A DNA stretch of 63,609 nt from a virus (Duplodnaviria > Caudoviricetes), in the IMG/VR virus record IMGVR_UViG_3300042892_001063, positions 1-63,609 of that record; one strand, written 5' to 3'. Positions 1-63,609 of the stretch are shown here, piece by piece. Made by a program: the position numbers and the translations under genes. The notes beneath the pieces were generated by a model. That model was not told the origin of the DNA. It saw only the letters and a list, made by a program, of their open reading frames with translations, and made no database searches. Each line of letters opens with the position of its first letter. Position 1 is the stretch's first letter.

Positions 1-127
1 TTATCCGACAACAAACGACTACAAACGACTACAAATGTAAATTATTGAATTGGTTTATATATACATACGCGCGTGTATTACATTATTACGCAAATTTTGA
101 ATTTATAAGATACTTACAAAAGTTGCT
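1..127. repeat. Terminal direct repeat, copy 1 (identical to 63483-63609)
   Basis: ttatccgaca...aaagttgct at 1-127 recurs at 63483-63609; 127 bp equals a common assembler k-mer, so this indicates a circular assembly. Confidence 0.95.
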
Positions 128-367
128 TTATACGTGTCTAATATCTTACATCATTTAATATTAACATTTATTTGCAATCATAACTACTTCATTATCAACT
201 ACTTAATGACATTAAAAATATTAACTCTTAATATTATGTTAATTTATTAACTTTTGCCTTAAAATTGTATTTTTTTTAAATACCTGAAAATCAACACTTT
301 AATAAAATCAAACTGTTAATTTTATGTTAATATTTATTTTTGTAGTTTTTTTGTCTTAAAAAGTATT

Positions 368-375
368 TATATTTG
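368..375 (+). promoter_or_regulatory. Bacteroidota sigma70-type -7 element (TATATTTG), early promoter
   Basis: Matches TAnnTTTG; TTTG at 339-342; upstream of the first + strand ORF. Confidence 0.65.
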
Positions 376-458
376 CTTCAGAATTGTACGAAAGACGTGT
401 AATTTAGGCAAATAGCCGACTTAATCGCCTGATAATCAGGCATTTACATCAAAACATT

Positions 459-860
459 ATGAATAATTCAACAAAAAATGCAGTAAAATCAACTGTTAAC
501 AATTTAAAAGTAGTTAACAAAGCGGAACAAAAGTTATTAAGTGTACCAACGCCAAAGGTAAAAGCCCCAAAGATAGTAAAGGTAAAAGCCCCTAAAATAG
601 AACTACATAAGGCGTTACTTGACTGTAACCAATTAGACAAAGCTGAAAATTTCAGTTTGTCAGGAGCATTGAACCGCCTTAAAAAGCAAGTTCAAAAAAA
701 CCAAACTTACAAAGGTATTACGCCTGTTATACTTGATGAAGCTATGAAGTTTGACAATTTATTAAAAAACGTGTCCGCCCGTTGTATTGCTTCGCAAAGG
801 TTTACAGTTTACGCCTTAGGACTAGCCGTAAACAAGTACTTAAAAACCGCCTTAAAATAG
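459..860 (+). CDS. Hypothetical basic early protein
   Basis: 133 aa ORF after the promoter, AACATTATG start context, Lys-rich with a repeated KVKAPKI. Confidence 0.75.
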   Translation: MNNSTKNAVKSTVNNLKVVNKAEQKLLSVPTPKVKAPKIVKVKAPKIELHKALLDCNQLDKAENFSLSGALNRLKKQVQKNQTYKGITPVILDEAMKFDNLLKNVSARCIASQRFTVYALGLAVNKYLKTALK

Positions 861-1025
861 GCGTTACCTGAATAAAAACCCCGCTTACCTTAGTGAGAAT
901 AGCTAAGGGCAAAAATCGAACTTTTGCGGGGTTCAAATATACCTTATTTTAGGTATAAAAAGCCCTTATTTTAGGTGCTTATGTATAAACGGCAAAAATA
1001 TCTATTTTGATACGTTGTTTATATC

Positions 1026-1041
1026 GTTCATTGACTTATTG
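1026..1041 (+). promoter_or_regulatory. rrn boxA-like antitermination element (GTTCATTGACTTATTG)
   Basis: Resembles the boxA consensus GCTCTTTAACA / GTTCTTTGACA; lies in the non-coding early leader. Confidence 0.4.
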
Positions 1042-1247
1042 GAATTGACTTTTACAAATGCAAACATAATTTGTTTACAAATGTAACGACTTGGAACACT
1101 ACGAAAGTACCATCATAAAATCGTATATAGTTACAGTATTGACAGTAATAGGTTCGCCTTAGTTGATATGTAGTGTATATAGTCAAGCCCGCTTGCAAGC
1201 GGTTTTAATATGCAAAAAAGTCAATTATGACTTAGACAAAATAGGTA

Positions 1248-1265
1248 TGTTTACAAATGTAAACA
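1248..1265. promoter_or_regulatory. Palindromic operator-like site TGTTTACA-AA-TGTAAACA
   Basis: Perfect 8-bp arms; variants at 1050-1066, 1072-1087, 30-41 and 59657-59666. Confidence 0.5.
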
Positions 1266-1311
1266 CAAATATAAATAACAATACCACCTTACATATAGTG
1301 AGGTGGAATAT

Positions 1312-1364
1312 TGTATGGTATAGCTATTGGAATAGTCAATGTGGTTCGATTCCACACTATACAC
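1312..1364 (+). ncRNA. Mini tRNA-like element (acceptor stem + one hairpin + T arm)
   Basis: TGTATGG/CTATACA acceptor stem; TGTGG-TTCGATT-CCACA T arm; only ~21 nt between them. Confidence 0.55.
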
Positions 1365-1384
1365 TAACTTTAAAATAAACCAAA

Positions 1385-1567
1385 ATGAGAACACGTATTG
1401 AAACCAAAGTAAATGTTGAAAGCGTAATTCAACAAATTGAAAATGAATTTACAGCCTATTCAAAGGCTGTCAAAACAGTAATGAAATTATACAATTTAGC
1501 GTACAAAGATGCTAAGCGTATGCTTGAAGCGAGAATAGAGTACAGACTAACCTTTAAAACTAATTAA
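1385..1567 (+). CDS. Hypothetical protein
   Basis: 60 aa ORF, A-rich leader, tight operon spacing. Confidence 0.7.
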   Translation: MRTRIETKVNVESVIQQIENEFTAYSKAVKTVMKLYNLAYKDAKRMLEARIEYRLTFKTN

Positions 1568-1568
1568 G

Positions 1569-1790
1569 ATGAACACAACAATTAAAGAACAAATTGAATC
1601 TCAAAGTTGGAAAGGTTTGGGATATACTATTTATGTTATAGATTATTCTAAGTTTATTCAAGGATTAGAAACAGAAACCGAAGCAGAAAATAATGCTTAT
1701 ACATATTGGCAAACAAATAAAGGTATTGAATTTCAAGACGAGAGAAGTGAATTAGCTTATAATAATAATATAAAAATAAAAACAATATGA
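1569..1790 (+). CDS. Hypothetical protein
   Basis: 73 aa ORF abutting its neighbours. Confidence 0.7.
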   Translation: MNTTIKEQIESQSWKGLGYTIYVIDYSKFIQGLETETEAENNAYTYWQTNKGIEFQDERSELAYNNNIKIKTI

Positions 1791-1906
1791 GAAACTTAAT
1801 CAATTTCGTAGTAGCGTCAATCACGCTGTTAACGGTGGACAATGCTGTAATGTGTATTGGAATAGTAGCAATAGTATTAATCAATATCAAATCAATAGTA
1901 AGATGA
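1787..1906 (+). CDS. Small membrane protein (39 aa, not in ORF track)
   Basis: MRNLINFVVASITLLTVDNAVMCIGIVAIVLINIKSIVR; ATGA overlaps on both sides. Confidence 0.6.
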   Translation: MRNLINFVVASITLLTVDNAVMCIGIVAIVLINIKSIVR

Positions 1907-2190
1907 ATTATATAACACCAATTAAGAAACAATTAGACTCAAATATGCACGACCAATGCGTAATGTTTATGTTAATCGGAACACCTAGAGAAAGTCCAAG
2001 GTGGATGAACTTCGGAGATTTCAATATGGATACCAAAGTATTGACAATTCAAAGCACCCAACGAAGAGGAATATTCTTCAATGTTGAAACAGACTTTGAT
2101 TGGGTAGATTGCGAAGAGTTTTGGGTACAATTCAAGCTATATAGAACTAGTTTTTTAATAGATAACTATCCAACAATTAGTACATATTAA
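1903..2190 (+). CDS. Hypothetical protein
   Basis: Start moved to ATG 1903 (ATGA coupling with the upstream ORF). Confidence 0.65.
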   Translation: MNYITPIKKQLDSNMHDQCVMFMLIGTPRESPRWMNFGDFNMDTKVLTIQSTQRRGIFFNVETDFDWVDCEEFWVQFKLYRTSFLIDNYPTISTY

Positions 2191-2191
2191 T

Positions 2192-2419
2192 ATGGCACTT
2201 TACGAAATAGTTATAGGAAATCAGTCAGGAGATACTAATTATTCAGTATTGGTATTATCAAATCAACCTTTAGATGAGAAAAACGCTCACAATGTAGTAG
2301 GTATAGATGAGGGTTGGGGAGAATATATTGCATCAGTAAGTATAGCTATGGTGCGAACTAACTCTTACGATGAAGAAGAAGAAGAAGAATTAATGAACAT
2401 TAGAAACTTATTATTATGA
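2192..2419 (+). CDS. Hypothetical protein
   Basis: 75 aa ORF with an acidic run. Confidence 0.7.
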   Translation: MALYEIVIGNQSGDTNYSVLVLSNQPLDEKNAHNVVGIDEGWGEYIASVSIAMVRTNSYDEEEEEELMNIRNLLL

Positions 2420-2754
2420 AATTTATAATAGACAGACCGATTGAAGGCTCATATTCAGAAGAAATAAAATTTGAGCAAACTCATAAATTCTTTAATATGG
2501 AAGACAAGGAAAGAGCCGAGAGAAATAGATTAAGATGGATTGAGCCCGATGAAACAGTTATATATGGTTGGATTGATGATGATGAAACTTGTCATAGAGT
2601 GTGTAGAAAAACAATTGAATGCATAGATGTTAACACGCTTGAGGAATTATATGCCATCACTAAAAGTAACGAGGGCAAAATAGTGTTCGGAACTAATAGA
2701 GGTCACGAAGGTATTGATGGGTGGATAGAGATATATGATGACTACAGAGAGTAA
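2416..2754 (+). CDS. Hypothetical protein
   Basis: 112 aa, ATGA overlap, ends IEIYDDYRE. Confidence 0.75.
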   Translation: MKFIIDRPIEGSYSEEIKFEQTHKFFNMEDKERAERNRLRWIEPDETVIYGWIDDDETCHRVCRKTIECIDVNTLEELYAITKSNEGKIVFGTNRGHEGIDGWIEIYDDYRE

Positions 2755-2758
2755 AGAT

Positions 2759-2914
2759 ATGCAAACAGAACTAACAGACATTAAGAAGTGGACAGATACC
2801 TATCTAAATCCACCAACAGTACAGGCGTGGAAAGATGCGTACGAGAAACTTAAAAAAGTCCACGATAAGTACGGCACAATAGAAATAAGTATAATCAAAT
2901 CATTAATCAATTAA
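2759..2914 (+). CDS. Hypothetical protein (51 aa, not in ORF track)
   Basis: Fills the gap with 4-nt spacing on each side. Confidence 0.55.
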   Translation: MQTELTDIKKWTDTYLNPPTVQAWKDAYEKLKKVHDKYGTIEISIIKSLIN

Positions 2915-2918
2915 CATT

Positions 2919-3320
2919 ATGGAAACAAAAACAATTCAATCGTGGAGACACAAAAAAGTACGTGTAAAAGAAGAGTATATTATTAAAGAAAGGCTTATAG
3001 ATGAAGACGCATCTACCTATGATGATGATGACAATATTATTGAAGAAGTGTATTATGAACAAGAGTATATAAAGTCCTATTGTGGACTTGGAAGTGTATT
3101 AAGAGGCAAAGAGCGAGATGTTTTTGAGGTAGCATCTGACTGTTATGGCGTTGACTTATATAGTTATCATTTTCAAAAATTTGATATAGATACACTACCT
3201 GAACCAACGCATCAAATAATATTAAGAGATAATGGATACCCATTTATGTGGGATACTAAGTACTTCGAGGTGGTAACGGCTGAAACAATTTATGTAACTG
3301 ACAAAGAATTTAATCAATAA
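2919..3320 (+). CDS. Hypothetical acidic protein
   Basis: 133 aa, AACATTATG start context. Confidence 0.75.
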   Translation: METKTIQSWRHKKVRVKEEYIIKERLIDEDASTYDDDDNIIEEVYYEQEYIKSYCGLGSVLRGKERDVFEVASDCYGVDLYSYHFQKFDIDTLPEPTHQIILRDNGYPFMWDTKYFEVVTAETIYVTDKEFNQ

Positions 3321-3324
3321 CATT

Positions 3325-3669
3325 ATGAACACACAAAACTTTTTAGATGCATTAGACAAATTAACTTTTGTCAAGTACGAAGACAAGACCCTGCATACGG
3401 CAGAGGGTTTTGAGATTAGCTATGAAATTGAATTAAATGGTGGTGCAATATCAAAGTATCCACTTGAATTCATATTCAGAGTAAGGAAAGACAACACACA
3501 CGTACAATCGTGGGGTTGTGAAGACAATGACGACAATATTATTGCTAACATTTGGTGGCAAAAGAAAGAGAGTTCGATGCATCAATTAGAGTATGATGCG
3601 AAAGACAAAAAGAAATGCGAATTAAAAGATGAATTTAAACGATTAACCGTTTATAAATTAGAACTATGA
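3325..3669 (+). CDS. Hypothetical protein
   Basis: 114 aa, AACATTATG start context. Confidence 0.75.
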   Translation: MNTQNFLDALDKLTFVKYEDKTLHTAEGFEISYEIELNGGAISKYPLEFIFRVRKDNTHVQSWGCEDNDDNIIANIWWQKKESSMHQLEYDAKDKKKCELKDEFKRLTVYKLEL

Positions 3670-3878
3670 AAGACATTAAACATTATTCAGACCAAGAGCT
3701 AAGCCTCTTATTTTTTAACGATGAGTTTTTATATACGGAACTAATGAGAGCAGTCAGGAGAGCTGACTTTACTATTGTAAAAGAGTTATGCGATGAGTTT
3801 TTCATCTACACGAAAGACCAATTAGAGGACTTAGCCGACACATTCAACAATGAACTAATAGATTACGAACAAGAATAA
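3666..3878 (+). CDS. Hypothetical protein
   Basis: 70 aa, ATGA overlap. Confidence 0.7.
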   Translation: MKDIKHYSDQELSLLFFNDEFLYTELMRAVRRADFTIVKELCDEFFIYTKDQLEDLADTFNNELIDYEQE

Positions 3879-3890
3879 AACTATCACTCT

Positions 3891-4193
3891 ATGGAAAAAG
3901 AATTTAGAATTTATAAGCATAAATTAATTTTAAACAAGGGAGACAAGCGAATACTCAAAAAGTATTTAAAGTATTACGCTGACAAATTAGAGGTAACTAA
4001 TTATAGTTTATCAGAAGACTTTATAGGGTGTACTCCTGCGGCAGATATGGAAAAATACTATATAGGTATGAGGTTTATGGTTGGGCAAATGCAGCACGAA
4101 TTAAATAATATTAAGACTGTTGGAGAACAACAGGAGATTGACAGGAAGTGGGATTTAATAAAGGATAGAAATATAATAGGAGAAGAACAATAA
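3891..4193 (+). CDS. Hypothetical protein
   Basis: 100 aa ORF in the operon. Confidence 0.7.
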   Translation: MEKEFRIYKHKLILNKGDKRILKKYLKYYADKLEVTNYSLSEDFIGCTPAADMEKYYIGMRFMVGQMQHELNNIKTVGEQQEIDRKWDLIKDRNIIGEEQ

Positions 4194-4216
4194 TTATTAA
4201 CTAAATTTTTTACATT

Positions 4217-5431
4217 ATGACATTATCAGAATTAAGAATACTTTACGAAGTGTTCGACCAAGACAGAAGAAAAGTGGAACGTGCAATTGCAAGTATTGAC
4301 GAGGAGTTTGTAACCATTGACGAGGTAGAGCGTGAAGATTACTTTATATACGGAAAATTCATATACTCGTCTGACAACTATGTGAGTGACTACTATGGTA
4401 ATTTAGTAGAAAGAGACAATGCGTTTTGGTGTAGTGGATATGAAGAATACTTCAACATTGAGGATAGCGTGACCGTCTATGAGTATAGGAATGAAGATAG
4501 ATACAGTCGCAGATATGCCGAGCAGAACTGTGATTGGAACGAGTATCGTGGAGAATACTACGACCAAGAGGCATTGGCGGAACACGACCTTGTATATGTT
4601 GAAGATGCAGGGGAGATTATGAATGAAGATAGCGCATATTATCACGAAGAAGAAGGGAATTGGTACACATATCCTAGTGACAGACAGGAATACACACGAG
4701 GGTATCACGATGGTTCGTACCAATCAGTAAACTTTGACGGCAAGTCTAAGTATAAAATTGGCTATGAGATTGAGAAGGAAGACCAAAGGGTATTAGAATC
4801 TATTAACATTGAGGACTTCGAGCAAGAGACGGGGGGTGTATGGCGTAAAGAGAGAGACGGCAGTCTTAATGAAGGTACAGGCTACGAGTTAATCAGTCCT
4901 ACATTTGAGTTCAATATTGACAAAATATTTGAGCATATCGAGGGCAATAGTACATTGGTAAAACATATCAATGCAGAGATTTCAACACGATGCGGTGGAC
5001 ATATCCACTTATCAGAAGCGGGGTTATCAGGAGAGCAACTGTTTGATAAGGTCAAAGGTTATACGCCACTGTTCTACGCATTGTACTATGGTAGAGTTGA
5101 CAAAACATACTGTAAAGGTAAGGCTAACATTGACCTCAAGTGTGAGAACGAGAAGTACCAAGCAATTAAGATACATCATGACCGTATTGAGTTTAGGATT
5201 ATCAGCGCAGTACCAAACGTTAAGACATTGAAGTGGCGAACTAAGTTGTTGATGATGATTCTACAACACCCTACCAATGACATTATCAAAGCGTACTACA
5301 ATGTAGATACCAAGTTCACAAAAATACTTAAGCAAACCTACTCTGATGAGAAGTTGGTTGAGTTGAAAGAAAGATTTATAAAATTTACAAGACAATTCGA
5401 GGGAATAGATATTAATAACAATAAAAAATAA
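4217..5431 (+). CDS. Putative amidoligase (COOH-NH2 ligase type, Amidoligase_2-like)
   Basis: Motifs IGYEIE, DGSL, YELISP, CGGHIH, IEFR; followed by a GATase. Confidence 0.85.
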   Translation: MTLSELRILYEVFDQDRRKVERAIASIDEEFVTIDEVEREDYFIYGKFIYSSDNYVSDYYGNLVERDNAFWCSGYEEYFNIEDSVTVYEYRNEDRYSRRYAEQNCDWNEYRGEYYDQEALAEHDLVYVEDAGEIMNEDSAYYHEEEGNWYTYPSDRQEYTRGYHDGSYQSVNFDGKSKYKIGYEIEKEDQRVLESINIEDFEQETGGVWRKERDGSLNEGTGYELISPTFEFNIDKIFEHIEGNSTLVKHINAEISTRCGGHIHLSEAGLSGEQLFDKVKGYTPLFYALYYGRVDKTYCKGKANIDLKCENEKYQAIKIHHDRIEFRIISAVPNVKTLKWRTKLLMMILQHPTNDIIKAYYNVDTKFTKILKQTYSDEKLVELKERFIKFTRQFEGIDINNNKK

Positions 5432-5437
5432 AACATT

Positions 5438-6256
5438 ATGTGCATAGCAATTTTAAACTGTAAAAAAGGTGGAAGACTACCTAAAAAACAAATTCAAAAC
5501 TCTTGGGATAACAATGATATGGGAGCAGGGCTTCTATGGAATAAAGATAACAAGTTAAATGTATTCAAAACGTATGAGTACGAAGAGTATATCGAGAAGT
5601 ATAACGAGCTGCGTGATGATAAGTCTATCGGGCATATTGTCCTACATTTCAGGATAGCCACAAGTGGATACAAAGGAGAGCATAACCTACACCCATTCCT
5701 TACCAATGATAACTTAGGGTTCGTACATAACGGAGTGATTAAGGGATTAGGTAATAAAACATTCTCAGATACGTATGAGTTCAACGATATGCTTAAGAAA
5801 TTCAGTCATAACTTCCTGACTTGTGATATGAGTAAGTTCTTCATATCAGAGTACATAGGGTATAGCAAGTTAATCTTCTTAGATAATAAAGACAAGTACA
5901 CCATTATCAACGAAGAGTTAGGCAAGTGGTCAAGTGGCAATTGGTACTCAAACGATTCGTATAAAGAATATAATGACTACTCGTACCACGGGAATGTTAA
6001 GGTAGCTAAGGGTGCTAACAATAGCGTTGACTTCTCAGCTAAGTGGGACGATATGGACGTATGGGATAGCCCTACGCCTAAGACATATACCTATGATGAT
6101 GAGGAGTTGTATGATGAGTGGGAGATATACGAATACTTATGCGACCTATACGGATTAGACCCTAACGATGAGTCCTCATTCAAGGAGATTGAGATATATA
6201 TGGACTTAAACGGAGCTAAAACTATTACTGAACTGTACGATACTATCGTACTTTAA
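5438..6256 (+). CDS. Class II (Ntn) glutamine amidotransferase
   Basis: N-terminal MC, HFRIATSG, NLHPF, FVHNG, SDT. Confidence 0.9.
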   Translation: MCIAILNCKKGGRLPKKQIQNSWDNNDMGAGLLWNKDNKLNVFKTYEYEEYIEKYNELRDDKSIGHIVLHFRIATSGYKGEHNLHPFLTNDNLGFVHNGVIKGLGNKTFSDTYEFNDMLKKFSHNFLTCDMSKFFISEYIGYSKLIFLDNKDKYTIINEELGKWSSGNWYSNDSYKEYNDYSYHGNVKVAKGANNSVDFSAKWDDMDVWDSPTPKTYTYDDEELYDEWEIYEYLCDLYGLDPNDESSFKEIEIYMDLNGAKTITELYDTIVL

Positions 6257-6530
6257 TTAAAACTATCATTATTATGGAAACATTAATAGTTTTATGTGCG
6301 TACTTACTAGGTATATTCACAGGAATGAATTTAAAAAAATAATAGTTATGGAAAATGAAAATTATTATGTTGAGTTTACAGGAGAGTTTTATCAATCTGT
6401 ATTTCCAAAAAACGAATCAGACAAAAGTCAACTTCATACTACAAAGCAAGATGCTATAGATTATATAGTTCAAGAGAGTGGAGTATATCCAACAATACTT
6501 TAATAATTAAAAACTATCATCATTATGGAA
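6249..6530 (+). repeat. Direct repeat of a stop-leader-start junction (6249-6279 and 6496-6530)
   Basis: TACTTTAA(TAA)TTAAAA(A)CTATCATYATTATGGAA twice; partial copy at 3876-3896. Confidence 0.7.
6348..6503 (+). CDS. Hypothetical protein
   Basis: Likely start MENENYY; a 22-aa hydrophobic ORF at 6274-6342 precedes it. Confidence 0.55.
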   Translation: MENENYYVEFTGEFYQSVFPKNESDKSQLHTTKQDAIDYIVQESGVYPTIL

Positions 6531-6801
6531 GACGTAACCAAATTTTATGAGTGGCTCTTAAAAATTAAAAGCATTCATTTAGCAGACAATTACCGTATGA
6601 GCAAGGCGTTCGATACGGTATATCAAAACAGTGTTGAACCAATTAAAAGAGAACGGAAATGTACACTATCTACTTAGAGTATAGAGGCAATAATGAGCTG
6701 CTGACAAAGGTCAGTGGCTTAGCCAAAGCAAGAGCAGTGTGTAACCAAATAGCCAACGACTGTGGAGATAACTTCATAGTGTGGTATAAAAAACTAAAAC
6801 A

Positions 6802-7188
6802 ATGACTAAAGAATTTATACCTTACGAACGAGCATTAGCTTTAAAAAAATTAGGATTTGATGAATCTTGCATAGGTTTTTATAATGTTAGAAGCCTTTTT
6901 GTACCTGATTATAAAGTAACTAAATTACAAATTGATAATTTAAGATTAGAAAAATGTTGTTTAGCGCCAACATTCGCACAAGCATTTAGATGGTTTAGAG
7001 AGAAGTATAATTTAGATAAAGTAATCTACCCAACGTTAGGAAGTGAAGGAAATTACTATATAAATATTTTTCAAAATTATAATAGTGATAATTCTTTGTA
7101 TTGGAATTGCTCCTATGAAACATTAGAAGAAGCAGAACTTGAATGTCTTAAAAAATTAATTGAGATATGCAACACACACAAACAGTAA
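6802..7188 (+). CDS. Hypothetical phage protein
   Basis: EFIPYExALALKKLGFDE...AFRWFREK...EEAELECLKKLIEI pattern. Confidence 0.75.
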   Translation: MTKEFIPYERALALKKLGFDESCIGFYNVRSLFVPDYKVTKLQIDNLRLEKCCLAPTFAQAFRWFREKYNLDKVIYPTLGSEGNYYINIFQNYNSDNSLYWNCSYETLEEAELECLKKLIEICNTHKQ

Positions 7189-7583
7189 CGCCTCACGGAG
7201 GATTTAACAAATCAGAACAGATGAAAGATAACAAATTAATAGCAGAGTTTATGGGGTTTCAACATACATCAATAGGTTGGTATGATGCAGAGGAATGCCT
7301 ACCTTTTAAATATGAAAATACATTTGACAACTTGAGATTTGATAAGGATTGGAATTGGTTGATTCCTGTGGTGGAAAAGATTGAGAGCACTAAATATTTT
7401 AATAGTGAAATTCAATTTTCAATTACTAAGTATGCAGTTAGTATTCAGTCAATAGATAAGAATGGTGTAATAATATCTCCTTGTATATTTTCAAAGCAAG
7501 GTACTTTTGCGGGTACAGAAAAAAGAAACGCTATATATATAGCCTGTGTAGAATTTATTAAATGGTATTATAAAAATGATTAA
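7167..7583 (+). CDS. Hypothetical phage protein
   Basis: NKLIAEFMG...DWNWLIPVVEKIE pattern; start may be at 7221. Confidence 0.75.
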   Translation: MQHTQTVTPHGGFNKSEQMKDNKLIAEFMGFQHTSIGWYDAEECLPFKYENTFDNLRFDKDWNWLIPVVEKIESTKYFNSEIQFSITKYAVSIQSIDKNGVIISPCIFSKQGTFAGTEKRNAIYIACVEFIKWYYKND

Positions 7584-7782
7584 AGTAACAGAAGACAATT
7601 TCGTTTGGAAAGTTCTAACCGAAAGTCAAGCCAAATTCATATTCATATCAGGAATATTTGAGTTATATTTGCTATTCGATGATGGCACAGATACCCTCAT
7701 TGAAAGCATTGAAGAGATAGGAGAAGCTACCAAAGAGGGAGCGCAATTAGTAATTGAAGTAGGATTTTATGAAAGTATATAG
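7576..7782 (+). CDS. Hypothetical protein
   Basis: 68 aa, overlaps its neighbours. Confidence 0.7.
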   Translation: MIKVTEDNFVWKVLTESQAKFIFISGIFELYLLFDDGTDTLIESIEEIGEATKEGAQLVIEVGFYESI

Positions 7783-7993
7783 AGTAAGTACAACTGCGTA
7801 TGAAGAGGAGGACTTCTTCTTACATACAGAGATAACAGAACAGGAAATCATAGATGTAGTAACACCAATAGTTATGCGAGAACGTGATGGCTACGAGGAT
7901 TACGATAACGAATTATTACTTGATGCTTTAAGAAAGAAGTATTCAAGAAAAGCGATTGAGCTATATACAGAGTTCGATACGATTAAGATTTAG
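7769..7993 (+). CDS. Hypothetical protein
   Basis: 74 aa. Confidence 0.7.
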   Translation: MKVYRVSTTAYEEEDFFLHTEITEQEIIDVVTPIVMRERDGYEDYDNELLLDALRKKYSRKAIELYTEFDTIKI

Positions 7994-8136
7994 AAGGGCG
8001 GCGGTTAAAAAATCCTTACTTATCGGTAATGTAGGTCGTTGTAATGCTATTGGTCAATTCAGTCGCTGCTCAGAGTTTACGCTCTACTCATAATACTGAA
8101 ATTACAATAAGATTGACTGATGGAAAGACATCAACA

Positions 8137-8207
8137 GGGCATTTGGTGTAAGATATTGGTAACATTCCACTTATTAGGAGATAGGGGTTCGATTCCCCTA
8201 ATGCCCA
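8137..8207 (+). tRNA. tRNA-like element / pseudo-tRNA with a truncated anticodon arm
   Basis: GGGCATT/AATGCCC acceptor, GTGT/ACAT D stem with GG in the loop, AGGGG-TTCGATT-CCCCT T arm; anticodon arm only TCC-ACTTATTA-GGA; followed by CTA rather than CCA. Confidence 0.7.
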
Positions 8208-8227
8208 CTAACTTTAAATTAAATCAA

Positions 8228-8488
8228 ATGGAACAGAATGAAACACTACAATCGTTTACGGCAAAAACATTAGATGCTATTGACGATGCAAAGAAGTTAT
8301 TAAGAGAGCATGGGTATTTTGTCGATAACTTATGGCAAACTTGTGACATCACAGACATTTGGGAATGTACAGAGGAACAGGCTCAGGAGTTATTATACAA
8401 GGCACTTACAAGTGAGTCAACAGTAGAGCAGATACACATTGCTGTTTGTTTTATGGCAGAAGATATGAACTTAAAAGAACTATCATAA
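8228..8488 (+). CDS. Hypothetical protein
   Basis: Start moved to 8228 (AAATCAAATG leader); the longer track ORF runs through the tRNA-like element. Confidence 0.7.
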   Translation: MEQNETLQSFTAKTLDAIDDAKKLLREHGYFVDNLWQTCDITDIWECTEEQAQELLYKALTSESTVEQIHIAVCFMAEDMNLKELS

Positions 8489-8490
8489 TT

Positions 8491-9285
8491 ATGAAAAACA
8501 TACACATATTACAACAAACAGATAAACCGAGTAGGTTACACGAATACGACTTCCTATCTCCAATGGGTTTATCAAAAGAACCTTTACAATGGAGATTGGG
8601 TAGAAACATCTACATCACTTCTGATGAAGAAATTAAAGAAGGAGATTGGTTTATAGATATTACTCTTACTAATAATGGTTTAATATATAAATCAGCAGGA
8701 TTTTCAAATTCTTTAGCGTATGAAGGTTGGGTAAAATCAACAACAAATATTATAAAAGAACCAAAAACTCAATGTAAAAAAATCATCCTAACAACAGACC
8801 AAGACTTAATCAAAGATAGTGTACAAGCTATTGATGATGAGTTTTTAGAATGGTTCATAAAAAATCCAAGTTGTGAGGAGGTTGAGGTTATTAAACATGT
8901 GGTAGATATGAGTATCTACGTGGATGATATTGAAAAGTGTAATGATACTAACTATGTAGAATACGAAATAATCATTCCAAAACAAGAATCTAAACAAGAA
9001 ACACTTGAAGAAGCTAAAAAACAACAGTTTAAGTATGATAACCTACAAGATGCTAAAGAAATTTCTTCACGCGTTAAAGTAGTTGAAACACTTGAAGAAG
9101 CTGCTGAAAGAATATATCCAAAAAACATTGTGAGTGATGGTTATGATACAAATTTTTTAGGTAGAGTTGGATTATATTTAGGTGCTAAATGGCAACAAGA
9201 TAAAATATGTGATTCAGAAGTAATACAAAGAATTAGAGGAACAAAATCAGATGCAGAAGCACGAAGAATTATTAGAACAATTTAA
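8491..9285 (+). CDS. Hypothetical mosaic phage protein
   Basis: MKNIHIL...IYITSDEEIKEGDW...KKIILTTD...ETLEEA twice. Confidence 0.75.
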   Translation: MKNIHILQQTDKPSRLHEYDFLSPMGLSKEPLQWRLGRNIYITSDEEIKEGDWFIDITLTNNGLIYKSAGFSNSLAYEGWVKSTTNIIKEPKTQCKKIILTTDQDLIKDSVQAIDDEFLEWFIKNPSCEEVEVIKHVVDMSIYVDDIEKCNDTNYVEYEIIIPKQESKQETLEEAKKQQFKYDNLQDAKEISSRVKVVETLEEAAERIYPKNIVSDGYDTNFLGRVGLYLGAKWQQDKICDSEVIQRIRGTKSDAEARRIIRTI

Positions 9286-9489
9286 AAAGAAATAAGATGA
9301 AAGAAATATTAGAAGTTATAGTAATATTATTTTTTATAATTGGTGTTTTTACGATTGCAGGAATAGTAATAGAATATTTAGTAAACAAATTTAGCAAGTA
9401 AAATGAAAGAAGACGAAGTGCCGTATTATAAATGGTGTTACGGAAAGTTTATATTAGTAGGTTATGTAATAAAAGATAAAAAGTAAATT

Positions 9490-9795
9490 ATGAAAGATTA
9501 TTTTGAATTAGAAGTTTGCGTAGAACAATGGGCAGAAGACAAAGGTATATTAGCTAAGGCTACACCTATGAAACAGGCAATGAAGACTCAAGAAGAGTTG
9601 ACTGAGTTGTGTAATGCTATCCTTGATAACGACAGGGAAGAGATTAAAGATGCTATTGGAGATATTGTGGTAACACTAATCATTCAAGCCAAGATGCAAG
9701 GTATGACTATCGAAGAATGTTTGAACGCTGCATACGATGTAATAAGTAAGCGAACAGGAGTTATGAGAAACGGACAGTTCGTAAAAGATAAGTAG
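9490..9795 (+). CDS. MazG-like nucleotide pyrophosphohydrolase
   Basis: KTQEELTEL...DAIGDIVVTL. Confidence 0.85.
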   Translation: MKDYFELEVCVEQWAEDKGILAKATPMKQAMKTQEELTELCNAILDNDREEIKDAIGDIVVTLIIQAKMQGMTIEECLNAAYDVISKRTGVMRNGQFVKDK

Positions 9796-9797
9796 AT

Positions 9798-10190
9798 ATG
9801 AATAGTGGCTGCTTTAAAAAAGGAAACAAACCTTGGAACTTAGGGCTAAAGGGAATGCATCTCAGTCCTGATACAGAGTTCAAGAAAGGAGAAAGGTTTG
9901 GTAAAGAACACTATAGTTGGAAAGGCGGTGTTCAATTAGTTAAGAATGATTGTGCATATCTTTATGAAGGAATAAACAAACGAGTCAGAAGACCCAAAAA
10001 AGTATATGAAGATGCTAATGGAAAAATTCCTAAAGGTTGGATTATATACCACTTAGATAAAGATAAGGACAATGACCAATTGGATAATCTAATAACTATT
10101 CCAAGAGCGATACTTGTTAAAATAAACGCAAACAGAATGAACGCAAATTATTATGAAATTAAAAAAGCAGTAGAAGAATATGGAAGATAA
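9798..10190 (+). CDS. HNH endonuclease-like protein (possibly degenerate)
   Basis: FKKGNKPWN N-terminal repeat; GKIPKGWIIYHLDKDKDNDQLDNL. Confidence 0.7.
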   Translation: MNSGCFKKGNKPWNLGLKGMHLSPDTEFKKGERFGKEHYSWKGGVQLVKNDCAYLYEGINKRVRRPKKVYEDANGKIPKGWIIYHLDKDKDNDQLDNLITIPRAILVKINANRMNANYYEIKKAVEEYGR

Positions 10191-10482
10191 AATAGTACAG
10201 TCAGTAGTTAATAAATACCAACAACGCTCAGCAGTTGGTCAAGAGAAGTATGGAGTTACATTAGAGCGTGATGATTTAAACTTCTTACAGTGGCTTACCC
10301 ACTTACAGGAAGAACTAATGGATGCATCGCTGTATATTGAGAAGCTAAAGTCAGAGTTAGAGAGTAGTCCTACTTTCCCCGATGGGCATGTCATAACAAA
10401 AGAGAGTTGGGATAACGCAAACAAGATTACACTAAATGGTTTTGTGTATGTAAAATTCACAGATTTAAAACTTTATAAATGA
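10180..10482 (+). CDS. Hypothetical protein, possibly all-alpha NTP pyrophosphatase fold
   Basis: RSAVGQEKYGVTL...WLTHLQEELMDASLY. Confidence 0.55.
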   Translation: MEDKIVQSVVNKYQQRSAVGQEKYGVTLERDDLNFLQWLTHLQEELMDASLYIEKLKSELESSPTFPDGHVITKESWDNANKITLNGFVYVKFTDLKLYK

Positions 10483-10569
10483 AATACAAAGTTTACGGAG
10501 CATTAATGTGGTTGCTGTTTATAGCAATCATAACACTATCATTATTATTAATAACAAATACAATTTAAA

Positions 10570-10914
10570 ATGACAATTCAAGACCAATTTAACTTAGAGT
10601 CAAGTAAAGAAAATCCAAACACTTTATTACTGTCAATACTGTCAAAAATATTAGACAGAGGTACAATTACTTTAGAAGAATGGAAATCATTAGGTAGGTT
10701 TATACCTAAAAAACAATTCCTTGACGAGAATCCAACAGGGGTAGTACTCGCATCTTGCGTAGAAGTAATACAATATCCGGGAGCACATTACATTCAAGTA
10801 ATGGAGTCAGGTACATTTAGATACAACTCAAAGATACATAGCAAAATACTTGACCAAGTTGAAGATATAGTATGGTTTTTAATATTTGAAAAACTTTGGT
10901 GTAATAAATGTTAG
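10570..10914 (+). CDS. Hypothetical protein
   Basis: 114 aa. Confidence 0.7.
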   Translation: MTIQDQFNLESSKENPNTLLLSILSKILDRGTITLEEWKSLGRFIPKKQFLDENPTGVVLASCVEVIQYPGAHYIQVMESGTFRYNSKIHSKILDQVEDIVWFLIFEKLWCNKC

Positions 10915-10943
10915 AAATTTGTATGGGATATGAATTTTTTTTG

Positions 10944-10951
10944 TATCTTTG
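10944..10951 (+). promoter_or_regulatory. -7 promoter element (TATCTTTG) for the replication/recombination operon
   Basis: TAnnTTTG with TTTG at 10918-10921. Confidence 0.65.
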
Positions 10952-10973
10952 TACTTTAATTAAATCAAATCAA

Positions 10974-11276
10974 ATGAAAGAAGATGTATTCAATCAATAC
11001 GTTGGAAAGGTATTAGACCTATTCAATATGGACAGAGAAACCTTTTTCTCAAAGTCAAAACAAAGGCATATAGTAGATGCAAGACAGTTAGTTTACTACC
11101 TATGCCATAAAAGACAAATTAAGTCTATTATCATACAAAGATTTATGGAGAATAATGGCGTTTCTATATTCAATAATTCAATTGCTAACGGAGTAAAAAA
11201 CGTTGAGATTAAACTTGAAGAAGATAGAGATTACAAAATCATTATCAACGACATAGAGAAAGCAGTTTTTATATAA
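10974..11276 (+). CDS. DnaA C-terminal-like HTH protein
   Basis: SKSKQRHIVDARQLVYYLC resembles DnaA domain IV; start after AAATCAAATCAAATG. Confidence 0.65.
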   Translation: MKEDVFNQYVGKVLDLFNMDRETFFSKSKQRHIVDARQLVYYLCHKRQIKSIIIQRFMENNGVSIFNNSIANGVKNVEIKLEEDRDYKIIINDIEKAVFI

Positions 11277-11294
11277 TTAATCAAATCAAATCAA

Positions 11295-11966
11295 ATGGAA
11301 TTAAAACAATCGACATTCGAGAAATTGTCAGCTATCAATGTGAACGCAAAGGTAGAAAAGAAAAGCGGTCTAACTTATTTAAGTTGGAGTTATGCTTGGA
11401 GTGAAATAAAAAAGAATTGCCCTGATGCTTCTTATCAAATTAAGGGAGACCCTATTACTCAGAAGCCATACTTCTACGATGAGAATCTTGGGTATATGGT
11501 AATGACAGAGGTAACAGTCGAAGGTAAATCATTAGAGATGTGGCTACCTGTTATGGATGGAGCTAACAAAGCTATGAAAGCTACGCCATATAGCTACATT
11601 ACAAGATACGGAGAGAAGTCAGTAGAAGCCGCTACAATGTTTGACATCAACAAAACATTAATGAGATGCTTGGTTAAGAACCTTGCTATGTTTGGTATGG
11701 GTATTTATATCTATGCAGGAGAAGACTTGCCTGATACGCCAACTGAACCTACAGCTCCTGTTGCAGCAGCCAATCTAAAGAAAGAAGAAGCTACTGAATT
11801 ACCTCAACTTATTAAAGATACCGACAATTGGATTAATGTAGTTAAATACGTTACAGCTAATAAAGAGTTAGGTATGGAGAAAATCGGAACGCAGTTAAAT
11901 CGTAAATACAAAATCAGTCCTGCTCTTAAGAAAGAAATAGCAATCATCATAAAAACAACAGCATAA
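11295..11966 (+). CDS. Sak-like single-strand annealing protein (DUF1071 type)
   Basis: LTYLSWSYAW, MWLPVMD, DINKTLMRCLVKNLAMFGMGIYIYAGEDLP. Confidence 0.85.
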   Translation: MELKQSTFEKLSAINVNAKVEKKSGLTYLSWSYAWSEIKKNCPDASYQIKGDPITQKPYFYDENLGYMVMTEVTVEGKSLEMWLPVMDGANKAMKATPYSYITRYGEKSVEAATMFDINKTLMRCLVKNLAMFGMGIYIYAGEDLPDTPTEPTAPVAAANLKKEEATELPQLIKDTDNWINVVKYVTANKELGMEKIGTQLNRKYKISPALKKEIAIIIKTTA

Positions 11967-12712
11967 TGGCAGTAGTAAACGAACAGATACTTGATTTATT
12001 AAGAAACGATACTGAGTATTACTCAGGTATCGGAAAGAATTATTTATCCAACTCAGACATCGGAACATTATTAGAGAACCCGAAAGAGTTCGGTAAACCA
12101 CGTGAAGATAATAAAGCGTTTGCTGAAGGCAGATACTTTCATCAATCTATCTTAGAACCTGAGAAGATTAAAGATGTATTGTTTGTTGATGTAAGTACTC
12201 GAACTACTAAGGAATACAAAGAGTTCTGCATAGCTAACAAATTACCGTTCTGTTTGCTTAAAAAGGAAATAGATGAAGTCAAGGGTCTTGTAAAGATTAT
12301 CAACGGTAATATCGCATTTTTTGAGGAGATATATAAAGACGGTAATCAGTTTGAGGTTCCTGCTGTTGGAGAGATTCAAGGTATGATGTGGAAAGGCAAA
12401 GCAGACATCGTGACTAACGAATGTGTGATTGACTTGAAGACCACGAGTGATATACAAAAGTTCAAGTGGAACGCTAAGAAATATAATTACGATTCACAGT
12501 GCTACATATACCAAAAACTATTCGGTAAGCCTTTAGTATTCTACGTTATTGACAAAGTAACAGGTATCCTTGCGGTATTTAAACCAACTGAGGAATTTGT
12601 AAAAGGCGGCGAGGAAAAAGTAGCACGAGCTATTGATATGTATCAGAGATACTTCTCAGCCAATCCTTCAGACGACATTGACAATTATTACATTGATGAA
12701 TTTTTATATTAA
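11966..12712 (+). CDS. RecE/ExoVIII-like PD-(D/E)XK exonuclease
   Basis: LSNSDI, GRYFH, KGKADI, IDLKTT, YDSQ. Confidence 0.85.
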   Translation: MAVVNEQILDLLRNDTEYYSGIGKNYLSNSDIGTLLENPKEFGKPREDNKAFAEGRYFHQSILEPEKIKDVLFVDVSTRTTKEYKEFCIANKLPFCLLKKEIDEVKGLVKIINGNIAFFEEIYKDGNQFEVPAVGEIQGMMWKGKADIVTNECVIDLKTTSDIQKFKWNAKKYNYDSQCYIYQKLFGKPLVFYVIDKVTGILAVFKPTEEFVKGGEEKVARAIDMYQRYFSANPSDDIDNYYIDEFLY

Positions 12713-12717
12713 GAGAT

Positions 12718-12894
12718 ATGAAATATTTAATCAGCGTAGTACTTACGTTTCTATCAGTATTAGCCTTTATGAAACTATTATTCTTGTTAAATAAAGGCAA
12801 TACTATTGCGAATATTTTCGCTATAATCGGAATATTCCTATTGGGATATTTAATAATCAAAACAAAATTATTCACTCAAATTAAATCAAAATGA
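12718..12894 (+). CDS. Small two-TM membrane protein (58 aa, not in ORF track)
   Basis: Two hydrophobic stretches; ATGA overlap with the SPFH gene. Confidence 0.65.
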   Translation: MKYLISVVLTFLSVLAFMKLLFLLNKGNTIANIFAIIGIFLLGYLIIKTKLFTQIKSK

Positions 12895-13733
12895 AAAAAT
12901 TAGCATTAGCATTTTTAGTAGCAATTTCAGTAGCATCTTGCACAACAGCCGACTCATCAGAAGTGGCATTAGTAGTTGACCAAATCGGTAACGACAAAGG
13001 AGTTCCAAATATTCAAATGGAATCAGGATTCATATTCTATTTCCCGCCAACACAGGATGTATTTATGTATCCAACATCAGTTCAGCATAAAGTTTGGACC
13101 GCAGACAATCAAGAGGGTTCAGAAACAGATGAACATATTGACGTAACCTCATCAGATGGGGCTACATTCGGACTTGATGTATCTGTAAACTTACAACTTC
13201 AAAGAGCAAGGGCGTCAGAGTTGTTTATCAAGTATAGAGTTGATATGAATGATTTAATAGATACAAGAGTAAGAACTATTGTTAGAAAAGAACTTTTAGA
13301 TAACGCTGTTAATTTCGCATCAGATAGTTTGTTACAACATAGAAACGTGTACGAAGCAAACGTAACAAAGACATTAGCTTTATCATTAGAGAAAGAAGGT
13401 TTTACACTTAATAATATTGCAATTTTAAAGATGGCATTACCATCATCATACAAGAAAGCTATTGAAAGAAAGATTGCCGTGTTGCAAGAAACAGCAACAA
13501 TCATCTCTCAAACTAAACAGGCAGAGCAGACAGCATTGAAGAAAGTAGCATTAGCTAAAGGTAACTACGAGGCAGCACAATACGATGCCAAAACAAAAGA
13601 AATCTTATCACAACCTAAATTACTTGAGTTATACAGAGCAGAGACAGAAAGAGTATGGGCAAATAAAGGTAAGTCTCCTTATGGTTCTAATAATGTATTT
13701 GGAACAGCATCAGGTATTCTTTTAAATAAATAG
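12891..13733 (+). CDS. SPFH/Band 7 domain lipoprotein
   Basis: Lipobox VASC; SSDGATFGLDVSV; C-terminal coiled coil. Confidence 0.85.
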   Translation: MKKLALAFLVAISVASCTTADSSEVALVVDQIGNDKGVPNIQMESGFIFYFPPTQDVFMYPTSVQHKVWTADNQEGSETDEHIDVTSSDGATFGLDVSVNLQLQRARASELFIKYRVDMNDLIDTRVRTIVRKELLDNAVNFASDSLLQHRNVYEANVTKTLALSLEKEGFTLNNIAILKMALPSSYKKAIERKIAVLQETATIISQTKQAEQTALKKVALAKGNYEAAQYDAKTKEILSQPKLLELYRAETERVWANKGKSPYGSNNVFGTASGILLNK

Positions 13734-13852
13734 ATATGTGGGATTTATTTTATAATTGGATAGCTCCAATCGGAATTACAGTTATGTTTCTTTTTATGAT
13801 AATTATGCTTATAGCTATCGTAAGAGATATGTATAATAATTATTAACAATAC

Positions 13853-13906
13853 ACCAAGCATAGCTTTAATCTCAGGGAGTTATGCTTGGTTCAAATAGAC
13901 TGAGAT
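13853..13906 (+). promoter_or_regulatory. H-type RNA pseudoknot in the ssb leader
   Basis: Stem 13853-13865/13878-13890; loop ATCTCAG pairs with CTGAGAT at 13900-13906. Confidence 0.65.
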
Positions 13907-13926
13907 AAACTAAATAAATTATTACA

Positions 13927-14244
13927 ATGGCACAAGACCAAGAAAAGATTTTTGCAGATGGATTCATCTTCAAAAGAAACGAGAAAGCACCTGACTTCGT
14001 AGTGGGTAGATTATCAATTAAAGTAGAAGATGCAATTGCATTTATGAAGAAACACGAGAAAAGCGGATGGGTAAACCTAAACGTAAAGACTGCTCGTAGT
14101 GGGAATTACTATATGGACTTGGATACTTTTCAAGCTAATGATAGTTCTCCTAAAGAAAGTGCTGTCGATAATTACAACAAAAAGGCAGAAACTAAACAAC
14201 AACCAACTATTCAAGAGGAGGAAGAAGAAGACCTCCCGTTTTAG
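13927..14244 (+). CDS. Single-stranded DNA-binding protein (putative)
   Basis: Acidic tail EEEEEDLPF; located between recombination genes and primase. Confidence 0.7.
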   Translation: MAQDQEKIFADGFIFKRNEKAPDFVVGRLSIKVEDAIAFMKKHEKSGWVNLNVKTARSGNYYMDLDTFQANDSSPKESAVDNYNKKAETKQQPTIQEEEEEDLPF

Positions 14245-14267
14245 TAACTTACTGATTACTAATTAGT

Positions 14268-14299
14268 TAAAAGAGGAATGTAACAGTTCCTCTTTTTTT
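14268..14299 (+). terminator. Rho-independent terminator
   Basis: AAAAGAGGAA...TTCCTCTTTT followed by a T run. Confidence 0.8.
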
Positions 14300-14471
14300 A
14301 CCAACGGTTCATACCGTAAATGACAATAAAATTTCCCTACTACTACTCTATAGAAATATATATATATTATTTTTTTTTAAAATAGAAAAAGAGAAAATAA
14401 TTGACATAAAAGACAGTAGTCCTGATTATCAATAAGTTAAGAAACAAAAAACGACATAAAATCGACACGAG

Positions 14472-16901
14472 ATGACGCACACAGTAACAATCTTCCAAAA
14501 CATACGAGATACGGACACTCCGTTCTTCAGGGATGTTAATATAATACTTGAGAGAATCAAAGATGGTACAGGTGCTACCAAAGACATTGTCAAACGCATC
14601 AGACAAGAAAAAAATAAATCAGAACGTAATGAGATTAAGAAATTACTACCCGCTATTTGTTTCAGCGGTACGTTTAATAAAAGATTAGATAACGCATTGG
14701 ACCAACACTCAGGACTTGTATGTTTGGATTTTGATGGGTATTCAAAACAAAAAGAGTTATTGCAAGACAAAGAGACTATATCGAAAAACAAATATGTATT
14801 TTCAGTATTCATATCTCCTTCAGGTAATGGTTTAAAAGTATTGGTTAAGATTCCTGCTGATGCAGACAATCATACAAACTACTTCAATAGCTTAGAAAAG
14901 CATTTTAATAGCCCTTATTTCGACAAAACAAGTAAAAACCTTAGTCGAGTATGCTACGAGTCTTATGACCCTTTAATTCACGTTAATGAGAACTCTTCTG
15001 TTTGGGATATAATTGAAGAACCTGAATACGTTGAAGTAAATAGAGTTAGAGACCAAGCAACTATACCAATCTCAGATGAGAATAAAATTGTTGAGATACT
15101 TGTTAAGTGGTGGGAGAAGAAATATCCTATGCAAGAAGGTCAGCGTAATCACAATGCGTATATACTTGCTATGGCTTTCAATGATTTTGGTGTTAACAAA
15201 AGTCTTGCAGCTTATATCTTAAATCAATTTGCTACTGCTGACTTCTCAATTTCAGAGATAGCTATTACAATTGATTCAGCTTATAAGCATACTGCTAACT
15301 TCGGCACTAAGTATTATGAAGATGAGGAGCGTATCAATCAGATACGTGCAAAGCTAAGACGAGGTGTATCAAAAAAGGAAATTCGCTACCAACTGCAAGA
15401 CTCCAATTTGGATAGCGATACTATCGATGCTGTGCTAAATAAAGTTGAGGATGAAAATTCTAAAATGACATTTTGGACAAAGAACGATAAAGGAGTTATA
15501 AAAATAGAGCACATACTGTTCAAGCAATTCCTTGAGGACTCAGGCTTCTATAAGTTCTGTCCTGAAGGTAGTAGGAATTATGTATTTGTAAAGGTTACTA
15601 ACAATCTTATTGACCATACATCAGAGAAAGAGATTAAGGATTTTGTTCTTACACATTTGTTAGAGTTAGATGATTACAGTATATACAATTACTTCGCAGA
15701 CAATACGAGATACTTCAAGGATGATTTTTTATCAATGCTATCAACGATTGACATATACTTTATCGCAGATAAGAAAGACTCAGCGTACTTGTATTATAAA
15801 AACTGTGCTGTAAAGATTACTAAAGATGGTATCTTGATTATTGACTACTTAGACTTAGGTGGATATGTATGGAAAGACCACGTGATTGATAGGAACTTTA
15901 GTCTTTGTCCTGTTACAGGTAAATGTGATTTCAAACAGTTTATATCGAACATAAATGGCAACGATGAGAACAGGATAAAAACAATGGAGAGTACGATAGG
16001 ATTTCTTCAACACGGATACAAGAACTTATCTTTCTGTCCTGCTGTAATTCTAAACGATGAGGTTATTAGCGACAATCCTGAAGGAGGAACAGGAAAGGGA
16101 TTAGTTATGAACGCCCTTAGTAATATGAAGAAGCTCGTAGTAATTGACGGTAAGTCATTTAATTTTGAGAAGTCATTCCCTTATCAGTTGGTATCGGCAG
16201 ATACGCAGATACTTTGCTTTGATGATGTCAAGAAACATTTTGATTTCGAGAGACTGTTCAGTGTGATTACTGAGGGGTTGACATTAGAGAAGAAGAATAA
16301 AGACGCTATCAAGATACCATTCAACAAATCTCCAAAAGTTGCAATAACAACTAACTACGCAATCAAAGGTGCAGGGAACTCATTTGCGAGACGAAAATGG
16401 GAATTAGAACTACATCAGTATTACACATTAGATTTCACGCCAAGAGACGATTTTGGAAAGATGATGTTTGGAGATTGGAATGATGATGATTGGTGTGAGT
16501 TTGACAATTATATGATTGGGTGCTTGAGCTATTATCTTACTTACGGATTAGTTAAGTCTAAGTTTGTGAACTTAAAGATTAGACAGTTATCAGCAGAGAC
16601 TTGCCACGAGTTTATCGAGTGGGTTGGGTTGGTAGATAACAACGACAAAAGTACTGCGCTTCCTACAAATGTTAGACTATATAAGAACGAGTTGTACCAT
16701 ACGTTTGTCGATGAGTATCCTGACTACGGTTCAAGAGGTAAGATGACAATTAGTAGGACAAAGTTCTACAAATGGCTGATAGCTTATGCTATATACAAAG
16801 AAGGACTAATGCCTGAAGAGGACCGAGACCACTTGGGTAGATGGATAATTATTAAGAAGAGAGCAGATAACGAAACACAAATTCAATTAAATAAAGAATG
16901 A
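14472..16901 (+). CDS. Primase-helicase (VirE-N/BT4734-like N-terminus, PriCT, P-loop helicase)
   Basis: LPAICFSG, CLDFD, FISPSGNGLK, EGQRNH, Walker A GGTGKG, FDD. Confidence 0.85.
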   Translation: MTHTVTIFQNIRDTDTPFFRDVNIILERIKDGTGATKDIVKRIRQEKNKSERNEIKKLLPAICFSGTFNKRLDNALDQHSGLVCLDFDGYSKQKELLQDKETISKNKYVFSVFISPSGNGLKVLVKIPADADNHTNYFNSLEKHFNSPYFDKTSKNLSRVCYESYDPLIHVNENSSVWDIIEEPEYVEVNRVRDQATIPISDENKIVEILVKWWEKKYPMQEGQRNHNAYILAMAFNDFGVNKSLAAYILNQFATADFSISEIAITIDSAYKHTANFGTKYYEDEERINQIRAKLRRGVSKKEIRYQLQDSNLDSDTIDAVLNKVEDENSKMTFWTKNDKGVIKIEHILFKQFLEDSGFYKFCPEGSRNYVFVKVTNNLIDHTSEKEIKDFVLTHLLELDDYSIYNYFADNTRYFKDDFLSMLSTIDIYFIADKKDSAYLYYKNCAVKITKDGILIIDYLDLGGYVWKDHVIDRNFSLCPVTGKCDFKQFISNINGNDENRIKTMESTIGFLQHGYKNLSFCPAVILNDEVISDNPEGGTGKGLVMNALSNMKKLVVIDGKSFNFEKSFPYQLVSADTQILCFDDVKKHFDFERLFSVITEGLTLEKKNKDAIKIPFNKSPKVAITTNYAIKGAGNSFARRKWELELHQYYTLDFTPRDDFGKMMFGDWNDDDWCEFDNYMIGCLSYYLTYGLVKSKFVNLKIRQLSAETCHEFIEWVGLVDNNDKSTALPTNVRLYKNELYHTFVDEYPDYGSRGKMTISRTKFYKWLIAYAIYKEGLMPEEDRDHLGRWIIIKKRADNETQIQLNKE

Positions 16902-16902
16902 T

Positions 16903-17079
16903 ATGGAAGAACCTAAAATTTACAGTCAAAAAGAAGTTCTAAAAAACATTAATATCTTCAGAGACAGAGAAGATGAGTTATTATTACAACGCAAAGAACT
17001 GAACAAAACATTATTCAAAGTAAGAAAGCAAAAAGAATATTGGAAAACATTAGATATTAGTCAACTAAAATTAATTTAA
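16903..17079 (+). CDS. Small coiled-coil protein (58 aa, not in ORF track)
   Basis: 1 nt after the primase stop; ends SQLKLI. Confidence 0.6.
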   Translation: MEEPKIYSQKEVLKNINIFRDREDELLLQRKELNKTLFKVRKQKEYWKTLDISQLKLI

Positions 17080-17355
17080 TTATGTCAAGATATTTTAAAC
17101 CAATTACAAGAATTAAAAAAGTAATGGACTTCTACTACAAAAGAGGAGTCAATTCAGAGAGAGTTAATGAATTATATCGTAAAATTTTAAAAATAATAGA
17201 ATGATATTATACAGACAGAAAAGCGAGAGCAAAGATGAGTACATTATCAGGTTTATGAATGATATTGATATGACCTTACAGCATCCTGATTTCAAGGAAC
17301 GCTATGAGGTTTGTATTTCAAATTTAAGATTAGAAAAACCAAAACGTAAAAGAAT

Positions 17356-17568
17356 ATGAAAGTAACAAAAGTACAGAGACTTCATCATCTATTAGATAGT
17401 TTAGAAGTGGAAGAAGGAATTAATATACGCAAGTATGTATTAGATAATTGGGGCAGGTTTGACCATTACACCAAGAGGTCATTTGATGTGGTTGTATGTA
17501 ACACAAAGAAGTTAATGCCGCATAAGAAGTTCGACTCACGTTCAAAAGAAATAATCAGAACACTATGA
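17356..17568 (+). CDS. Hypothetical protein
   Basis: 70 aa. Confidence 0.65.
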   Translation: MKVTKVQRLHHLLDSLEVEEGINIRKYVLDNWGRFDHYTKRSFDVVVCNTKKLMPHKKFDSRSKEIIRTL

Positions 17569-17641
17569 AGAGACAATTGTTTAACATATTACTCAATGTA
17601 ATATACTTCGCAATAATAACACTAATTTTAGCATACACACT

Positions 17642-17845
17642 ATGACACCAAAAGAAAAAGCATTAGATTTAATGGATAGTTTTATCCAAAGAACTAGAAA
17701 CAAATGGGAATCATCAATGAGTTATAAACGGGCAAAACAATGTGCATTAATAGCAGTTGATGAGTTAATAAATGATAGATTAAATTCAAATATCCTTTAT
17801 CCATCATATTGGCAAGAAGTTAAACAAGAAATAGAAAAATTATGA
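17642..17845 (+). CDS. Hypothetical protein (MTPKEKA family)
   Basis: MTPKEKA...AKQCALIAVDE...YWQEVKQEIEKL. Confidence 0.75.
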   Translation: MTPKEKALDLMDSFIQRTRNKWESSMSYKRAKQCALIAVDELINDRLNSNILYPSYWQEVKQEIEKL

Positions 17846-18243
17846 AAAAGTTTAAATTAATAAAAGAGTATCCGGGCGGTCCTATATTAGGAACAGAAGT
17901 TGAAAAAAGAGACGATAAAATTTATATGGCTAATAGTTATCTTATTTTTAGACATAGCGTAGAGGACTATTCTGAGTTTTGGGAGGAGGTTGAAGATACT
18001 TGCTATATGGTTTCTTTAACTGATATGCCTTTTCATAATGCTTGGGAGCCAATTAAGATACCTGATATTAGAGTAGATACAGATATTAAAAAACACTTTA
18101 GTAGTAAAGAAGGAGCAAGAGATTTTATAATACAGTATAAACCTTGTTTATGTTTTAATGATGTAAGAGGTTTTGTAGGACATAATTTTTTTGGCTCAAC
18201 ATCTCACGAAAAATTATTTGAACTTGTAAAATCAAGAATATGA
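17842..18243 (+). CDS. Hypothetical protein
   Basis: KLIKEYPG N-terminus shared with ORF 20245. Confidence 0.7.
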   Translation: MKKFKLIKEYPGGPILGTEVEKRDDKIYMANSYLIFRHSVEDYSEFWEEVEDTCYMVSLTDMPFHNAWEPIKIPDIRVDTDIKKHFSSKEGARDFIIQYKPCLCFNDVRGFVGHNFFGSTSHEKLFELVKSRI

Positions 18244-18575
18244 ACAGTACACAAATGACACATATTGGAATGATAAATTCATTCAACATACTAACAGAAA
18301 AAGTATCTGTTGAGCAAGTTATAAACGCAGGAATAGGTGTATTCGCACACTTACCTGACGAGGAAGCCGCATTTGATAGCATTAACTTTATGATATTCTA
18401 TTTCAAAGAGATTGAGATGTACGAGAAGTGCGCACAACTAAAAGAGTATATAGCTAAGACATTCAACGAAGATGGAACGTATAAGGAAGAATGTTGTAAA
18501 TGTGATATGCCTGAGATTGATGAGTACGTTCCAAAAATAAAATGCTCACTATGCAATCAGAGACTCAAACGATAG
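18240..18575 (+). CDS. Hypothetical protein with a C-terminal Zn ribbon
   Basis: CxxC...CxxC near the C-terminus; EMYEKCAQLKE. Confidence 0.7.
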   Translation: MNSTQMTHIGMINSFNILTEKVSVEQVINAGIGVFAHLPDEEAAFDSINFMIFYFKEIEMYEKCAQLKEYIAKTFNEDGTYKEECCKCDMPEIDEYVPKIKCSLCNQRLKR

Positions 18576-20032
18576 ACATACTTGAAAGGAATACAGGTTT
18601 CAATAATGAAGAGATGTGGAAGCAATGCGAGTTATTAAAGAGCGTTGTATTTCAAACTATTGAAACAAAGACAGGAAGGGGTAAAAATGTTAGAATAATA
18701 CAAAGCTTCAAACACAATACCCCTTCAGAGGTAAGAGACAGGATAGCTAATAGTTGTGAGCATTATAAGAAACTTCACGAGAAAGATATGGAAAGAAACA
18801 ATCAAATAGAGTTTAGGGATTATCAAAACGACATTATTAGAAAAGGAACAGACATACTAACTAAAAATGGATTTGTCTATCTCGCTATGGAAGTTCGTAC
18901 AGGTAAGACACTAACAAGTCTTGGGATAGCGGAAAGAATTAACAGTAGCAATGTATTGTTCTTAACAAAAAAGAAAGCAATAGGAAGTATAAAAACAGAT
19001 TACAATCTTTTAAATCCTCCATACGAACTTACCGTTACGAACTATGAAAGCATACATAAAATACCCGAATCAAAATGGGATTTAATTGTTTGTGATGAAG
19101 CTCATTCAATGGGTGCATTTGCTAAGCCAAGTAATAGAGCAGTTCAGGTTAAAGACTTAATTGCTAAATCAAAAGCGAATGTTATTCTCTTATCAGGCAC
19201 ACCTACTCCTGAGTCCTACTCTCAGATGTATCATCAAGTTTATGGAATACCTAAAAATCCTTTTAGAGAATTTAAGAATTTCTACAGATTTTGTGATAAA
19301 TTTGTAAATGTAAAAACTAAAATGATAAACGGATTGGTTATCAAAGATTATTCCGATGGTATGTATACTATAGTTCAGGAAATGGATTGCTTTACTATAA
19401 ATTATACTCAAGCAGAGGCGGGATTTGTCGCTACAACTACTGAAGAAATATTTGAGGTTGAGCTTAAAGAATCAACTTATAAGATGATTGCTAAACTAAA
19501 AAGAGAATTGGTCATTCAAGGAAAGGAAGAAGTTATTTTAGGAGATACACCTGTAAAATTGATGAGTAAGATACATCAATTATATTCAGGAACAGTAAAG
19601 TTTGAGAGTGGGAAGTCAATGGTTATTGATACCACAAAGGCTGAGTTTATTCAAGAACAATTTATGGGATGTCAAATTGGTATCTTCTATAAGTTTAAAG
19701 AAGAATTAGTAGCTTTACAGAAAATATTCGGAGATGAATTGACGACTGATTTAGATGAGTTCAATAATAGTTATAAGAATATTGCATTGCAGATTGTATC
19801 AGGTCGAGAAGGTATTAGTTTAAAGAAAGCAGACTACCTTGTGTATTACAACATAGACTTTAGCGCGACAAGCTATTGGCAAAGCAAAGACAGAATGACT
19901 ACCAAGGAGAGATTAGAGAACCAAGTGTTTTGGATATTTGCTAAAGGTGGTATCGAACAAGAGATTTATAAAGCAGTAACTAAGAAGAAGGACTACACAT
20001 TAGCCCACTTCAAAAAAGATTTTTATTTATGA
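18542..20032 (+). CDS. SF2 (SNF2-like) helicase
   Basis: RDYQ, RTGKT, DEAH, LSGTP, REGISL. Confidence 0.9.
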   Translation: MLTMQSETQTIDILERNTGFNNEEMWKQCELLKSVVFQTIETKTGRGKNVRIIQSFKHNTPSEVRDRIANSCEHYKKLHEKDMERNNQIEFRDYQNDIIRKGTDILTKNGFVYLAMEVRTGKTLTSLGIAERINSSNVLFLTKKKAIGSIKTDYNLLNPPYELTVTNYESIHKIPESKWDLIVCDEAHSMGAFAKPSNRAVQVKDLIAKSKANVILLSGTPTPESYSQMYHQVYGIPKNPFREFKNFYRFCDKFVNVKTKMINGLVIKDYSDGMYTIVQEMDCFTINYTQAEAGFVATTTEEIFEVELKESTYKMIAKLKRELVIQGKEEVILGDTPVKLMSKIHQLYSGTVKFESGKSMVIDTTKAEFIQEQFMGCQIGIFYKFKEELVALQKIFGDELTTDLDEFNNSYKNIALQIVSGREGISLKKADYLVYYNIDFSATSYWQSKDRMTTKERLENQVFWIFAKGGIEQEIYKAVTKKKDYTLAHFKKDFYL

Positions 20033-20229
20033 CACCAAAAGAAAAATATGTTGGAGCTTATTTAGATGGTTACTTTTCAGATAAAGAATTTAAACAGTAC
20101 GGAATAGAATATTTATCAGCTTTAAATATTGCTACAGAAAGAGCTGAAAAGAATTGGAAAATGTTTAAAAGAGCAAAAGTTCTTACAAAGAAAAGAACGA
20201 AAGAAATATTACAAGATAATAACTATTAA
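20029..20229 (+). CDS. Hypothetical protein
   Basis: Starts MTPKEK like ORF 17642. Confidence 0.65.
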   Translation: MTPKEKYVGAYLDGYFSDKEFKQYGIEYLSALNIATERAEKNWKMFKRAKVLTKKRTKEILQDNNY

Positions 20230-20244
20230 AAAAGATTTTTACTT

Positions 20245-20634
20245 ATGAAAGAAAATAAAAAATATAAGTTAATAAAAATATATCCGGGTTATGAAATACT
20301 CGGAGCTATTGCTTATCAATCAGGGGAGTATTATTATGTAGTAAATCCCGATAAAAGTATTAGTGAAAACTATATAAAACAGTTACCAAAAGTAATAGAA
20401 AATAATCCTGAATATTGGGAGTGGATAATTACAGAAAACAAATTACTTAATAAATATTTAGAAGCTACAAAAAAACCTTTTGCAGATATAGGTAGTATGT
20501 ATGACGTTGATATTGCAGAGAAATGTGTAGAAGTAGCAGATGAATTTGCTATTGGGTTTGCAGAGTGGATAACTCAAGCGGAATTACCTTTAGAAGAACT
20601 ATTAAAAACCTATAAAAAAGATTTTTACTTATGA
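20245..20634 (+). CDS. Hypothetical mosaic protein
   Basis: KLIKIYPG + ADEFAIGFAEW + KKDFYL modules. Confidence 0.7.
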   Translation: MKENKKYKLIKIYPGYEILGAIAYQSGEYYYVVNPDKSISENYIKQLPKVIENNPEYWEWIITENKLLNKYLEATKKPFADIGSMYDVDIAEKCVEVADEFAIGFAEWITQAELPLEELLKTYKKDFYL

Positions 20635-20816
20635 CAAAATTAATATGGGAAGATTTTACACACATAGAAAAACAAAAGCAAGAAGAAAGAGATAATTTTG
20701 CTATTGACTTTCATCAATGGATGAGAGTAAATGACACTAAGGAAAACGCTGAGAAGTATTTTCACTATACAGATAAAGATATGTTAAATGCATTTAAAGA
20801 AGAAAAAGGATTATGA
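20631..20816 (+). CDS. Hypothetical protein
   Basis: DNFAIDFHQW module. Confidence 0.65.
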   Translation: MTKLIWEDFTHIEKQKQEERDNFAIDFHQWMRVNDTKENAEKYFHYTDKDMLNAFKEEKGL

Positions 20817-21049
20817 CGCTAAATAAAAAATATTGTGCATTAATAGATAGCGATAGTGGATATGATAATCAATTATTAGCTGATTGTTGTGAGAATATAG
20901 CAGATGAATTTGCTATTGGATTTGCAGAGTGGATTGATAGTGATTTTTATCAAGGAGATGATGTTAATGAATATCATAAATCTATTATAGAATATAGAGA
21001 GGGTAAAATTTTTACAATAAAAGAACTATTAGAAATCTACAAAAAATAA
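20813..21049 (+). CDS. Hypothetical protein
   Basis: ADEFAIGFAEW...KELLEIYKK. Confidence 0.7.
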   Translation: MTLNKKYCALIDSDSGYDNQLLADCCENIADEFAIGFAEWIDSDFYQGDDVNEYHKSIIEYREGKIFTIKELLEIYKK

Positions 21050-21055
21050 AAAAAA

Positions 21056-21166
21056 ATGGATTATCCACCCGAAGAAAAAGAGTATACTTGCAAGTATTGC
21101 GGAGAGGACTCAGAGAAAGAATTTTGTAGTAAAGAATGTGCGAAAGCATACAAATCAGATAATTGA
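21056..21166 (+). CDS. Small Zn-finger protein (36 aa, not in ORF track)
   Basis: CKYCG...FCSKEC. Confidence 0.6.
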   Translation: MDYPPEEKEYTCKYCGEDSEKEFCSKECAKAYKSDN

Positions 21167-21167
21167 T

Positions 21168-21446
21168 ATGAAAAATAAAATGGCAGGGGAACACCCATCG
21201 TACGACAAATTAGGTATGTCGGAAGAAAGAAGAAAGAAGAAGTTGGCTTATGATACCAAGTATCAGAACAGCCCGAAGAGGGTTAACTACCGTGAGAAAC
21301 TAAACAAAGCTAACCGTGATGCCGGAACTTACGGTAATGGAGATGGATTGGATATGAGCCATACAAAAGTTGGCGGTATGGTAAAAGAGAATATGATGTC
21401 CAACAGAGCGAGAAATGGTCAGAACGGAAAATCAAGTAAGAAATGA
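21168..21446 (+). CDS. Small basic protein, HNH-related
   Basis: GDGLDMSH...SNRARNG; start moved to the ATG after the upstream stop. Confidence 0.55.
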   Translation: MKNKMAGEHPSYDKLGMSEERRKKKLAYDTKYQNSPKRVNYREKLNKANRDAGTYGNGDGLDMSHTKVGGMVKENMMSNRARNGQNGKSSKK

Positions 21447-21775
21447 TAAAATGTGTCTGTATAGATGCTGAGAATAAACCAAGTAAGATACCTCAGCACA
21501 AGTGGTTAGAAAAAGATAAAGAGTACACGTTGGCTTTTAGCATGACTGTGCTACCTCAAAAGCAATTGGCTTTCCAAGTTCAAGAGATTGACCTTGATGA
21601 TAGTTGTTCTCCCTTCTCGTGGTTCTTAGCGAGTCGATTTTCCTTTAAAAAAGAAGACTTAGATAAACTAATTGAGTTCATCAAGGAATGCAACCACATA
21701 ACATTCTCAGTTAATGAATTAATGAAAACAACTAAGGTAGATGAAAGAGAGTCAAATACAATCGAAAAAGATTAA
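21443..21775 (+). CDS. Hypothetical protein
   Basis: 110 aa, KCVCID N-terminus. Confidence 0.7.
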   Translation: MIKCVCIDAENKPSKIPQHKWLEKDKEYTLAFSMTVLPQKQLAFQVQEIDLDDSCSPFSWFLASRFSFKKEDLDKLIEFIKECNHITFSVNELMKTTKVDERESNTIEKD

Positions 21776-21983
21776 GGAACTTGAAGCTCAGGGATATTAT
21801 GTTTTGAAGTTGATTAAAACCAACAAGAACGGTATACCTGATTTACTTGCTATTCCTAAAGACTCAAACGTTGAGTTTTATGAAGTCAAAGGACCGACAG
21901 GTAAGTTATCGAAGCTACAAGAGTACAGGATAAAAGAATTAACCGAACACGGAGTAAAAGCCGAAGTGTTTAAACCAATCTAA
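21741..21983 (+). CDS. VRR-NUC domain nuclease
   Basis: ESQIQ, GIPDL, EVK, GKLSKLQ. Confidence 0.85.
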   Translation: MKESQIQSKKIKELEAQGYYVLKLIKTNKNGIPDLLAIPKDSNVEFYEVKGPTGKLSKLQEYRIKELTEHGVKAEVFKPI

Positions 21984-21987
21984 TTAA

Positions 21988-22500
21988 ATGGAATTATCAT
22001 ATTACGAAACAACTGAGTCAGAAATAAATTCTCTAAAAGAGATAATAAATAATATGTTTAGCGTTGATTTGTCCGAGAATACAAGAGAAAGAAAATTAGT
22101 TGATGCCCGTAAAGTGTATTCAAAGGTATTACGAGATAGAGGACATACTTACGAACTAATAGCTAAATCTTTAAATAGAGACCACGCTACAATAATACAT
22201 TATATGTCAAGTATTGACTCTATACTTTTATATGATAAAAATTTAAGAGACAAGTATTTATCTTGTAAAAGCTTATTTCTTGAAGGAAAGGGAGAGCTTA
22301 TTCTTAATAGCAGAAAGAAAGATGTTGATTTATTTATGACTATAATTAGACTAAACGGAGAGCTTCAAGATGCTATTAAAGAAAAGAAGGAAATATTGAC
22401 TAAATTTGTAGATTATTTAGAACAATTTGAAAAAACAACAGGATATATACCTAATGTTCTTGATATTAAACGGAACATTTTACCAAAGTTTAATAGCTAA
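21988..22500 (+). CDS. DnaA C-terminal-like HTH protein with coiled coil
   Basis: TRERKLVDAR...IAKSLNRDHATIIH. Confidence 0.75.
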   Translation: MELSYYETTESEINSLKEIINNMFSVDLSENTRERKLVDARKVYSKVLRDRGHTYELIAKSLNRDHATIIHYMSSIDSILLYDKNLRDKYLSCKSLFLEGKGELILNSRKKDVDLFMTIIRLNGELQDAIKEKKEILTKFVDYLEQFEKTTGYIPNVLDIKRNILPKFNS

Positions 22501-22503
22501 AAT

Positions 22504-22698
22504 ATGAAATCAATTTTAAATAGCGAAGACGAAAGAGCAGCTCGTATTGCTTATAGAGTAAATGAATACCATATATCATTAGCAAATGTATATGAGAATT
22601 TAGTTGACCGTGATTTTAAAATGGTAAGAAAAGAAACTCAGTTTCTAATTGTAGAATTAAGATTGATACTAAAATCAATAGAAGAAGATGACTTTTGA
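22504..22698 (+). CDS. Hypothetical protein
   Basis: 64 aa. Confidence 0.65.
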   Translation: MKSILNSEDERAARIAYRVNEYHISLANVYENLVDRDFKMVRKETQFLIVELRLILKSIEEDDF

Positions 22699-23101
22699 AA
22701 CAGAGCAGGACTTAAAAAGAGAACAAAAAGCTATAACTACATTCGTAAATACATTCGGAGGTTCATTCCAAAAGCTTGACCCTCAAGATATTGACTACAA
22801 AGTATTTGATAAAGAAGGTAAACTAATTGCATACGCTGAGGTAAAAGGAAGGATACGAACGCTATATGATGCCTATCCATTACCAATAGCAGCAAGGAAA
22901 GTCCTTAAACTTTCAGACAAGAGATTGGCTCCTGTAGTGATATGGTCTTGTGAAGATGGTATAATCTACGGTAGGGTTGAGAAATTAAAAGGAGAAATCA
23001 AGTGGGGTGGTCGTACCCCACGTGATAATTCCTTTAATGATTTAGAGCTTATGATATTCTATGATAAACAAAAGTCATTGAAGTATGTTAGATTTATCTA
23101 A
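22688..23101 (+). CDS. PD-(D/E)XK family nuclease
   Basis: IDY...AEVKGR. Confidence 0.6.
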   Translation: MTFETEQDLKREQKAITTFVNTFGGSFQKLDPQDIDYKVFDKEGKLIAYAEVKGRIRTLYDAYPLPIAARKVLKLSDKRLAPVVIWSCEDGIIYGRVEKLKGEIKWGGRTPRDNSFNDLELMIFYDKQKSLKYVRFI

Positions 23102-26100
23102 TCCTTATCATCTCTTTTTTTACGCTCTTTAATTTTAGCATTTGCTTTTTTCTCTCTTTCCTTAATCCTTTCATACATAGTACCTTCTCCGAAATTTCTT
23201 TCATATAATTTAGGATTAGTCTTCTTCATTTGTTCTTTACTTTCGTAACTACCTAGCAATTGCTCTTCTAAAGTTTTTTGATACACATCTTTCATCATAG
23301 ACTTTCTAATTTCTTTATAAAGAGGTACGAGACCTAAATTTCCTAATACTTCTAATGGTATTCTTCTACTTATTTCTTTTTCTCGTCTTTCTATAGCATC
23401 AGCCTCTTTTTTCTCAGGCTCAAATGCTTTCTTTAAGACAAGGTCAGTAGTTTTTATAGCAGGACCAAAAGACCCTGTCATATTTTTAAGCAAATCAAAA
23501 GCTCCTGTTTGTACTCCTTTTTTCTCAGGAGGTATAACTGAATACTGTAACGCATCTTTATACGGGTCATATTCTCCTGTTCTCAAGTCTTCAAGATATT
23601 CTTTATTAACTTCTTCCAATCCGTAATTAATAATAGTCTTACTTACGTTTCCAAAATCCCTACCAAATAACATAGAGGTAAATGTTGATGCTAATGCCTG
23701 ACCCACAGATTGAGCTGCTGATTTTTCATCTTCTTCTTCTTCGTCATCAAATATTAATCCTATAATACCTCCTCCTAATACTTTTATTAATAAACTATAT
23801 ACAGTCATACGAGTGGCAACAGCTCCTAATAAAGCAACTCCTTGTCTTCTTGTTAATGAACCATTACCCATAGCAGCATATATGCCTGTTCTTGCAGTAA
23901 CATATTCATATACCATAAATCTAGTCATAAAATTATTAAAGTTATTAAATGCTTTTATAGTAATGCTTTGGTCAGGCTTGCTTGTCCCTTTAAGTATTCC
24001 GGTAAAAGCATTGTTACTTGCTCCTGTTATTACCGACCTTTCGTCAGCAATATTTTTAGCTTCTTCAATAGCTTTTTTGTTTTCATTCATATAAGCCTCA
24101 TCATTCGCTGCAATTTTTTTAAAATCTATTTCATTTCCTGTTATTTTTTTGAAATTAAAAGCAAATGAGCCAAACCATATAGGTCTCATAATTACCTTAT
24201 CAGGAGTAGATATTAAAACATCTGCTGTTAACTCAACTGCATTAACATATTTCTTACCTGTTCTGTTCCAAATCTGTTCTATTTTATTTACAATAGGATT
24301 TTTAGACTTACCTCCTTTTATACCGCTTGCTTGACTTAATATATTGGTATCAATCATTCTTCCTGATAAAGTATCTGTTGGAAAAATTCTATTAGTCTCC
24401 TTACTATTTACATTATTCATTATAGCAGGAGCATCATCAGACATAGTTACATCATTATATTTTGTTCCTTCGGTAAATGAACTTGGGTCGCTAATAAGAA
24501 CAAATCCTACGTTTGATAGAAGTTCTGATGCAAATCTACCTGTTCCTGCAAGAACAGCTCTATATCCTTGCTTACTGATATAATCAACAACATCATCTCC
24601 AATAGATGTTTCCATATAACTATTGGTTATTAAGTTGCTAACAGACTCCTCAAATGCATTATTTATAGCATTTACTATTTGTCTTTTCTCTTTAGGTAAT
24701 TTTCCTTTACTTTCTAAATTAGAAATTGTTCTATTAATAGTCTTACGAGCAGTACGAATAGGCTCTGTTAAATGGTAATCCATCAATACAAACTTGGCTC
24801 CACGCTGAGCAGAAGCAAATACATCAAAATTTAAAGGAGATACTTTTCCTGTTCTCTCTATTAATGATTTTGCTTTTGTAGATGGCTTTAATGAATTATT
24901 ATATTGGTCAGCAAAAGACTGTCCCGATGCCATATCAGTTGGCTTATATTCGTGCAAAACATTTAAGTGTACATAATTATTTAAAGGGTTAATTTTTTGA
25001 CCTCTAATAATAGCAGCGGTATATTCAGCCTTGTCCTTTAATGATTCATTTGTATTGCGAATTACTTCAAGAGCATTTTTTTCAGCAGAATTAAATGAAT
25101 TATATAATTTTTCATTATCAATATTACCATCTGAATTAGTATAATCATCATATATTTTTTGCAATTTTTCAGCATCACGTTCTCCAAATTTAGACTTACC
25201 TGCCTCAATATGTTTTATTGTGGCTTTTAAATAGGCTGCCGCAGGATTTACTTGTTTGTTATCAGTATTAGAATCGTACTCAAGCTGAACCATATATGTC
25301 ATCATCTTAAACTTTGACATTAATGTTGCATCAGGATTAAGACCATGTGATTTCGCAACTCTTTCTTCTGCTTTCTCTAATATACCTCTTACGTTTTTTA
25401 ATTGTGAAGTAAACTTAGATTCTGCTTCAGCGGCTTTTTCTAATATTGAATTAAATATATCCTTTGTTTTAAAGTCTCCTAATACTTGGTCTATATTGAA
25501 CAAAGGATTTCTCCTTATCATCTCTAATATAGCATCTTTCTTTGTTAGCAAAGACTTTGCTTTAGCATATAATTTAGATATAGGTAACGGTTTTGATTTA
25601 TCTACAGCAGACTCTAAAACTTTAGAGTTATTGATAGCATTTATTTTCTCAACTACCAATTGAGTATAATGAGGTAAATAACCGTTATTTATATTATCAA
25701 TTACTTTTAGTAGATTTTTAATCTCTACATTTGTTAGTTCATTGATAGCGTCTCCTTTTACTAAAGCATTTAGTTCTTTTGCCTTTTCACGTTCATCTCT
25801 TGTATCAAGTTCACTAAAGTTAACTGTAGATTTTTTTACTTCTTTAATAAGTATTTCTTTTTCTACTTGAACTTCTTCTTCAGTTAATTTTGTTTTTTCT
25901 ACTTGAGGAGCAATATTACTTTTGTATTTAGTCATTAATTCCAATTCATCAGAATCTATCTCTCCTTGTTTAAGCATTTCTTTTATAGAAGCTGAATAGT
26001 CTAATTTTCCATCTTTAAATACTTTGTTTTCTGAATTATTAAACCTATCGGCTAACTCATCAGATAGCGATTGCTCATTGTTTATTTCGTCAAGTATGGC

Positions 26101-29100
26101 TTGTACATCTTTAATAGTTTTTGATTTCTCTTCAAGAGTAAGAACAGACTCTCTTTTGCCAAACATATTTACTAAATCCAAATATTTACCAAGATATGCA
26201 TCAGGTATTAATGTTGGATTAATACTAAATAATCTTTGTAATGGACCAACTAAACCATCTGCTATTCCTAATTTTGTAACAATGTTTTTCTTAGCGGTTT
26301 TTAATCTACCTTTAGCAATATCAATTTTATTAACATAGTCAGCATCGGCAAAAACTTTTGTCATATAATCAACAAAGCTAGATACAGACGCATCGTTAAG
26401 CACATTTACCTTACTAAATTTAACAAGTATATTTGTTAATTGAGTAGATGTAATTTTACCTGATTCTTTTAATTCTTTAATATCTTTAGTCAATTGTTGA
26501 CTTGCTAATTTAAAAGCTTTAACAGATTCTCTTGCACCTTTAGCAGTATCTTTAATTTGTTTTACAAGAGCAGCTTTCTCAGTCATTGTTATCTTAGCAA
26601 TATCTTTCAGCTTACCGAATAACCTATTCACAGATGGAGCTGACTTCTCCTTTAGACCAAACTCTTTACGAGTAGCTCTAACTAAAGCTTCTTTCTGAAT
26701 ATCATCTGCCTCAATATATTCTTTTGATTTTTCAAGAGTTTTTATTGCTGCATCAATTGTTTGTGCAGGTTTTTCAGCAGGAGCTACTTCAGTAGGTTTA
26801 GATTCTGTAAAAGTTACTTTTTGAGCAGGAGTTACTTCGATAGATTTCTCAGTAGGAGCTACTTCAGTAGGTTTAGCTTCCTCTCTTAAAAAAGTATTCT
26901 CTTTTAACGGATTATCTTTAATATCTTTCTCTAAAAGGTTTATATCATTCTTATACCTATCTATAGATTCTAAATCATTCTCAGCTCCTCTTTCTTCTAA
27001 GAAATCAACTAAATCTTTTTGACTTTTTAAAGCTGCTTCTCTTGGGTCTTTATTAAACTCTTCAGAATATTCGTAATTGTCTTTGTCTTTTTCTTTCTGT
27101 TCTATTTCATCATAAATCAAATCATTTACTCTTTGATTATTTTCTATATCTTGAGTTTTATTATCAAAATCTTCTAACTCTTTTTTCTTTTTATTATACT
27201 CTTCTATAGCTAAATCAGTATCTTCAGCTCTTGATATATTTTTCTTAGACTCATAAGCATCATCTTCTAATTTACTTCTTTCGTCTGAATTTTTTCTTTT
27301 TCTTGGCTGTTCATTCTCTAAAGCTGAAGGTCTATTCTCTGCATTAAATTCATCTACCTTAGCCTTTCTTCTTTCATAGTCAATTTCCCATTGTTCTTTA
27401 ACAGGTTTAGCTTCAGCAACTACTTCTTCCGGTTTCTCAGTAGGAGTTACCTCAGTAGGTTTCTCAGTTACGGTAGGTTGTACTTCAGGAGTTGTTTCTT
27501 GAGTAGGTTTTTCTTGAAGATGAAAATCAGCTAATGATTTTGCCATAGTAACTTTTACGAATGGTTCTCCATTATTTTCTCCTTTAGATGAAATTTTATC
27601 TTTAAATATTTCAGGAACTTCATTTTCGTTTTTATATTCAAATGTTACAACATTACCTTCATTTATATCTTTAAATTGTTGTTCTACACTTGGCTCTTTT
27701 ATTTCTTTCGGTTTCTCAGTAGTGATAGTTTCTTCAGGCTTCTCTAAAGCTTTTAATTTTTCATTAAAAATAGAATCTATATCATCAAGCTCATCTTTAG
27801 ATAGCTCAGAGCCTTTTCTTTCTGTGCTTGTTTCTATAAACTTCTGTTTCGCATCAGCGATTTCTTTTTCTGTGGTAGTTCCTTCAGGTTTGGCGTTTCC
27901 TTCGCCCACTCCTTGCAATCCCATTTCGGGTTGTTCTGTGCGTAGCACGCTTTCATCTGTTGTTGGCTTTTGAACGGCATCTTGTTCTGTTTTAATTGTT
28001 TCTAATTCTTTTAACGCTTTTTCTGTTCTTTCAACTAAACGTTTATCAAATTCACTTTCAGGATTTTCTTTTAAATCTTTTTTTGCTATCTCTAAAGTTT
28101 TTTCAATATATTTTCTTTTATCAGCAAAATATTCATTAGCTGATTCTTTTTCCCAACTATAGCTTTTTTCATTTTCAAGAATTTTTTTATTATAATCATC
28201 TAAACGTGATATTTCAGAATCTACCTCATCTTCTTGAATAGTAGGAGTTTCAGCGACAACCGTTTCGATAACTGCTTCGTCTTGTAATTGGTTTTCTTGA
28301 ATATCTTTGATTTGGTTTCTTAGTAGAGAAGCTTTATCCTTACCTGTTTGAGTTTTATTTCCTTCTAAATTTTGTAATTCTTTTTCTAATTCAGTAATAG
28401 CATTTAAACTTGGCTCATTAAGGTCAGGGTTAGCTTTTTTAACTTCTTGTTTAATTGTATTTGTAACTACTTTATCTTGTATTTTAAACATTCTTCCTTC
28501 GTAGTCATTGTTTATTACAATATCTGTAGCGTGTAACTCCTCAGGAGTCATTGTTTCTATTAAGTTATCAATATCACTTGCAGTTACCTTTTCTCCGTTC
28601 ACTTTATATGAAGGCTTCGCAAATCTAGCTTGAATAGTTGACCTAACACCACCCGGTAATTCAGCAAGACCTTCAAGTGCTATCTCAGATACATCCATAT
28701 CTTGACCTGTAGCCGCTCTTGCAGTAGCCTCTCCTGCTGAACCTCCTAATGCTTCAATAGCAGAACCCGCTGCTGTTGATTTTATAACAGCTTGTTTTGT
28801 TGCGGCTCCTACAGCTGATTTAGCAGCTGATTTTGATAATATTTTAGCACCAACACCTGACGCTAACTTTCCTGTAAGAGCATCTACAGTACCTATTATT
28901 ACGCCTCTTGCGATAGCTTTATTTCTAATTGATTGTAATTTTTCAGGGTCTTCAAGAATAGCTTTTACATTTTCCTTAGTAAGTTCTTTTCCTTTTAATT
29001 CATCTGTTAAAAGTTCTCCAAAAGTAGAACCTGCTTCAACAACAGTACTTGCTAAACCAAAAGCGTATGGTACTGCTGATGCCGCTCCTGATATAGCTCC

Positions 29101-29895
29101 CGGAATAGCTCCTGCTCCCAAAAACTCAGGAGTTACGGCGGCTCCCGTAATTGCTCCGTAAGTAGCTCCTGCTCCAATAGCAGAGCCTGCTGCTTTTAAT
29201 GCATCAGTATTTGTAGCCATTGAAGTTAAAGAACTTGCAAGAACCTCAGGTATTATACTTGGATTATTAGCTAATCCTTTTATAACTCCCCAAAATCCTT
29301 TACCTTCTCCCTCGTAAATTTTAGTGTAATCCTGCATTTCAGCAGATGGTTTCATTTGTTGAGCATTTTTATTTGCTTCAATAAATTTTTGAATTTGTTC
29401 AGGAGTTGCTTTATGTCCTTTTAATAACAATTTATCTGCGGTTTCAGCAACATTTCCTTGCCTGTATCCCGAAGCAACACTTCGAGCCATATCATCAACA
29501 AAGTCTCCTATTCCTAACGGAACAACGCTATCAAATCCTCTTAATACATTTCCAAAACTACCCGTGAAGTAATCTTCTTCTTCGGTTTCCTTAGTAGGTG
29601 CAGGCGTAGCCAATGAACCATCTGCCACAGGTAATTCCGTAGTACCTATTTTCTGTTGCTGAGGTATGTTTGATACCGAAGAACCTTTTTTTTTTACTTG
29701 AGGCTGAGCACCAATACCCATTAATGATTTATAATCATCAATGCTTTTACTATATCCTTGATTTGAAAATGCTTTATAAGAGTCATTCAATGCTTCAGGA
29801 TTAGTGTTAATTAGTTTTTTAAATTCATCAATGCTTTTAGTATATCCTTGAGATACAAATACATTATACGAGTCTTGGATTGCTTCTTCGTTCAT
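23098..29895 (-). CDS. Large putative internal virion (ejection) protein
   Basis: 2265 aa; last gene of the structural arm; Ala/Gly hydrophobic segments, PTEV repeats, helical. Confidence 0.65.
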   Translation of the reverse strand: MNEEAIQDSYNVFVSQGYTKSIDEFKKLINTNPEALNDSYKAFSNQGYSKSIDDYKSLMGIGAQPQVKKKGSSVSNIPQQQKIGTTELPVADGSLATPAPTKETEEEDYFTGSFGNVLRGFDSVVPLGIGDFVDDMARSVASGYRQGNVAETADKLLLKGHKATPEQIQKFIEANKNAQQMKPSAEMQDYTKIYEGEGKGFWGVIKGLANNPSIIPEVLASSLTSMATNTDALKAAGSAIGAGATYGAITGAAVTPEFLGAGAIPGAISGAASAVPYAFGLASTVVEAGSTFGELLTDELKGKELTKENVKAILEDPEKLQSIRNKAIARGVIIGTVDALTGKLASGVGAKILSKSAAKSAVGAATKQAVIKSTAAGSAIEALGGSAGEATARAATGQDMDVSEIALEGLAELPGGVRSTIQARFAKPSYKVNGEKVTASDIDNLIETMTPEELHATDIVINNDYEGRMFKIQDKVVTNTIKQEVKKANPDLNEPSLNAITELEKELQNLEGNKTQTGKDKASLLRNQIKDIQENQLQDEAVIETVVAETPTIQEDEVDSEISRLDDYNKKILENEKSYSWEKESANEYFADKRKYIEKTLEIAKKDLKENPESEFDKRLVERTEKALKELETIKTEQDAVQKPTTDESVLRTEQPEMGLQGVGEGNAKPEGTTTEKEIADAKQKFIETSTERKGSELSKDELDDIDSIFNEKLKALEKPEETITTEKPKEIKEPSVEQQFKDINEGNVVTFEYKNENEVPEIFKDKISSKGENNGEPFVKVTMAKSLADFHLQEKPTQETTPEVQPTVTEKPTEVTPTEKPEEVVAEAKPVKEQWEIDYERRKAKVDEFNAENRPSALENEQPRKRKNSDERSKLEDDAYESKKNISRAEDTDLAIEEYNKKKKELEDFDNKTQDIENNQRVNDLIYDEIEQKEKDKDNYEYSEEFNKDPREAALKSQKDLVDFLEERGAENDLESIDRYKNDINLLEKDIKDNPLKENTFLREEAKPTEVAPTEKSIEVTPAQKVTFTESKPTEVAPAEKPAQTIDAAIKTLEKSKEYIEADDIQKEALVRATRKEFGLKEKSAPSVNRLFGKLKDIAKITMTEKAALVKQIKDTAKGARESVKAFKLASQQLTKDIKELKESGKITSTQLTNILVKFSKVNVLNDASVSSFVDYMTKVFADADYVNKIDIAKGRLKTAKKNIVTKLGIADGLVGPLQRLFSINPTLIPDAYLGKYLDLVNMFGKRESVLTLEEKSKTIKDVQAILDEINNEQSLSDELADRFNNSENKVFKDGKLDYSASIKEMLKQGEIDSDELELMTKYKSNIAPQVEKTKLTEEEVQVEKEILIKEVKKSTVNFSELDTRDEREKAKELNALVKGDAINELTNVEIKNLLKVIDNINNGYLPHYTQLVVEKINAINNSKVLESAVDKSKPLPISKLYAKAKSLLTKKDAILEMIRRNPLFNIDQVLGDFKTKDIFNSILEKAAEAESKFTSQLKNVRGILEKAEERVAKSHGLNPDATLMSKFKMMTYMVQLEYDSNTDNKQVNPAAAYLKATIKHIEAGKSKFGERDAEKLQKIYDDYTNSDGNIDNEKLYNSFNSAEKNALEVIRNTNESLKDKAEYTAAIIRGQKINPLNNYVHLNVLHEYKPTDMASGQSFADQYNNSLKPSTKAKSLIERTGKVSPLNFDVFASAQRGAKFVLMDYHLTEPIRTARKTINRTISNLESKGKLPKEKRQIVNAINNAFEESVSNLITNSYMETSIGDDVVDYISKQGYRAVLAGTGRFASELLSNVGFVLISDPSSFTEGTKYNDVTMSDDAPAIMNNVNSKETNRIFPTDTLSGRMIDTNILSQASGIKGGKSKNPIVNKIEQIWNRTGKKYVNAVELTADVLISTPDKVIMRPIWFGSFAFNFKKITGNEIDFKKIAANDEAYMNENKKAIEEAKNIADERSVITGASNNAFTGILKGTSKPDQSITIKAFNNFNNFMTRFMVYEYVTARTGIYAAMGNGSLTRRQGVALLGAVATRMTVYSLLIKVLGGGIIGLIFDDEEEEDEKSAAQSVGQALASTFTSMLFGRDFGNVSKTIINYGLEEVNKEYLEDLRTGEYDPYKDALQYSVIPPEKKGVQTGAFDLLKNMTGSFGPAIKTTDLVLKKAFEPEKKEADAIERREKEISRRIPLEVLGNLGLVPLYKEIRKSMMKDVYQKTLEEQLLGSYESKEQMKKTNPKLYERNFGEGTMYERIKEREKKANAKIKERKKRDDKD

Positions 29896-29904
29896 ATTTT
29901 TATT

Positions 29905-31728
29905 TTAGTATTTTGAACCTACTCCTTTATTGGATGCAGCAGGTTGATTAGTTTTACCTCCTTTTAATCTTTGCTCCTCTACAATCTTTTGTTGTAATTT
30001 AATAAAATCTTCTAATCCTAAAGCTGAAGCAGATGCAGTATTTGCACTTCTTTTTGTTTTAACAATATATTTTTTACCCGTAGGAGAAGTAACTTCAACT
30101 TCATTTCCAAAACGTCCTCCTATATCTTTTGCACTAAATCCTTCAGGTATCGCATTGTTAATATCTTCAACTGCATCTTGAGAAGGTTTTGCTAATACAT
30201 CAGTAGATAAAGTAAATTCTTTAATCGTAGTTCCTCTAACAAATGTTTTATCATTAAACTTAGCTCCTTTTTTGTAAGAACCTCTATCTAATGATTTACT
30301 TACATCTAATTGACCCGCCAACAATGGACCTGCTGAAGCTATAAAGTCTTCTTGAGTTCGAGGCTTTCCTTTACTATCTATAAAGCTTATACTTTCTTTA
30401 TTTCCATTAGGAAGAACAACAGTTATTCCTGTAGGAGTTCTTATTATATCTTCAAATAATATTTCTCCTTTAGCATTCTTTAGTCCTTTGAAATAATCTT
30501 TAGCAGAACCCGCTTGATTTTCATCTCCATACCATAATTTACCAATCATATTAGTAGCTGTATCAGCATCTTTTTCTTCAGCAGGTTTAGTTTCGTATTT
30601 CTTCTTTACTTTTGCTACTGTTTCTGCTGATTCTGATAACTGTCCTGTAGTGCTTATTTTTTTCTCTTCGTCTAACTTGAGTATAATCTGATTTTTAACA
30701 AAGTCATTAGCCTCTTTCTTCATTCTTTCATAATTAGCACCTGTTTCGTCAAGGTCCATTCTATGTGTAGCCTGATTAATCTTAACAAGTATTTTGTTAG
30801 TATTCGCCTTAGCTTCATCACTATTATATGTAAAATCATCTGAACCATACTTAGCTAAATCTTCAGTAATAACACCCATAAGATTATATGAATTAGAAGG
30901 ACCTCCAATTCTTGAAGCTACCATATCATCAATAGCTTTATTAAAATTATTTGCTATTTCTTTAACTACAGGGTCTTTTATTGAAGCTAAATAAGTAGGT
31001 CCTAAATATTCAGATATAGTACCTGCTCCTACTGTAGTTGCAGCTTGATACACTACTGCTTTTTTATCTCCAAATCTTTCAACCATTGCGGTAGTTTCTT
31101 TATCAGTATAAAAACTTTGGATAGGTTGAGCTAACATACCTAAAAGAACATTTGACGTAGCTATATTTTTTCCCATTACTTTAACAGTTTTACCGTCAAT
31201 TATTTTATCTTCTAATAAGCCAAAATTTATTTCTCCTGTAGGAGAATTTACATTAATACTTAAGTTAGATAAATCTACCATTTTTTCAACAAAACTTCCT
31301 TGAAATATATTTGCTGCTGATTGTAAACTACCATTTGCTATACCATCCAATGTAGTTTTTTTTGCTTTTTGAAGTTCCGGAGCTACTTTAAATAGATTAT
31401 TTGTACCATCTAATTGGTTTTGTCTTTTCAAGGTATAGTCCCTTACGCTCATGTCTCCTCTTATAAGTAAATCGTAATCAATCTTTGTTTGTTCAATTAA
31501 ATCGTGAGCAAATTGATTTATTTTTGAATTTACACTTTGGTCAACTCCTTGAGGGGAGTTCATTAAGTTATTTAAAGTTTCTCTTTGTGCTTGAGCTAAA
31601 GCATCTTTCTTTTCTTGACGCACACGGTTTACTTCTAAAAGCATTCCACTTGCTTGCGCTCCAACCTCAGCCCAATTTATTTGGGAGTCTGCATCTCTCT
31701 CTGCATATTTATAGTAAGTACCTGCCAT
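29905..31728 (-). CDS. Putative internal virion protein
   Basis: 607 aa; position typical of podovirus ejection genes. Confidence 0.55.
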   Translation of the reverse strand: MAGTYYKYAERDADSQINWAEVGAQASGMLLEVNRVRQEKKDALAQAQRETLNNLMNSPQGVDQSVNSKINQFAHDLIEQTKIDYDLLIRGDMSVRDYTLKRQNQLDGTNNLFKVAPELQKAKKTTLDGIANGSLQSAANIFQGSFVEKMVDLSNLSINVNSPTGEINFGLLEDKIIDGKTVKVMGKNIATSNVLLGMLAQPIQSFYTDKETTAMVERFGDKKAVVYQAATTVGAGTISEYLGPTYLASIKDPVVKEIANNFNKAIDDMVASRIGGPSNSYNLMGVITEDLAKYGSDDFTYNSDEAKANTNKILVKINQATHRMDLDETGANYERMKKEANDFVKNQIILKLDEEKKISTTGQLSESAETVAKVKKKYETKPAEEKDADTATNMIGKLWYGDENQAGSAKDYFKGLKNAKGEILFEDIIRTPTGITVVLPNGNKESISFIDSKGKPRTQEDFIASAGPLLAGQLDVSKSLDRGSYKKGAKFNDKTFVRGTTIKEFTLSTDVLAKPSQDAVEDINNAIPEGFSAKDIGGRFGNEVEVTSPTGKKYIVKTKRSANTASASALGLEDFIKLQQKIVEEQRLKGGKTNQPAASNKGVGSKY

Positions 31729-31735
31729 AATTTAT

Positions 31736-32440
31736 TTATCTTATTATATTTCCAAAAGCATCATATTGTGGGAACATTGGTTGAGTGTTCGGCATAGTAG
31801 CTACAGGTTTAGCAGGGGTCATATTAACCATTGGAGCGGAAGTAAGCCCCCCTTCAGGCATTACTGATTCTACGGCGTTATTCCCGCTTTTGAAGAATAA
31901 AGGCATCATAGATAATCCTTGTTGAGCTGTGCTAATAGCTCCTTGTATTCCTTGAGCTGTTTGTGCAGTTGCTGCTTCCTCAGCATTACGGGCAGCTAAT
32001 TGAGCACCTTCAGCTTCTCCTAAATCTAATTGAACGCCTAAGTCTCTTAAACGACTTTCTTCTGCAATTCTCTTATTTTCAATGTCAGTCATCTCAGCAC
32101 CCATAGCTGTTCTTATCCCTGCTTGAGCTTCGTTCTGAGCCATCATAACTTTACCCGCAGTTGCTTCAGCTCCTCTATCAGATTCTTGACCTGCCTGAAT
32201 AGCCTGAGCACCTTGAGAAAGCAAAGCTTCTCTTTGCAATTCATAAGGCTCTTTCTTTATAGCCATTTCATCAGTAAAATTTATCTCAAGTTTTTTACGT
32301 GCCTCTGCCATTGCCGCAGATGCTGCCGCCTCTGCTTGTCTTTGTTTTGTTTTTTGCTGTCCTGCCTGTATAAATGAATTTGCTGTTGATGCTGCTGAAA
32401 GAGCTAATCCTCCTATTGCTACTGCTGTTACTACTCCCAT
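31736..32440 (-). CDS. Putative small ejection protein
   Basis: Hydrophobic Gly/Ala N-terminus, Ala/Gln-rich. Confidence 0.6.
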   Translation of the reverse strand: MGVVTAVAIGGLALSAASTANSFIQAGQQKTKQRQAEAAASAAMAEARKKLEINFTDEMAIKKEPYELQREALLSQGAQAIQAGQESDRGAEATAGKVMMAQNEAQAGIRTAMGAEMTDIENKRIAEESRLRDLGVQLDLGEAEGAQLAARNAEEAATAQTAQGIQGAISTAQQGLSMMPLFFKSGNNAVESVMPEGGLTSAPMVNMTPAKPVATMPNTQPMFPQYDAFGNIIR

Positions 32441-32441
32441 A

Positions 32442-32852
32442 TTATAATATTTTTATCATTTCACTTGTATATCCATCTCCTTTAGACCAACCTAAATCTT
32501 CGTAGGTTTTAATAAGGCTTTTGTTTTTAATTAAAGCGTATCCGTATTTACTTCCTGTATTTTTACAAATATTTGTAAGAGACTCTATTAGTAATTTAAT
32601 AGCTTCTCTTCTTTTATCTTTTATTCTGTACTCCTTGTTAGATATAATCCAATCTACCCAAGCAACACTTGAGTTAGTCATATATATAAAACCTGCACAA
32701 ATTGGCGTATCTCCATCATAAACTATAACCCCTCCTTTACCATTATCAGGTAAAAAATCTTTTGCAGGTGGCTCCCAATTCCATTGTTTCCACCATTCCA
32801 CAAGAATTTCTTCGTAGTCAGTATCGTAAAGATGTCTAATTTCTAATTCCAT
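32442..32852 (-). CDS. GNAT-like protein
   Basis: PICAGFIY, LIKTYEDLGW; between tail and ejection genes. Confidence 0.6.
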   Translation of the reverse strand: MELEIRHLYDTDYEEILVEWWKQWNWEPPAKDFLPDNGKGGVIVYDGDTPICAGFIYMTNSSVAWVDWIISNKEYRIKDKRREAIKLLIESLTNICKNTGSKYGYALIKNKSLIKTYEDLGWSKGDGYTSEMIKIL

Positions 32853-32859
32853 ATTGATA

Positions 32860-32867
32860 CAAAGATA
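32860..32867 (-). promoter_or_regulatory. -7 promoter element (TATCTTTG)
   Basis: CAAAGATA on + strand, 8 nt upstream of the start. Confidence 0.5.
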
Positions 32868-32873
32868 TTAAAT

Positions 32874-33653
32874 TTAAGGGAAACTTTTCATTACATTAGT
32901 TTGAACAGAGAATAATTCTATTTTACTTGAAGAATTATTTGAAAGAGTAAAGGTACAATAATGTCCTAATACTCCGTGTGATTCAGCTACAGAATTTTTA
33001 ATATACAAGAAATAAGCGTCTTGAGTAGCTATAGGTGTAGTTACATATCCCGGTACTGTTGTGTTTATTGTCAATTGGTTTAACCCACTTGGATAATCAA
33101 CATTTACAGCAGTTACTTGACCTGCAAGTAAAGGCGTAGTTGAAGGAGATACAAAGAAATATAGCAAATCTCCAATGCTAATAATATTACCTATAGCTAT
33201 AAGAGGGTTAATTGAGAACTTAACCGTAGTTCCTGATATAACTTGATAGCTTCTTCCGATACCATTCACACTTCTAAGAGAAAGTTGCCCTATTGAATTG
33301 TTTCTTACAAATGCATAATAAGCAGCTTCTTTCTTCTCGAACCAAGATTGCTCTATATATCCTGAATATTGCAAATCAGTCTCTAACGTAACGCCCCAAG
33401 CAGCATCTCCTTGTAGATTAATGGTTTTAAATAGTTTATTCTCAAGGGCAGCATTATTAAATACGCTCTGTAGCGTAGATGGTGTATATTGTCCATAGAA
33501 TGTATTTCGAGCTTCATTTACGTTATGTCTATAAATATTTCCTCCTTTAAAAGTGTAAAAATAATTATTCATTCCAATCATCCAATCAGGATAATAAGAA
33601 TAAAAAGATACCCAACCGGCAACTCCTTCGCTATATGATAGTGTGTAATTCAT
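32874..33653 (-). CDS. Tail stabilisation/nozzle protein, C-terminal part
   Basis: TLSYSEGVAGWVSFYSY.P, NKLFKTINL, F..KE..YYA, ELFSV. Confidence 0.6.
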   Translation of the reverse strand: MNYTLSYSEGVAGWVSFYSYYPDWMIGMNNYFYTFKGGNIYRHNVNEARNTFYGQYTPSTLQSVFNNAALENKLFKTINLQGDAAWGVTLETDLQYSGYIEQSWFEKKEAAYYAFVRNNSIGQLSLRSVNGIGRSYQVISGTTVKFSINPLIAIGNIISIGDLLYFFVSPSTTPLLAGQVTAVNVDYPSGLNQLTINTTVPGYVTTPIATQDAYFLYIKNSVAESHGVLGHYCTFTLSNNSSSKIELFSVQTNVMKSFP

Positions 33654-33663
33654 AATTTTAATA

Positions 33664-34605
33664 TTAAGAAGGTGTAGAACAACCTACTATTGCTACTACA
33701 ATTCCATTTACAATTTGCAATACTTGATTTGGAACTGCTACATTACTTGTCATATAATACCCATCTGCTAAAGCAAATTCCCCATTAGCATCTGTAAATA
33801 CATAATCATAAAGACCTACATATACATCAATTGTACTATGTACTTTTGCAAAATAAAATGTATTTGGCATAGATGCTCCACAAAGTATTGTAGATGAAGG
33901 AAATACATTTGAAGAAATAAAACTTGGCAATGCTACAGGGCAATAAATTTCAATATCAAATCCTGTGCCCGAACAAGGACCAATCATCTCAATAAAAACA
34001 TTGTTTGGAGTTGCGCTTGGCTTTGGTATTACCATAACGCATTGACCCGGAGCAGAATATGAAGATAGTGAAACATCTCCCGGATATACAATAACCGATT
34101 GAGTATTTCCTGTATTTACAAATTCTATTCCGTTATATAGCTTTTCAACTAAATCCGGAAATAAAGTAGTACCACCTGACATACCACAATCAGCTAATAA
34201 ATCTCCTACAATGGTAAAATTACCATAATTTGAACTTTGATGAAGTCCATCTACAGGAGAGCTTAATTTATTATAAACAACTCCATCATAAGTAGCTCTT
34301 ATTCCGTCAGGCACTGCTTGTGGGTTGAATATAATAATTATAGCGCCTGTATTTAAACTTCCTGCATCTAAATTTATTTGATAAATTCCTTCAACGCCCG
34401 AAGCACTAATAGTTTCTCCACAAGGCGTTCCACAAGTCTCGCAATCTTCTTGAGGTAATAATATACCGCTTGATTGCTGTCTTGTAATTGTTCCGAATTT
34501 ATAAAATCCATCAGGAGCTATATATTCTAAGTTTATATCTAAATATACAGATGCAGCTACATCAAATGTATCTGCGTCTATATAATATGTTGCATTTATT
34601 GCCAT
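33664..34605 (-). CDS. Cys-containing structural protein
   Basis: Shares a domain with the C-terminus of ORF 34619. Confidence 0.6.
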   Translation of the reverse strand: MAINATYYIDADTFDVAASVYLDINLEYIAPDGFYKFGTITRQQSSGILLPQEDCETCGTPCGETISASGVEGIYQINLDAGSLNTGAIIIIFNPQAVPDGIRATYDGVVYNKLSSPVDGLHQSSNYGNFTIVGDLLADCGMSGGTTLFPDLVEKLYNGIEFVNTGNTQSVIVYPGDVSLSSYSAPGQCVMVIPKPSATPNNVFIEMIGPCSGTGFDIEIYCPVALPSFISSNVFPSSTILCGASMPNTFYFAKVHSTIDVYVGLYDYVFTDANGEFALADGYYMTSNVAVPNQVLQIVNGIVVAIVGCSTPS

Positions 34606-34618
34606 ATTTTTTATTTAA

Positions 34619-37600
34619 TTATGTTATACAGTCGCAAGAGTCATATACTATTATTATTTCTTCTTCACTAAAAGGACTTCCTATTGAACAATAAGAAGCA
34701 TTTGTTGCTGATGCAGCTAATGTATTCGTATTTAATATACCATTTTCATCATAAAATGACACATTAATTTGAAATGCATTTGGATTACTTACAAGATATA
34801 AATTATAAGGCGTAGTACAAGTAGTCTCACAATAACAACAAACATCTATAGCATCAATTCCAAAACACAAAGATACAGCAACAGCGCAAGGCGTACAAGC
34901 TTGCTGAGGTAATAAAATCCCATCTACTAATTCTCTAACAATTCCATTTGCTGAATAAAATCCATTTGCTGCAAATGTATCTAAATCTGAAGAAGTCCAA
35001 ACCGAAGTAGCTGAATTTATTTCAGCATCTAAATAATATGAACCAACGGTACAATCACAACAAGCATCAACTCTTGTAGTTCCGTAACATAAATCAGTTG
35101 GTATAGCAACTCTAAAATCCCAAATCAAATAAAGATTATCCCCATTAACACTTGCGGGAACTGTAAAGTCTGCATGGTAAGAAGGTGTTGAGCCTAAATT
35201 AGGAGTAGCTATTGAAGATGAAGCCAATAAGGTCTGAATACCTATATTGGTATTTGGATATAATATATTACTTCTATTGTATCTAAATTTATAATTAGAA
35301 GGAATAAATACGAAATCATCAGGAAATATAGTATTTGATATAAGACTCATAGTACTAAATTCAGGAGGAAATCCTCCTTCTCCTGCAAATCCTGATGTTA
35401 TATTATATCTTGACACAAGAGGACTTGCTGTTCCGCTTCCAAATAAAACCAAGTTTGATAAAAGAGGACCTATAAATAATCCGTTTGTATATCTGTACTG
35501 AGTATGAACTGTTTCTCCTGCTTGGGAGTTATTTGTTAAAACAACTTCAACTATGTTTAATGCCTCAGCGTTACAACACTCAGCATTAACAGACACAACC
35601 ATATCCCCTGTATATTTAAGAGTTATTTGTGCGGTTTCAACAGATACATTATTTTTATTAAATGTAATTTGACCATCAGTATTTATAGGGGTTGATGTTA
35701 CTTGAGTTCCATTATAATCTACAATAACCTCAAGAGTTTTACCTGATTCTATACTTGAGAATATCCAACTTACATTAGTAAATCCAACAGTAGGACCTAA
35801 GTCAACACAATATACTTGTTCTTTGTATTCTTCGTTAGTTACGGATAAAGTAAATGTTTGAGAAGTACCACAAGCCAAACATTGAGGATTGATAGGTAGT
35901 TGCTCCGCATTCATAGACAATACATACTCGTTCATATACGGGTCAAACCCGCCGAGCTTTTGATAATTAAACGAATCATTGAATTTATCTCTAAACCAAG
36001 TTCTCATATTTTGATTAGATACTGCAATTAATTGTTCGTTTTGGCTTTCTCCTCCCTTTAATTGTATAACTGAACCACGTTTTGCATCAGTAAAGAATCT
36101 GTCAAATCCCCATTGAACATAACTTTCAGGGTTAAAACTGATACCGTACTTTTCAGTACGTGCTATTTGAGTTCCTAAGACTTCAGGAGTAGCTGTAATG
36201 ATACCTCCGGAACTTGCGTCTGATAATAAATTTTTACCCGCTAAAACGTAAGATATTTTATCTTCTTGTAAAGTCAGTACATCTGTATTCCTACCATCTA
36301 ACAACATTATACTTCCAAAAGATGCCTCGCAATGTTTGTAATTAGATAAACCTTTATTAAATTCGTTAAGTCTATTTATGTTACTTTCTCCATTGTATAT
36401 ACCGCTATAAGTAATATCTGAGAATTTATCAGCAGATTTATAATCTTGAGCAGCAACAGTAGTTACTCTTTCTCCAAAATTAAAAGACCTTCCAAGTAAT
36501 GAATCACGTATCTTATAGCTCTCTGCTCCATTTCCAAAGGCATAACAATTATAGAAACCTGTATCTATTATAGCGGAAATGCCGCCTATAATATCTTGGT
36601 TTTGAATATTACCTTCGTGATTACCCTCTGAATCAATAGCAAGAGATAAATTATTTTCAAAGAATATATCAGGCAATGCATCAGATGGTTGAGTTTCCCA
36701 TATAATCGTATTGATTGCTCTAAATACTTGAACATTCATATCTATGAAATACCTTCTAAAATTAGCCCCTGCTCCTGAACAAGCCCATCCTGCGGTATAG
36801 CTAAGCCAAAGCCTATTAGTAGTATTATCTCTATTAAATCTAAGATATTGTGTATTGAATTGACAACTTGGAGCACCTAATCCCGTCTGAAATTCAAGCG
36901 TTGCTCCTCCGCATACTGTAATTACAGGATTATCTAACGTTGAAGCTATATTATCTCCAACAAACCAATCATACATATTGTCATAATCTCTTGATGCTGT
37001 ATATGTGGCTTCCCATAAAGTTCCGTTACATTCACACTTACTTCTACCGCCTGCTCGGTCTCCTTTTGCGTAAAATTTTACTCTACTACCTGAAGGAATA
37101 GAGTAATCTTCGTATGTCCAAAGAGGATGCAAAGGGTCATATCCTACTTCTCTTGTAAGGTTCATAGGATATTGTATTACACCACAAGTAGTTCGATTTG
37201 AAATACTTGTATAATCAGAAAACATTCCCGGTTGTATAGTGGCATTTGGGTCAACTACAAGGTTAAATGTACTTGGATTCATTTTTATATAAAGACCCGC
37301 AAGTACTGTTGTATTCTCTTTTGGGACAATAAAGTCGGCAGCTTGAGATACTTTTTCAAGAACTGTAGCGTAAGCACAGTTTTGACTTGGACCCGATGTA
37401 TCTGCTTTTACAATTAACCTATCTCCTTCTTCAACCTTTCTCATATTATCTCCTTCAAGAAGAAACCAAACATCGTTTGTATCAGGGTCTGTAAAGAATA
37501 TATTTGAATAAATAGTTTCGTAATTTTCAGCATCAGGTTTAATTACAAACTTATATCTTGTAGCCCATTCAGGAGGGCGTTGTTCAAAAGGTATGGTTAT

Positions 37601-39463
37601 TTGAATTGAATTTTTATTTGCAGAAGCTCCACAAGGAACAAATTGAGTATTATAAGGACTAACTAACGCTGTAGTTGACCTATTAAATTCATCCATATAT
37701 ACTATTCCAATCTCATATCCTCTATTACTATGTAAACTTGAAGGATTAGATATTTTTTGATATGTAGCGGCAGCAAATAAATAATCATAGTATTCAAATA
37801 CTCTTTGAGTTGGAGTTACTATGTTATCAACATACTCCATTGCAGGTACTTGCAAACCTATTAATTGACTTGATGGAGTTGTTATTATTTTAAATGGTTG
37901 TAAAATAGCGTTTATTCCACTTCCAAATTTAGTAAGAGTGTCTAAATTATTTGGTAATAAACAATTTAATTGGTCTGTAAAAGTTGTTCCATCACAAGCG
38001 GTACTTAAAGGTTGAATATTAGCAATAGTTCCAATTGCTTGAGCAAATTCAGTACTTGTAGCTAACGCATATACTGATGAATAATTTGTAGTTAAATAAA
38101 ATACAAAATCTAAATCTAAAGCATCGGTAGTTTCAACAGGAAAAGGAAGTGCTCCTGTAAACTGAGAGTGCTGAATACTTAAAGTAATTGTTATAGAAGA
38201 ACCTGCTATTAATTCTTTATCAGTTAAATCAATATATAAAATAGAATCTGCAATTGATAAACCCGTAGATGAAGGGTCTATATTATATACCCCTGCTTCA
38301 TAAGTATCTTCAATAGACGATTGACCTATAGCTTCAGAAGTTAAAGATGTTGTATATTCAAGTTTTACTGCGCTTCCATTTTTATCAATTAAATCATATC
38401 CTTCAATATAATTTCCATACATTAATCTATTACCCATTATCGTTTGAGCTTTAGCATAGCGAGGTACATTATCGTAAAGCCTTAAAATTTCAGCTTCATT
38501 TAAAACAGTAAATATTTTACTATTATTAAAAGAAAATTGTTCTATATTATTATTTCCAATACCTAAATTGGCTTTGTTTAATTTCTCTATAATTTTAATT
38601 ATATTCTTGTTTGACTCTTTAAACAATAAATCAATACCAACAACGAGTGGTCCTCCTGAATTATAGTTTATTATAGCAGTATTGCAAGAATTAACCATAC
38701 CTTCATTAAGCATACTATTTATACTAAACTCAAAAGGCTTTGGTATAAATGCGGGTTCAGACCATTGTGATGTAGCGGAGTATTCTCCATCTATATACTT
38801 ATATCTATATGCAAAAGATATAAATCTTGTTTCTAAAAAGTTCTCTTGACCATTAGTTATAATTGGCGTAACAGAAGGGGATTCTGTAGGAGGTTTTTTT
38901 ATTACAAGTAAAGATTCGGCACTTACTTGGTCGATATTTCCAATTGGATTAGGGTATCTATTTCCAATTGGATTTATATTAAAGTATCTTGGAGCATTAT
39001 AGTCATCAGTAAAAAATATTAAATTTTCAATAAGATTTACCCCTGTTATAAGATAAGTAGGATTAAAGTTTAATGTGGTATCTATACCGCCTCCGTTATC
39101 TATACTGATAACGTGGTATGTTAATATAGTTGTTAATATATTGTAAGATACAATTAAATCAAGCTTACCTGTATCTCCAACAGTAAATTCAGGGTCGTGA
39201 ACAAACCAATATATAGTTTCGTTAGCACTATTGTCTATAGCTCCTATACATCTTGCATATTGACTAAGAGGAGTTCCATCAATATATTTTAAAGCGGTTA
39301 GAGGAAGATTCCCCATTGTGTTGGTAATAACTCCTACTTCAGCTTTTTCAGTAGAACCCATTCTAACATTCATAGCATCAACATACTCGCCATCAGGTAA
39401 TAACCGTTGGTCTGTAACTTTGTTCATTCTTCCCGCTAAAAAATTTCTTGAGAAATTTGCCAT
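34619..39463 (-). CDS. Tail stabilisation/nozzle protein (crAss-like/P22 gp10-like)
   Basis: GRMNK.TDQRLLPDGEYVDAMN, FAYRYKY.DGEYS, NRLMYGNY, YGIS.NPES. Confidence 0.7.
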   Translation of the reverse strand: MANFSRNFLAGRMNKVTDQRLLPDGEYVDAMNVRMGSTEKAEVGVITNTMGNLPLTALKYIDGTPLSQYARCIGAIDNSANETIYWFVHDPEFTVGDTGKLDLIVSYNILTTILTYHVISIDNGGGIDTTLNFNPTYLITGVNLIENLIFFTDDYNAPRYFNINPIGNRYPNPIGNIDQVSAESLLVIKKPPTESPSVTPIITNGQENFLETRFISFAYRYKYIDGEYSATSQWSEPAFIPKPFEFSINSMLNEGMVNSCNTAIINYNSGGPLVVGIDLLFKESNKNIIKIIEKLNKANLGIGNNNIEQFSFNNSKIFTVLNEAEILRLYDNVPRYAKAQTIMGNRLMYGNYIEGYDLIDKNGSAVKLEYTTSLTSEAIGQSSIEDTYEAGVYNIDPSSTGLSIADSILYIDLTDKELIAGSSITITLSIQHSQFTGALPFPVETTDALDLDFVFYLTTNYSSVYALATSTEFAQAIGTIANIQPLSTACDGTTFTDQLNCLLPNNLDTLTKFGSGINAILQPFKIITTPSSQLIGLQVPAMEYVDNIVTPTQRVFEYYDYLFAAATYQKISNPSSLHSNRGYEIGIVYMDEFNRSTTALVSPYNTQFVPCGASANKNSIQITIPFEQRPPEWATRYKFVIKPDAENYETIYSNIFFTDPDTNDVWFLLEGDNMRKVEEGDRLIVKADTSGPSQNCAYATVLEKVSQAADFIVPKENTTVLAGLYIKMNPSTFNLVVDPNATIQPGMFSDYTSISNRTTCGVIQYPMNLTREVGYDPLHPLWTYEDYSIPSGSRVKFYAKGDRAGGRSKCECNGTLWEATYTASRDYDNMYDWFVGDNIASTLDNPVITVCGGATLEFQTGLGAPSCQFNTQYLRFNRDNTTNRLWLSYTAGWACSGAGANFRRYFIDMNVQVFRAINTIIWETQPSDALPDIFFENNLSLAIDSEGNHEGNIQNQDIIGGISAIIDTGFYNCYAFGNGAESYKIRDSLLGRSFNFGERVTTVAAQDYKSADKFSDITYSGIYNGESNINRLNEFNKGLSNYKHCEASFGSIMLLDGRNTDVLTLQEDKISYVLAGKNLLSDASSGGIITATPEVLGTQIARTEKYGISFNPESYVQWGFDRFFTDAKRGSVIQLKGGESQNEQLIAVSNQNMRTWFRDKFNDSFNYQKLGGFDPYMNEYVLSMNAEQLPINPQCLACGTSQTFTLSVTNEEYKEQVYCVDLGPTVGFTNVSWIFSSIESGKTLEVIVDYNGTQVTSTPINTDGQITFNKNNVSVETAQITLKYTGDMVVSVNAECCNAEALNIVEVVLTNNSQAGETVHTQYRYTNGLFIGPLLSNLVLFGSGTASPLVSRYNITSGFAGEGGFPPEFSTMSLISNTIFPDDFVFIPSNYKFRYNRSNILYPNTNIGIQTLLASSSIATPNLGSTPSYHADFTVPASVNGDNLYLIWDFRVAIPTDLCYGTTRVDACCDCTVGSYYLDAEINSATSVWTSSDLDTFAANGFYSANGIVRELVDGILLPQQACTPCAVAVSLCFGIDAIDVCCYCETTCTTPYNLYLVSNPNAFQINVSFYDENGILNTNTLAASATNASYCSIGSPFSEEEIIIVYDSCDCIT

Positions 39464-39464
39464 A

Positions 39465-40388
39465 TTATTTGATTATCTTGTCCATACCTCTTAAATTCAT
39501 TAAGAGTCTTCCCGGATGAATATTACTAATTCTTATTTTTGCATTTCTTAATAATGCAGTTCTATCTTTTCTTGCACGTGCAACTACATATTCTTGGACA
39601 TTAAATTTAGAATTTAATATTTCATATTTAATTGCAGCATAAATATATTGCTCGAATAATTTATTTACAGTAATCAATGAGTTATCCCCACCTTCCATAC
39701 CATCAGATACATATTCAAGAATACAAAGCTCTCCTGCCATACTTGAATCAAAATTTATAACTCCTGCTTTCTTGTCAATTTTAAAAGTAGGGTTAAAATT
39801 TGCTGTCTCTGTATTTAAACCAAATGCTGTATTGATTCCATAATCAAAATACCACATACCTTCAAAATACCAACCTTCTGAACCGTGAAATTGATTTCCT
39901 TGATTAAGATAGATGCTCTTTTTTAATTTAGTTAATCTATCGTAGTCAATATCAGAGTATTGTGGTCTAAGAATATTCCCATTTTGGTCAAACAAAATAT
40001 TTCCTTGTTGGTCCTGTAGATATGCATTAGAAGATATTGCTTGAATATTCTCTGTCAATGGTCTCAACCAACCATCTTTGTATAAAGAAATACGAACCCA
40101 ATTCACATAATCCGATGGAAGTACATATCGTAAAGAATCAGCCACGCTTAACTCTAATACCTTGATTTCCTTGAACGCATCATAATTAAGCTCTTGTATC
40201 GCACGTTTTGCGTGAAATATTACTTTATAGCGTTCCTCATTATTTACTAATGAATGGTTTCCTGAGTACATTAATAAAAAATTATTAACTACATCATCTA
40301 AACTGACATATTGGTATGAACCCCAATTTGCATCTTGTGGGGTAGCTCCATTATTGTCATAATATTCGTATTGTGATATGTATGCCAT
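39465..40388 (-). CDS. Tail ring/adaptor protein
   Basis: LPSDYVNWVRI, LEYVSDG; position in the tail module. Confidence 0.6.
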   Translation of the reverse strand: MAYISQYEYYDNNGATPQDANWGSYQYVSLDDVVNNFLLMYSGNHSLVNNEERYKVIFHAKRAIQELNYDAFKEIKVLELSVADSLRYVLPSDYVNWVRISLYKDGWLRPLTENIQAISSNAYLQDQQGNILFDQNGNILRPQYSDIDYDRLTKLKKSIYLNQGNQFHGSEGWYFEGMWYFDYGINTAFGLNTETANFNPTFKIDKKAGVINFDSSMAGELCILEYVSDGMEGGDNSLITVNKLFEQYIYAAIKYEILNSKFNVQEYVVARARKDRTALLRNAKIRISNIHPGRLLMNLRGMDKIIK

Positions 40389-40400
40389 TTTTTATTATTT

Positions 40401-41351
40401 TTATTGTTGAACACTAAATGTAGGCTGCTCGTGTGCTTGTTGAGTCATACCAAACTGAGTAATCTCCATTTCACGAATTTCAATACCACAGTATTCTAAC
40501 ATCTTCGTTACTAATTTATATCCATCTTCGTTTGGTAACTCAAAGTCTTGATAATCAGGTTGTGATTGGTCAAATACAGGTTCTCCATTTGCCAATGTAA
40601 TGTAAGTCCATTTTGGAGTTTTTGGAAATCTAAAATACACTGCCTCAACTTTACCTTTTGCATTTATTGTGTTTGGATATAATTTAAGTGTCTGACCCTC
40701 CATAGTATATGACGGATAAAATTCAGAAGGACTTGTAAGAGATGATGCGTTTAGCATTGTTATTTTACCAACACTTACTTTGTCAGCTTCTTTTGAAGCA
40801 CTTGAGTAGATGTTATACGCCTGACTTGTGACAAGAAAAATATCCGAGCTTAAAGTTAAAGATGTATTTGAAATGATGTTTACGATGGTAGCTATTTTAC
40901 CTGTAGTTTCGTTTACTACAATATCTCCAACAGATAATCCATCGGATAAAAAAGTAGCGGTAGCATCATTTAACGTATTTAAAACCACAGTTCCATTAAC
41001 TCCTGATGTCAATTTTTTTGTATGACAAAGTAATTTAAGTATGTAATAAGAGTCATTTCCAACTGTAGTTAATGTAGGTACAGAGTATATGTTACCTCCT
41101 AAGTGAGCTAAGTAATCTGTTTTTAAAAAAGTCTCTAATGTTTCAGCAATAGGACTTTCAATATCAGCGTAGTCAGTTCCTGAGCTACGTGCATTTTCTG
41201 CATTTATAGTTTTATTGTAACTGCTATAATATTCTTCATATAATTCCATTTGTGCATTTGCAGCAATCAAATTAAAATCTGATGGAGAAATATATCCATA
41301 ATTGTTCTTATTCAATATAGATAACACCGCATTTCTAACTTCGTTTATCAT
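40401..41351 (-). CDS. Tail tubular/adaptor protein
   Basis: ILNKNNYGYISPSDFN...YFRFPKTPKW...DFEL; start moved to 41351 because the longer ORF crosses a terminator and promoter. Confidence 0.6.
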   Translation of the reverse strand: MINEVRNAVLSILNKNNYGYISPSDFNLIAANAQMELYEEYYSSYNKTINAENARSSGTDYADIESPIAETLETFLKTDYLAHLGGNIYSVPTLTTVGNDSYYILKLLCHTKKLTSGVNGTVVLNTLNDATATFLSDGLSVGDIVVNETTGKIATIVNIISNTSLTLSSDIFLVTSQAYNIYSSASKEADKVSVGKITMLNASSLTSPSEFYPSYTMEGQTLKLYPNTINAKGKVEAVYFRFPKTPKWTYITLANGEPVFDQSQPDYQDFELPNEDGYKLVTKMLEYCGIEIREMEITQFGMTQQAHEQPTFSVQQ

Positions 41352-41365
41352 TTCAAATCTTTTTA

Positions 41366-41373
41366 CAAATATA
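41366..41373 (-). promoter_or_regulatory. -7 promoter element (TATATTTG)
   Basis: CAAATATA on + strand. Confidence 0.5.
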
Positions 41374-41375
41374 GT

Positions 41376-41405
41376 AAAAAAAAAGCACAGAACTAAATCT
41401 GTGCT
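41376..41405 (-). terminator. Rho-independent terminator
   Basis: AGCACAGA...TCTGTGCT followed by a T run on the - strand. Confidence 0.8.
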
Positions 41406-41429
41406 AATTTTCAAATAATATGTTTTTAC

Positions 41430-42173
41430 TTATCGTTGTATGTTTGCTTCTAACATTTTTAGAGAGTCAATACCTTCATCACTTGATAAAAAGTGACCCG
41501 CTGTTTCATAAGGGTCTTCCCCGTATGGAATAGAAATCATTTTCTTTCTATTTGTTGGAGTATTAAACCAAACCTCTCTATCGTTATTACGTAATCCTAA
41601 TAATTTTTCCTCAAAGAATAATCTGATTTTTGCTTGGTATTGCAATTCAGGGTCATTCAATGTAGTCAGGAATCCTCTTGGGTCATTTTTAGCAAACACT
41701 AATATATCTCGTTTTAATTCTGCTGTTGAAATTGTTGAAGGGTCTTTACCAAACATCACTCTAGTAAGAGTTTCAACTTGCTCAAGAGAAAGTTTTCTCG
41801 CCTCAACTAACGCATCAATTTCAAGGTCTAAATCCTCTACTTCTGAAGCTGCATCTTTCTCCTCATCTACCTCAACAAAAACTCTCCCGTTCAAAGGATG
41901 ATAATGTAAGAAAGCTTGTAGTGCAGGATTTGTTCTTGGAACAGCTAAAAAGCCATCTTCAAAAATAATTGGCTCAATGATTGCATTACCATCTTGTTCG
42001 TCTTCAAATGGAGACTTTTGATTTATTGCATATCTAAGAGCACGGTTTTCATTCTTTTTTTCATCATACCACATTAGGGGGAATCGTGGATTATTTCTTG
42101 CCGCTAAGCTATATGAAAGCGGACTACCTATTGTCAATCTATATACTTTATCTACTGAAACTATTGTTGCCAT
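41430..42173 (-). CDS. Head-associated hypothetical protein
   Basis: 247 aa directly after the capsid gene. Confidence 0.6.
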   Translation of the reverse strand: MATIVSVDKVYRLTIGSPLSYSLAARNNPRFPLMWYDEKKNENRALRYAINQKSPFEDEQDGNAIIEPIIFEDGFLAVPRTNPALQAFLHYHPLNGRVFVEVDEEKDAASEVEDLDLEIDALVEARKLSLEQVETLTRVMFGKDPSTISTAELKRDILVFAKNDPRGFLTTLNDPELQYQAKIRLFFEEKLLGLRNNDREVWFNTPTNRKKMISIPYGEDPYETAGHFLSSDEGIDSLKMLEANIQR

Positions 42174-42209
42174 TTTATTATAATTTAATTTGATTTAATT
42201 GTTTTTTTT

Positions 42210-42250
42210 AAAAAAATATAGAGAGGAACACTGATGTCCCTCTCTTATAT
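42210..42250 (-). terminator. Rho-independent terminator after the capsid gene
   Basis: AGAGAGGGACA...TGTTCCTCTCT then a T run on the - strand. Confidence 0.75.
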
Positions 42251-42262
42251 TTAAACTATCTA

Positions 42263-43681
42263 CTATCCGTAACGGAATAATACGAAGTTATTTGCACCAA
42301 GAGTACATACACATCTTTCAGATAAGAAGTTAACCTCCATTGCATCCAAGTCGCTTGTGGCAGCACCACCCGCAGAACCTGTAATCCAAGTTTTGTATCT
42401 TCTATCCTCAGCCTCAGATGCACGGTATCTCACGTGTAAGAAAGGTCGTTTTGCGTTTTTACCCATAATTTGGTCATACACTGAAGTAGAACCGGCAGGA
42501 ACCATAAGACCTGTAATTGTACCTGTCGCAGTACCTGCGGTAGTATTCAATCCACCTCTCATAGTTGGGTCATTTAGATATTTCCAATCAGATTTGTAGA
42601 AATCATAACCTCTACGGAATCCTGTGAAACCTAAATTAAGAGCCATATTCACATCATTATCGAATAAACCATAAGATGCAGCACCTGAAGCAGAAGTTCC
42701 ATTGTACCCGTTCAAAGTAGCCAACATATTGTCAATGTCGAAACTTAAACCTCTATTTACGAAAACAACGTTTTCTTCAATAGCTCCTTGTTTGTCCAAA
42801 CGAGAAACGATAGAATCCCAATCAGATAAAGAAGTTGGTGTACCACCACCCCATACGTTACCTCTGTTGTTTACAACATAGAAGATACCTTGAGACCCGA
42901 TGTAACCTGCTGTTTGAGCACCACCACCTGTAGCGGCAGGAACTGCTTCAATCATTGCAGTTTCGATGTAGTCTTCAAAACGTAAACGAGTTTCGTGCTC
43001 TGATTTCAAATACCACAAGTAACCTGTAGCACCGTTCTCAGTAGTAACTTCAACCCATCCGATTTGAGCCATATCAGACCCATTAACCGCATATTTATCT
43101 TTTAAGATAATAGGGTTGTTGCTGTAGATGTCATCTTCAGCTTCCAAAGAACCAACCATTCCGTTAGTACCTTTTTTGAACTCAGAACCATAAATGAATA
43201 CAGTACAAGCAGTAGATACAGCAAAAGATTGTCCTGTTGCCTCGTAGTAAGCTACTGTGAAAGTAGTTGCTGAAGGAACCGCAGTAACGATTGCTTTGTT
43301 GAAAACACCTGATGCATTGTTTTGAATCATTAATGTTTGTCCAACTCTAATTGCGATGTAAGTAACACCTGAATCAGCTACCGTAAAAGTTGCTGTGTTA
43401 GCGTTAATTGCTCCCGCAGAAGTACAGCTTGTGTACTTAATGTGAAGACGACCTTGTTCTGCCCATTTGATTTGGTCAGAGTTAGAAGGCATCTCTGCAC
43501 CTACCATTCTCAAGAATGATGCGATGGTTCTATTACCATAACGCTCGAACTCTTTTTCGTAAGTATCAGGAAGATACTGATTCAAAAAGTTAAAGTTGGT
43601 AATATAGTTTGTCTGTAACGCTACTTGCTCCGCTGACGGTTGTAATGCATAAGTAGGCGTTCCTAATAAGCCATTTGCCAT
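42263..43681 (-). CDS. Major capsid protein
   Basis: 472 aa after the scaffold gene; IKWAEQGRLH; followed by a terminator. Confidence 0.8.
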   Translation of the reverse strand: MANGLLGTPTYALQPSAEQVALQTNYITNFNFLNQYLPDTYEKEFERYGNRTIASFLRMVGAEMPSNSDQIKWAEQGRLHIKYTSCTSAGAINANTATFTVADSGVTYIAIRVGQTLMIQNNASGVFNKAIVTAVPSATTFTVAYYEATGQSFAVSTACTVFIYGSEFKKGTNGMVGSLEAEDDIYSNNPIILKDKYAVNGSDMAQIGWVEVTTENGATGYLWYLKSEHETRLRFEDYIETAMIEAVPAATGGGAQTAGYIGSQGIFYVVNNRGNVWGGGTPTSLSDWDSIVSRLDKQGAIEENVVFVNRGLSFDIDNMLATLNGYNGTSASGAASYGLFDNDVNMALNLGFTGFRRGYDFYKSDWKYLNDPTMRGGLNTTAGTATGTITGLMVPAGSTSVYDQIMGKNAKRPFLHVRYRASEAEDRRYKTWITGSAGGAATSDLDAMEVNFLSERCVCTLGANNFVLFRYG

Positions 43682-43703
43682 TTTAATTAATTTTTAATTG
43701 TTT

Positions 43704-44831
43704 TTAAACTCTTTTTATACTGCGAATTTTTAGACCTTTACCCGAATCAGGATTTATCGCTTTTACCTGCATTCCATCCGTTGATTTTGTAACTTGAGGA
43801 ACTCTGTTTTCAGACATTTGAATATTTTTAATGCCTTTCATAGTACCCTCTGTCGCATCTGCTTGCCCTTGTTCATAAAAGAACTTTGCAAACCTCTCAG
43901 GATTCATAGCTACAGCTAATGACCTATGATAACCTGACGCATCTTTAATCAACCCTTGCTCATCTAAAAACTTGTTAATAAAGTTTGCAGGTGTGGCTTG
44001 AGCTTTCTTAAGTTCGTTGGCATCTCCGGGATTGAAAGTGATTCGTTTATCATTAACATTGAACTCAAAACCTTTGAACTCTCCGCTAAATACTTCATCA
44101 GACTTTTGGTTAAACCAACTTCTTTTTCTTTCATTCTCTTCTTCAACAGTCTTCGCTTGCTTAGTATATTGCTTATAGCTTTCATAAATTTCTTTTTCCT
44201 CATCAGGAACAAATGCGGTACTTGACTCAAGTGGCACTTTATACTGTTCTTTTTGATTATTAAAAAATTTCTTTGCTTCAGCAACAGCCTTTTTAGTTGT
44301 AATCTTAATTCTTTTAATATGCGTATCATCATCGATGTCTTCATCGTAACGATAATCATCCATCAAAGAATCAATATCATCTTCATCAAGCCCCTCTTGA
44401 GTGGCTGATAAATAACTTTTAAGTAACTTTTCAGGTTCCATAGAATCAAAATCTTTTTTAAGACTTAAAAAATCCTCGAACCCCCTTCCGGTTTCTTTTT
44501 TATATTTCATATAAGCAGCCACATCTTCAGGTAAAGCCTCAGCTTCCTGTCTCTCTGACATTAACTCATCAAATGAATTAATTTTCTTATTATATCTTTT
44601 TCCAATATATGAAAGAACTTGGTCATCATCTAACTCAGGAGCTTTATATTCTTCTTGAACTTGAACAGATTCTTGAACTTGAATAGGTTCTTCAATTTGA
44701 ATTTGAATAGGCTCTTTACCTTGTTCTCTAACATCTTGAAATTGTTGCTCGTGTTTATCAAGTAATTCTTGTTCAACTTGAGCAGTACCTTTTTCTTCTA
44801 TACCATCTAATACTCTGACTTTCATTTCCAT
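43704..44831 (-). CDS. Scaffolding protein
   Basis: Acidic, helical; between portal and capsid. Confidence 0.65.
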   Translation of the reverse strand: MEMKVRVLDGIEEKGTAQVEQELLDKHEQQFQDVREQGKEPIQIQIEEPIQVQESVQVQEEYKAPELDDDQVLSYIGKRYNKKINSFDELMSERQEAEALPEDVAAYMKYKKETGRGFEDFLSLKKDFDSMEPEKLLKSYLSATQEGLDEDDIDSLMDDYRYDEDIDDDTHIKRIKITTKKAVAEAKKFFNNQKEQYKVPLESSTAFVPDEEKEIYESYKQYTKQAKTVEEENERKRSWFNQKSDEVFSGEFKGFEFNVNDKRITFNPGDANELKKAQATPANFINKFLDEQGLIKDASGYHRSLAVAMNPERFAKFFYEQGQADATEGTMKGIKNIQMSENRVPQVTKSTDGMQVKAINPDSGKGLKIRSIKRV

Positions 44832-44863
44832 TTGATTTGATTTTAATTTGATTTAATTTTTTA

Positions 44864-44871
44864 CAAAGCTA
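44864..44871 (-). promoter_or_regulatory. -7 promoter element (TAGCTTTG)
   Basis: CAAAGCTA on + strand upstream of the scaffold gene. Confidence 0.55.
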
Positions 44872-44890
44872 TACAATTTTTTTGACATTA

Positions 44891-47326
44891 TTAACGTGGC
44901 TCAAATTCAGATAAATCAAAGCCATCTAAACTATCTTCGTTTGATTCAAAATTCAATGGTGGAAGGTTGTTTTTACGTTGGTCTATTAATTTCGATTGCT
45001 CTGTATTTTGTTGACTAATACGCTTAGCCTTAGCTACTTCTCTATCTTGCTCACGTTTATCTAACGTACCCATTTCCATTCCGTGAAGCTTCTCGTTATA
45101 CATAAACTCTTCAGCCATTAAATGTGATTTTAACTCAGCTTGAACTTGCATAATCTTAATATCATACTCAGCCTCCATCTGTTTTAACTGCATTTTTGTC
45201 TGCAATTCAGCTTGCATTTTCTGTATAGCAGTCTGTCCTGCCATTTGTTGAGATTGTAATTGCTGCTGAGCCATCATAGCTTGTTTTTGCATTTCCATTT
45301 TTTCTTCTCTATCTTGCTTCTTAACTCTTTTTTGTTTTAACAATTGATTTGCAAGTTTAAGATTTCTGATTTCACGAATATCAATAGCGTCTTCAAGATT
45401 AATATCTCCTTTAGATAAAGCCATTTGAATGTTTCCTTCAAGTTGTGCTTTTTGCTCTTCGTCAGGCGCAACTTCAATAAATATACCAAAGTCATAAATA
45501 TAAAGGTCTGCTATATCTTTCAATATAGAAACATTATATTTACCTATCTGATTAATAAATTCATCTTTAAAATCAGAGTATTCTAAAATATCTCCAATTC
45601 TATAAGTCAATGCTTCTGCCATTGAACGATAAATATATAAACCACCCTCAAGTATATGACGAGTAGCTGTGTTTGAATTTAAAGCTGCTAACTTCTGTAA
45701 TCCAACTAATGAATTAGGGTCAGGAGTCGAGCCATCTCTTGCTTCATTAAGTCCTGTTACAGTTCTAATCATATCCATATAGTGATTATAATTAGCTATA
45801 AGCATTTGTGTCTTACCTGTTCCTGCATTAGAACTTAATTGAGTAATAGGTATTTTAGCATTATTAAAATCCCCATCCCCTGTAAAACTTCTACCGATAA
45901 CAGAACCTGTTTGGAAGTATAGTCTTAGAGCATCTTCAGGATTATATGCTGCTCCATTGCCTAAGTCAACTTCATTAAGCCCGTCTGCATCAATAAACAC
46001 ACCATCAGGTACAACACGATTAATTACTTGTTGCAGTTTTAAATGCGTAATTTGAATAAGGTCAGCAAAAGGTATCATTCTACGAACTGTAGATTCAATA
46101 GCTCCTTTATACATACGAGGTGCTGATGCGATGTAATTTGGCAATGCGTGTTGAGTAGCTGATTTTGGTCTTACCATATTCTCAGACAATCTCCATTGTA
46201 AAAGTATATTAGTTCCCATAACCATAATTCCTTCGTACCAAACATCGATAGTCTTTTCAATCTTTTCAAAATTACCTTCTTCCATCATCTCGCTTGGAGG
46301 ATTGAAAGTATCGTCTTTTGCTATAAGTCGAGAGCCACCATTATCAAGTATCTTTTTCTTGTAAACTATTTTCTTAGTAGTCTTGTAGTTAAAATACATT
46401 AATGTACAAGTATCTCTTGAGAATACACTATTCTCATAAAATTGAGCTACATTAAAATAATCATACCAACCTTGACTATATTGAGTAATTTCTTGTAAAT
46501 CGTCTTTTGTAAGATTTTGGTCAATCTTCATTAATTCAGTAATCGCCATAGTTTTGATTTCTCCCCAATAGAAACAATCTCTAAAGTAAGGGTCTTCAGT
46601 ATAACTATATACTACATTTGCAGGGTCAACATAAGAAATCTTAACTCCTGTTCCTTGAAGAAACTCGTGCTTTGCTATAGATATACCGAGAACAGTGGCA
46701 TCATAATCAAGTCTTTTACGAATATCATCGTAATGATTTTCATCAAACATTGTATTTATGGCAGTCTCTTCAGCAATCTCAATTGCAGGTTTATAATTAA
46801 GCTGCATATACAATGATAATTCTTCATCTGTTTCAGGAAGTTTATCAGGGTCCATTGTAAAGGCATTAACTCCCGACTTTTCTTTTATGATTTTTAATTC
46901 AGGTTTTGCAAGCATTTGACCTTCAATTGAATCTTGATACTTACTTCTTTTAGATTGAGACATAGCGTCTTGCGCATATACCTTAACTTTAAATAATCTA
47001 TCAGACATTCCATTAACAACAATGTCAACGAACTTAGGGATAACAGGAACCGGAGTCCAATCTAAATTTAGATATGATAAATCTCCATCAATAGCCAATT
47101 CATTTTTATATTTAGCAACTGATTGCTCTCCTCTTGCATAAAGTCTAAGTCTGTGAAATTCTTTCCATTGACCATAATATCTACAATTATTTCCATCCTT
47201 TCTAAACCATTCGTAAGAAATTGCATTTCCCACTAACAAACCAAACTCCTGAGATGCTTTTTCTGTATCAGTAGCTAATTGGCTTGGGAAAGAAGCTGCC
47301 TTTATGTCTATTACTATATTCTTCAT
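44891..47326 (-). CDS. Portal protein
   Basis: 811 aa after terL; PVIPKFVDIVVNG, TGLNEARDG, Gln-rich coiled-coil tail. Confidence 0.8.
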   Translation of the reverse strand: MKNIVIDIKAASFPSQLATDTEKASQEFGLLVGNAISYEWFRKDGNNCRYYGQWKEFHRLRLYARGEQSVAKYKNELAIDGDLSYLNLDWTPVPVIPKFVDIVVNGMSDRLFKVKVYAQDAMSQSKRSKYQDSIEGQMLAKPELKIIKEKSGVNAFTMDPDKLPETDEELSLYMQLNYKPAIEIAEETAINTMFDENHYDDIRKRLDYDATVLGISIAKHEFLQGTGVKISYVDPANVVYSYTEDPYFRDCFYWGEIKTMAITELMKIDQNLTKDDLQEITQYSQGWYDYFNVAQFYENSVFSRDTCTLMYFNYKTTKKIVYKKKILDNGGSRLIAKDDTFNPPSEMMEEGNFEKIEKTIDVWYEGIMVMGTNILLQWRLSENMVRPKSATQHALPNYIASAPRMYKGAIESTVRRMIPFADLIQITHLKLQQVINRVVPDGVFIDADGLNEVDLGNGAAYNPEDALRLYFQTGSVIGRSFTGDGDFNNAKIPITQLSSNAGTGKTQMLIANYNHYMDMIRTVTGLNEARDGSTPDPNSLVGLQKLAALNSNTATRHILEGGLYIYRSMAEALTYRIGDILEYSDFKDEFINQIGKYNVSILKDIADLYIYDFGIFIEVAPDEEQKAQLEGNIQMALSKGDINLEDAIDIREIRNLKLANQLLKQKRVKKQDREEKMEMQKQAMMAQQQLQSQQMAGQTAIQKMQAELQTKMQLKQMEAEYDIKIMQVQAELKSHLMAEEFMYNEKLHGMEMGTLDKREQDREVAKAKRISQQNTEQSKLIDQRKNNLPPLNFESNEDSLDGFDLSEFEPR

Positions 47327-47329
47327 ATT

Positions 47330-47992
47330 TTATATGTGTTTCCAAGTTTTTCTATTAACAATACATAGTATGTTAGTTTTAGATACATTAAAAATTTTAC
47401 ATAATTTTCTTGAACTAATTTTTTTATTATGTAACGTTCTAATTTCTAAAACATCTGAATCAGTTAATTTTGAAGATAAACTATTTTCTCCTCTATTAGC
47501 AGACTCTTTCATTTTTTCTTTTGTTTCTTCAGATGCTTTCTTACCCCAATTAATATTCTTTTCTCCTAATTGAGCTTCAGACATTTTCTTTTTTGTTTCT
47601 TCAGAAACTTTTTTTCCTTTATGAAATTTAGATATTGTATTTCTATGTTCTTCCGATATGATTTTTCCTATATTCGGAATGCTCATTTTTATTTTAGCTT
47701 CTTCTGTATGCTTTATTCCCAATACTCCATCTCCTCCTAAAGTAATATTACATAATGTTCCGCCATCTATTTTTCTTTTATGTAAGGATATAAATTCAAT
47801 TTCCTTTTGTTTAGCATATTCATATTCTATTTCATCAAATAAAATTTCTACTTCATAATCAGTTTTACCAATTATATTATTCCAATGAATATTTCTATGC
47901 GTTTTAGAATATGCTCTTTTAATATCTTTTGCTATTCCTATATAAAATGGAACATTTAAGTCTTTTCTTATGTGCCTATATACGTATGCCAT
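47330..47992 (-). mobile_element. Free-standing GIY-YIG-type homing endonuclease with NUMOD3 repeats
   Basis: YVYRH...FYIG, NITLGGDG, HTEEAKIKMS / SEETKKKMS repeats, C-terminal HTH. Confidence 0.85.
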
Positions 47993-50238
47993 TATTTAAT
48001 TAATTGACTTGTTGAACCATCATTAGAATACCTTGCGAAGTTAATACTTATTTTTGAATCTTTTTTCTCCGGCATATATAAATGCTTCTGATTAGCCATA
48101 ATAGCTAATCCTGAGCTAATAGATGCATCGAATTTGGTTCTATCGTTAATATCAAACTTTGCCCAATCTTCTAATGTTCTTGTAAACGGCATTGTGCCCA
48201 TAGCATCACTATCTCTATAGTCTCCTGTGAAATCTATACCCACATATTTCTCTATGTAAGATTCAATTGCAGAAGCGTGAGATTGTTTAACATCTTCAGA
48301 AGAGTTAGGTATCCCTCCAAGTTCTCGTTCTGTTTTTGATAATTTGTTATATTGCTTGTCGGGTCTATTAAGACAATACTGTCTGTACCCTCTATTTTTA
48401 AAATGATACAATAATCGAGGTTTATTGTTTTCAATTAGAATTGGCATACCATAGAACACACACGCCATCAAGACCTCCTCAAAGAATATCTCCGCAGTTT
48501 GTGGTCTTGCAATATATTCTAAGAAAAATTCATTTGAAGGAGCGTCATCCATATTAAATTTAGTAAGTCCGTGTAAAGAACCATTTGAACCTCTACCTCC
48601 AACTACTGCTGATATATCATAACTATCGCAACCAAATGACCCAATGTGTTCATTGCCGGGGCATTTCATTCCATTTCTTGAGTGTACGTTATTTTGTAAG
48701 TGTTTTGCAGGAGTCCAACTAACTCTAAACCTTCCCCTTGTATCAGGAGTAAATATAACAGTAGTATCTTTCATACCATCTTTCCAATGAAATGAACCAC
48801 GAGTAATATAATGTTCTTTTATCAAACTATCATTGTAGTCAATCTGTTGGTATATTTTTGTAAGGTTAAATAGAGATTGCTTACTTTCATCTCTAAATGC
48901 GTGAGACGTAGTTCTTGGAAACTGTCTGTAATACTCATTTAATGCGTCAGCATCATTTTTAAGGGAGTCAACTTCATTTTGCCAATAGTCAATAGCTCCA
49001 TCTTTAATCATTATATCGTCTATACCTAAAATTGGGGCTTCAGGCTTTGTAAATACGGGCATACCATATTTATCTATAAATCCTTCCATATTCCATTCCA
49101 TAGGAATAAATAAAGCATACAGTCCGCTTTTTGTTTGTCCATTAGCATTTCTTTTAGTGGCTGATGAATCCTCAAATATATCTTTATAATTTTGACCCCC
49201 TTTAGATAATGCATTTGATGTTGAACCCATCATACACTTACCAATGATTTTAGAACCTAAACGCAAACAAGTTTTAGTTACTCGCCAATTCTCTTTAATA
49301 TTTTGAGGCTTAGTCCATTTTGCACTCTCATCGTGAGCTAAGAATAATAATTTTTCTCCATCATAAGAGTTATCATCTGTATTCTTCCAATCTATTGATG
49401 TATCTAATCCTTCGATAATATCAGACTCTATGTCAAACATATTTTTCTTAGTAATCTTTGATGCAGGTATTCTATAAGATAATTCTGTCTTAGGTTTATC
49501 CATACCATCCATAATAGGCTTAAAGAAAAAAGGCAATCTACTGTTAATAGGAACTACCTTATCTGTAAACATTTTTTTAGCATCAGGTCCTGTTTTTGAT
49601 AAGATACCAACCCTCGCATCTTTTGCAAGAGTTCCTATATTAATACATTCTGAAGACGACATAAATGAAAATCCTGAACGTCTAATCTTTAGATATATCA
49701 TTCCAAAACTTCTCGAATCTGCTTTGCACGCTTCCCAAAAAATCCAAAAGATTCTATTAGCTTCACGAAAGTCAGGATACCCCACATCGATACTTGACCA
49801 TTGAAGGTACATATAGTGAGAGCCTGTTATGTAGGTAGGAGTTCCATTATTCATAAACCAAAAACCTGATTCTCTATAGTCAAATTCTTGTTCTATATAA
49901 TCAACCCACATATTTTTAAATTCAGCGGGCATTTCATTCCATTGAAAAATTGATTGTATTCTTGAAAGCTGTTTCGGTAAAGGTTCTCTTTCCCAATATT
50001 GCTTTGGTTTTGAAGCGTCTCTTTTATAACAATCTTTAGGGGTTTTAGGTAAAGCAACGTAAATACCTGATATGTTAAGTATCTCTCCAATCTCTCCTGT
50101 CTTTGATATTACTATTACATCATATTGGTCGTTATATCCATACAACCAAGACTTATTACTGTTTTTAGCGGTAATAGAACCTTTAGGTATATAGTTTTCA
50201 GCTATAGTGTATATGCTATTTTGACCTTCTTTCTGCAA
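47992..50238 (-). CDS. terL: Terminase large subunit
   Basis: KIRRSGFS Walker A variant, HDES Walker B, GCDSYD, IENNKP, FDASISSG. Confidence 0.85.
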   Translation of the reverse strand: MQKEGQNSIYTIAENYIPKGSITAKNSNKSWLYGYNDQYDVIVISKTGEIGEILNISGIYVALPKTPKDCYKRDASKPKQYWEREPLPKQLSRIQSIFQWNEMPAEFKNMWVDYIEQEFDYRESGFWFMNNGTPTYITGSHYMYLQWSSIDVGYPDFREANRIFWIFWEACKADSRSFGMIYLKIRRSGFSFMSSSECINIGTLAKDARVGILSKTGPDAKKMFTDKVVPINSRLPFFFKPIMDGMDKPKTELSYRIPASKITKKNMFDIESDIIEGLDTSIDWKNTDDNSYDGEKLLFLAHDESAKWTKPQNIKENWRVTKTCLRLGSKIIGKCMMGSTSNALSKGGQNYKDIFEDSSATKRNANGQTKSGLYALFIPMEWNMEGFIDKYGMPVFTKPEAPILGIDDIMIKDGAIDYWQNEVDSLKNDADALNEYYRQFPRTTSHAFRDESKQSLFNLTKIYQQIDYNDSLIKEHYITRGSFHWKDGMKDTTVIFTPDTRGRFRVSWTPAKHLQNNVHSRNGMKCPGNEHIGSFGCDSYDISAVVGGRGSNGSLHGLTKFNMDDAPSNEFFLEYIARPQTAEIFFEEVLMACVFYGMPILIENNKPRLLYHFKNRGYRQYCLNRPDKQYNKLSKTERELGGIPNSSEDVKQSHASAIESYIEKYVGIDFTGDYRDSDAMGTMPFTRTLEDWAKFDINDRTKFDASISSGLAIMANQKHLYMPEKKDSKISINFARYSNDGSTSQLIK

Positions 50239-50500
50239 ACCCTTGTTTTGTATTAGTTATACCTCCTCCTTTTTCAGCTAAATCTAAACTTTCTCTTTCA
50301 GATTCTATTCTATTAAGAATCTCGAATGCGTCAAAGATAGCCAATTTCTTTGTAGCCGCTGCATTTTTTAGTTTATCAGCAGACAAGTCATCTCCTTCCA
50401 TATCAGGATTTAAGATTGATTCTTCTGCTACTTTTATAAGTTCTAATACTGCTTTATGTCCCGCAGCAATAATCTTTAATTTTGTTTCTCTATTCGTCAT
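50216..50500 (-). CDS. Putative terminase small subunit
   Basis: Helical 94 aa ORF overlapping the terL start. Confidence 0.5.
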   Translation of the reverse strand: MTNRETKLKIIAAGHKAVLELIKVAEESILNPDMEGDDLSADKLKNAAATKKLAIFDAFEILNRIESERESLDLAEKGGGITNTKQGFAERRSK

Positions 50501-50504
50501 AATG

Positions 50505-51071
50505 CTATCTATAAAACATTACATATACCATTCTACCTTCTTTCCAACCTGTATTTGGATATTTACTATGAAAATAATTAGAAGGATACATAAGGGCACG
50601 ATTTGGTCTATAACCTACTACGGAGTGTAAATCCCAATTATCTAAATTATTTGCTTCGTCTAAAAGAAACCTATCAGCCTCTTCATTAGAAACATCTAAT
50701 GGCATTTCATAACCTACGTCTTTGTGTCTCCAAAAAGCGGTTCCGTGAAGTCCTTCTTTTGTTGATGGAGATATATATAGCACAAGTGCTCTTTCGGGTC
50801 TAATATCGCCTACTTTTGAGTCTGCGTGGATTCTCCAATCGGTATCGAACTCTTCAGTTGCCACTCTAAAGAATCCTAACAAACATTCTCTCTGTACTCC
50901 ATCTATAGCAGATAGCTTTCCAACAATATATTCGTCAAAGTCTTTATTGCTATACTGCACCCAAAACCTCTTATCTCCCACTTCAACTTCTTGAAATTGA
51001 TTGTGGAATAAATTATCATAAACCTCTTGATAAACATTCGGTTCCAAAAAATCATCTACAATATTTATCAT
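50505..51071 (-). CDS. 2OG-Fe(II) oxygenase
   Basis: IVDDFL, IHAD, GTAF, NRALMY...FHS, GR. Confidence 0.8.
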   Translation of the reverse strand: MINIVDDFLEPNVYQEVYDNLFHNQFQEVEVGDKRFWVQYSNKDFDEYIVGKLSAIDGVQRECLLGFFRVATEEFDTDWRIHADSKVGDIRPERALVLYISPSTKEGLHGTAFWRHKDVGYEMPLDVSNEEADRFLLDEANNLDNWDLHSVVGYRPNRALMYPSNYFHSKYPNTGWKEGRMVYVMFYR

Positions 51072-51631
51072 AGCTTCATTGTTATTTGATGTTCATACAT
51101 ACGATATAGTTTTTCTCCGTCAACAGTAAATTCATATTCACTATCAGGAGTAAAACAAATAAAGTCATCTTTTTTAATTCCTTTACTTAATAGATATTCG
51201 TTTGGATAAACCATCTGTCCCATTAAAGGCTCTTCGGTACAAAATTTCTCTATATAATAATCTGTAGCAGAAATTGGTCTTACAAAGCAATACTTATCAT
51301 AAGCATTCCAAGTGTCGCCTTTCTTATACATAAAGAATTGGTCTGTCTCTATAAAGAATAAGTCATCTCTAAAAAAGCTTTTTCCGCTTTTTTGACGACC
51401 TCTCATATCGTTGTAGTATTTAAATGCATTATGATGCACTAAAAGAGTGTCTCCTATTGAGATAGGACCGGTGTACCCTACGGGAAGTTCGACAACTTCA
51501 GCATATCTATTAGAAAACTTATGGTCTTCCTCTGAGGTACTAACTATAAAGTCAGTACCACCTATGTCTCTTGTATTATCGTAACGCTTCCCATTCATAG
51601 GCTTTGCTATAAAGTAGAATGGAGATTTCAT
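51068..51631 (-). CDS. GroES-like protein (possibly two tandem domains)
   Basis: AEVVELP...ISIGDTL and GIKKDDFICF...EFTVDGEKLYRM. Confidence 0.55.
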   Translation of the reverse strand: MKSPFYFIAKPMNGKRYDNTRDIGGTDFIVSTSEEDHKFSNRYAEVVELPVGYTGPISIGDTLLVHHNAFKYYNDMRGRQKSGKSFFRDDLFFIETDQFFMYKKGDTWNAYDKYCFVRPISATDYYIEKFCTEEPLMGQMVYPNEYLLSKGIKKDDFICFTPDSEYEFTVDGEKLYRMYEHQITMKL

Positions 51632-51858
51632 TAAAAGTCTATATTAAATTCGATTGAAATTGGAACTGTAAAGGTAAACTCTTTCCACAAGACTACCTCT
51701 TCTTTTTTATTAATAATGTAAATTAATATAGCTCCTGTCTCAGAATGTCTTTTAATATGATGAATCTCGTTTGAATCTCCAAGTATTTTTTGACCAACTA
51801 TATAGTGCATTGCACCGCTTTTATAGTCAGGTCCGATTGATATTTTTCTTATATCCAT
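51631..51858 (-). CDS. Hypothetical protein
   Basis: IRKISIGPDYK..AMHY.VGQ. Confidence 0.7.
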   Translation of the reverse strand: MDIRKISIGPDYKSGAMHYIVGQKILGDSNEIHHIKRHSETGAILIYIINKKEEVVLWKEFTFTVPISIEFNIDF

Positions 51859-51870
51859 TTGATTTAATTA

Positions 51871-52032
51871 TTATTCTTTATTATAAAAAGTTCTACTTTC
51901 AAAATCAAAATAAGGATTTTCAAAATATTCAGTTAATAATTCATCTATTGTAATTTCATTTTCTAACAAGTGCACTTCTACCCTTGCTGAATATAAAAAT
52001 TCGCCTGTAATTTTATTTATAATTGTTTTCAT
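51871..52032 (-). CDS. Small protein after the tail fibre, possible assembly chaperone (53 aa, not in ORF track)
   Basis: MKTIINKITGEFLYS...PYFDF; abuts the fibre stop codon. Confidence 0.55.
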   Translation of the reverse strand: MKTIINKITGEFLYSARVEVHLLENEITIDELLTEYFENPYFDFESRTFYNKE

Positions 52033-54747
52033 TTATTGAAATGTTAGATTAATCCCCTGTTGCGTGAACACATTTGTTGCTAAAGTCGGTATTACCATGA
52101 CTATTATATATTGGTCAATTGTTATATCAAAAGGGATACTAGAAAAAGCTACTGTTGAAGAAATATAATCAGTATAGCCTCCACCTGAAATATTTAAGCA
52201 TTTTAAATTTGAATCCTCTAAAAAATATGTTCTTTGAACATTACTAAAAACTGCTGTTAAGGCGCTACTAATTGTACCTGTTAATGGAACAGCTCCGGTT
52301 AAACTAGATATTGAGTTTCTATAAAATTTTAATGCCCAAGTCGCAGATGCTCCTTCTTTTGTAACCATTAAACTATTCAAATTTATTATTTTATCAGTGG
52401 GTTTTATGGTATTTGCAGGGATTAAATAAGACGACATTAGAGTATTCCCTATTGTCCCTGTGGTAATTATTTTCGTGCTGTCTAAAATTAACGTTTTAAC
52501 ACTGCTATTTAATTGTGTTTGTATTGGGCTAGTAACTCCTTTAACATAACTTAATTCAGTTAATGAAGGATATGTTGCGGTATCTAATGACTGAACGTTT
52601 TTACTAGCATCTAATGCTAATAACTGTGATGCAGTTAATGAACTTAATATTGGTGCGGTTGAAAATGTTTTTGCTCCCGCAAATGTTTGCCCGTTTATAG
52701 TTACTAATCCTCTCGCAGTTTCCGATGCTGATGGCAAATTGAATGTATGTGTTTCAAGTGCACTATTGATATTAAAATCTGTTCCTGAAGTTCCTACTGC
52801 TAAATATTGATTATTAGAAGTTAACCCATTAATCGCAGAAATTCCTGACGAAAAAGTAGTAATTATTTGGCACAAATGACCATCCTCAGTATGTAACGTA
52901 GCTGTTCTTCCACCTGAATTATTAACTATATAAACCCTAACAGCTAATCTATCTGTTAATAACAATGTAGTTGTAGGCACTGCTAAAGATGATAAATATA
53001 AATCAAGCGTAGTACCTCCGCTTATTGTTTCAGGAGCTAAAGACCCATTTGCAATACTTGTAAATACAGCCCCGTCATATTTTAAAAGTTCAACGTAAAA
53101 TTTAGGAGTCCCTCCGCTTGATGACATTGAAAAAAACATCTCAAAGTTCCAAGCACCTCCGGGTATCTCAAGTCTATTTGGATTACCTGCGTCTGTTAAA
53201 AATTGTGCAATTAATCCATTACCTGTTAAACTAAAATCAGTACCCGTTCCAATTACCGCAGCGTTTGACATTTGCTTGTAAGTGGCAACTGACGCAGCAA
53301 CTGAACCATTTAGATAATAGAACACAGATGAACCTCCACCCCCACTTGTTGGAAAAGTCGCTAACTGTCCATCTCCTCTAATATATTGAGAAGCTGTTCC
53401 TGCTCCTGTTATTGCAAATGTTCCTGATGTTGTAATAGAACTCGGTGTAACACTAAATGCAGGAGGCACAGTAATACCTATAGAAGTTACAGCCGTAGTT
53501 AGGTATGTATTTGTATCCAATGCAAATGTACCCACTGCTGTCATTTTAACAAATGGTGTGCCACTTGACCAAATTGGATAATTTAATGCTCCCCAAGTAC
53601 CTATAGTTGGAATGTCGTCAGTAGTTGCGATTGTATAAGTCCCTGCCGCTTTATTAGGAAACTCTAATTGTATATTATTGGTAAGAGAACTTATTCTTAT
53701 AGCTCCATAAGCATTTAGCCTTGCTAATCTTATATACCCTCCTAAATTATCAGCAACTCCGGCATCTAATGTTACAGCACCGATGTTTACCCCGTCATGG
53801 TAGGTCACTGTTATTTCCGAGTCATTTATATCTATATTATTGACCGTAGCATCTTCAATGCTAGTTAAATATATCCCCTCAGAACCATAGTCCGCATTAA
53901 AACTATGTCCTGTCGTAGGGGAATTTAATGTATAATTTGAATACAAAGAACCTAATGTATTTGTACTTAAATAATCTCCGTAAGGCTCAGTATTATCTAA
54001 AATTATACTATTAGTAGTGGTATTTCCTGCGTCAGTTACTTGTTGAAGATTTTGACTACCTCCACCTGTAGTAACAGAGCCGTCAGCCATTAAATACTGT
54101 AAATTTGTTCCTCCTGATTTTATAAATGAAGTTGCAGTTACATTACCTATTAAATTAATATCATTAGTAGCTGTATTACCAACAGACAGTACATCTGCTA
54201 ATCCCGGTGTTGTTGCAAAAGGATTATCAGCCCAAACAATACCTGTTGCTGACTTAGTAAGAACTTGACCCAAATTGCCTAAACTTGGTTTTTCGTCTTG
54301 TATATTATTTGGAGATATTAAAGTCGAATAAATAGTACCTGCAAGATTAATATCTTGAGTAGCTGAATTTCCTTGGTCAAGAACTGATTGAAGATTACTT
54401 ATAGGTAAGTCAACCCAATTTATACTTGAGGTTCCTTTACTTAGAAATTGAAATGTCGTTCCTTGACTTCCGCTTGTATCCTCAATATTATCAGGTTTTA
54501 TTAATGTAGCATCAATAGTACCTACTAATGTAATGTTTTGAGTAGCAGTATTTCCCGTATCAAGAACAGCCTGCAACGATGCCGCAGGGAAGTTTGAAGA
54601 GAATAACTGCAACAACTCCCCTAACGAGAAGTTTTTTGTCGCAAGGGGAGTAGGAGAGGGAACAGGTCTAATAGCTTCTGTACCTATCAGCCTATCGCTT
54701 AATTGTAAAGGAACATCCGCTGATGGATAAGTAGATATTTTTGCCAT
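52033..54747 (-). CDS. Tail fibre / receptor-binding protein
   Basis: 904 aa, Thr/Gly/Ser-rich, four L(Q/A)xV(L/T)xxGN repeats. Confidence 0.75.
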   Translation of the reverse strand: MAKISTYPSADVPLQLSDRLIGTEAIRPVPSPTPLATKNFSLGELLQLFSSNFPAASLQAVLDTGNTATQNITLVGTIDATLIKPDNIEDTSGSQGTTFQFLSKGTSSINWVDLPISNLQSVLDQGNSATQDINLAGTIYSTLISPNNIQDEKPSLGNLGQVLTKSATGIVWADNPFATTPGLADVLSVGNTATNDINLIGNVTATSFIKSGGTNLQYLMADGSVTTGGGSQNLQQVTDAGNTTTNSIILDNTEPYGDYLSTNTLGSLYSNYTLNSPTTGHSFNADYGSEGIYLTSIEDATVNNIDINDSEITVTYHDGVNIGAVTLDAGVADNLGGYIRLARLNAYGAIRISSLTNNIQLEFPNKAAGTYTIATTDDIPTIGTWGALNYPIWSSGTPFVKMTAVGTFALDTNTYLTTAVTSIGITVPPAFSVTPSSITTSGTFAITGAGTASQYIRGDGQLATFPTSGGGGSSVFYYLNGSVAASVATYKQMSNAAVIGTGTDFSLTGNGLIAQFLTDAGNPNRLEIPGGAWNFEMFFSMSSSGGTPKFYVELLKYDGAVFTSIANGSLAPETISGGTTLDLYLSSLAVPTTTLLLTDRLAVRVYIVNNSGGRTATLHTEDGHLCQIITTFSSGISAINGLTSNNQYLAVGTSGTDFNINSALETHTFNLPSASETARGLVTINGQTFAGAKTFSTAPILSSLTASQLLALDASKNVQSLDTATYPSLTELSYVKGVTSPIQTQLNSSVKTLILDSTKIITTGTIGNTLMSSYLIPANTIKPTDKIINLNSLMVTKEGASATWALKFYRNSISSLTGAVPLTGTISSALTAVFSNVQRTYFLEDSNLKCLNISGGGYTDYISSTVAFSSIPFDITIDQYIIVMVIPTLATNVFTQQGINLTFQ

Positions 54748-54765
54748 TTCATTTTATCTTAATTA

Positions 54766-55029
54766 TTAAACAACAATTCTAACTTCTCCGGTAGCTGTTT
54801 TGTATATTGAATCGACAGCAAGACCACCGGTTATAGCAGCAGCATTATCTGCGTATGTAGAAAGAGTACATCCTACTATTGTAACAAATTGTCCTGTAGT
54901 TGTAGCAAGAGTAATAATGTCTGAAATAAGATAATTCTTAGTCATTAATAAATCACTAATATCTGTTCCAATAACATAATCTCCTAAAGAAGGAGGAGTT
55001 GGTTGTGGGTATGTACTAATCTTAGCCAT
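54766..55029 (-). CDS. Small structural protein with the fibre N-terminal domain
   Basis: MAKISTYP...IGT...TKN; YADNAAAITGGL. Confidence 0.65.
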   Translation of the reverse strand: MAKISTYPQPTPPSLGDYVIGTDISDLLMTKNYLISDIITLATTTGQFVTIVGCTLSTYADNAAAITGGLAVDSIYKTATGEVRIVV

Positions 55030-55030
55030 T

Positions 55031-55372
55031 TTAGTTTAAAGTTAAAAGATATAAAATCTTATCTATTAATGCAAGCATCTCATCCATAATGTTTTGTAAC
55101 TCTGATGGATAATTTGTTCTTTCTGAATCAATTGTTGAACGTAACTCTTTTAAATGCGAAGTAGCGTCTAATAACTTAGACTCAGGAATAACTATCTCGA
55201 CTCTTTTATTTCTACCGAAGTAAGCTTCAGTAAATTTGTCAGTCAAATCAAGGATTCCATCATAATAAGCATTTAATGCTTTATGTTCTGCAAACGATGT
55301 TGTTTGAAGATGAGCGATGTGCATTGCATCTCTTGATTGGAACAATGTTCCGATAAATTTTCCCGGTGTCAT
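55031..55372 (-). CDS. Ferritin-like protein
   Basis: HIAHLQT.SFAEHKAL..YYD...D...E...G; NIMDEM...YLL. Confidence 0.7.
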   Translation of the reverse strand: MTPGKFIGTLFQSRDAMHIAHLQTTSFAEHKALNAYYDGILDLTDKFTEAYFGRNKRVEIVIPESKLLDATSHLKELRSTIDSERTNYPSELQNIMDEMLALIDKILYLLTLN

Positions 55373-55374
55373 AT

Positions 55375-55611
55375 CTATTCTGTTTTATGTGTTACCTCTC
55401 CTGTTTGAATGTTAATAACTGCATCAGCACCGTACTTCTCAACTAATTGTTGTTCGTGAGCTGTAAATTTAGCTTTTAACTCTTCGATGTGGCGTACTAT
55501 GTTTAGTTTTTGCAACTCAACATCTCCGATAGCCATTTTTGCTTTGTTGAACTCTGCGTTCAATTCTTGAATTGTTGTTAATTCTTCCTGTGATACTTGT
55601 GTGTTTGACAT
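55375..55611 (-). CDS. Small coiled-coil protein
   Basis: LVEKYG...INIQTGE. Confidence 0.7.
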   Translation of the reverse strand: MSNTQVSQEELTTIQELNAEFNKAKMAIGDVELQKLNIVRHIEELKAKFTAHEQQLVEKYGADAVINIQTGEVTHKTE

Positions 55612-55643
55612 TTTAATTTAATTTTATTTGATTATTAATTATA

Positions 55644-55651
55644 CAAAGATA
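55644..55651 (-). promoter_or_regulatory. -7 promoter element (TATCTTTG)
   Basis: CAAAGATA on + strand. Confidence 0.55.
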
Positions 55652-55659
55652 TGAAAAAA

Positions 55660-55815
55660 CTATGTTAACTTGTGAGCAAACATTTTAATAAGCGTACTTG
55701 GGCTTATAAATTTACAAACTAATCTCAAAAAGAATCCTGCATTTGTAGTGCTTTGACTTTCTGAATATTTAACTGCTACTTCATCTAATGCGTTTTTAAT
55801 TTCGTATGGTATCAT
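55660..55815 (-). CDS. Small protein after the endolysin (51 aa, not in ORF track)
   Basis: MIPYEIKN...GFFLRLVCKFISPSTLIKMFAHKLT. Confidence 0.6.
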   Translation of the reverse strand: MIPYEIKNALDEVAVKYSESQSTTNAGFFLRLVCKFISPSTLIKMFAHKLT

Positions 55816-55816
55816 A

Positions 55817-56242
55817 TTATTTAATTGTTAAAATTTGTTTTCTATTTTTTTCTTTTGAATTATAAGAAACGTGAACCCAAGCAGGATTATTTTCGTTTCC
55901 AAATTCCCATATTAATTGGTCAAAGTCTAAATTCTCTTTTATATAATCGAAAATCATTTTATTGGTAACTTTACCGGTTCCCTGAATGTCTATGGCTTGA
56001 CCTTTACAATGTTGCGAAGTTTTAGAGCCTCCAACAGCATTATTTAAAAGTAAACATCTAAAAAAACTTGATACTCTCAATGGTGTGCCAAAATGTTCTC
56101 TTACAGCATCGAAAACTCGAATACCGACTAATTGCATACAAATCAATTCTTTTTCGTTAGGAACGTTTAAAATAGCTTTTCTTGTAGCCGTTTGACTTGT
56201 TACGGCTTCTTCGTAACTAATGTATTTTGATATATTTTTCAT
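55817..56242 (-). CDS. Endolysin, peptidase M15 family
   Basis: SSFFRC..LN.AVGG..TSQH..GQAID, WVHVS. Confidence 0.9.
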   Translation of the reverse strand: MKNISKYISYEEAVTSQTATRKAILNVPNEKELICMQLVGIRVFDAVREHFGTPLRVSSFFRCLLLNNAVGGSKTSQHCKGQAIDIQGTGKVTNKMIFDYIKENLDFDQLIWEFGNENNPAWVHVSYNSKEKNRKQILTIK

Positions 56243-56706
56243 GGTTTATCTATTGTTTTTAATGTCTGATTAATAATACCTAACATACCTCTTCGTAGAG
56301 CGGATAATAACATTGATATTATATCGAAATTCTTTACTATTTTTTTTGTCTTAATAACATAAAAATTTGTAATTATTGACAAACCTTCAGATACAACTAA
56401 AATTCTTAAAACAGAATCTAATATAGGAGTAAAGTCATAGGTCTTTGAAATGCCTTTGCCTACTAAAGCTAAGGTCATTGGTATCAGCAATACTAATATC
56501 TTACTACATAAACCAAAGAATAATAATTTAAAGCTAAAATCTTCGCTAATAATAAATGATTTTATAATACCTGAGACAGTATCGATAAACATTAATATCG
56601 TTAAAATTTTTACAATGTCGGTATCAATATTTAAAAAAACAAAAACCAAATATAGAGTTGTTTTTATTTCATTCAAATGATTATATATAGTTTCTTTAAT
56701 ATTCAT
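56239..56706 (-). CDS. Holin
   Basis: Three TM segments, IDTVSG, EGLSIITN; overlaps the endolysin. Confidence 0.8.
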   Translation of the reverse strand: MNIKETIYNHLNEIKTTLYLVFVFLNIDTDIVKILTILMFIDTVSGIIKSFIISEDFSFKLLFFGLCSKILVLLIPMTLALVGKGISKTYDFTPILDSVLRILVVSEGLSIITNFYVIKTKKIVKNFDIISMLLSALRRGMLGIINQTLKTIDKP

Positions 56707-56784
56707 TATCTACTTTGCCTATTATAGGCTTTATGTAATTCTTACTTGATTTTAATATACTCTTTATTTTTTAACTTTGACATT

Positions 56785-57300
56785 TTACCAAAGAGCAAGT
56801 ATTTCTCCGTCAGCAAATTCAGTATCCGTTTTCCAAACTTTTTTAGTTTGTATTACAAATAATCCAAGTTCTACTTTTGGAATTGTTATTTCATCTTGTC
56901 CTATTGTTGTTATGTGTAGTGAAGTTGAAGCACTTGAACCGATATACAATAAGCATCCTTGATTTCCTTGACCTGTAGTAGGTCCTTCTTGATATATAAT
57001 ATAATTATCTCCTGATACTATTATATCGGCATTTAATAACAAAGTATCTTTGTCAATGACTTCTACAATTGTGGCAGCTGTTTGTGATGAGATATTATAA
57101 ACAACATCTCCAACGTTTACTAAGTACTGTCTTCCACCAATTACAGGGTTAACAAAAAAAACAATATTATCATCTATTAATTCGTTTGTACTAGTATTTG
57201 TAGATGTTCCTGATGCTAAAGCAGTAGGGTATGGAACATTACAGTTGTCTGAAGGTATTACCTTTAATGCTCTCGTTGGGTTAAATTTTGTACTTGACAT
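56785..57300 (-). CDS. Hypothetical (structural?) protein
   Basis: 171 aa, beta-rich. Confidence 0.65.
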   Translation of the reverse strand: MSSTKFNPTRALKVIPSDNCNVPYPTALASGTSTNTSTNELIDDNIVFFVNPVIGGRQYLVNVGDVVYNISSQTAATIVEVIDKDTLLLNADIIVSGDNYIIYQEGPTTGQGNQGCLLYIGSSASTSLHITTIGQDEITIPKVELGLFVIQTKKVWKTDTEFADGEILALW

Positions 57301-57302
57301 AA

Positions 57303-57512
57303 TTAGTTTATTTTATATAATGTTTTATTAATTATTAAATTTTGTTTATAAAATGTTCTATTGATAAAAGAAGTTGGATTATTAGCAGCAGCCTTTCGAC
57401 CTTCGCATCCACAATCTATATCTATAGCCTCAGAAATAGTATCAACTATTTTTTTAATACCCGTTGCTTTAGTAAACTTTTCAATTGTATCTCCTAAACC
57501 TTGTGATTTCAT
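57303..57512 (-). CDS. Hypothetical protein
   Basis: GLGDTIEKFTKATGIK...DCGC. Confidence 0.7.
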   Translation of the reverse strand: MKSQGLGDTIEKFTKATGIKKIVDTISEAIDIDCGCEGRKAAANNPTSFINRTFYKQNLIINKTLYKIN

Positions 57513-57524
57513 TTTGTAAAGATA

Positions 57525-57755
57525 TTACTTTTTTTTATTTTTTTGAACAGGTAATTTACTAACATTTCCTTTTAAGAATTTCATCTTACCGTCCAATGAT
57601 TTTTTAGACTCGTATTGCTTTGCTTTTTCAATTACTTTTTCTTGCGCAAGCATTTTTGGAGTCGGCTTTTTTCCCGAACCTTTAGCGGCTCTAATGTTAT
57701 CATAAAGACCTCTTTGAGACACAGAGCCATCTTTTCTTTTTATCATTTCTTTCAT
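57525..57755 (-). CDS. Small basic protein
   Basis: GLYDNIRA, Lys-rich. Confidence 0.65.
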   Translation of the reverse strand: MKEMIKRKDGSVSQRGLYDNIRAAKGSGKKPTPKMLAQEKVIEKAKQYESKKSLDGKMKFLKGNVSKLPVQKNKKK

Positions 57756-58045
57756 TAGTACTTTCCTTTACGATTACTTGGATTACTTGTAGTAGAACCT
57801 CCCGGACCTGCCCATAGATTTTTACACGCCCAATATCTTGCGCTTAATTTGTCATTAGCTGTACTGCAACTATGTCTTGCTTTAAAACTCTTACGAGCTG
57901 CATCGCTATAATTATTTCCATAACCTTTTGCTCCAAAATGAATTAGTTTTTCTTTTCCATTTGAGCAAGCCTTTACCATTTTTTTCTTCCCGGGTCTATC
58001 TGAAGAAACCGGTTTGTTACATTGCATTTTTGATTTATCCGCCAT
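57755..58045 (-). CDS. Small basic phage protein
   Basis: KLIHFG...ARKSFKARHSC...ARYWAC. Confidence 0.7.
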   Translation of the reverse strand: MADKSKMQCNKPVSSDRPGKKKMVKACSNGKEKLIHFGAKGYGNNYSDAARKSFKARHSCSTANDKLSARYWACKNLWAGPGGSTTSNPSNRKGKY

Positions 58046-58057
58046 AACTTAAAATAT

Positions 58058-58080
58058 AAAAGGGGTAACTTAATACCCCA
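58058..58080 (-). terminator. Probable terminator hairpin
   Basis: GGGGTA...TACCCC followed by TTTT on the - strand. Confidence 0.55.
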
Positions 58081-58087
58081 TATTTAT

Positions 58088-58243
58088 TTATTGTCTAAAT
58101 GCTCTTGAAGCATTTCCCGGAGCTTCCTTTTCAGGAACAGCTACGTTTAGTGATACAGGAGTAACTTCTTCAGCTACTACTACTATGTCCACTATTGTTT
58201 CGTCAATAGTGACATCTTTTGCTTTTGCTTTTGCTTTTGCCAT
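58088..58243 (-). CDS. Small protein (51 aa, not in ORF track)
   Basis: MAKAKAKAKD...PGNASRAFRQ. Confidence 0.6.
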   Translation of the reverse strand: MAKAKAKAKDVTIDETIVDIVVVAEEVTPVSLNVAVPEKEAPGNASRAFRQ

Positions 58244-58253
58244 TTTCCTTTAT

Positions 58254-58454
58254 TTAACAAATGTTTCCGTAAGGATTAGCTTTTTTAAGTCCTGTTCCTG
58301 ATGCGCCGCTAAGAACTCTTTTAGAAGTTCCTTTGCTACCACCTAACATACTTCCGGTCTCTTTAATTAAACCATTAGTACCATTACCACCGGTGCTTGG
58401 CATCTGCATACGAGATGAACCCGGTAAATTCGGAGTGTCTTTTTCTTTAGCCAT
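58254..58454 (-). CDS. Small Gly/Ser-rich protein
   Basis: N-terminal DTPNLPGSSRMQMP. Confidence 0.65.
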   Translation of the reverse strand: MAKEKDTPNLPGSSRMQMPSTGGNGTNGLIKETGSMLGGSKGTSKRVLSGASGTGLKKANPYGNIC

Positions 58455-58618
58455 TACTTCTTTTTGATTGCTGTTTTTACAATTCCTTTTAAAGCTCCTT
58501 TTACTGCCCCTTTGACAGCTCCTTTAATTGCTCCTTTAATTGCAGGTTTTGCTGCTGATGTTGGCATCTTCAATCTTGATGATGCAGGTAAATCCGGTGT
58601 TGCTTTTGCTTTTGCCAT
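58454..58618 (-). CDS. Small basic KGAx-repeat protein (54 aa, not in ORF track)
   Basis: MAKAKATPDLPASSRLKMP...IKGAIKGAVKGAVKGALKG; TAATG coupling. Confidence 0.7.
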   Translation of the reverse strand: MAKAKATPDLPASSRLKMPTSAAKPAIKGAIKGAVKGAVKGALKGIVKTAIKKK

Positions 58619-58643
58619 TTTAATTTAGTGTTTGTGTTAATTA

Positions 58644-58886
58644 TTATTTTCCTGTTGTGGATGCAAACGATGCCAATCCATACAATTTTCCATCTGATTG
58701 ATTAGTTTTTTCTTTACTTCTTTCAGCTCTTGACGCATTAAGTTTAGCGTTTGATGCGGCTATAGATTTTTGCCTTGCCGAACTTCTCGCGTCAATATCA
58801 GCTAATGCTGATTTTAAATCAGTTATCGGTGCGATAGCATCAGGACTTTTAGATAACGGAGTATCTCTATCTTCTTCTTTTTTCAT
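58644..58886 (-). CDS. Small basic protein
   Basis: N-terminal RDTPLSKSPD. Confidence 0.65.
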   Translation of the reverse strand: MKKEEDRDTPLSKSPDAIAPITDLKSALADIDARSSARQKSIAASNAKLNASRAERSKEKTNQSDGKLYGLASFASTTGK

Positions 58887-58887
58887 A

Positions 58888-59415
58888 TTAACAAGTTTTA
58901 CAAGATGTGTCTTTATTTTTACTACTTGACATTACACCTTTTGAAGAAGTGCTTTTTGCTTTAGCTGCGTTTTCATTAGCTCTTTCTTGGATTCTTTTTC
59001 TGTAAGTATCAAATGATTCACTTTCTGATTTATTCTTTTTGTAATCCTCTATTTTATTTTCAATAACTTTTTCTTTCTGAGTAGTTGGAGTAAATTTATT
59101 CTCAGCTTTCATAAGAGGAGCTTTAATTTCTTCTTTCTTAGCCCCTGCTGCTTTAGGAATAGGAGCTGATGTAATCTCTCTTGAACCTGAAGTTGCTGAT
59201 TTAAACGACGAGCTTTTAGCAGGTGCATCTGAACTTCTACTTAATCTATGTAAAGACGAAGGAGGTGCATTTGATTTACTTGAACCACTCCAAGATTGTC
59301 TGTATGTTATAGCTCCTGTATCAGGGTCAACACTTTGAGTTCTTTTTATTGGCGGGTCTATTTTTGCATCAGGTGTAGCTGCTAACGGAGTATCAGGTCT
59401 TTGATTAATTGCCAT
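58888..59415 (-). CDS. Low-complexity Lys/Ser-rich protein
   Basis: N-terminal QRPDTPLAATPD. Confidence 0.7.
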   Translation of the reverse strand: MAINQRPDTPLAATPDAKIDPPIKRTQSVDPDTGAITYRQSWSGSSKSNAPPSSLHRLSRSSDAPAKSSSFKSATSGSREITSAPIPKAAGAKKEEIKAPLMKAENKFTPTTQKEKVIENKIEDYKKNKSESESFDTYRKRIQERANENAAKAKSTSSKGVMSSSKNKDTSCKTC

Positions 59416-59417
59416 AA

Positions 59418-59627
59418 TTATTGTTGTTGTTGGTTATCAATTAGCTGAGTAGGTTGTGCTTGAGGCATACTTTCTCTTGAAAGCCTTCCTATCTGTTGTA
59501 TAGCAGCATCAGCAGTTGCTTGATACTTACTAATAGGTTGAGAGGGTGCTTGACCCATGGGTTGTAATCCTGAATTAACAGGAGTGGGTTCAGGTGTATT
59601 CGCCAATGGCGTATCAGGTCTTTGCAT
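59418..59627 (-). CDS. Small Gln/Pro-rich protein
   Basis: Start moved to MQRPDTPLANTPE, downstream of the promoter. Confidence 0.65.
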   Translation of the reverse strand: MQRPDTPLANTPEPTPVNSGLQPMGQAPSQPISKYQATADAAIQQIGRLSRESMPQAQPTQLIDNQQQQ

Positions 59628-59648
59628 TGTTATTTGATTTTTAATTAA

Positions 59649-59666
59649 TAACTTTGTACAAATGTA
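59649..59666. promoter_or_regulatory. Face-to-face -7 promoter elements
   Basis: TAACTTTG (+) at 59649-59656 and TACATTTG (-) at 59659-59666. Confidence 0.55.
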
Positions 59667-59681
59667 TAAAAAAAAATTCAA

Positions 59682-60122
59682 ATGAAATCAAATCTTGATG
59701 ATTACCTAAAATATTGGAGAGTGATTCGTAAATTTGCTCAAGTACAATACAAACTAACTCAGTGTGACTTAGATATGTTATTGTTCTTATACTCTGAAAA
59801 GTATTTCGGAAGAGATAAGTTTGATGAGTTTGATAAACTTCTTGGGTGGGATGTAATGCGGTTCCAAAGACTTGTAAGGGAAGAATGGATTGTGAAGTTT
59901 AGAAACCAAGTTGGTAAAAGAAAAGCTTTGTATAAACTTACTCATAAAGCTGAGTCTATGATTCAATCTGTTTACAGAAAACTAAGCGGGGAAGAAATCC
60001 CCGTTAGCTCTGTTGGTAATAGAATATTTATGAAGAACGTACCCTACACAGATAAGGTTTATCGTGATATGATTATTGAGATGAATAAAATTATAAAACA
60101 ACAACGACATCCCGTTCTGTGA
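59682..60122 (+). CDS. Winged-helix (MarR-like) regulator, putative
   Basis: LTQCDLDMLLFL...RLVREEWI...LYKLTHKA; the only credible + strand gene in the late arm. Confidence 0.55.
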   Translation: MKSNLDDYLKYWRVIRKFAQVQYKLTQCDLDMLLFLYSEKYFGRDKFDEFDKLLGWDVMRFQRLVREEWIVKFRNQVGKRKALYKLTHKAESMIQSVYRKLSGEEIPVSSVGNRIFMKNVPYTDKVYRDMIIEMNKIIKQQRHPVL

Positions 60123-60348
60123 TAATCGTGTATTGTTTATCATCAATCAACATTGTAAATCCGTGTCCTTTATCGTAGTAGATGTCATCATCTTTCTTGA
60201 TGTCAGGCACATCTGTTCCTGATGCTATAACTATACCGCGCTTGTAACGCATTTGATTTACATCTTCTCCTGATAGAATCAATCCTGATTCTGTTTTTAA
60301 CTCTTCATCAATTGTCTTGATGACTATAAATTTACCTATGGGTTGCAT
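60091..60348 (-). CDS. groES: Co-chaperonin GroES
   Basis: MQPIGKFIVI...TESGLIL...GIVIASG...ERDVV. Confidence 0.85.
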   Translation of the reverse strand: MQPIGKFIVIKTIDEELKTESGLILSGEDVNQMRYKRGIVIASGTDVPDIKKDDDIYYDKGHGFTMLIDDKQYTIITERDVVVVL

Positions 60349-60470
60349 ATCTTTTCTTTTATTAATTTAATTACTTCTCTAACTTTTGCGGCTCTCTCGT
60401 AGTCTTTTGCGATTACATATTTTGTCTTTAGGTTTTCCAAAGATTCTAATATTGCATTAAGAGTGCTCAT
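60336..60470 (-). CDS. Small UVR-motif protein (44 aa, not in ORF track)
   Basis: KDYERAAKVRE matches the UvrB/UvrC motif. Confidence 0.55.
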   Translation of the reverse strand: MSTLNAILESLENLKTKYVIAKDYERAAKVREVIKLIKEKICNP

Positions 60471-60708
60471 AACCAATATTCCTTAAATTCTTAATAAATT
60501 TCTTCTTGTCTCCATCTTTGGGCTTAAGTAATACATCTACGAAGCCATCGTTGCGACTTTGTAAAACTGTAGTCTCAAACTCTCTGAATATCGGGAAGTT
60601 ATTTAACATCTCATTACACTGCTCAAGTGTATGGCTGTAATTCTTTCCAATTCCTGCTACTTCAACTGTCGCGTAATCAATCCCTCTTATCATAATTTTT
60701 CGATTCAT
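60457..60708 (-). CDS. Hypothetical protein
   Basis: 83 aa in the groE operon. Confidence 0.6.
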   Translation of the reverse strand: MNRKIMIRGIDYATVEVAGIGKNYSHTLEQCNEMLNNFPIFREFETTVLQSRNDGFVDVLLKPKDGDKKKFIKNLRNIGYEHS

Positions 60709-60925
60709 CTTTCCAATTTAGCCAAAATCCAATAGCAACAATAATGTTCATTCCCATAGATGCTACTATCTCATAAAAATCCTCGTAGATATTTACTGTT
60801 AGGTGTACGTGTCCTACCATCCAAAATGGTATTGATAGGTTACACGCCACCCATATTACAGTAAATCGTATGAACTCCTTAGTCCTGAGCTTGCTCATAA
60901 GTACGTGCCAACGTAATTGTAGCAT
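60677..60925 (-). CDS. Small two-TM membrane protein
   Basis: Two hydrophobic helices; start probably MSKLRTK. Confidence 0.6.
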   Translation of the reverse strand: MLQLRWHVLMSKLRTKEFIRFTVIWVACNLSIPFWMVGHVHLTVNIYEDFYEIVASMGMNIIVAIGFWLNWKDESKNYDKRD

Positions 60926-62495
60926 CAGTGCTTAGGATTGTTACAGCTACACTCACTGCATTTTGTAGTGCAGAACGTGTTACTTTAAGTGGGTCAATTA
61001 CTCCCATCTTAATCAAGTCTCCAAACTCTTTTGTTTTTAAATTGTAACCTTGACCCTCAGCGATACCATCTTTATAAATATCCTCTGCTTTTAGTCCTGC
61101 ATTTGCAAGTATCTGTAAGAACGGCGCCATAAGTGCTACCTTTAAAATTGCAATTGCTGCACTATACTCAGCACTTTTATTTACATCTGTAAACAAAGCA
61201 GCTGACTCCTCAAGTAATGCTTTACCTGCTCCGGGAAGAATCCCTTCCTCAAGCGCAGACCTTACTGCACAAACAGCATCATCAACCCTGTCATACAACT
61301 CTTTTTGCTCCAAGTCAGTTTGACCTCCTACGAATATCACACCAATTCCACCTGTAAGCGAAGCAATTCTCTCTAACAAGAAATCCTTCTCTGCTTTCTT
61401 AGTTGCCATCTTGTGTGAGTCCCATAATTGAGACACTCTCTCGTCAATAACTTTTTGGTCTAATTTCAATCCTGACTTGATGATAACAGTCTTGTCTTTG
61501 CTAACAATTATTTTAGCTGCATGACCTAAGTCCCCGTAGTTTATAATACTCAAATCATCTCCTGTTTTCTCACTGAAGTATGTCGCGCCAACACTAATTG
61601 CTATGTCGTGCATTAGCTCGTGTTGCTTGTACCCGAATGCCGGCGGCGCAACGACGCATATCTTCGCGTTCCCTTTTACTACATTTGCAGCAAAAGTATT
61701 TATCACGTTCGTGTTACACGGAGAAATGATTAGAAGTTTTTTACCCTCTGTGATAATTGGTTTCAATACGTTCTCAATCTGAAGGATATTACTAATCTCC
61801 ATATCAGCAACTAATACCATCACATCCTCGAACACACACTCGTCTTTCTTTTGGTCATTGATGAACATCGGACTTAAGTACCCTCTGTCAAATTTCAATC
61901 CCAATGTGGTCTCAGCGTAAGTCTCATCGTTCTGACTTTTCTCAACTGTAACAATTCCTGTTTTACCAACGTCTTTGTAAACCTCAGAGATAATCTTACC
62001 AATCTCTTTGTCATTGTTTGCAGATATAGTAGCTACATCAACTAACATTGTACTCGTAACTCTCTTGCTACGTTTTCTCAACTTATCCACCACCTTGTCG
62101 CTAATGTCCACTATGCTTCTCAAAACCTCTGTCCGGTTCATCTCAGGAGTTATAAACTCAAGTCCGCCAAGTACTAATCCTTCAGTCAAAACAATCGCTG
62201 TAGTTGTACCGTCTCCTGCTGATGAAGCTGTTTTGTCTGCCGCTTCTTTCATCATCTTAACCGCAAGGTTCTCAGATGGGTCAAATAGGTCAATAGCTTT
62301 AGCAACAGTTACCCCATCTTTGGTTACAGTAATTCCGTGCGTGTGGTTCGGACTCTCAATTAGCACTGTATTCCCTCCGGGACCCAACGTACTCTTCACA
62401 GCCTTTGACATTTTCACTACGCCACTGACTAATTTTTTCCTTCCTTGCTCTCCAAAGAACAAATCTTTAGGGGAATAACCTTGATTTTCTAACAT
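60879..62495 (-). CDS. groEL: Chaperonin GroEL
   Basis: STLGP, TKDGVTVA, AGDGTTTA, FDRGYLSP, GVIDPLKV. Confidence 0.95.
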   Translation of the reverse strand: MLENQGYSPKDLFFGEQGRKKLVSGVVKMSKAVKSTLGPGGNTVLIESPNHTHGITVTKDGVTVAKAIDLFDPSENLAVKMMKEAADKTASSAGDGTTTAIVLTEGLVLGGLEFITPEMNRTEVLRSIVDISDKVVDKLRKRSKRVTSTMLVDVATISANNDKEIGKIISEVYKDVGKTGIVTVEKSQNDETYAETTLGLKFDRGYLSPMFINDQKKDECVFEDVMVLVADMEISNILQIENVLKPIITEGKKLLIISPCNTNVINTFAANVVKGNAKICVVAPPAFGYKQHELMHDIAISVGATYFSEKTGDDLSIINYGDLGHAAKIIVSKDKTVIIKSGLKLDQKVIDERVSQLWDSHKMATKKAEKDFLLERIASLTGGIGVIFVGGQTDLEQKELYDRVDDAVCAVRSALEEGILPGAGKALLEESAALFTDVNKSAEYSAAIAILKVALMAPFLQILANAGLKAEDIYKDGIAEGQGYNLKTKEFGDLIKMGVIDPLKVTRSALQNAVSVAVTILSTDATITLARTYEQAQD

Positions 62496-62521
62496 TTGAT
62501 TTGATTTTTAATTGTTATATG

Positions 62522-62529
62522 CAAATATA
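62522..62529 (-). promoter_or_regulatory. -7 promoter element (TATATTTG) for groEL
   Basis: CAAATATA on + strand. Confidence 0.6.
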
Positions 62530-62615
62530 ATACAATTAATTCTAATTAATACCATATTTACAAAAGAATTTGCGATAGCAGTGCAAATAACTTTTAGTGT
62601 AGATTGTAGGGGTAA

Positions 62616-62675
62616 ATGTCGATTTGTGACGATTTATGACGATTTATGTCGAAAAATGTCGGTTTATGTCGGTTT
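62616..62675. repeat. Six tandem 10-bp iteron-like repeats
   Basis: ATGTCGATTT, GTGACGATTT, ATGACGATTT, ATGTCGAAAA, ATGTCGGTTT, ATGTCGGTTT. Confidence 0.8.
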
Positions 62676-62905
62676 AAAACCACGTTAAGTACAGTAAACA
62701 TTGGAAATATGTCGAAATGTGATTTTATTTTTTTATACTCTCTCTCTATAAATACTACTCCTTTCCTTTTTTATTAGAACCTATTCTCTTCTTTTTTTTG
62801 ACATTTTCGACATTAAAAGAATAAAGTATTAATAAAGAGATAGTTACAAAAATCAAGTCGTCGCAAAAACGTCGTAAAACCTAGTCGATTATGTCGATTA
62901 TTAAT

Positions 62906-62934
62906 AAAAAGAAACCCCATAGAGTATATGGGGT
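62906..62934 (-). terminator. Probable terminator
   Basis: ACCCCATA...TATGGGGT followed by a T-rich run on the - strand. Confidence 0.6.
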
Positions 62935-62957
62935 GTTTTTCTTTATGTGGATTTTTG

Positions 62958-63194
62958 TTATTTACAAGACTCTCCCATATCGGAAGACATCTCTCCAAGT
63001 GAAAAAGCAGTAGCCATAGTAGAGATTTTCTCTGCTCTATAAACAGCTTTTCTCAATTGTGCGGCTTGTGCAATTCCCGTTTGTCCATCAGGTCGGTTGT
63101 TAATCAACATACCGTCTTTAACAGTTAATCCATTTAGAGAACCTGCGTTCTTCTGTTGGTAGATACTGTTCTTTAAATTTAAAGGTTGTTTCAT
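62958..63194 (-). CDS. Hypothetical protein
   Basis: 78 aa; promoter element CAAAGATA at 63220-63227. Confidence 0.7.
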   Translation of the reverse strand: MKQPLNLKNSIYQQKNAGSLNGLTVKDGMLINNRPDGQTGIAQAAQLRKAVYRAEKISTMATAFSLGEMSSDMGESCK

Positions 63195-63386
63195 CTTGTT
63201 CGATTTTTAAAGTGAAGGACAAAGATAGTAATTTATTAGGTTAGGGTAGTGTTTGGGTAGTATACCCATTTGACAGCGAGCCACCGTCACAGAAAGTCGT
63301 TATTTTTCGAGGGGGTGGGGTTCTGTTTTTAGCAGTTTACGCCCGTTTTTTTGGCTTTTTAGTACGCTACATTGTAATGCCTTGCA

Positions 63387-63461
63387 TTGCTTCGCCTTAT
63401 ACGTTGGTGTCCTATTGCTTCGCTTCATAGCTTCGCCCGTTGCTTCGCCTTCGTTGCTTCG
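63387..63461. repeat. Five short (TT)GCTTCG repeats
   Basis: Copies near 63387, 63415, 63430, 63440 and 63454. Confidence 0.6.
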
Positions 63462-63482
63462 TTGCAATATGTCGCCTTGTAA

Positions 63483-63609
63483 TTATCCGACAACAAACGA
63501 CTACAAACGACTACAAATGTAAATTATTGAATTGGTTTATATATACATACGCGCGTGTATTACATTATTACGCAAATTTTGAATTTATAAGATACTTACA
63601 AAAGTTGCT
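63483..63609. repeat. Terminal direct repeat, copy 2
   Basis: Identical to 1-127. Confidence 0.95.

What the first reader, a model, noticed from the sequence alone, without database searches (positions are those of the whole stretch)
1312..1384. Minimal tRNA mimic directly upstream of an early gene
Seen: a 7-bp acceptor-like stem, one short hairpin and a canonical T arm (TGTGG-TTCGATT-CCACA), about 53 nt in all, with a whole tRNA arm missing. A 9-bp hairpin (1284-1306) precedes it. It ends in CACTAACTTTAAA, the same 13-nt tail as the element at 8137, and an ATG follows ~21 nt later. Inference: a pair of tRNA mimics acting as RNase P/RNase Z processing signals that punctuate the early transcript, or as decoys for tRNA-targeting defences. 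This is a candidate undescribed system.
Basis: partly seen in the sequence, partly recalled or inferred. Interest (0 to 1): 0.72.

Follow-up and report, generated by a model that had tools for sequence, protein, structure and literature searches.

The report
Anticodon-less mini-tRNA in phage leader
A 46-base RNA element that keeps only the "top half" of a tRNA sits just before the first gene of a phage's replication-gene block; it belongs to a large uncatalogued family in environmental phages and most likely marks where host tRNA-trimming enzymes cut the message.

Summary
Window 1318-1363 holds an acceptor stem, a 4-bp hairpin with a GG loop and a canonical T arm. It has no D arm and no anticodon arm. 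It is followed by CTAACTTTAAA and an ATG 21 nt after the discriminator. ARAGORN and Rfam do not call it. The element at 8137 with the same tail is a detector-positive tRNA-Trp, not a mimic.

It is not a decaying tRNA. Three diverged orthologues at the same leader position keep the mini-fold through matched changes: 8 of 15 pairs changed on both sides. Pattern scans found the module [quoted passage not shown] in more than 114 viral contigs, giving 72 distinct elements. A second scan that did not require the tail found 83 further distinct minis. In 15 minis, 98.8% of pair cells are paired, against 58% when shuffled. Of 57 assessable elements, 43 lie close behind a gene on the same strand.

Best reading (about 0.5): a cis-acting RNase P / RNase Z processing cassette that creates a short A/U-rich leader. 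No RNA data exist. No Rfam family or paper was found.

The parts
1188..1206 (+). Terminator-like hairpin plus T run (CCCGCTTGCAAGCGG-TTTT) that closes the upstream unit. The e1 leader begins after it.
   Evidence: Read directly. Identical in L003. Function inferred.
1249..1264 (+). Leader hairpin HP1 (GTTTAC-AAAT-GTAAAC), preceded by the conserved string TA(G/A)GTATG.
   Evidence: Folds in the window, L065 and MW202828 with different stem sequences (GCCTA/TAGGC, GTCCA/TGGAC). The 145-nt leader has z = -3.96; 0 of 200 shuffles fold as well.
1284..1306 (+). It may extend to 1279-1313.
   Evidence: Pairing is kept in L003 (A-U to G.U), in L065 (U-A to U.G, U.G to C-G) and in L332. MW202828 has another hairpin, GTGTCG/CGACAC, at this place.
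1318..1323 (+). Acceptor stem, 5' strand (GTATAG), in the conserved register.
   Evidence: CM match at 1318-1374 (27.6-27.7 bits). Orthologues L065 and L332 have GCATAG/CTATGC.
1324..1335 (+). Inner 4-bp hairpin CTAT-TGGA-ATAG. It presents a GG, a mimic of D-loop G18-G19 (inference).
   Evidence: L065 has TCAT-TGGA-ATGA: two pairs are changed on both sides and the loop is identical. Every curated mini inspected (about 15) carries a GG in its linker.
1340..1356 (+). T arm TGTGG-TTCGATT-CCACA.
   Evidence: Orthologue stems are TAGAG/CTCTA (L065), TAAGG/CCTTA (L332) and CGTGG/CCATG (MW202828). All 20 cells are paired and 4 of 5 pairs are changed on both sides.
1357..1363 (+). Acceptor stem, 3' strand CTATAC (1357-1362), plus discriminator A1363. 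No CCA is encoded.
1364..1384 (+). Conserved trailer CTAACTTTAAA (1364-1374) plus an A-rich leader reaching the ATG at 1385.
   Evidence: The same 11-mer follows the tRNA at 8208-8218. The ATG lies +7 to +16 after the 11-mer in 68 of 72 distinct elements, against a 14.5% null.
1385..1567 (+). First ORF (60 aa) of the rightward gene block 1385-23101. No family assigned.
   Evidence: 100% identical in L004.
8137..8207 (+). Second member in this genome: full-size tRNA-Trp(CCA). It has a weak D stem and a C.A mismatch in the anticodon stem.
   Evidence: ARAGORN. Rfam tRNA, 37.1 bits.
8208..8227 (+). Same trailer CTAACTTTAAA plus leader. The ATG at 8228 opens an 86-aa ORF.

Best explanation
e1 (1318-1363) is an anticodon-less 'mini-tRNA'. 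It has a 6-bp acceptor stem stacked on a 5-bp T stem with a canonical T loop, a short hairpin that offers a GG to cap the T loop (a tRNA 'elbow'), and a discriminator A. It has no CCA.

It lies in a structured leader (HP1, HP2, mini) in front of the first gene of the rightward replication-gene block. The genome is a complete 63.6-kb phage with direct terminal repeats. Its host is probably a member of the Bacteroidota.

It is one member of a large family in which real tRNAs, over-long tRNA-likes and minis of 39-57 nt occupy the same slot. They lie directly between, or ahead of, co-directional genes, and are followed by N73-CUAA-(A/U-rich) and an AUG about 20 nt after the discriminator.

Most likely mechanism: the element is a cis-acting processing cassette. 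Host RNase P cuts at its 5' end and RNase Z cuts after the discriminator. This removes the structured upstream RNA and releases the downstream message with a short, unstructured, A/U-rich leader beginning CUAA. Such a leader suits the Shine-Dalgarno-independent initiation of Bacteroidota.

Shown here: the fold, its conservation through matched changes, its position, and its coupling to start codons.

Inferred: transcription through it, both cleavages, and any effect on translation or stability.
For: 1. Structure under selection in the e1 lineage.
- The window, L065, L332 and MW202828 share the layout HP1-HP2-mini-trailer.
- On a plain MAFFT alignment, 90% of 60 cells are paired against 74.9% when shuffled (0 of 500 shuffles reach it).
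- 8 of 15 pairs are changed on both sides; slid controls give 25-52% paired.

2. Family-wide covariation.
- In 15 minis, 98.8% of 173 cells are paired against 58.2% shuffled (0 of 500).
- 11 of 12 pairs are changed on both sides; slid controls give 40-57%. This alignment is fitted to the model.
- Acceptor complement: 7/7 pairs in 56 of 66 elements against 17.6% for mismatched partners; 7/7 Watson-Crick in 35 of 66 against 3.1%.

3. Size of the family.
- A tail-independent scan hit more than 119 contigs and gave 83 distinct minis. The acceptor is 6/6 paired in 75 of the 83.

4. Coupling to genes.
- The ATG lies +7 to +16 after the 11-mer in 68 of 72 elements, against a 14.5% null.
- A same-strand ORF ends within 250 nt upstream in 43 of 57 assessable elements, often within 0-15 nt. 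That leaves no room for a separate promoter.

5. Interchangeable occupants. The slot upstream of the gene family starting MPNMSYCR is filled by a 39-nt mini (L060), by 90-102-nt forms (L022, L026, L030, L088), or by a 73-nt tRNA-shaped element with CAT in the anticodon position (L113).

6. The host uses the same trailer. tRNA-Glu, then A-CTAACTTTAAA, then 12-17 nt, then rpsT (Pfam S20, 91.4 and 84.6 bits) in five Bacteroidales / Draconibacterium loci.

7. Established knowledge.
- RNase P measures from the elbow along the acceptor/T stack, and RNase Z and the CCA-adding enzymes also register on the elbow (passages of PMC4919913).
- Plant mitochondrial t-elements are proposed cis-signals for RNase P/Z at mRNA ends (abstract of PMC1920247).
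- Bacteroidetes mRNAs lack SD sequences, and initiation is tuned by mRNA structure and upstream nucleotides (abstract of PMC6847099).
Against: - No RNA evidence at all. No RNA run holds the locus, and the DNA contigs laid say nothing about RNA ends.
- e1 and L065 sit at an operon start, with no same-strand ORF within 250 nt upstream. 'Punctuation' between cistrons therefore does not apply to e1 itself.
- In the tail-unbiased set, only 48 of 83 minis have an ATG 12-32 nt after the discriminator, and only 32 of 83 have CTAA in register. Others are followed by hairpins. Minis can thus stand alone like RNA genes.
- Among ARAGORN-called tRNAs in the viral loci, 36 of the 52 without CTAA also have an ATG within 32 nt. 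Compact spacing is therefore not specific to the trailer.
- The MW202828 orthologue has an 8-nt T loop, and its ATG lies 46 nt after the trailer.
- The linker sequence (AATGGTTAAT, TTTGGAA) and the CUAA core are more conserved than RNase P/Z are known to need, and this is unexplained.
- Folding energy of the mini alone is unremarkable (z = -1.3 to -2.3).
Confidence: 0.5

Rival explanations
1. The mini is a small RNA gene in its own right. It is cut out, probably receives CCA, and acts in trans. It could be a decoy or sponge for a host factor that reads the tRNA acceptor/elbow: a tRNA-targeting defence nuclease, a nucleotidyltransferase toxin, RNase P, the CCA-adding enzyme or EF-Tu. On this view its closeness to start codons is only genome compaction.
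For: - In the tail-unbiased set, 35 of 83 minis lack an ATG 12-32 nt downstream, and several are followed by hairpins, as RNA genes are.
- Linker and T-loop sequences are conserved across very different phages while the stems vary.
- Minis fill the same slots as real tRNA genes.
- Unchecked notes from other windows of this scan describe free-standing CCA-tailed minihelices in phage tRNA arrays.
Against: - Acceptor stems differ completely between minis that share the same linker and T arm (GAGATA/TATCTC in L017 against AGTCAC/GTGACT in L022). No single host tRNA identity is being mimicked.
- The ATG follows at a fixed distance in 68 of 72 trailer-bearing elements.
- The same trailer precedes host rpsT.
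- The window encodes no CCA-adding enzyme: PF01743 gives 0 matches.
Confidence: 0.22
2. The conserved block acts as DNA. One version: the trailer TAACTTTA is a variant Bacteroidota -7 promoter box (TAnnTTTG) for the next gene, with the T-loop region as the upstream element. Another version: the roughly 30-bp conserved T-loop-to-trailer block is a recombination cassette that shuffles genes, like the PeSL cassettes of T4-type phages (recalled).
For: - TAACTTTA matches TAnnTTT-, and the ATG is 8-13 nt after the 11-mer.
- Downstream genes are unrelated to each other, while the block is near-identical across many phages.
- Some minis directly follow terminator-like hairpins (L029, L124).
Against: - Acceptor and T stems covary, which a promoter does not need.
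- In relaxed family members the kept core is CTAA, not TTTG/TTTA: CTAAAATAATA, CTAAAAATATA.
- Promoter-like boxes elsewhere in this genome end in G and lie 29-34 nt before the ATG.
- The spacing from TTCG of the T loop to the box is about 17 nt. The 19-21 nt expected of Bacteroides promoters is recalled, not tested.
- Exact trailer copies were never seen without a T arm: 18 of 18 distinct copies in 242 kb, 17 of them ascertained by that very feature.
Confidence: 0.1
3. e1 is a dying paralogue of a tRNA gene: an internal deletion of the D and anticodon arms, not yet eroded, with no function.
For: - It shares the T arm, trailer and leader with the tRNA at 8137: 81% identity over 42 nt.
- ARAGORN and Rfam do not call it.
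- Minis and real tRNAs occupy equivalent slots, so minis probably did arise from tRNAs.
Against: - Orthologues are minis too, and they differ by matched changes: 8 of 15 pairs changed on both sides and 100% of T-stem cells paired.
- There are 83 distinct minis with acceptors 6/6 paired in 75.
- The GG linker is kept throughout.
Confidence: 0.03
4. e1 is an attP core: a copy of the 3' half of a host tRNA gene used for integration.
For: Phages often integrate into tRNA 3' ends (established knowledge). The T arm plus acceptor 3' strand is the part usually duplicated.
Against: - The 22-mer GTGG...CTATAC has 0 exact matches in 596 Gb of prokaryote genomes.
- The 5' acceptor strand is present and covaries.
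- The genome has direct terminal repeats, and the ten large ORFs scanned gave no integrase hit. Not all ORFs were scanned.
Confidence: 0.01

Closest known systems
t-elements of plant mitochondria (Forner et al. 2007, PMC1920247; abstract read)
   Same: They are tRNA-like structures within mRNA precursors, lying at mRNA 5' or 3' termini. They are proposed cis-signals for RNase P and/or RNase Z.
   Different: They occur in organelles, not phages. They have no conserved trailer and no fixed distance to the start codon. The elements here form a sequence-defined family (GG linker, canonical T loop, CUAA trailer) with many members per lineage. Cleavage is not shown here.
mascRNA/MALAT1 and MEN-beta tRNA-like elements (named as RNase P substrates in PMC4919913; other details recalled)
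   Same: A tRNA-like fold embedded in a longer transcript is cut by RNase P (5') and RNase Z (3'). This defines the ends of the flanking RNA and yields a small CCA-tailed RNA.
   Different: They are eukaryotic nuclear lncRNAs with a cloverleaf-like fold and an anticodon-arm equivalent. They define a 3' end, not an mRNA leader.
tRNA punctuation of animal mitochondrial transcripts (recalled)
   Same: tRNAs lie directly between cistrons and serve as processing sites. Some related contigs here alternate tRNA, gene, tRNA, gene (L071, L078).
   Different: The mitochondrial punctuators are decoding tRNAs. Here many of them have lost the anticodon arm altogether.
Synthetic acceptor/T-arm minihelices used as minimal RNase P, RNase Z and CCA-adding substrates (recalled; elbow measurement in PMC4919913)
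   Same: A coaxial acceptor/T stack with a T loop, and no anticodon domain.
   Different: The synthetic helices have 12 bp, no linker and a 3' NCCA. e1 has 11 bp, a 16-nt linker with a GG hairpin, and no CCA.
tRNA (Rfam RF00005)
   Same: Acceptor stem, T arm, T-loop sequence TTCGATT and discriminator A.
   Different: No D stem, no anticodon arm and no anticodon. No Rfam or ARAGORN call.
T7 gene 10 'epsilon' translational enhancer UUAACUUUA (recalled; only shows the string in vector-derived sequences)
   Same: The trailer CUAACUUUAAA shares UAACUUUAA with it and lies at a similar distance upstream of the AUG.
   Different: The proposed epsilon-16S pairing has no counterpart here. The best complement in two Bacteroidota 16S rRNAs is 9 pairs, wobbles counted as pairs, near position 1315, and nothing lies in the region around positions 420-520 (helix 17 by recalled E. 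coli numbering). Relaxed family members keep only CUAA.
Bacterial Y RNA-like YrlA tRNA mimics (PMC4201824; search listing only)
   Same: Bacterial and phage non-coding RNAs with a tRNA-like acceptor/T/D module.
   Different: YrlA carries a Ro-binding stem and is a free-standing gene. There is no Rfam hit to it here.

Membership tests
tRNA (RF00005) | Four-arm cloverleaf with an anticodon arm; scores above the family threshold | tested here: not met
   No Rfam match at E up to 10. No ARAGORN call at default or -ps. Only 16 nt lie between the acceptor 5' strand and the T stem.
tRNA (RF00005) | Acceptor stem directly stacked on a T arm with a canonical 7-nt T loop | tested here: met
Decaying tRNA pseudogene | Orthologues are full tRNAs, or they differ by uncompensated changes | tested here: not met
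   Three orthologues are minis. 8 of 15 pairs are changed on both sides and 90% of cells are paired.
tRNA-like processing element (t-element / mascRNA type) | tRNA-like acceptor/T fold embedded in a longer transcript, next to a gene | tested here: met
   The fold and its conservation. Position 21 nt before the ATG. 43 of 57 family members lie close behind a same-strand ORF. Transcription itself is inferred.
tRNA-like processing element (t-element / mascRNA type) | RNA ends produced by RNase P and RNase Z at the borders of the element | not testable with these tools
   No RNA run holds the locus.
RNase P minihelix substrate | 12-bp acceptor/T stack with 3' NCCA | tested here: not met
   The stack is 11 bp (6+5). 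A1363 is followed by CTA, not CCA. Most other members have 12 bp.
The family defined here (tRNA or mini plus CUAA trailer) | T arm, then acceptor 3' strand, then N73, then CTAACTTTAAA, then ATG within +7 to +16 | tested here: met
   e1 and e2 both fit. 68 of 72 distinct elements fit. The CM scores 27.7 bits, E = 0.00054, in the window with filters off.
attP core (tRNA 3' half) | Identity to a host tRNA 3' end | tested here: not met
   0 exact matches of the 22-mer in genome contigs.
Bacteroidota sigma-A promoter | -7 box TAnnTTTG with a conserved TTTG, and a -33 TTTG (consensus recalled) | tested here: inconclusive
   The trailer reads TAACTTTA, with no G. Relaxed members keep CTAA and not TTT. 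No transcription-start data exist.
tmRNA / YrlA | Match to the Rfam models | tested here: not met
   None at e1. Among four loci that hold minis there is only a sub-threshold tmRNA hit at L027 1-146 (22.5 bits against a gathering score of 47).

The most novel reading that the evidence does not exclude
Phages of Bacteroidota have evolved a dedicated class of anticodon-less mini-tRNAs. These are elbow-plus-acceptor modules of 39-57 nt, with a conserved GG linker and a CUAA trailer, and they work as portable RNA-processing and insulation cassettes. Together with real tRNAs they punctuate phage operons much as tRNAs punctuate mitochondrial transcripts. They hand each downstream gene a defined, SD-free 5' leader made by RNase Z. 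The host uses the same device at tRNA-Glu/rpsT. The released minis may in addition act as CCA-tailed decoys.
Probability: 0.35. Interest if true: 0.85.

Novelty: new variant of a known kind. Interest (0 to 1): 0.75.

Why it matters
If the reading is right, this would be bacterial-virus 'tRNA punctuation' carried out by elements that have given up decoding and keep only what the processing enzymes read.

It would give a testable answer to a practical question. Phages of Bacteroidota have hosts that ignore Shine-Dalgarno sequences. How do they set mRNA 5' ends and translation starts inside tightly packed operons?

It would also supply compact natural insulator parts (about 45 nt plus an 11-nt trailer) for Bacteroidota genetics.

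It defines a new RNA family with hundreds of members and strong covariation that is absent from Rfam. It also warns annotators that many 'intergenic' gaps in such phages hold structured RNAs that tRNA finders miss.

Tried and rejected
- **RNA evidence.** The look-up of sequencing runs listed no RNA holder. Read laying on four DNA runs showed only that e1 is invariant in close relatives; the changes at 1291 and 1294 lie in HP2.
- **Close homologues by protein.** The downstream 60-aa ORF found only the near-identical contig. The upstream 133-aa ORF found nothing.
- **blastn of window 1-8000 against cultured phages.** One irrelevant hit.
- **Cultured-phage examples.**
  - Cellulophaga phage Calle_1 has an unannotated tRNA-like element with the trailer CTATTTTTAAA inside its tRNA array. 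It is not a clean member.
  - crAss-like cr130_1 has only a partial look-alike.
  - No cultured model was found.
- **Epsilon-like pairing of the trailer with 16S rRNA.** No convincing complement in two Bacteroidota 16S genes.
- **Generality of the host tRNA-Glu/rpsT trailer.** Seen in G001 and G002 but not in Tenacibaculum G003. My regex found rpsT starts in only 13 of 33 loci, so no frequency can be given.
- **Genome-contig scan of the family pattern.** It gave 54 stretches, near my hand-estimated chance level of about 35 for 596 Gb. Many lack a T stem.
- **Metagenome scans.** The first pattern gave 0 hits. The second gave one new orthologue, L332.
- **MAFFT alignments of minis of unequal length.** These mis-register the 5' strand, so a covariance model was used instead.
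- **Phage-encoded CCA-adding enzyme.** None found.
- **Notes of this scan for this genome or this sequence.** Nothing.
- **Supplementary files of papers.** Not consulted.
Full report
**What the window is**

The window is a complete virus record of 63,609 bp with 127-bp direct terminal repeats.
- Genes run rightward from 1385 to about 23,100. This block includes a primase/helicase-like protein and a helicase.
- Genes run leftward from about 62,500 to 23,100. This block includes portal, terminase, virion proteins and GroEL.
- The primase is 76% identical to that of an uncultured podovirus (MW202828) and 44% identical to those of Flavobacterium phages.
- Leftward genes carry TAnnTTTG-type boxes and A-rich leaders without Shine-Dalgarno sequences.
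- Close relatives occur in lake-water metagenomes.
- A Bacteroidota host is inferred from these points. It is not shown.

**Check of the observation**

- the T arm at 1340-1356;
- a 7-bp pairing of 1312-1318 with 1357-1363;
- the 9-bp hairpin at 1284-1306;
- the shared 13-mer ending in CTAACTTTAAA at 1362-1374 and 8206-8218;
- the ATG at 1385.

ARAGORN finds one gene in the window, tRNA-Trp(CCA) at 8137-8208, and nothing at the element, even when relaxed. Rfam finds tRNA at 8137-8207 (37.1 bits) and nothing at the element at E up to 10. The exact 11-mer occurs only at these two places. One-mismatch copies are at chance level, 7 against 5.96 expected. So the site at 8137 is a full-size, if odd, tRNA, and the site near 1312 is a true mimic.

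**Relatives of e1 itself**

A near-identical contig (L003/L004) tells nothing about the element. Three diverged orthologues do.
- They are L065 (viral contig), L332 (metagenome contig) and MW202828 (GenBank podovirus).
- All have the same leader layout: a hairpin HP1 preceded by TA(G/A)GTATG, a second hairpin HP2, the mini, and the trailer.
- The T stem reads TGTGG/CCACA, TAGAG/CTCTA, TAAGG/CCTTA and CGTGG/CCATG.
- The acceptor reads GTATAG/CTATAC, GCATAG/CTATGC (in two of them) and GCGCT/AGCGC.
- The inner hairpin reads CTAT/ATAG against TCAT/ATGA, with the loop TGGA kept.
- On an unfitted MAFFT alignment, 90% of 60 cells pair against 74.9% in shuffles (0 of 500 reach it).
- 8 of 15 pairs changed on both sides; slid controls give 25-52%.

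The conserved 5' strand is 1318-1323, not 1312-1318. The covariance model and the fold of the whole leader choose the same register.

The mini alone is not thermodynamically special (z = -1.3 to -2.3). The 141-146-nt leaders are (z = -3.3 to -4.0; 0-1 of 200 shuffles fold as well).

The MW202828 copy is the least canonical. It has an 8-nt T loop, and its ATG lies 46 nt after the trailer.

**A large family**

- Scanning IMG/VR for a T loop, then 9-12 nt, then CTAACTTTAAA gave 27 contigs.
These hold 72 distinct elements.
- By length between the acceptor strands they are: minis of 39-57 nt; tRNA-sized elements of 70-75 nt, many of which ARAGORN calls; and over-long tRNA-likes of about 80-170 nt.
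- The T stem is at least 5 bp in 65 of 72.
- The ATG follows the 11-mer at +7 to +16 in 68 of 72, against 14.5% at random positions.
- The 3' acceptor strand finds a 7/7 complement upstream in 56 of 66, against 17.6% for mismatched partners. For all-Watson-Crick complements the figures are 35 of 66 against 3.1%.

A covariance model was built from three minis. It recovered the others and found further minis whose trailers are only CTAA plus A/T-rich sequence. On 15 minis, 98.8% of 173 cells pair against 58.2% shuffled (0 of 500). 11 of 12 pairs changed on both sides, and slid controls give 40-57%. That alignment is fitted to the model, which favours the structure.

Pairs of minis with the same linker and T arm but wholly different, perfectly paired acceptors make the same point without statistics (L017:454 against L022:6415).

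**A scan that does not use the trailer**

- It gave 83 distinct minis. The acceptor is 6/6 paired at fixed geometry in 75 of them, 68 of these all Watson-Crick.
- CTAA stands right after the discriminator in 32 of the 83.
- An ATG lies 12-32 nt after the discriminator in 48 of the 83.

So the mini fold is the primary unit. The trailer and start codon go with it in a little over half of the cases, and the rest are followed by hairpins or other sequence.

**Context**

- Of 57 elements with enough upstream sequence, 43 have a same-strand ORF of at least 60 aa ending within 250 nt, often within 0-15 nt. One faces a divergent gene, and 13 (e1 and L065 among them) have none.
- In some large contigs, tRNAs and genes alternate (L071, L078).
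- The slot before one gene family (MPNMSYCR...) is filled in different phages by a 39-nt mini, by forms of 90-102 nt, or by a tRNA-sized element.
- Of 92 distinct ARAGORN-called tRNAs in the viral loci:
  - 37 have CTAA and a nearby ATG;
  - 3 have CTAA only;
  - 36 have a nearby ATG without CTAA;
  - 16 have neither.

**Hosts**

- The family pattern gives 54 stretches in 596 Gb of prokaryote genomes. That is near my rough chance estimate of about 35, and many lack a T stem.
- Five of them are of interest. They are Bacteroidales or Draconibacterium tRNA genes followed by A-CTAACTTTAAA, 12-17 nt, and the start of ribosomal protein S20. ARAGORN types the tRNA as Glu in the two genomes re-examined.
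- A Tenacibaculum genome has tRNA-Glu before rpsT without this trailer.
- The trailer is therefore not a phage invention, but how common it is in hosts was not measured.
- e1's own T arm plus 3' strand has no exact match in any prokaryote genome, which argues against an attP origin.

**How it most likely works**

The parts that are kept are the acceptor/T stack, the canonical T loop, a GG able to cap it, and the discriminator. These are the parts that RNase P, RNase Z and the CCA-adding enzymes read (passages of PMC4919913). The parts that only decoding needs are gone.

The elements lie inside operons with no room for promoters. No CCA is encoded in trailer-bearing members, so 3' maturation would need an endonuclease plus CCA addition (inference).

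Plant mitochondria use tRNA-like t-elements as proposed RNase P/Z signals at mRNA ends (abstract of PMC1920247). Bacteroidetes mRNAs lack SD sequences and rely on low structure and upstream nucleotides such as A at -3 (abstract of PMC6847099).

I therefore favour a cis-acting processing cassette, at about 0.5. For e1 it would strip the HP1-HP2 leader and leave the first gene a 21-nt leader starting CUAA.

Not shown:
- that the region is transcribed as one RNA;
- that either enzyme cuts;
- that the cut matters.

Not explained:
- the strong conservation of the linker sequence and of CUAA;
- the minis that have no gene behind them.

**Rivals**

- A trans-acting small RNA or decoy (0.22) fits the stand-alone minis. 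It does not fit the free variation of acceptor sequences or the fixed spacing to the ATG.
- A DNA-level promoter or recombination cassette (0.10) is weakened by stem covariation and by the fact that CTAA, not TTT(G/A), is the kept core.
- A dying pseudogene (0.03) and an attP core (0.01) are contradicted.
- Pairing of the trailer with 16S rRNA, in the manner proposed for the T7 epsilon enhancer (recalled), found no support.

**Novelty**

- No Rfam family matches e1 or four other loci that hold minis.
- Full-text searches found no description of such phage elements or of the trailer. The searches covered:
  - tRNA-like elements in phages of Flavobacteria or Bacteroidetes;
  - tRNA-like with RNase Z and bacteriophage mRNA;
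  - the trailer string itself;
  - minihelix with phage.
- The library lacks most subscription journals, and supplements were not seen.
- Unchecked notes from other windows of this scan describe other tRNA minihelices in phage leaders and tRNA arrays. They suggest a wider theme but are not evidence.
- The principle of tRNA-like processing signals is known. This family, its minimal architecture with a GG linker, its CUAA trailer and its setting in phages appear to be new.

Noticed in passing
window 1051-1060, 1074-1083, 1250-1259: The 10-mer TTTACAAATG occurs three times in the 525-bp gene-free stretch upstream of e1. The third copy is the 5' arm of HP1. L003 has the same repeats. It may be an operator or promoter repeat, or several RNA hairpins.
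   Followed up: partly
window 1242-1249 with 1367-1370; L065 and L216 equivalents: RNAalifold pairs the conserved A(A/G)GU just before HP1 with ACUU of the trailer in all three leaders. In L065 the pairing is 6 bp, UAAAGU/ACUUUA. The columns are nearly invariant, with one A-U/G.U change, so no compensatory test is possible. If real, it would enclose the whole leader and mask the trailer before processing.
   Followed up: no
L015, L016, L025, L031, L088 (acceptor GGGCGTG/CACGTCC); L033, L043, L045, L054, L064, L090 (AGTCAGG/CCTGACT); L032, L052, L085, L086, L116, L118 (GAAGAGG/CCTCTTC): Over-long tRNA-like elements (about 80-170 nt between the acceptor strands). They share acceptor and T arms but have very different inserts, and are followed by the same trailer. 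Whether ARAGORN calls each of them was not checked one by one. Some 5' parts recall the 5' end of tmRNA (recalled resemblance only).
   Followed up: no
L141, L142, L144, L154, L161 (host genomes): In Bacteroidales / Draconibacterium genomes, a tRNA-Glu is followed by A-CTAACTTTAAA and 12-17 nt later by the start of ribosomal protein S20 (Pfam 91.4 and 84.6 bits). The same trailer as in the phages is thus used by hosts before a highly expressed gene.
   Followed up: partly
L071, L078, L059, L095, L096: Large phage contigs (120-183 kb) where many tRNAs are each followed within about 25-30 nt by a start codon, with trailers beginning CTTA or CATTA. This is a gene-by-gene tRNA punctuation pattern.
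   Followed up: no
window 8137-8207: The tRNA-Trp(CCA) has a weak D stem made mostly of G.U pairs and a C.A mismatch in the anticodon stem. It passes Rfam (37.1 bits), but its decoding competence is not certain.
   Followed up: partly
L215 (Cellulophaga phage Calle_1, MT732432) about 1453-1523: An unannotated tRNA-like element (acceptor TTGGAGT/ATTCCAA, canonical T arm) lies between the annotated tRNA-Arg and tRNA-Ser of the tRNA array. It is followed by CTATTTTTAAAATAAAATG.
   Followed up: partly
window 23098-29895 (-) and 52033-54747 (-): The 2265-aa ORF has no Pfam match. It was not scanned against PHROGs. The 904-aa ORF has no PHROG match. The 2265-aa protein lies beside the virion genes.
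   Followed up: no
L027 1-146: A sub-threshold Rfam tmRNA match (22.5 bits, model positions 186-374, cut off by the locus end) overlaps one mini. The mini there could be the 3' end of a longer RNA.
   Followed up: no
L029 about 10560-10590; L124 about 285-309; L015:8706 and L031:711 upstream: Several minis directly follow a strong hairpin, in L029 with a T run. After an RNase P cut, such a hairpin would be left at the 3' end of the upstream RNA as a possible stabiliser.
   Followed up: no
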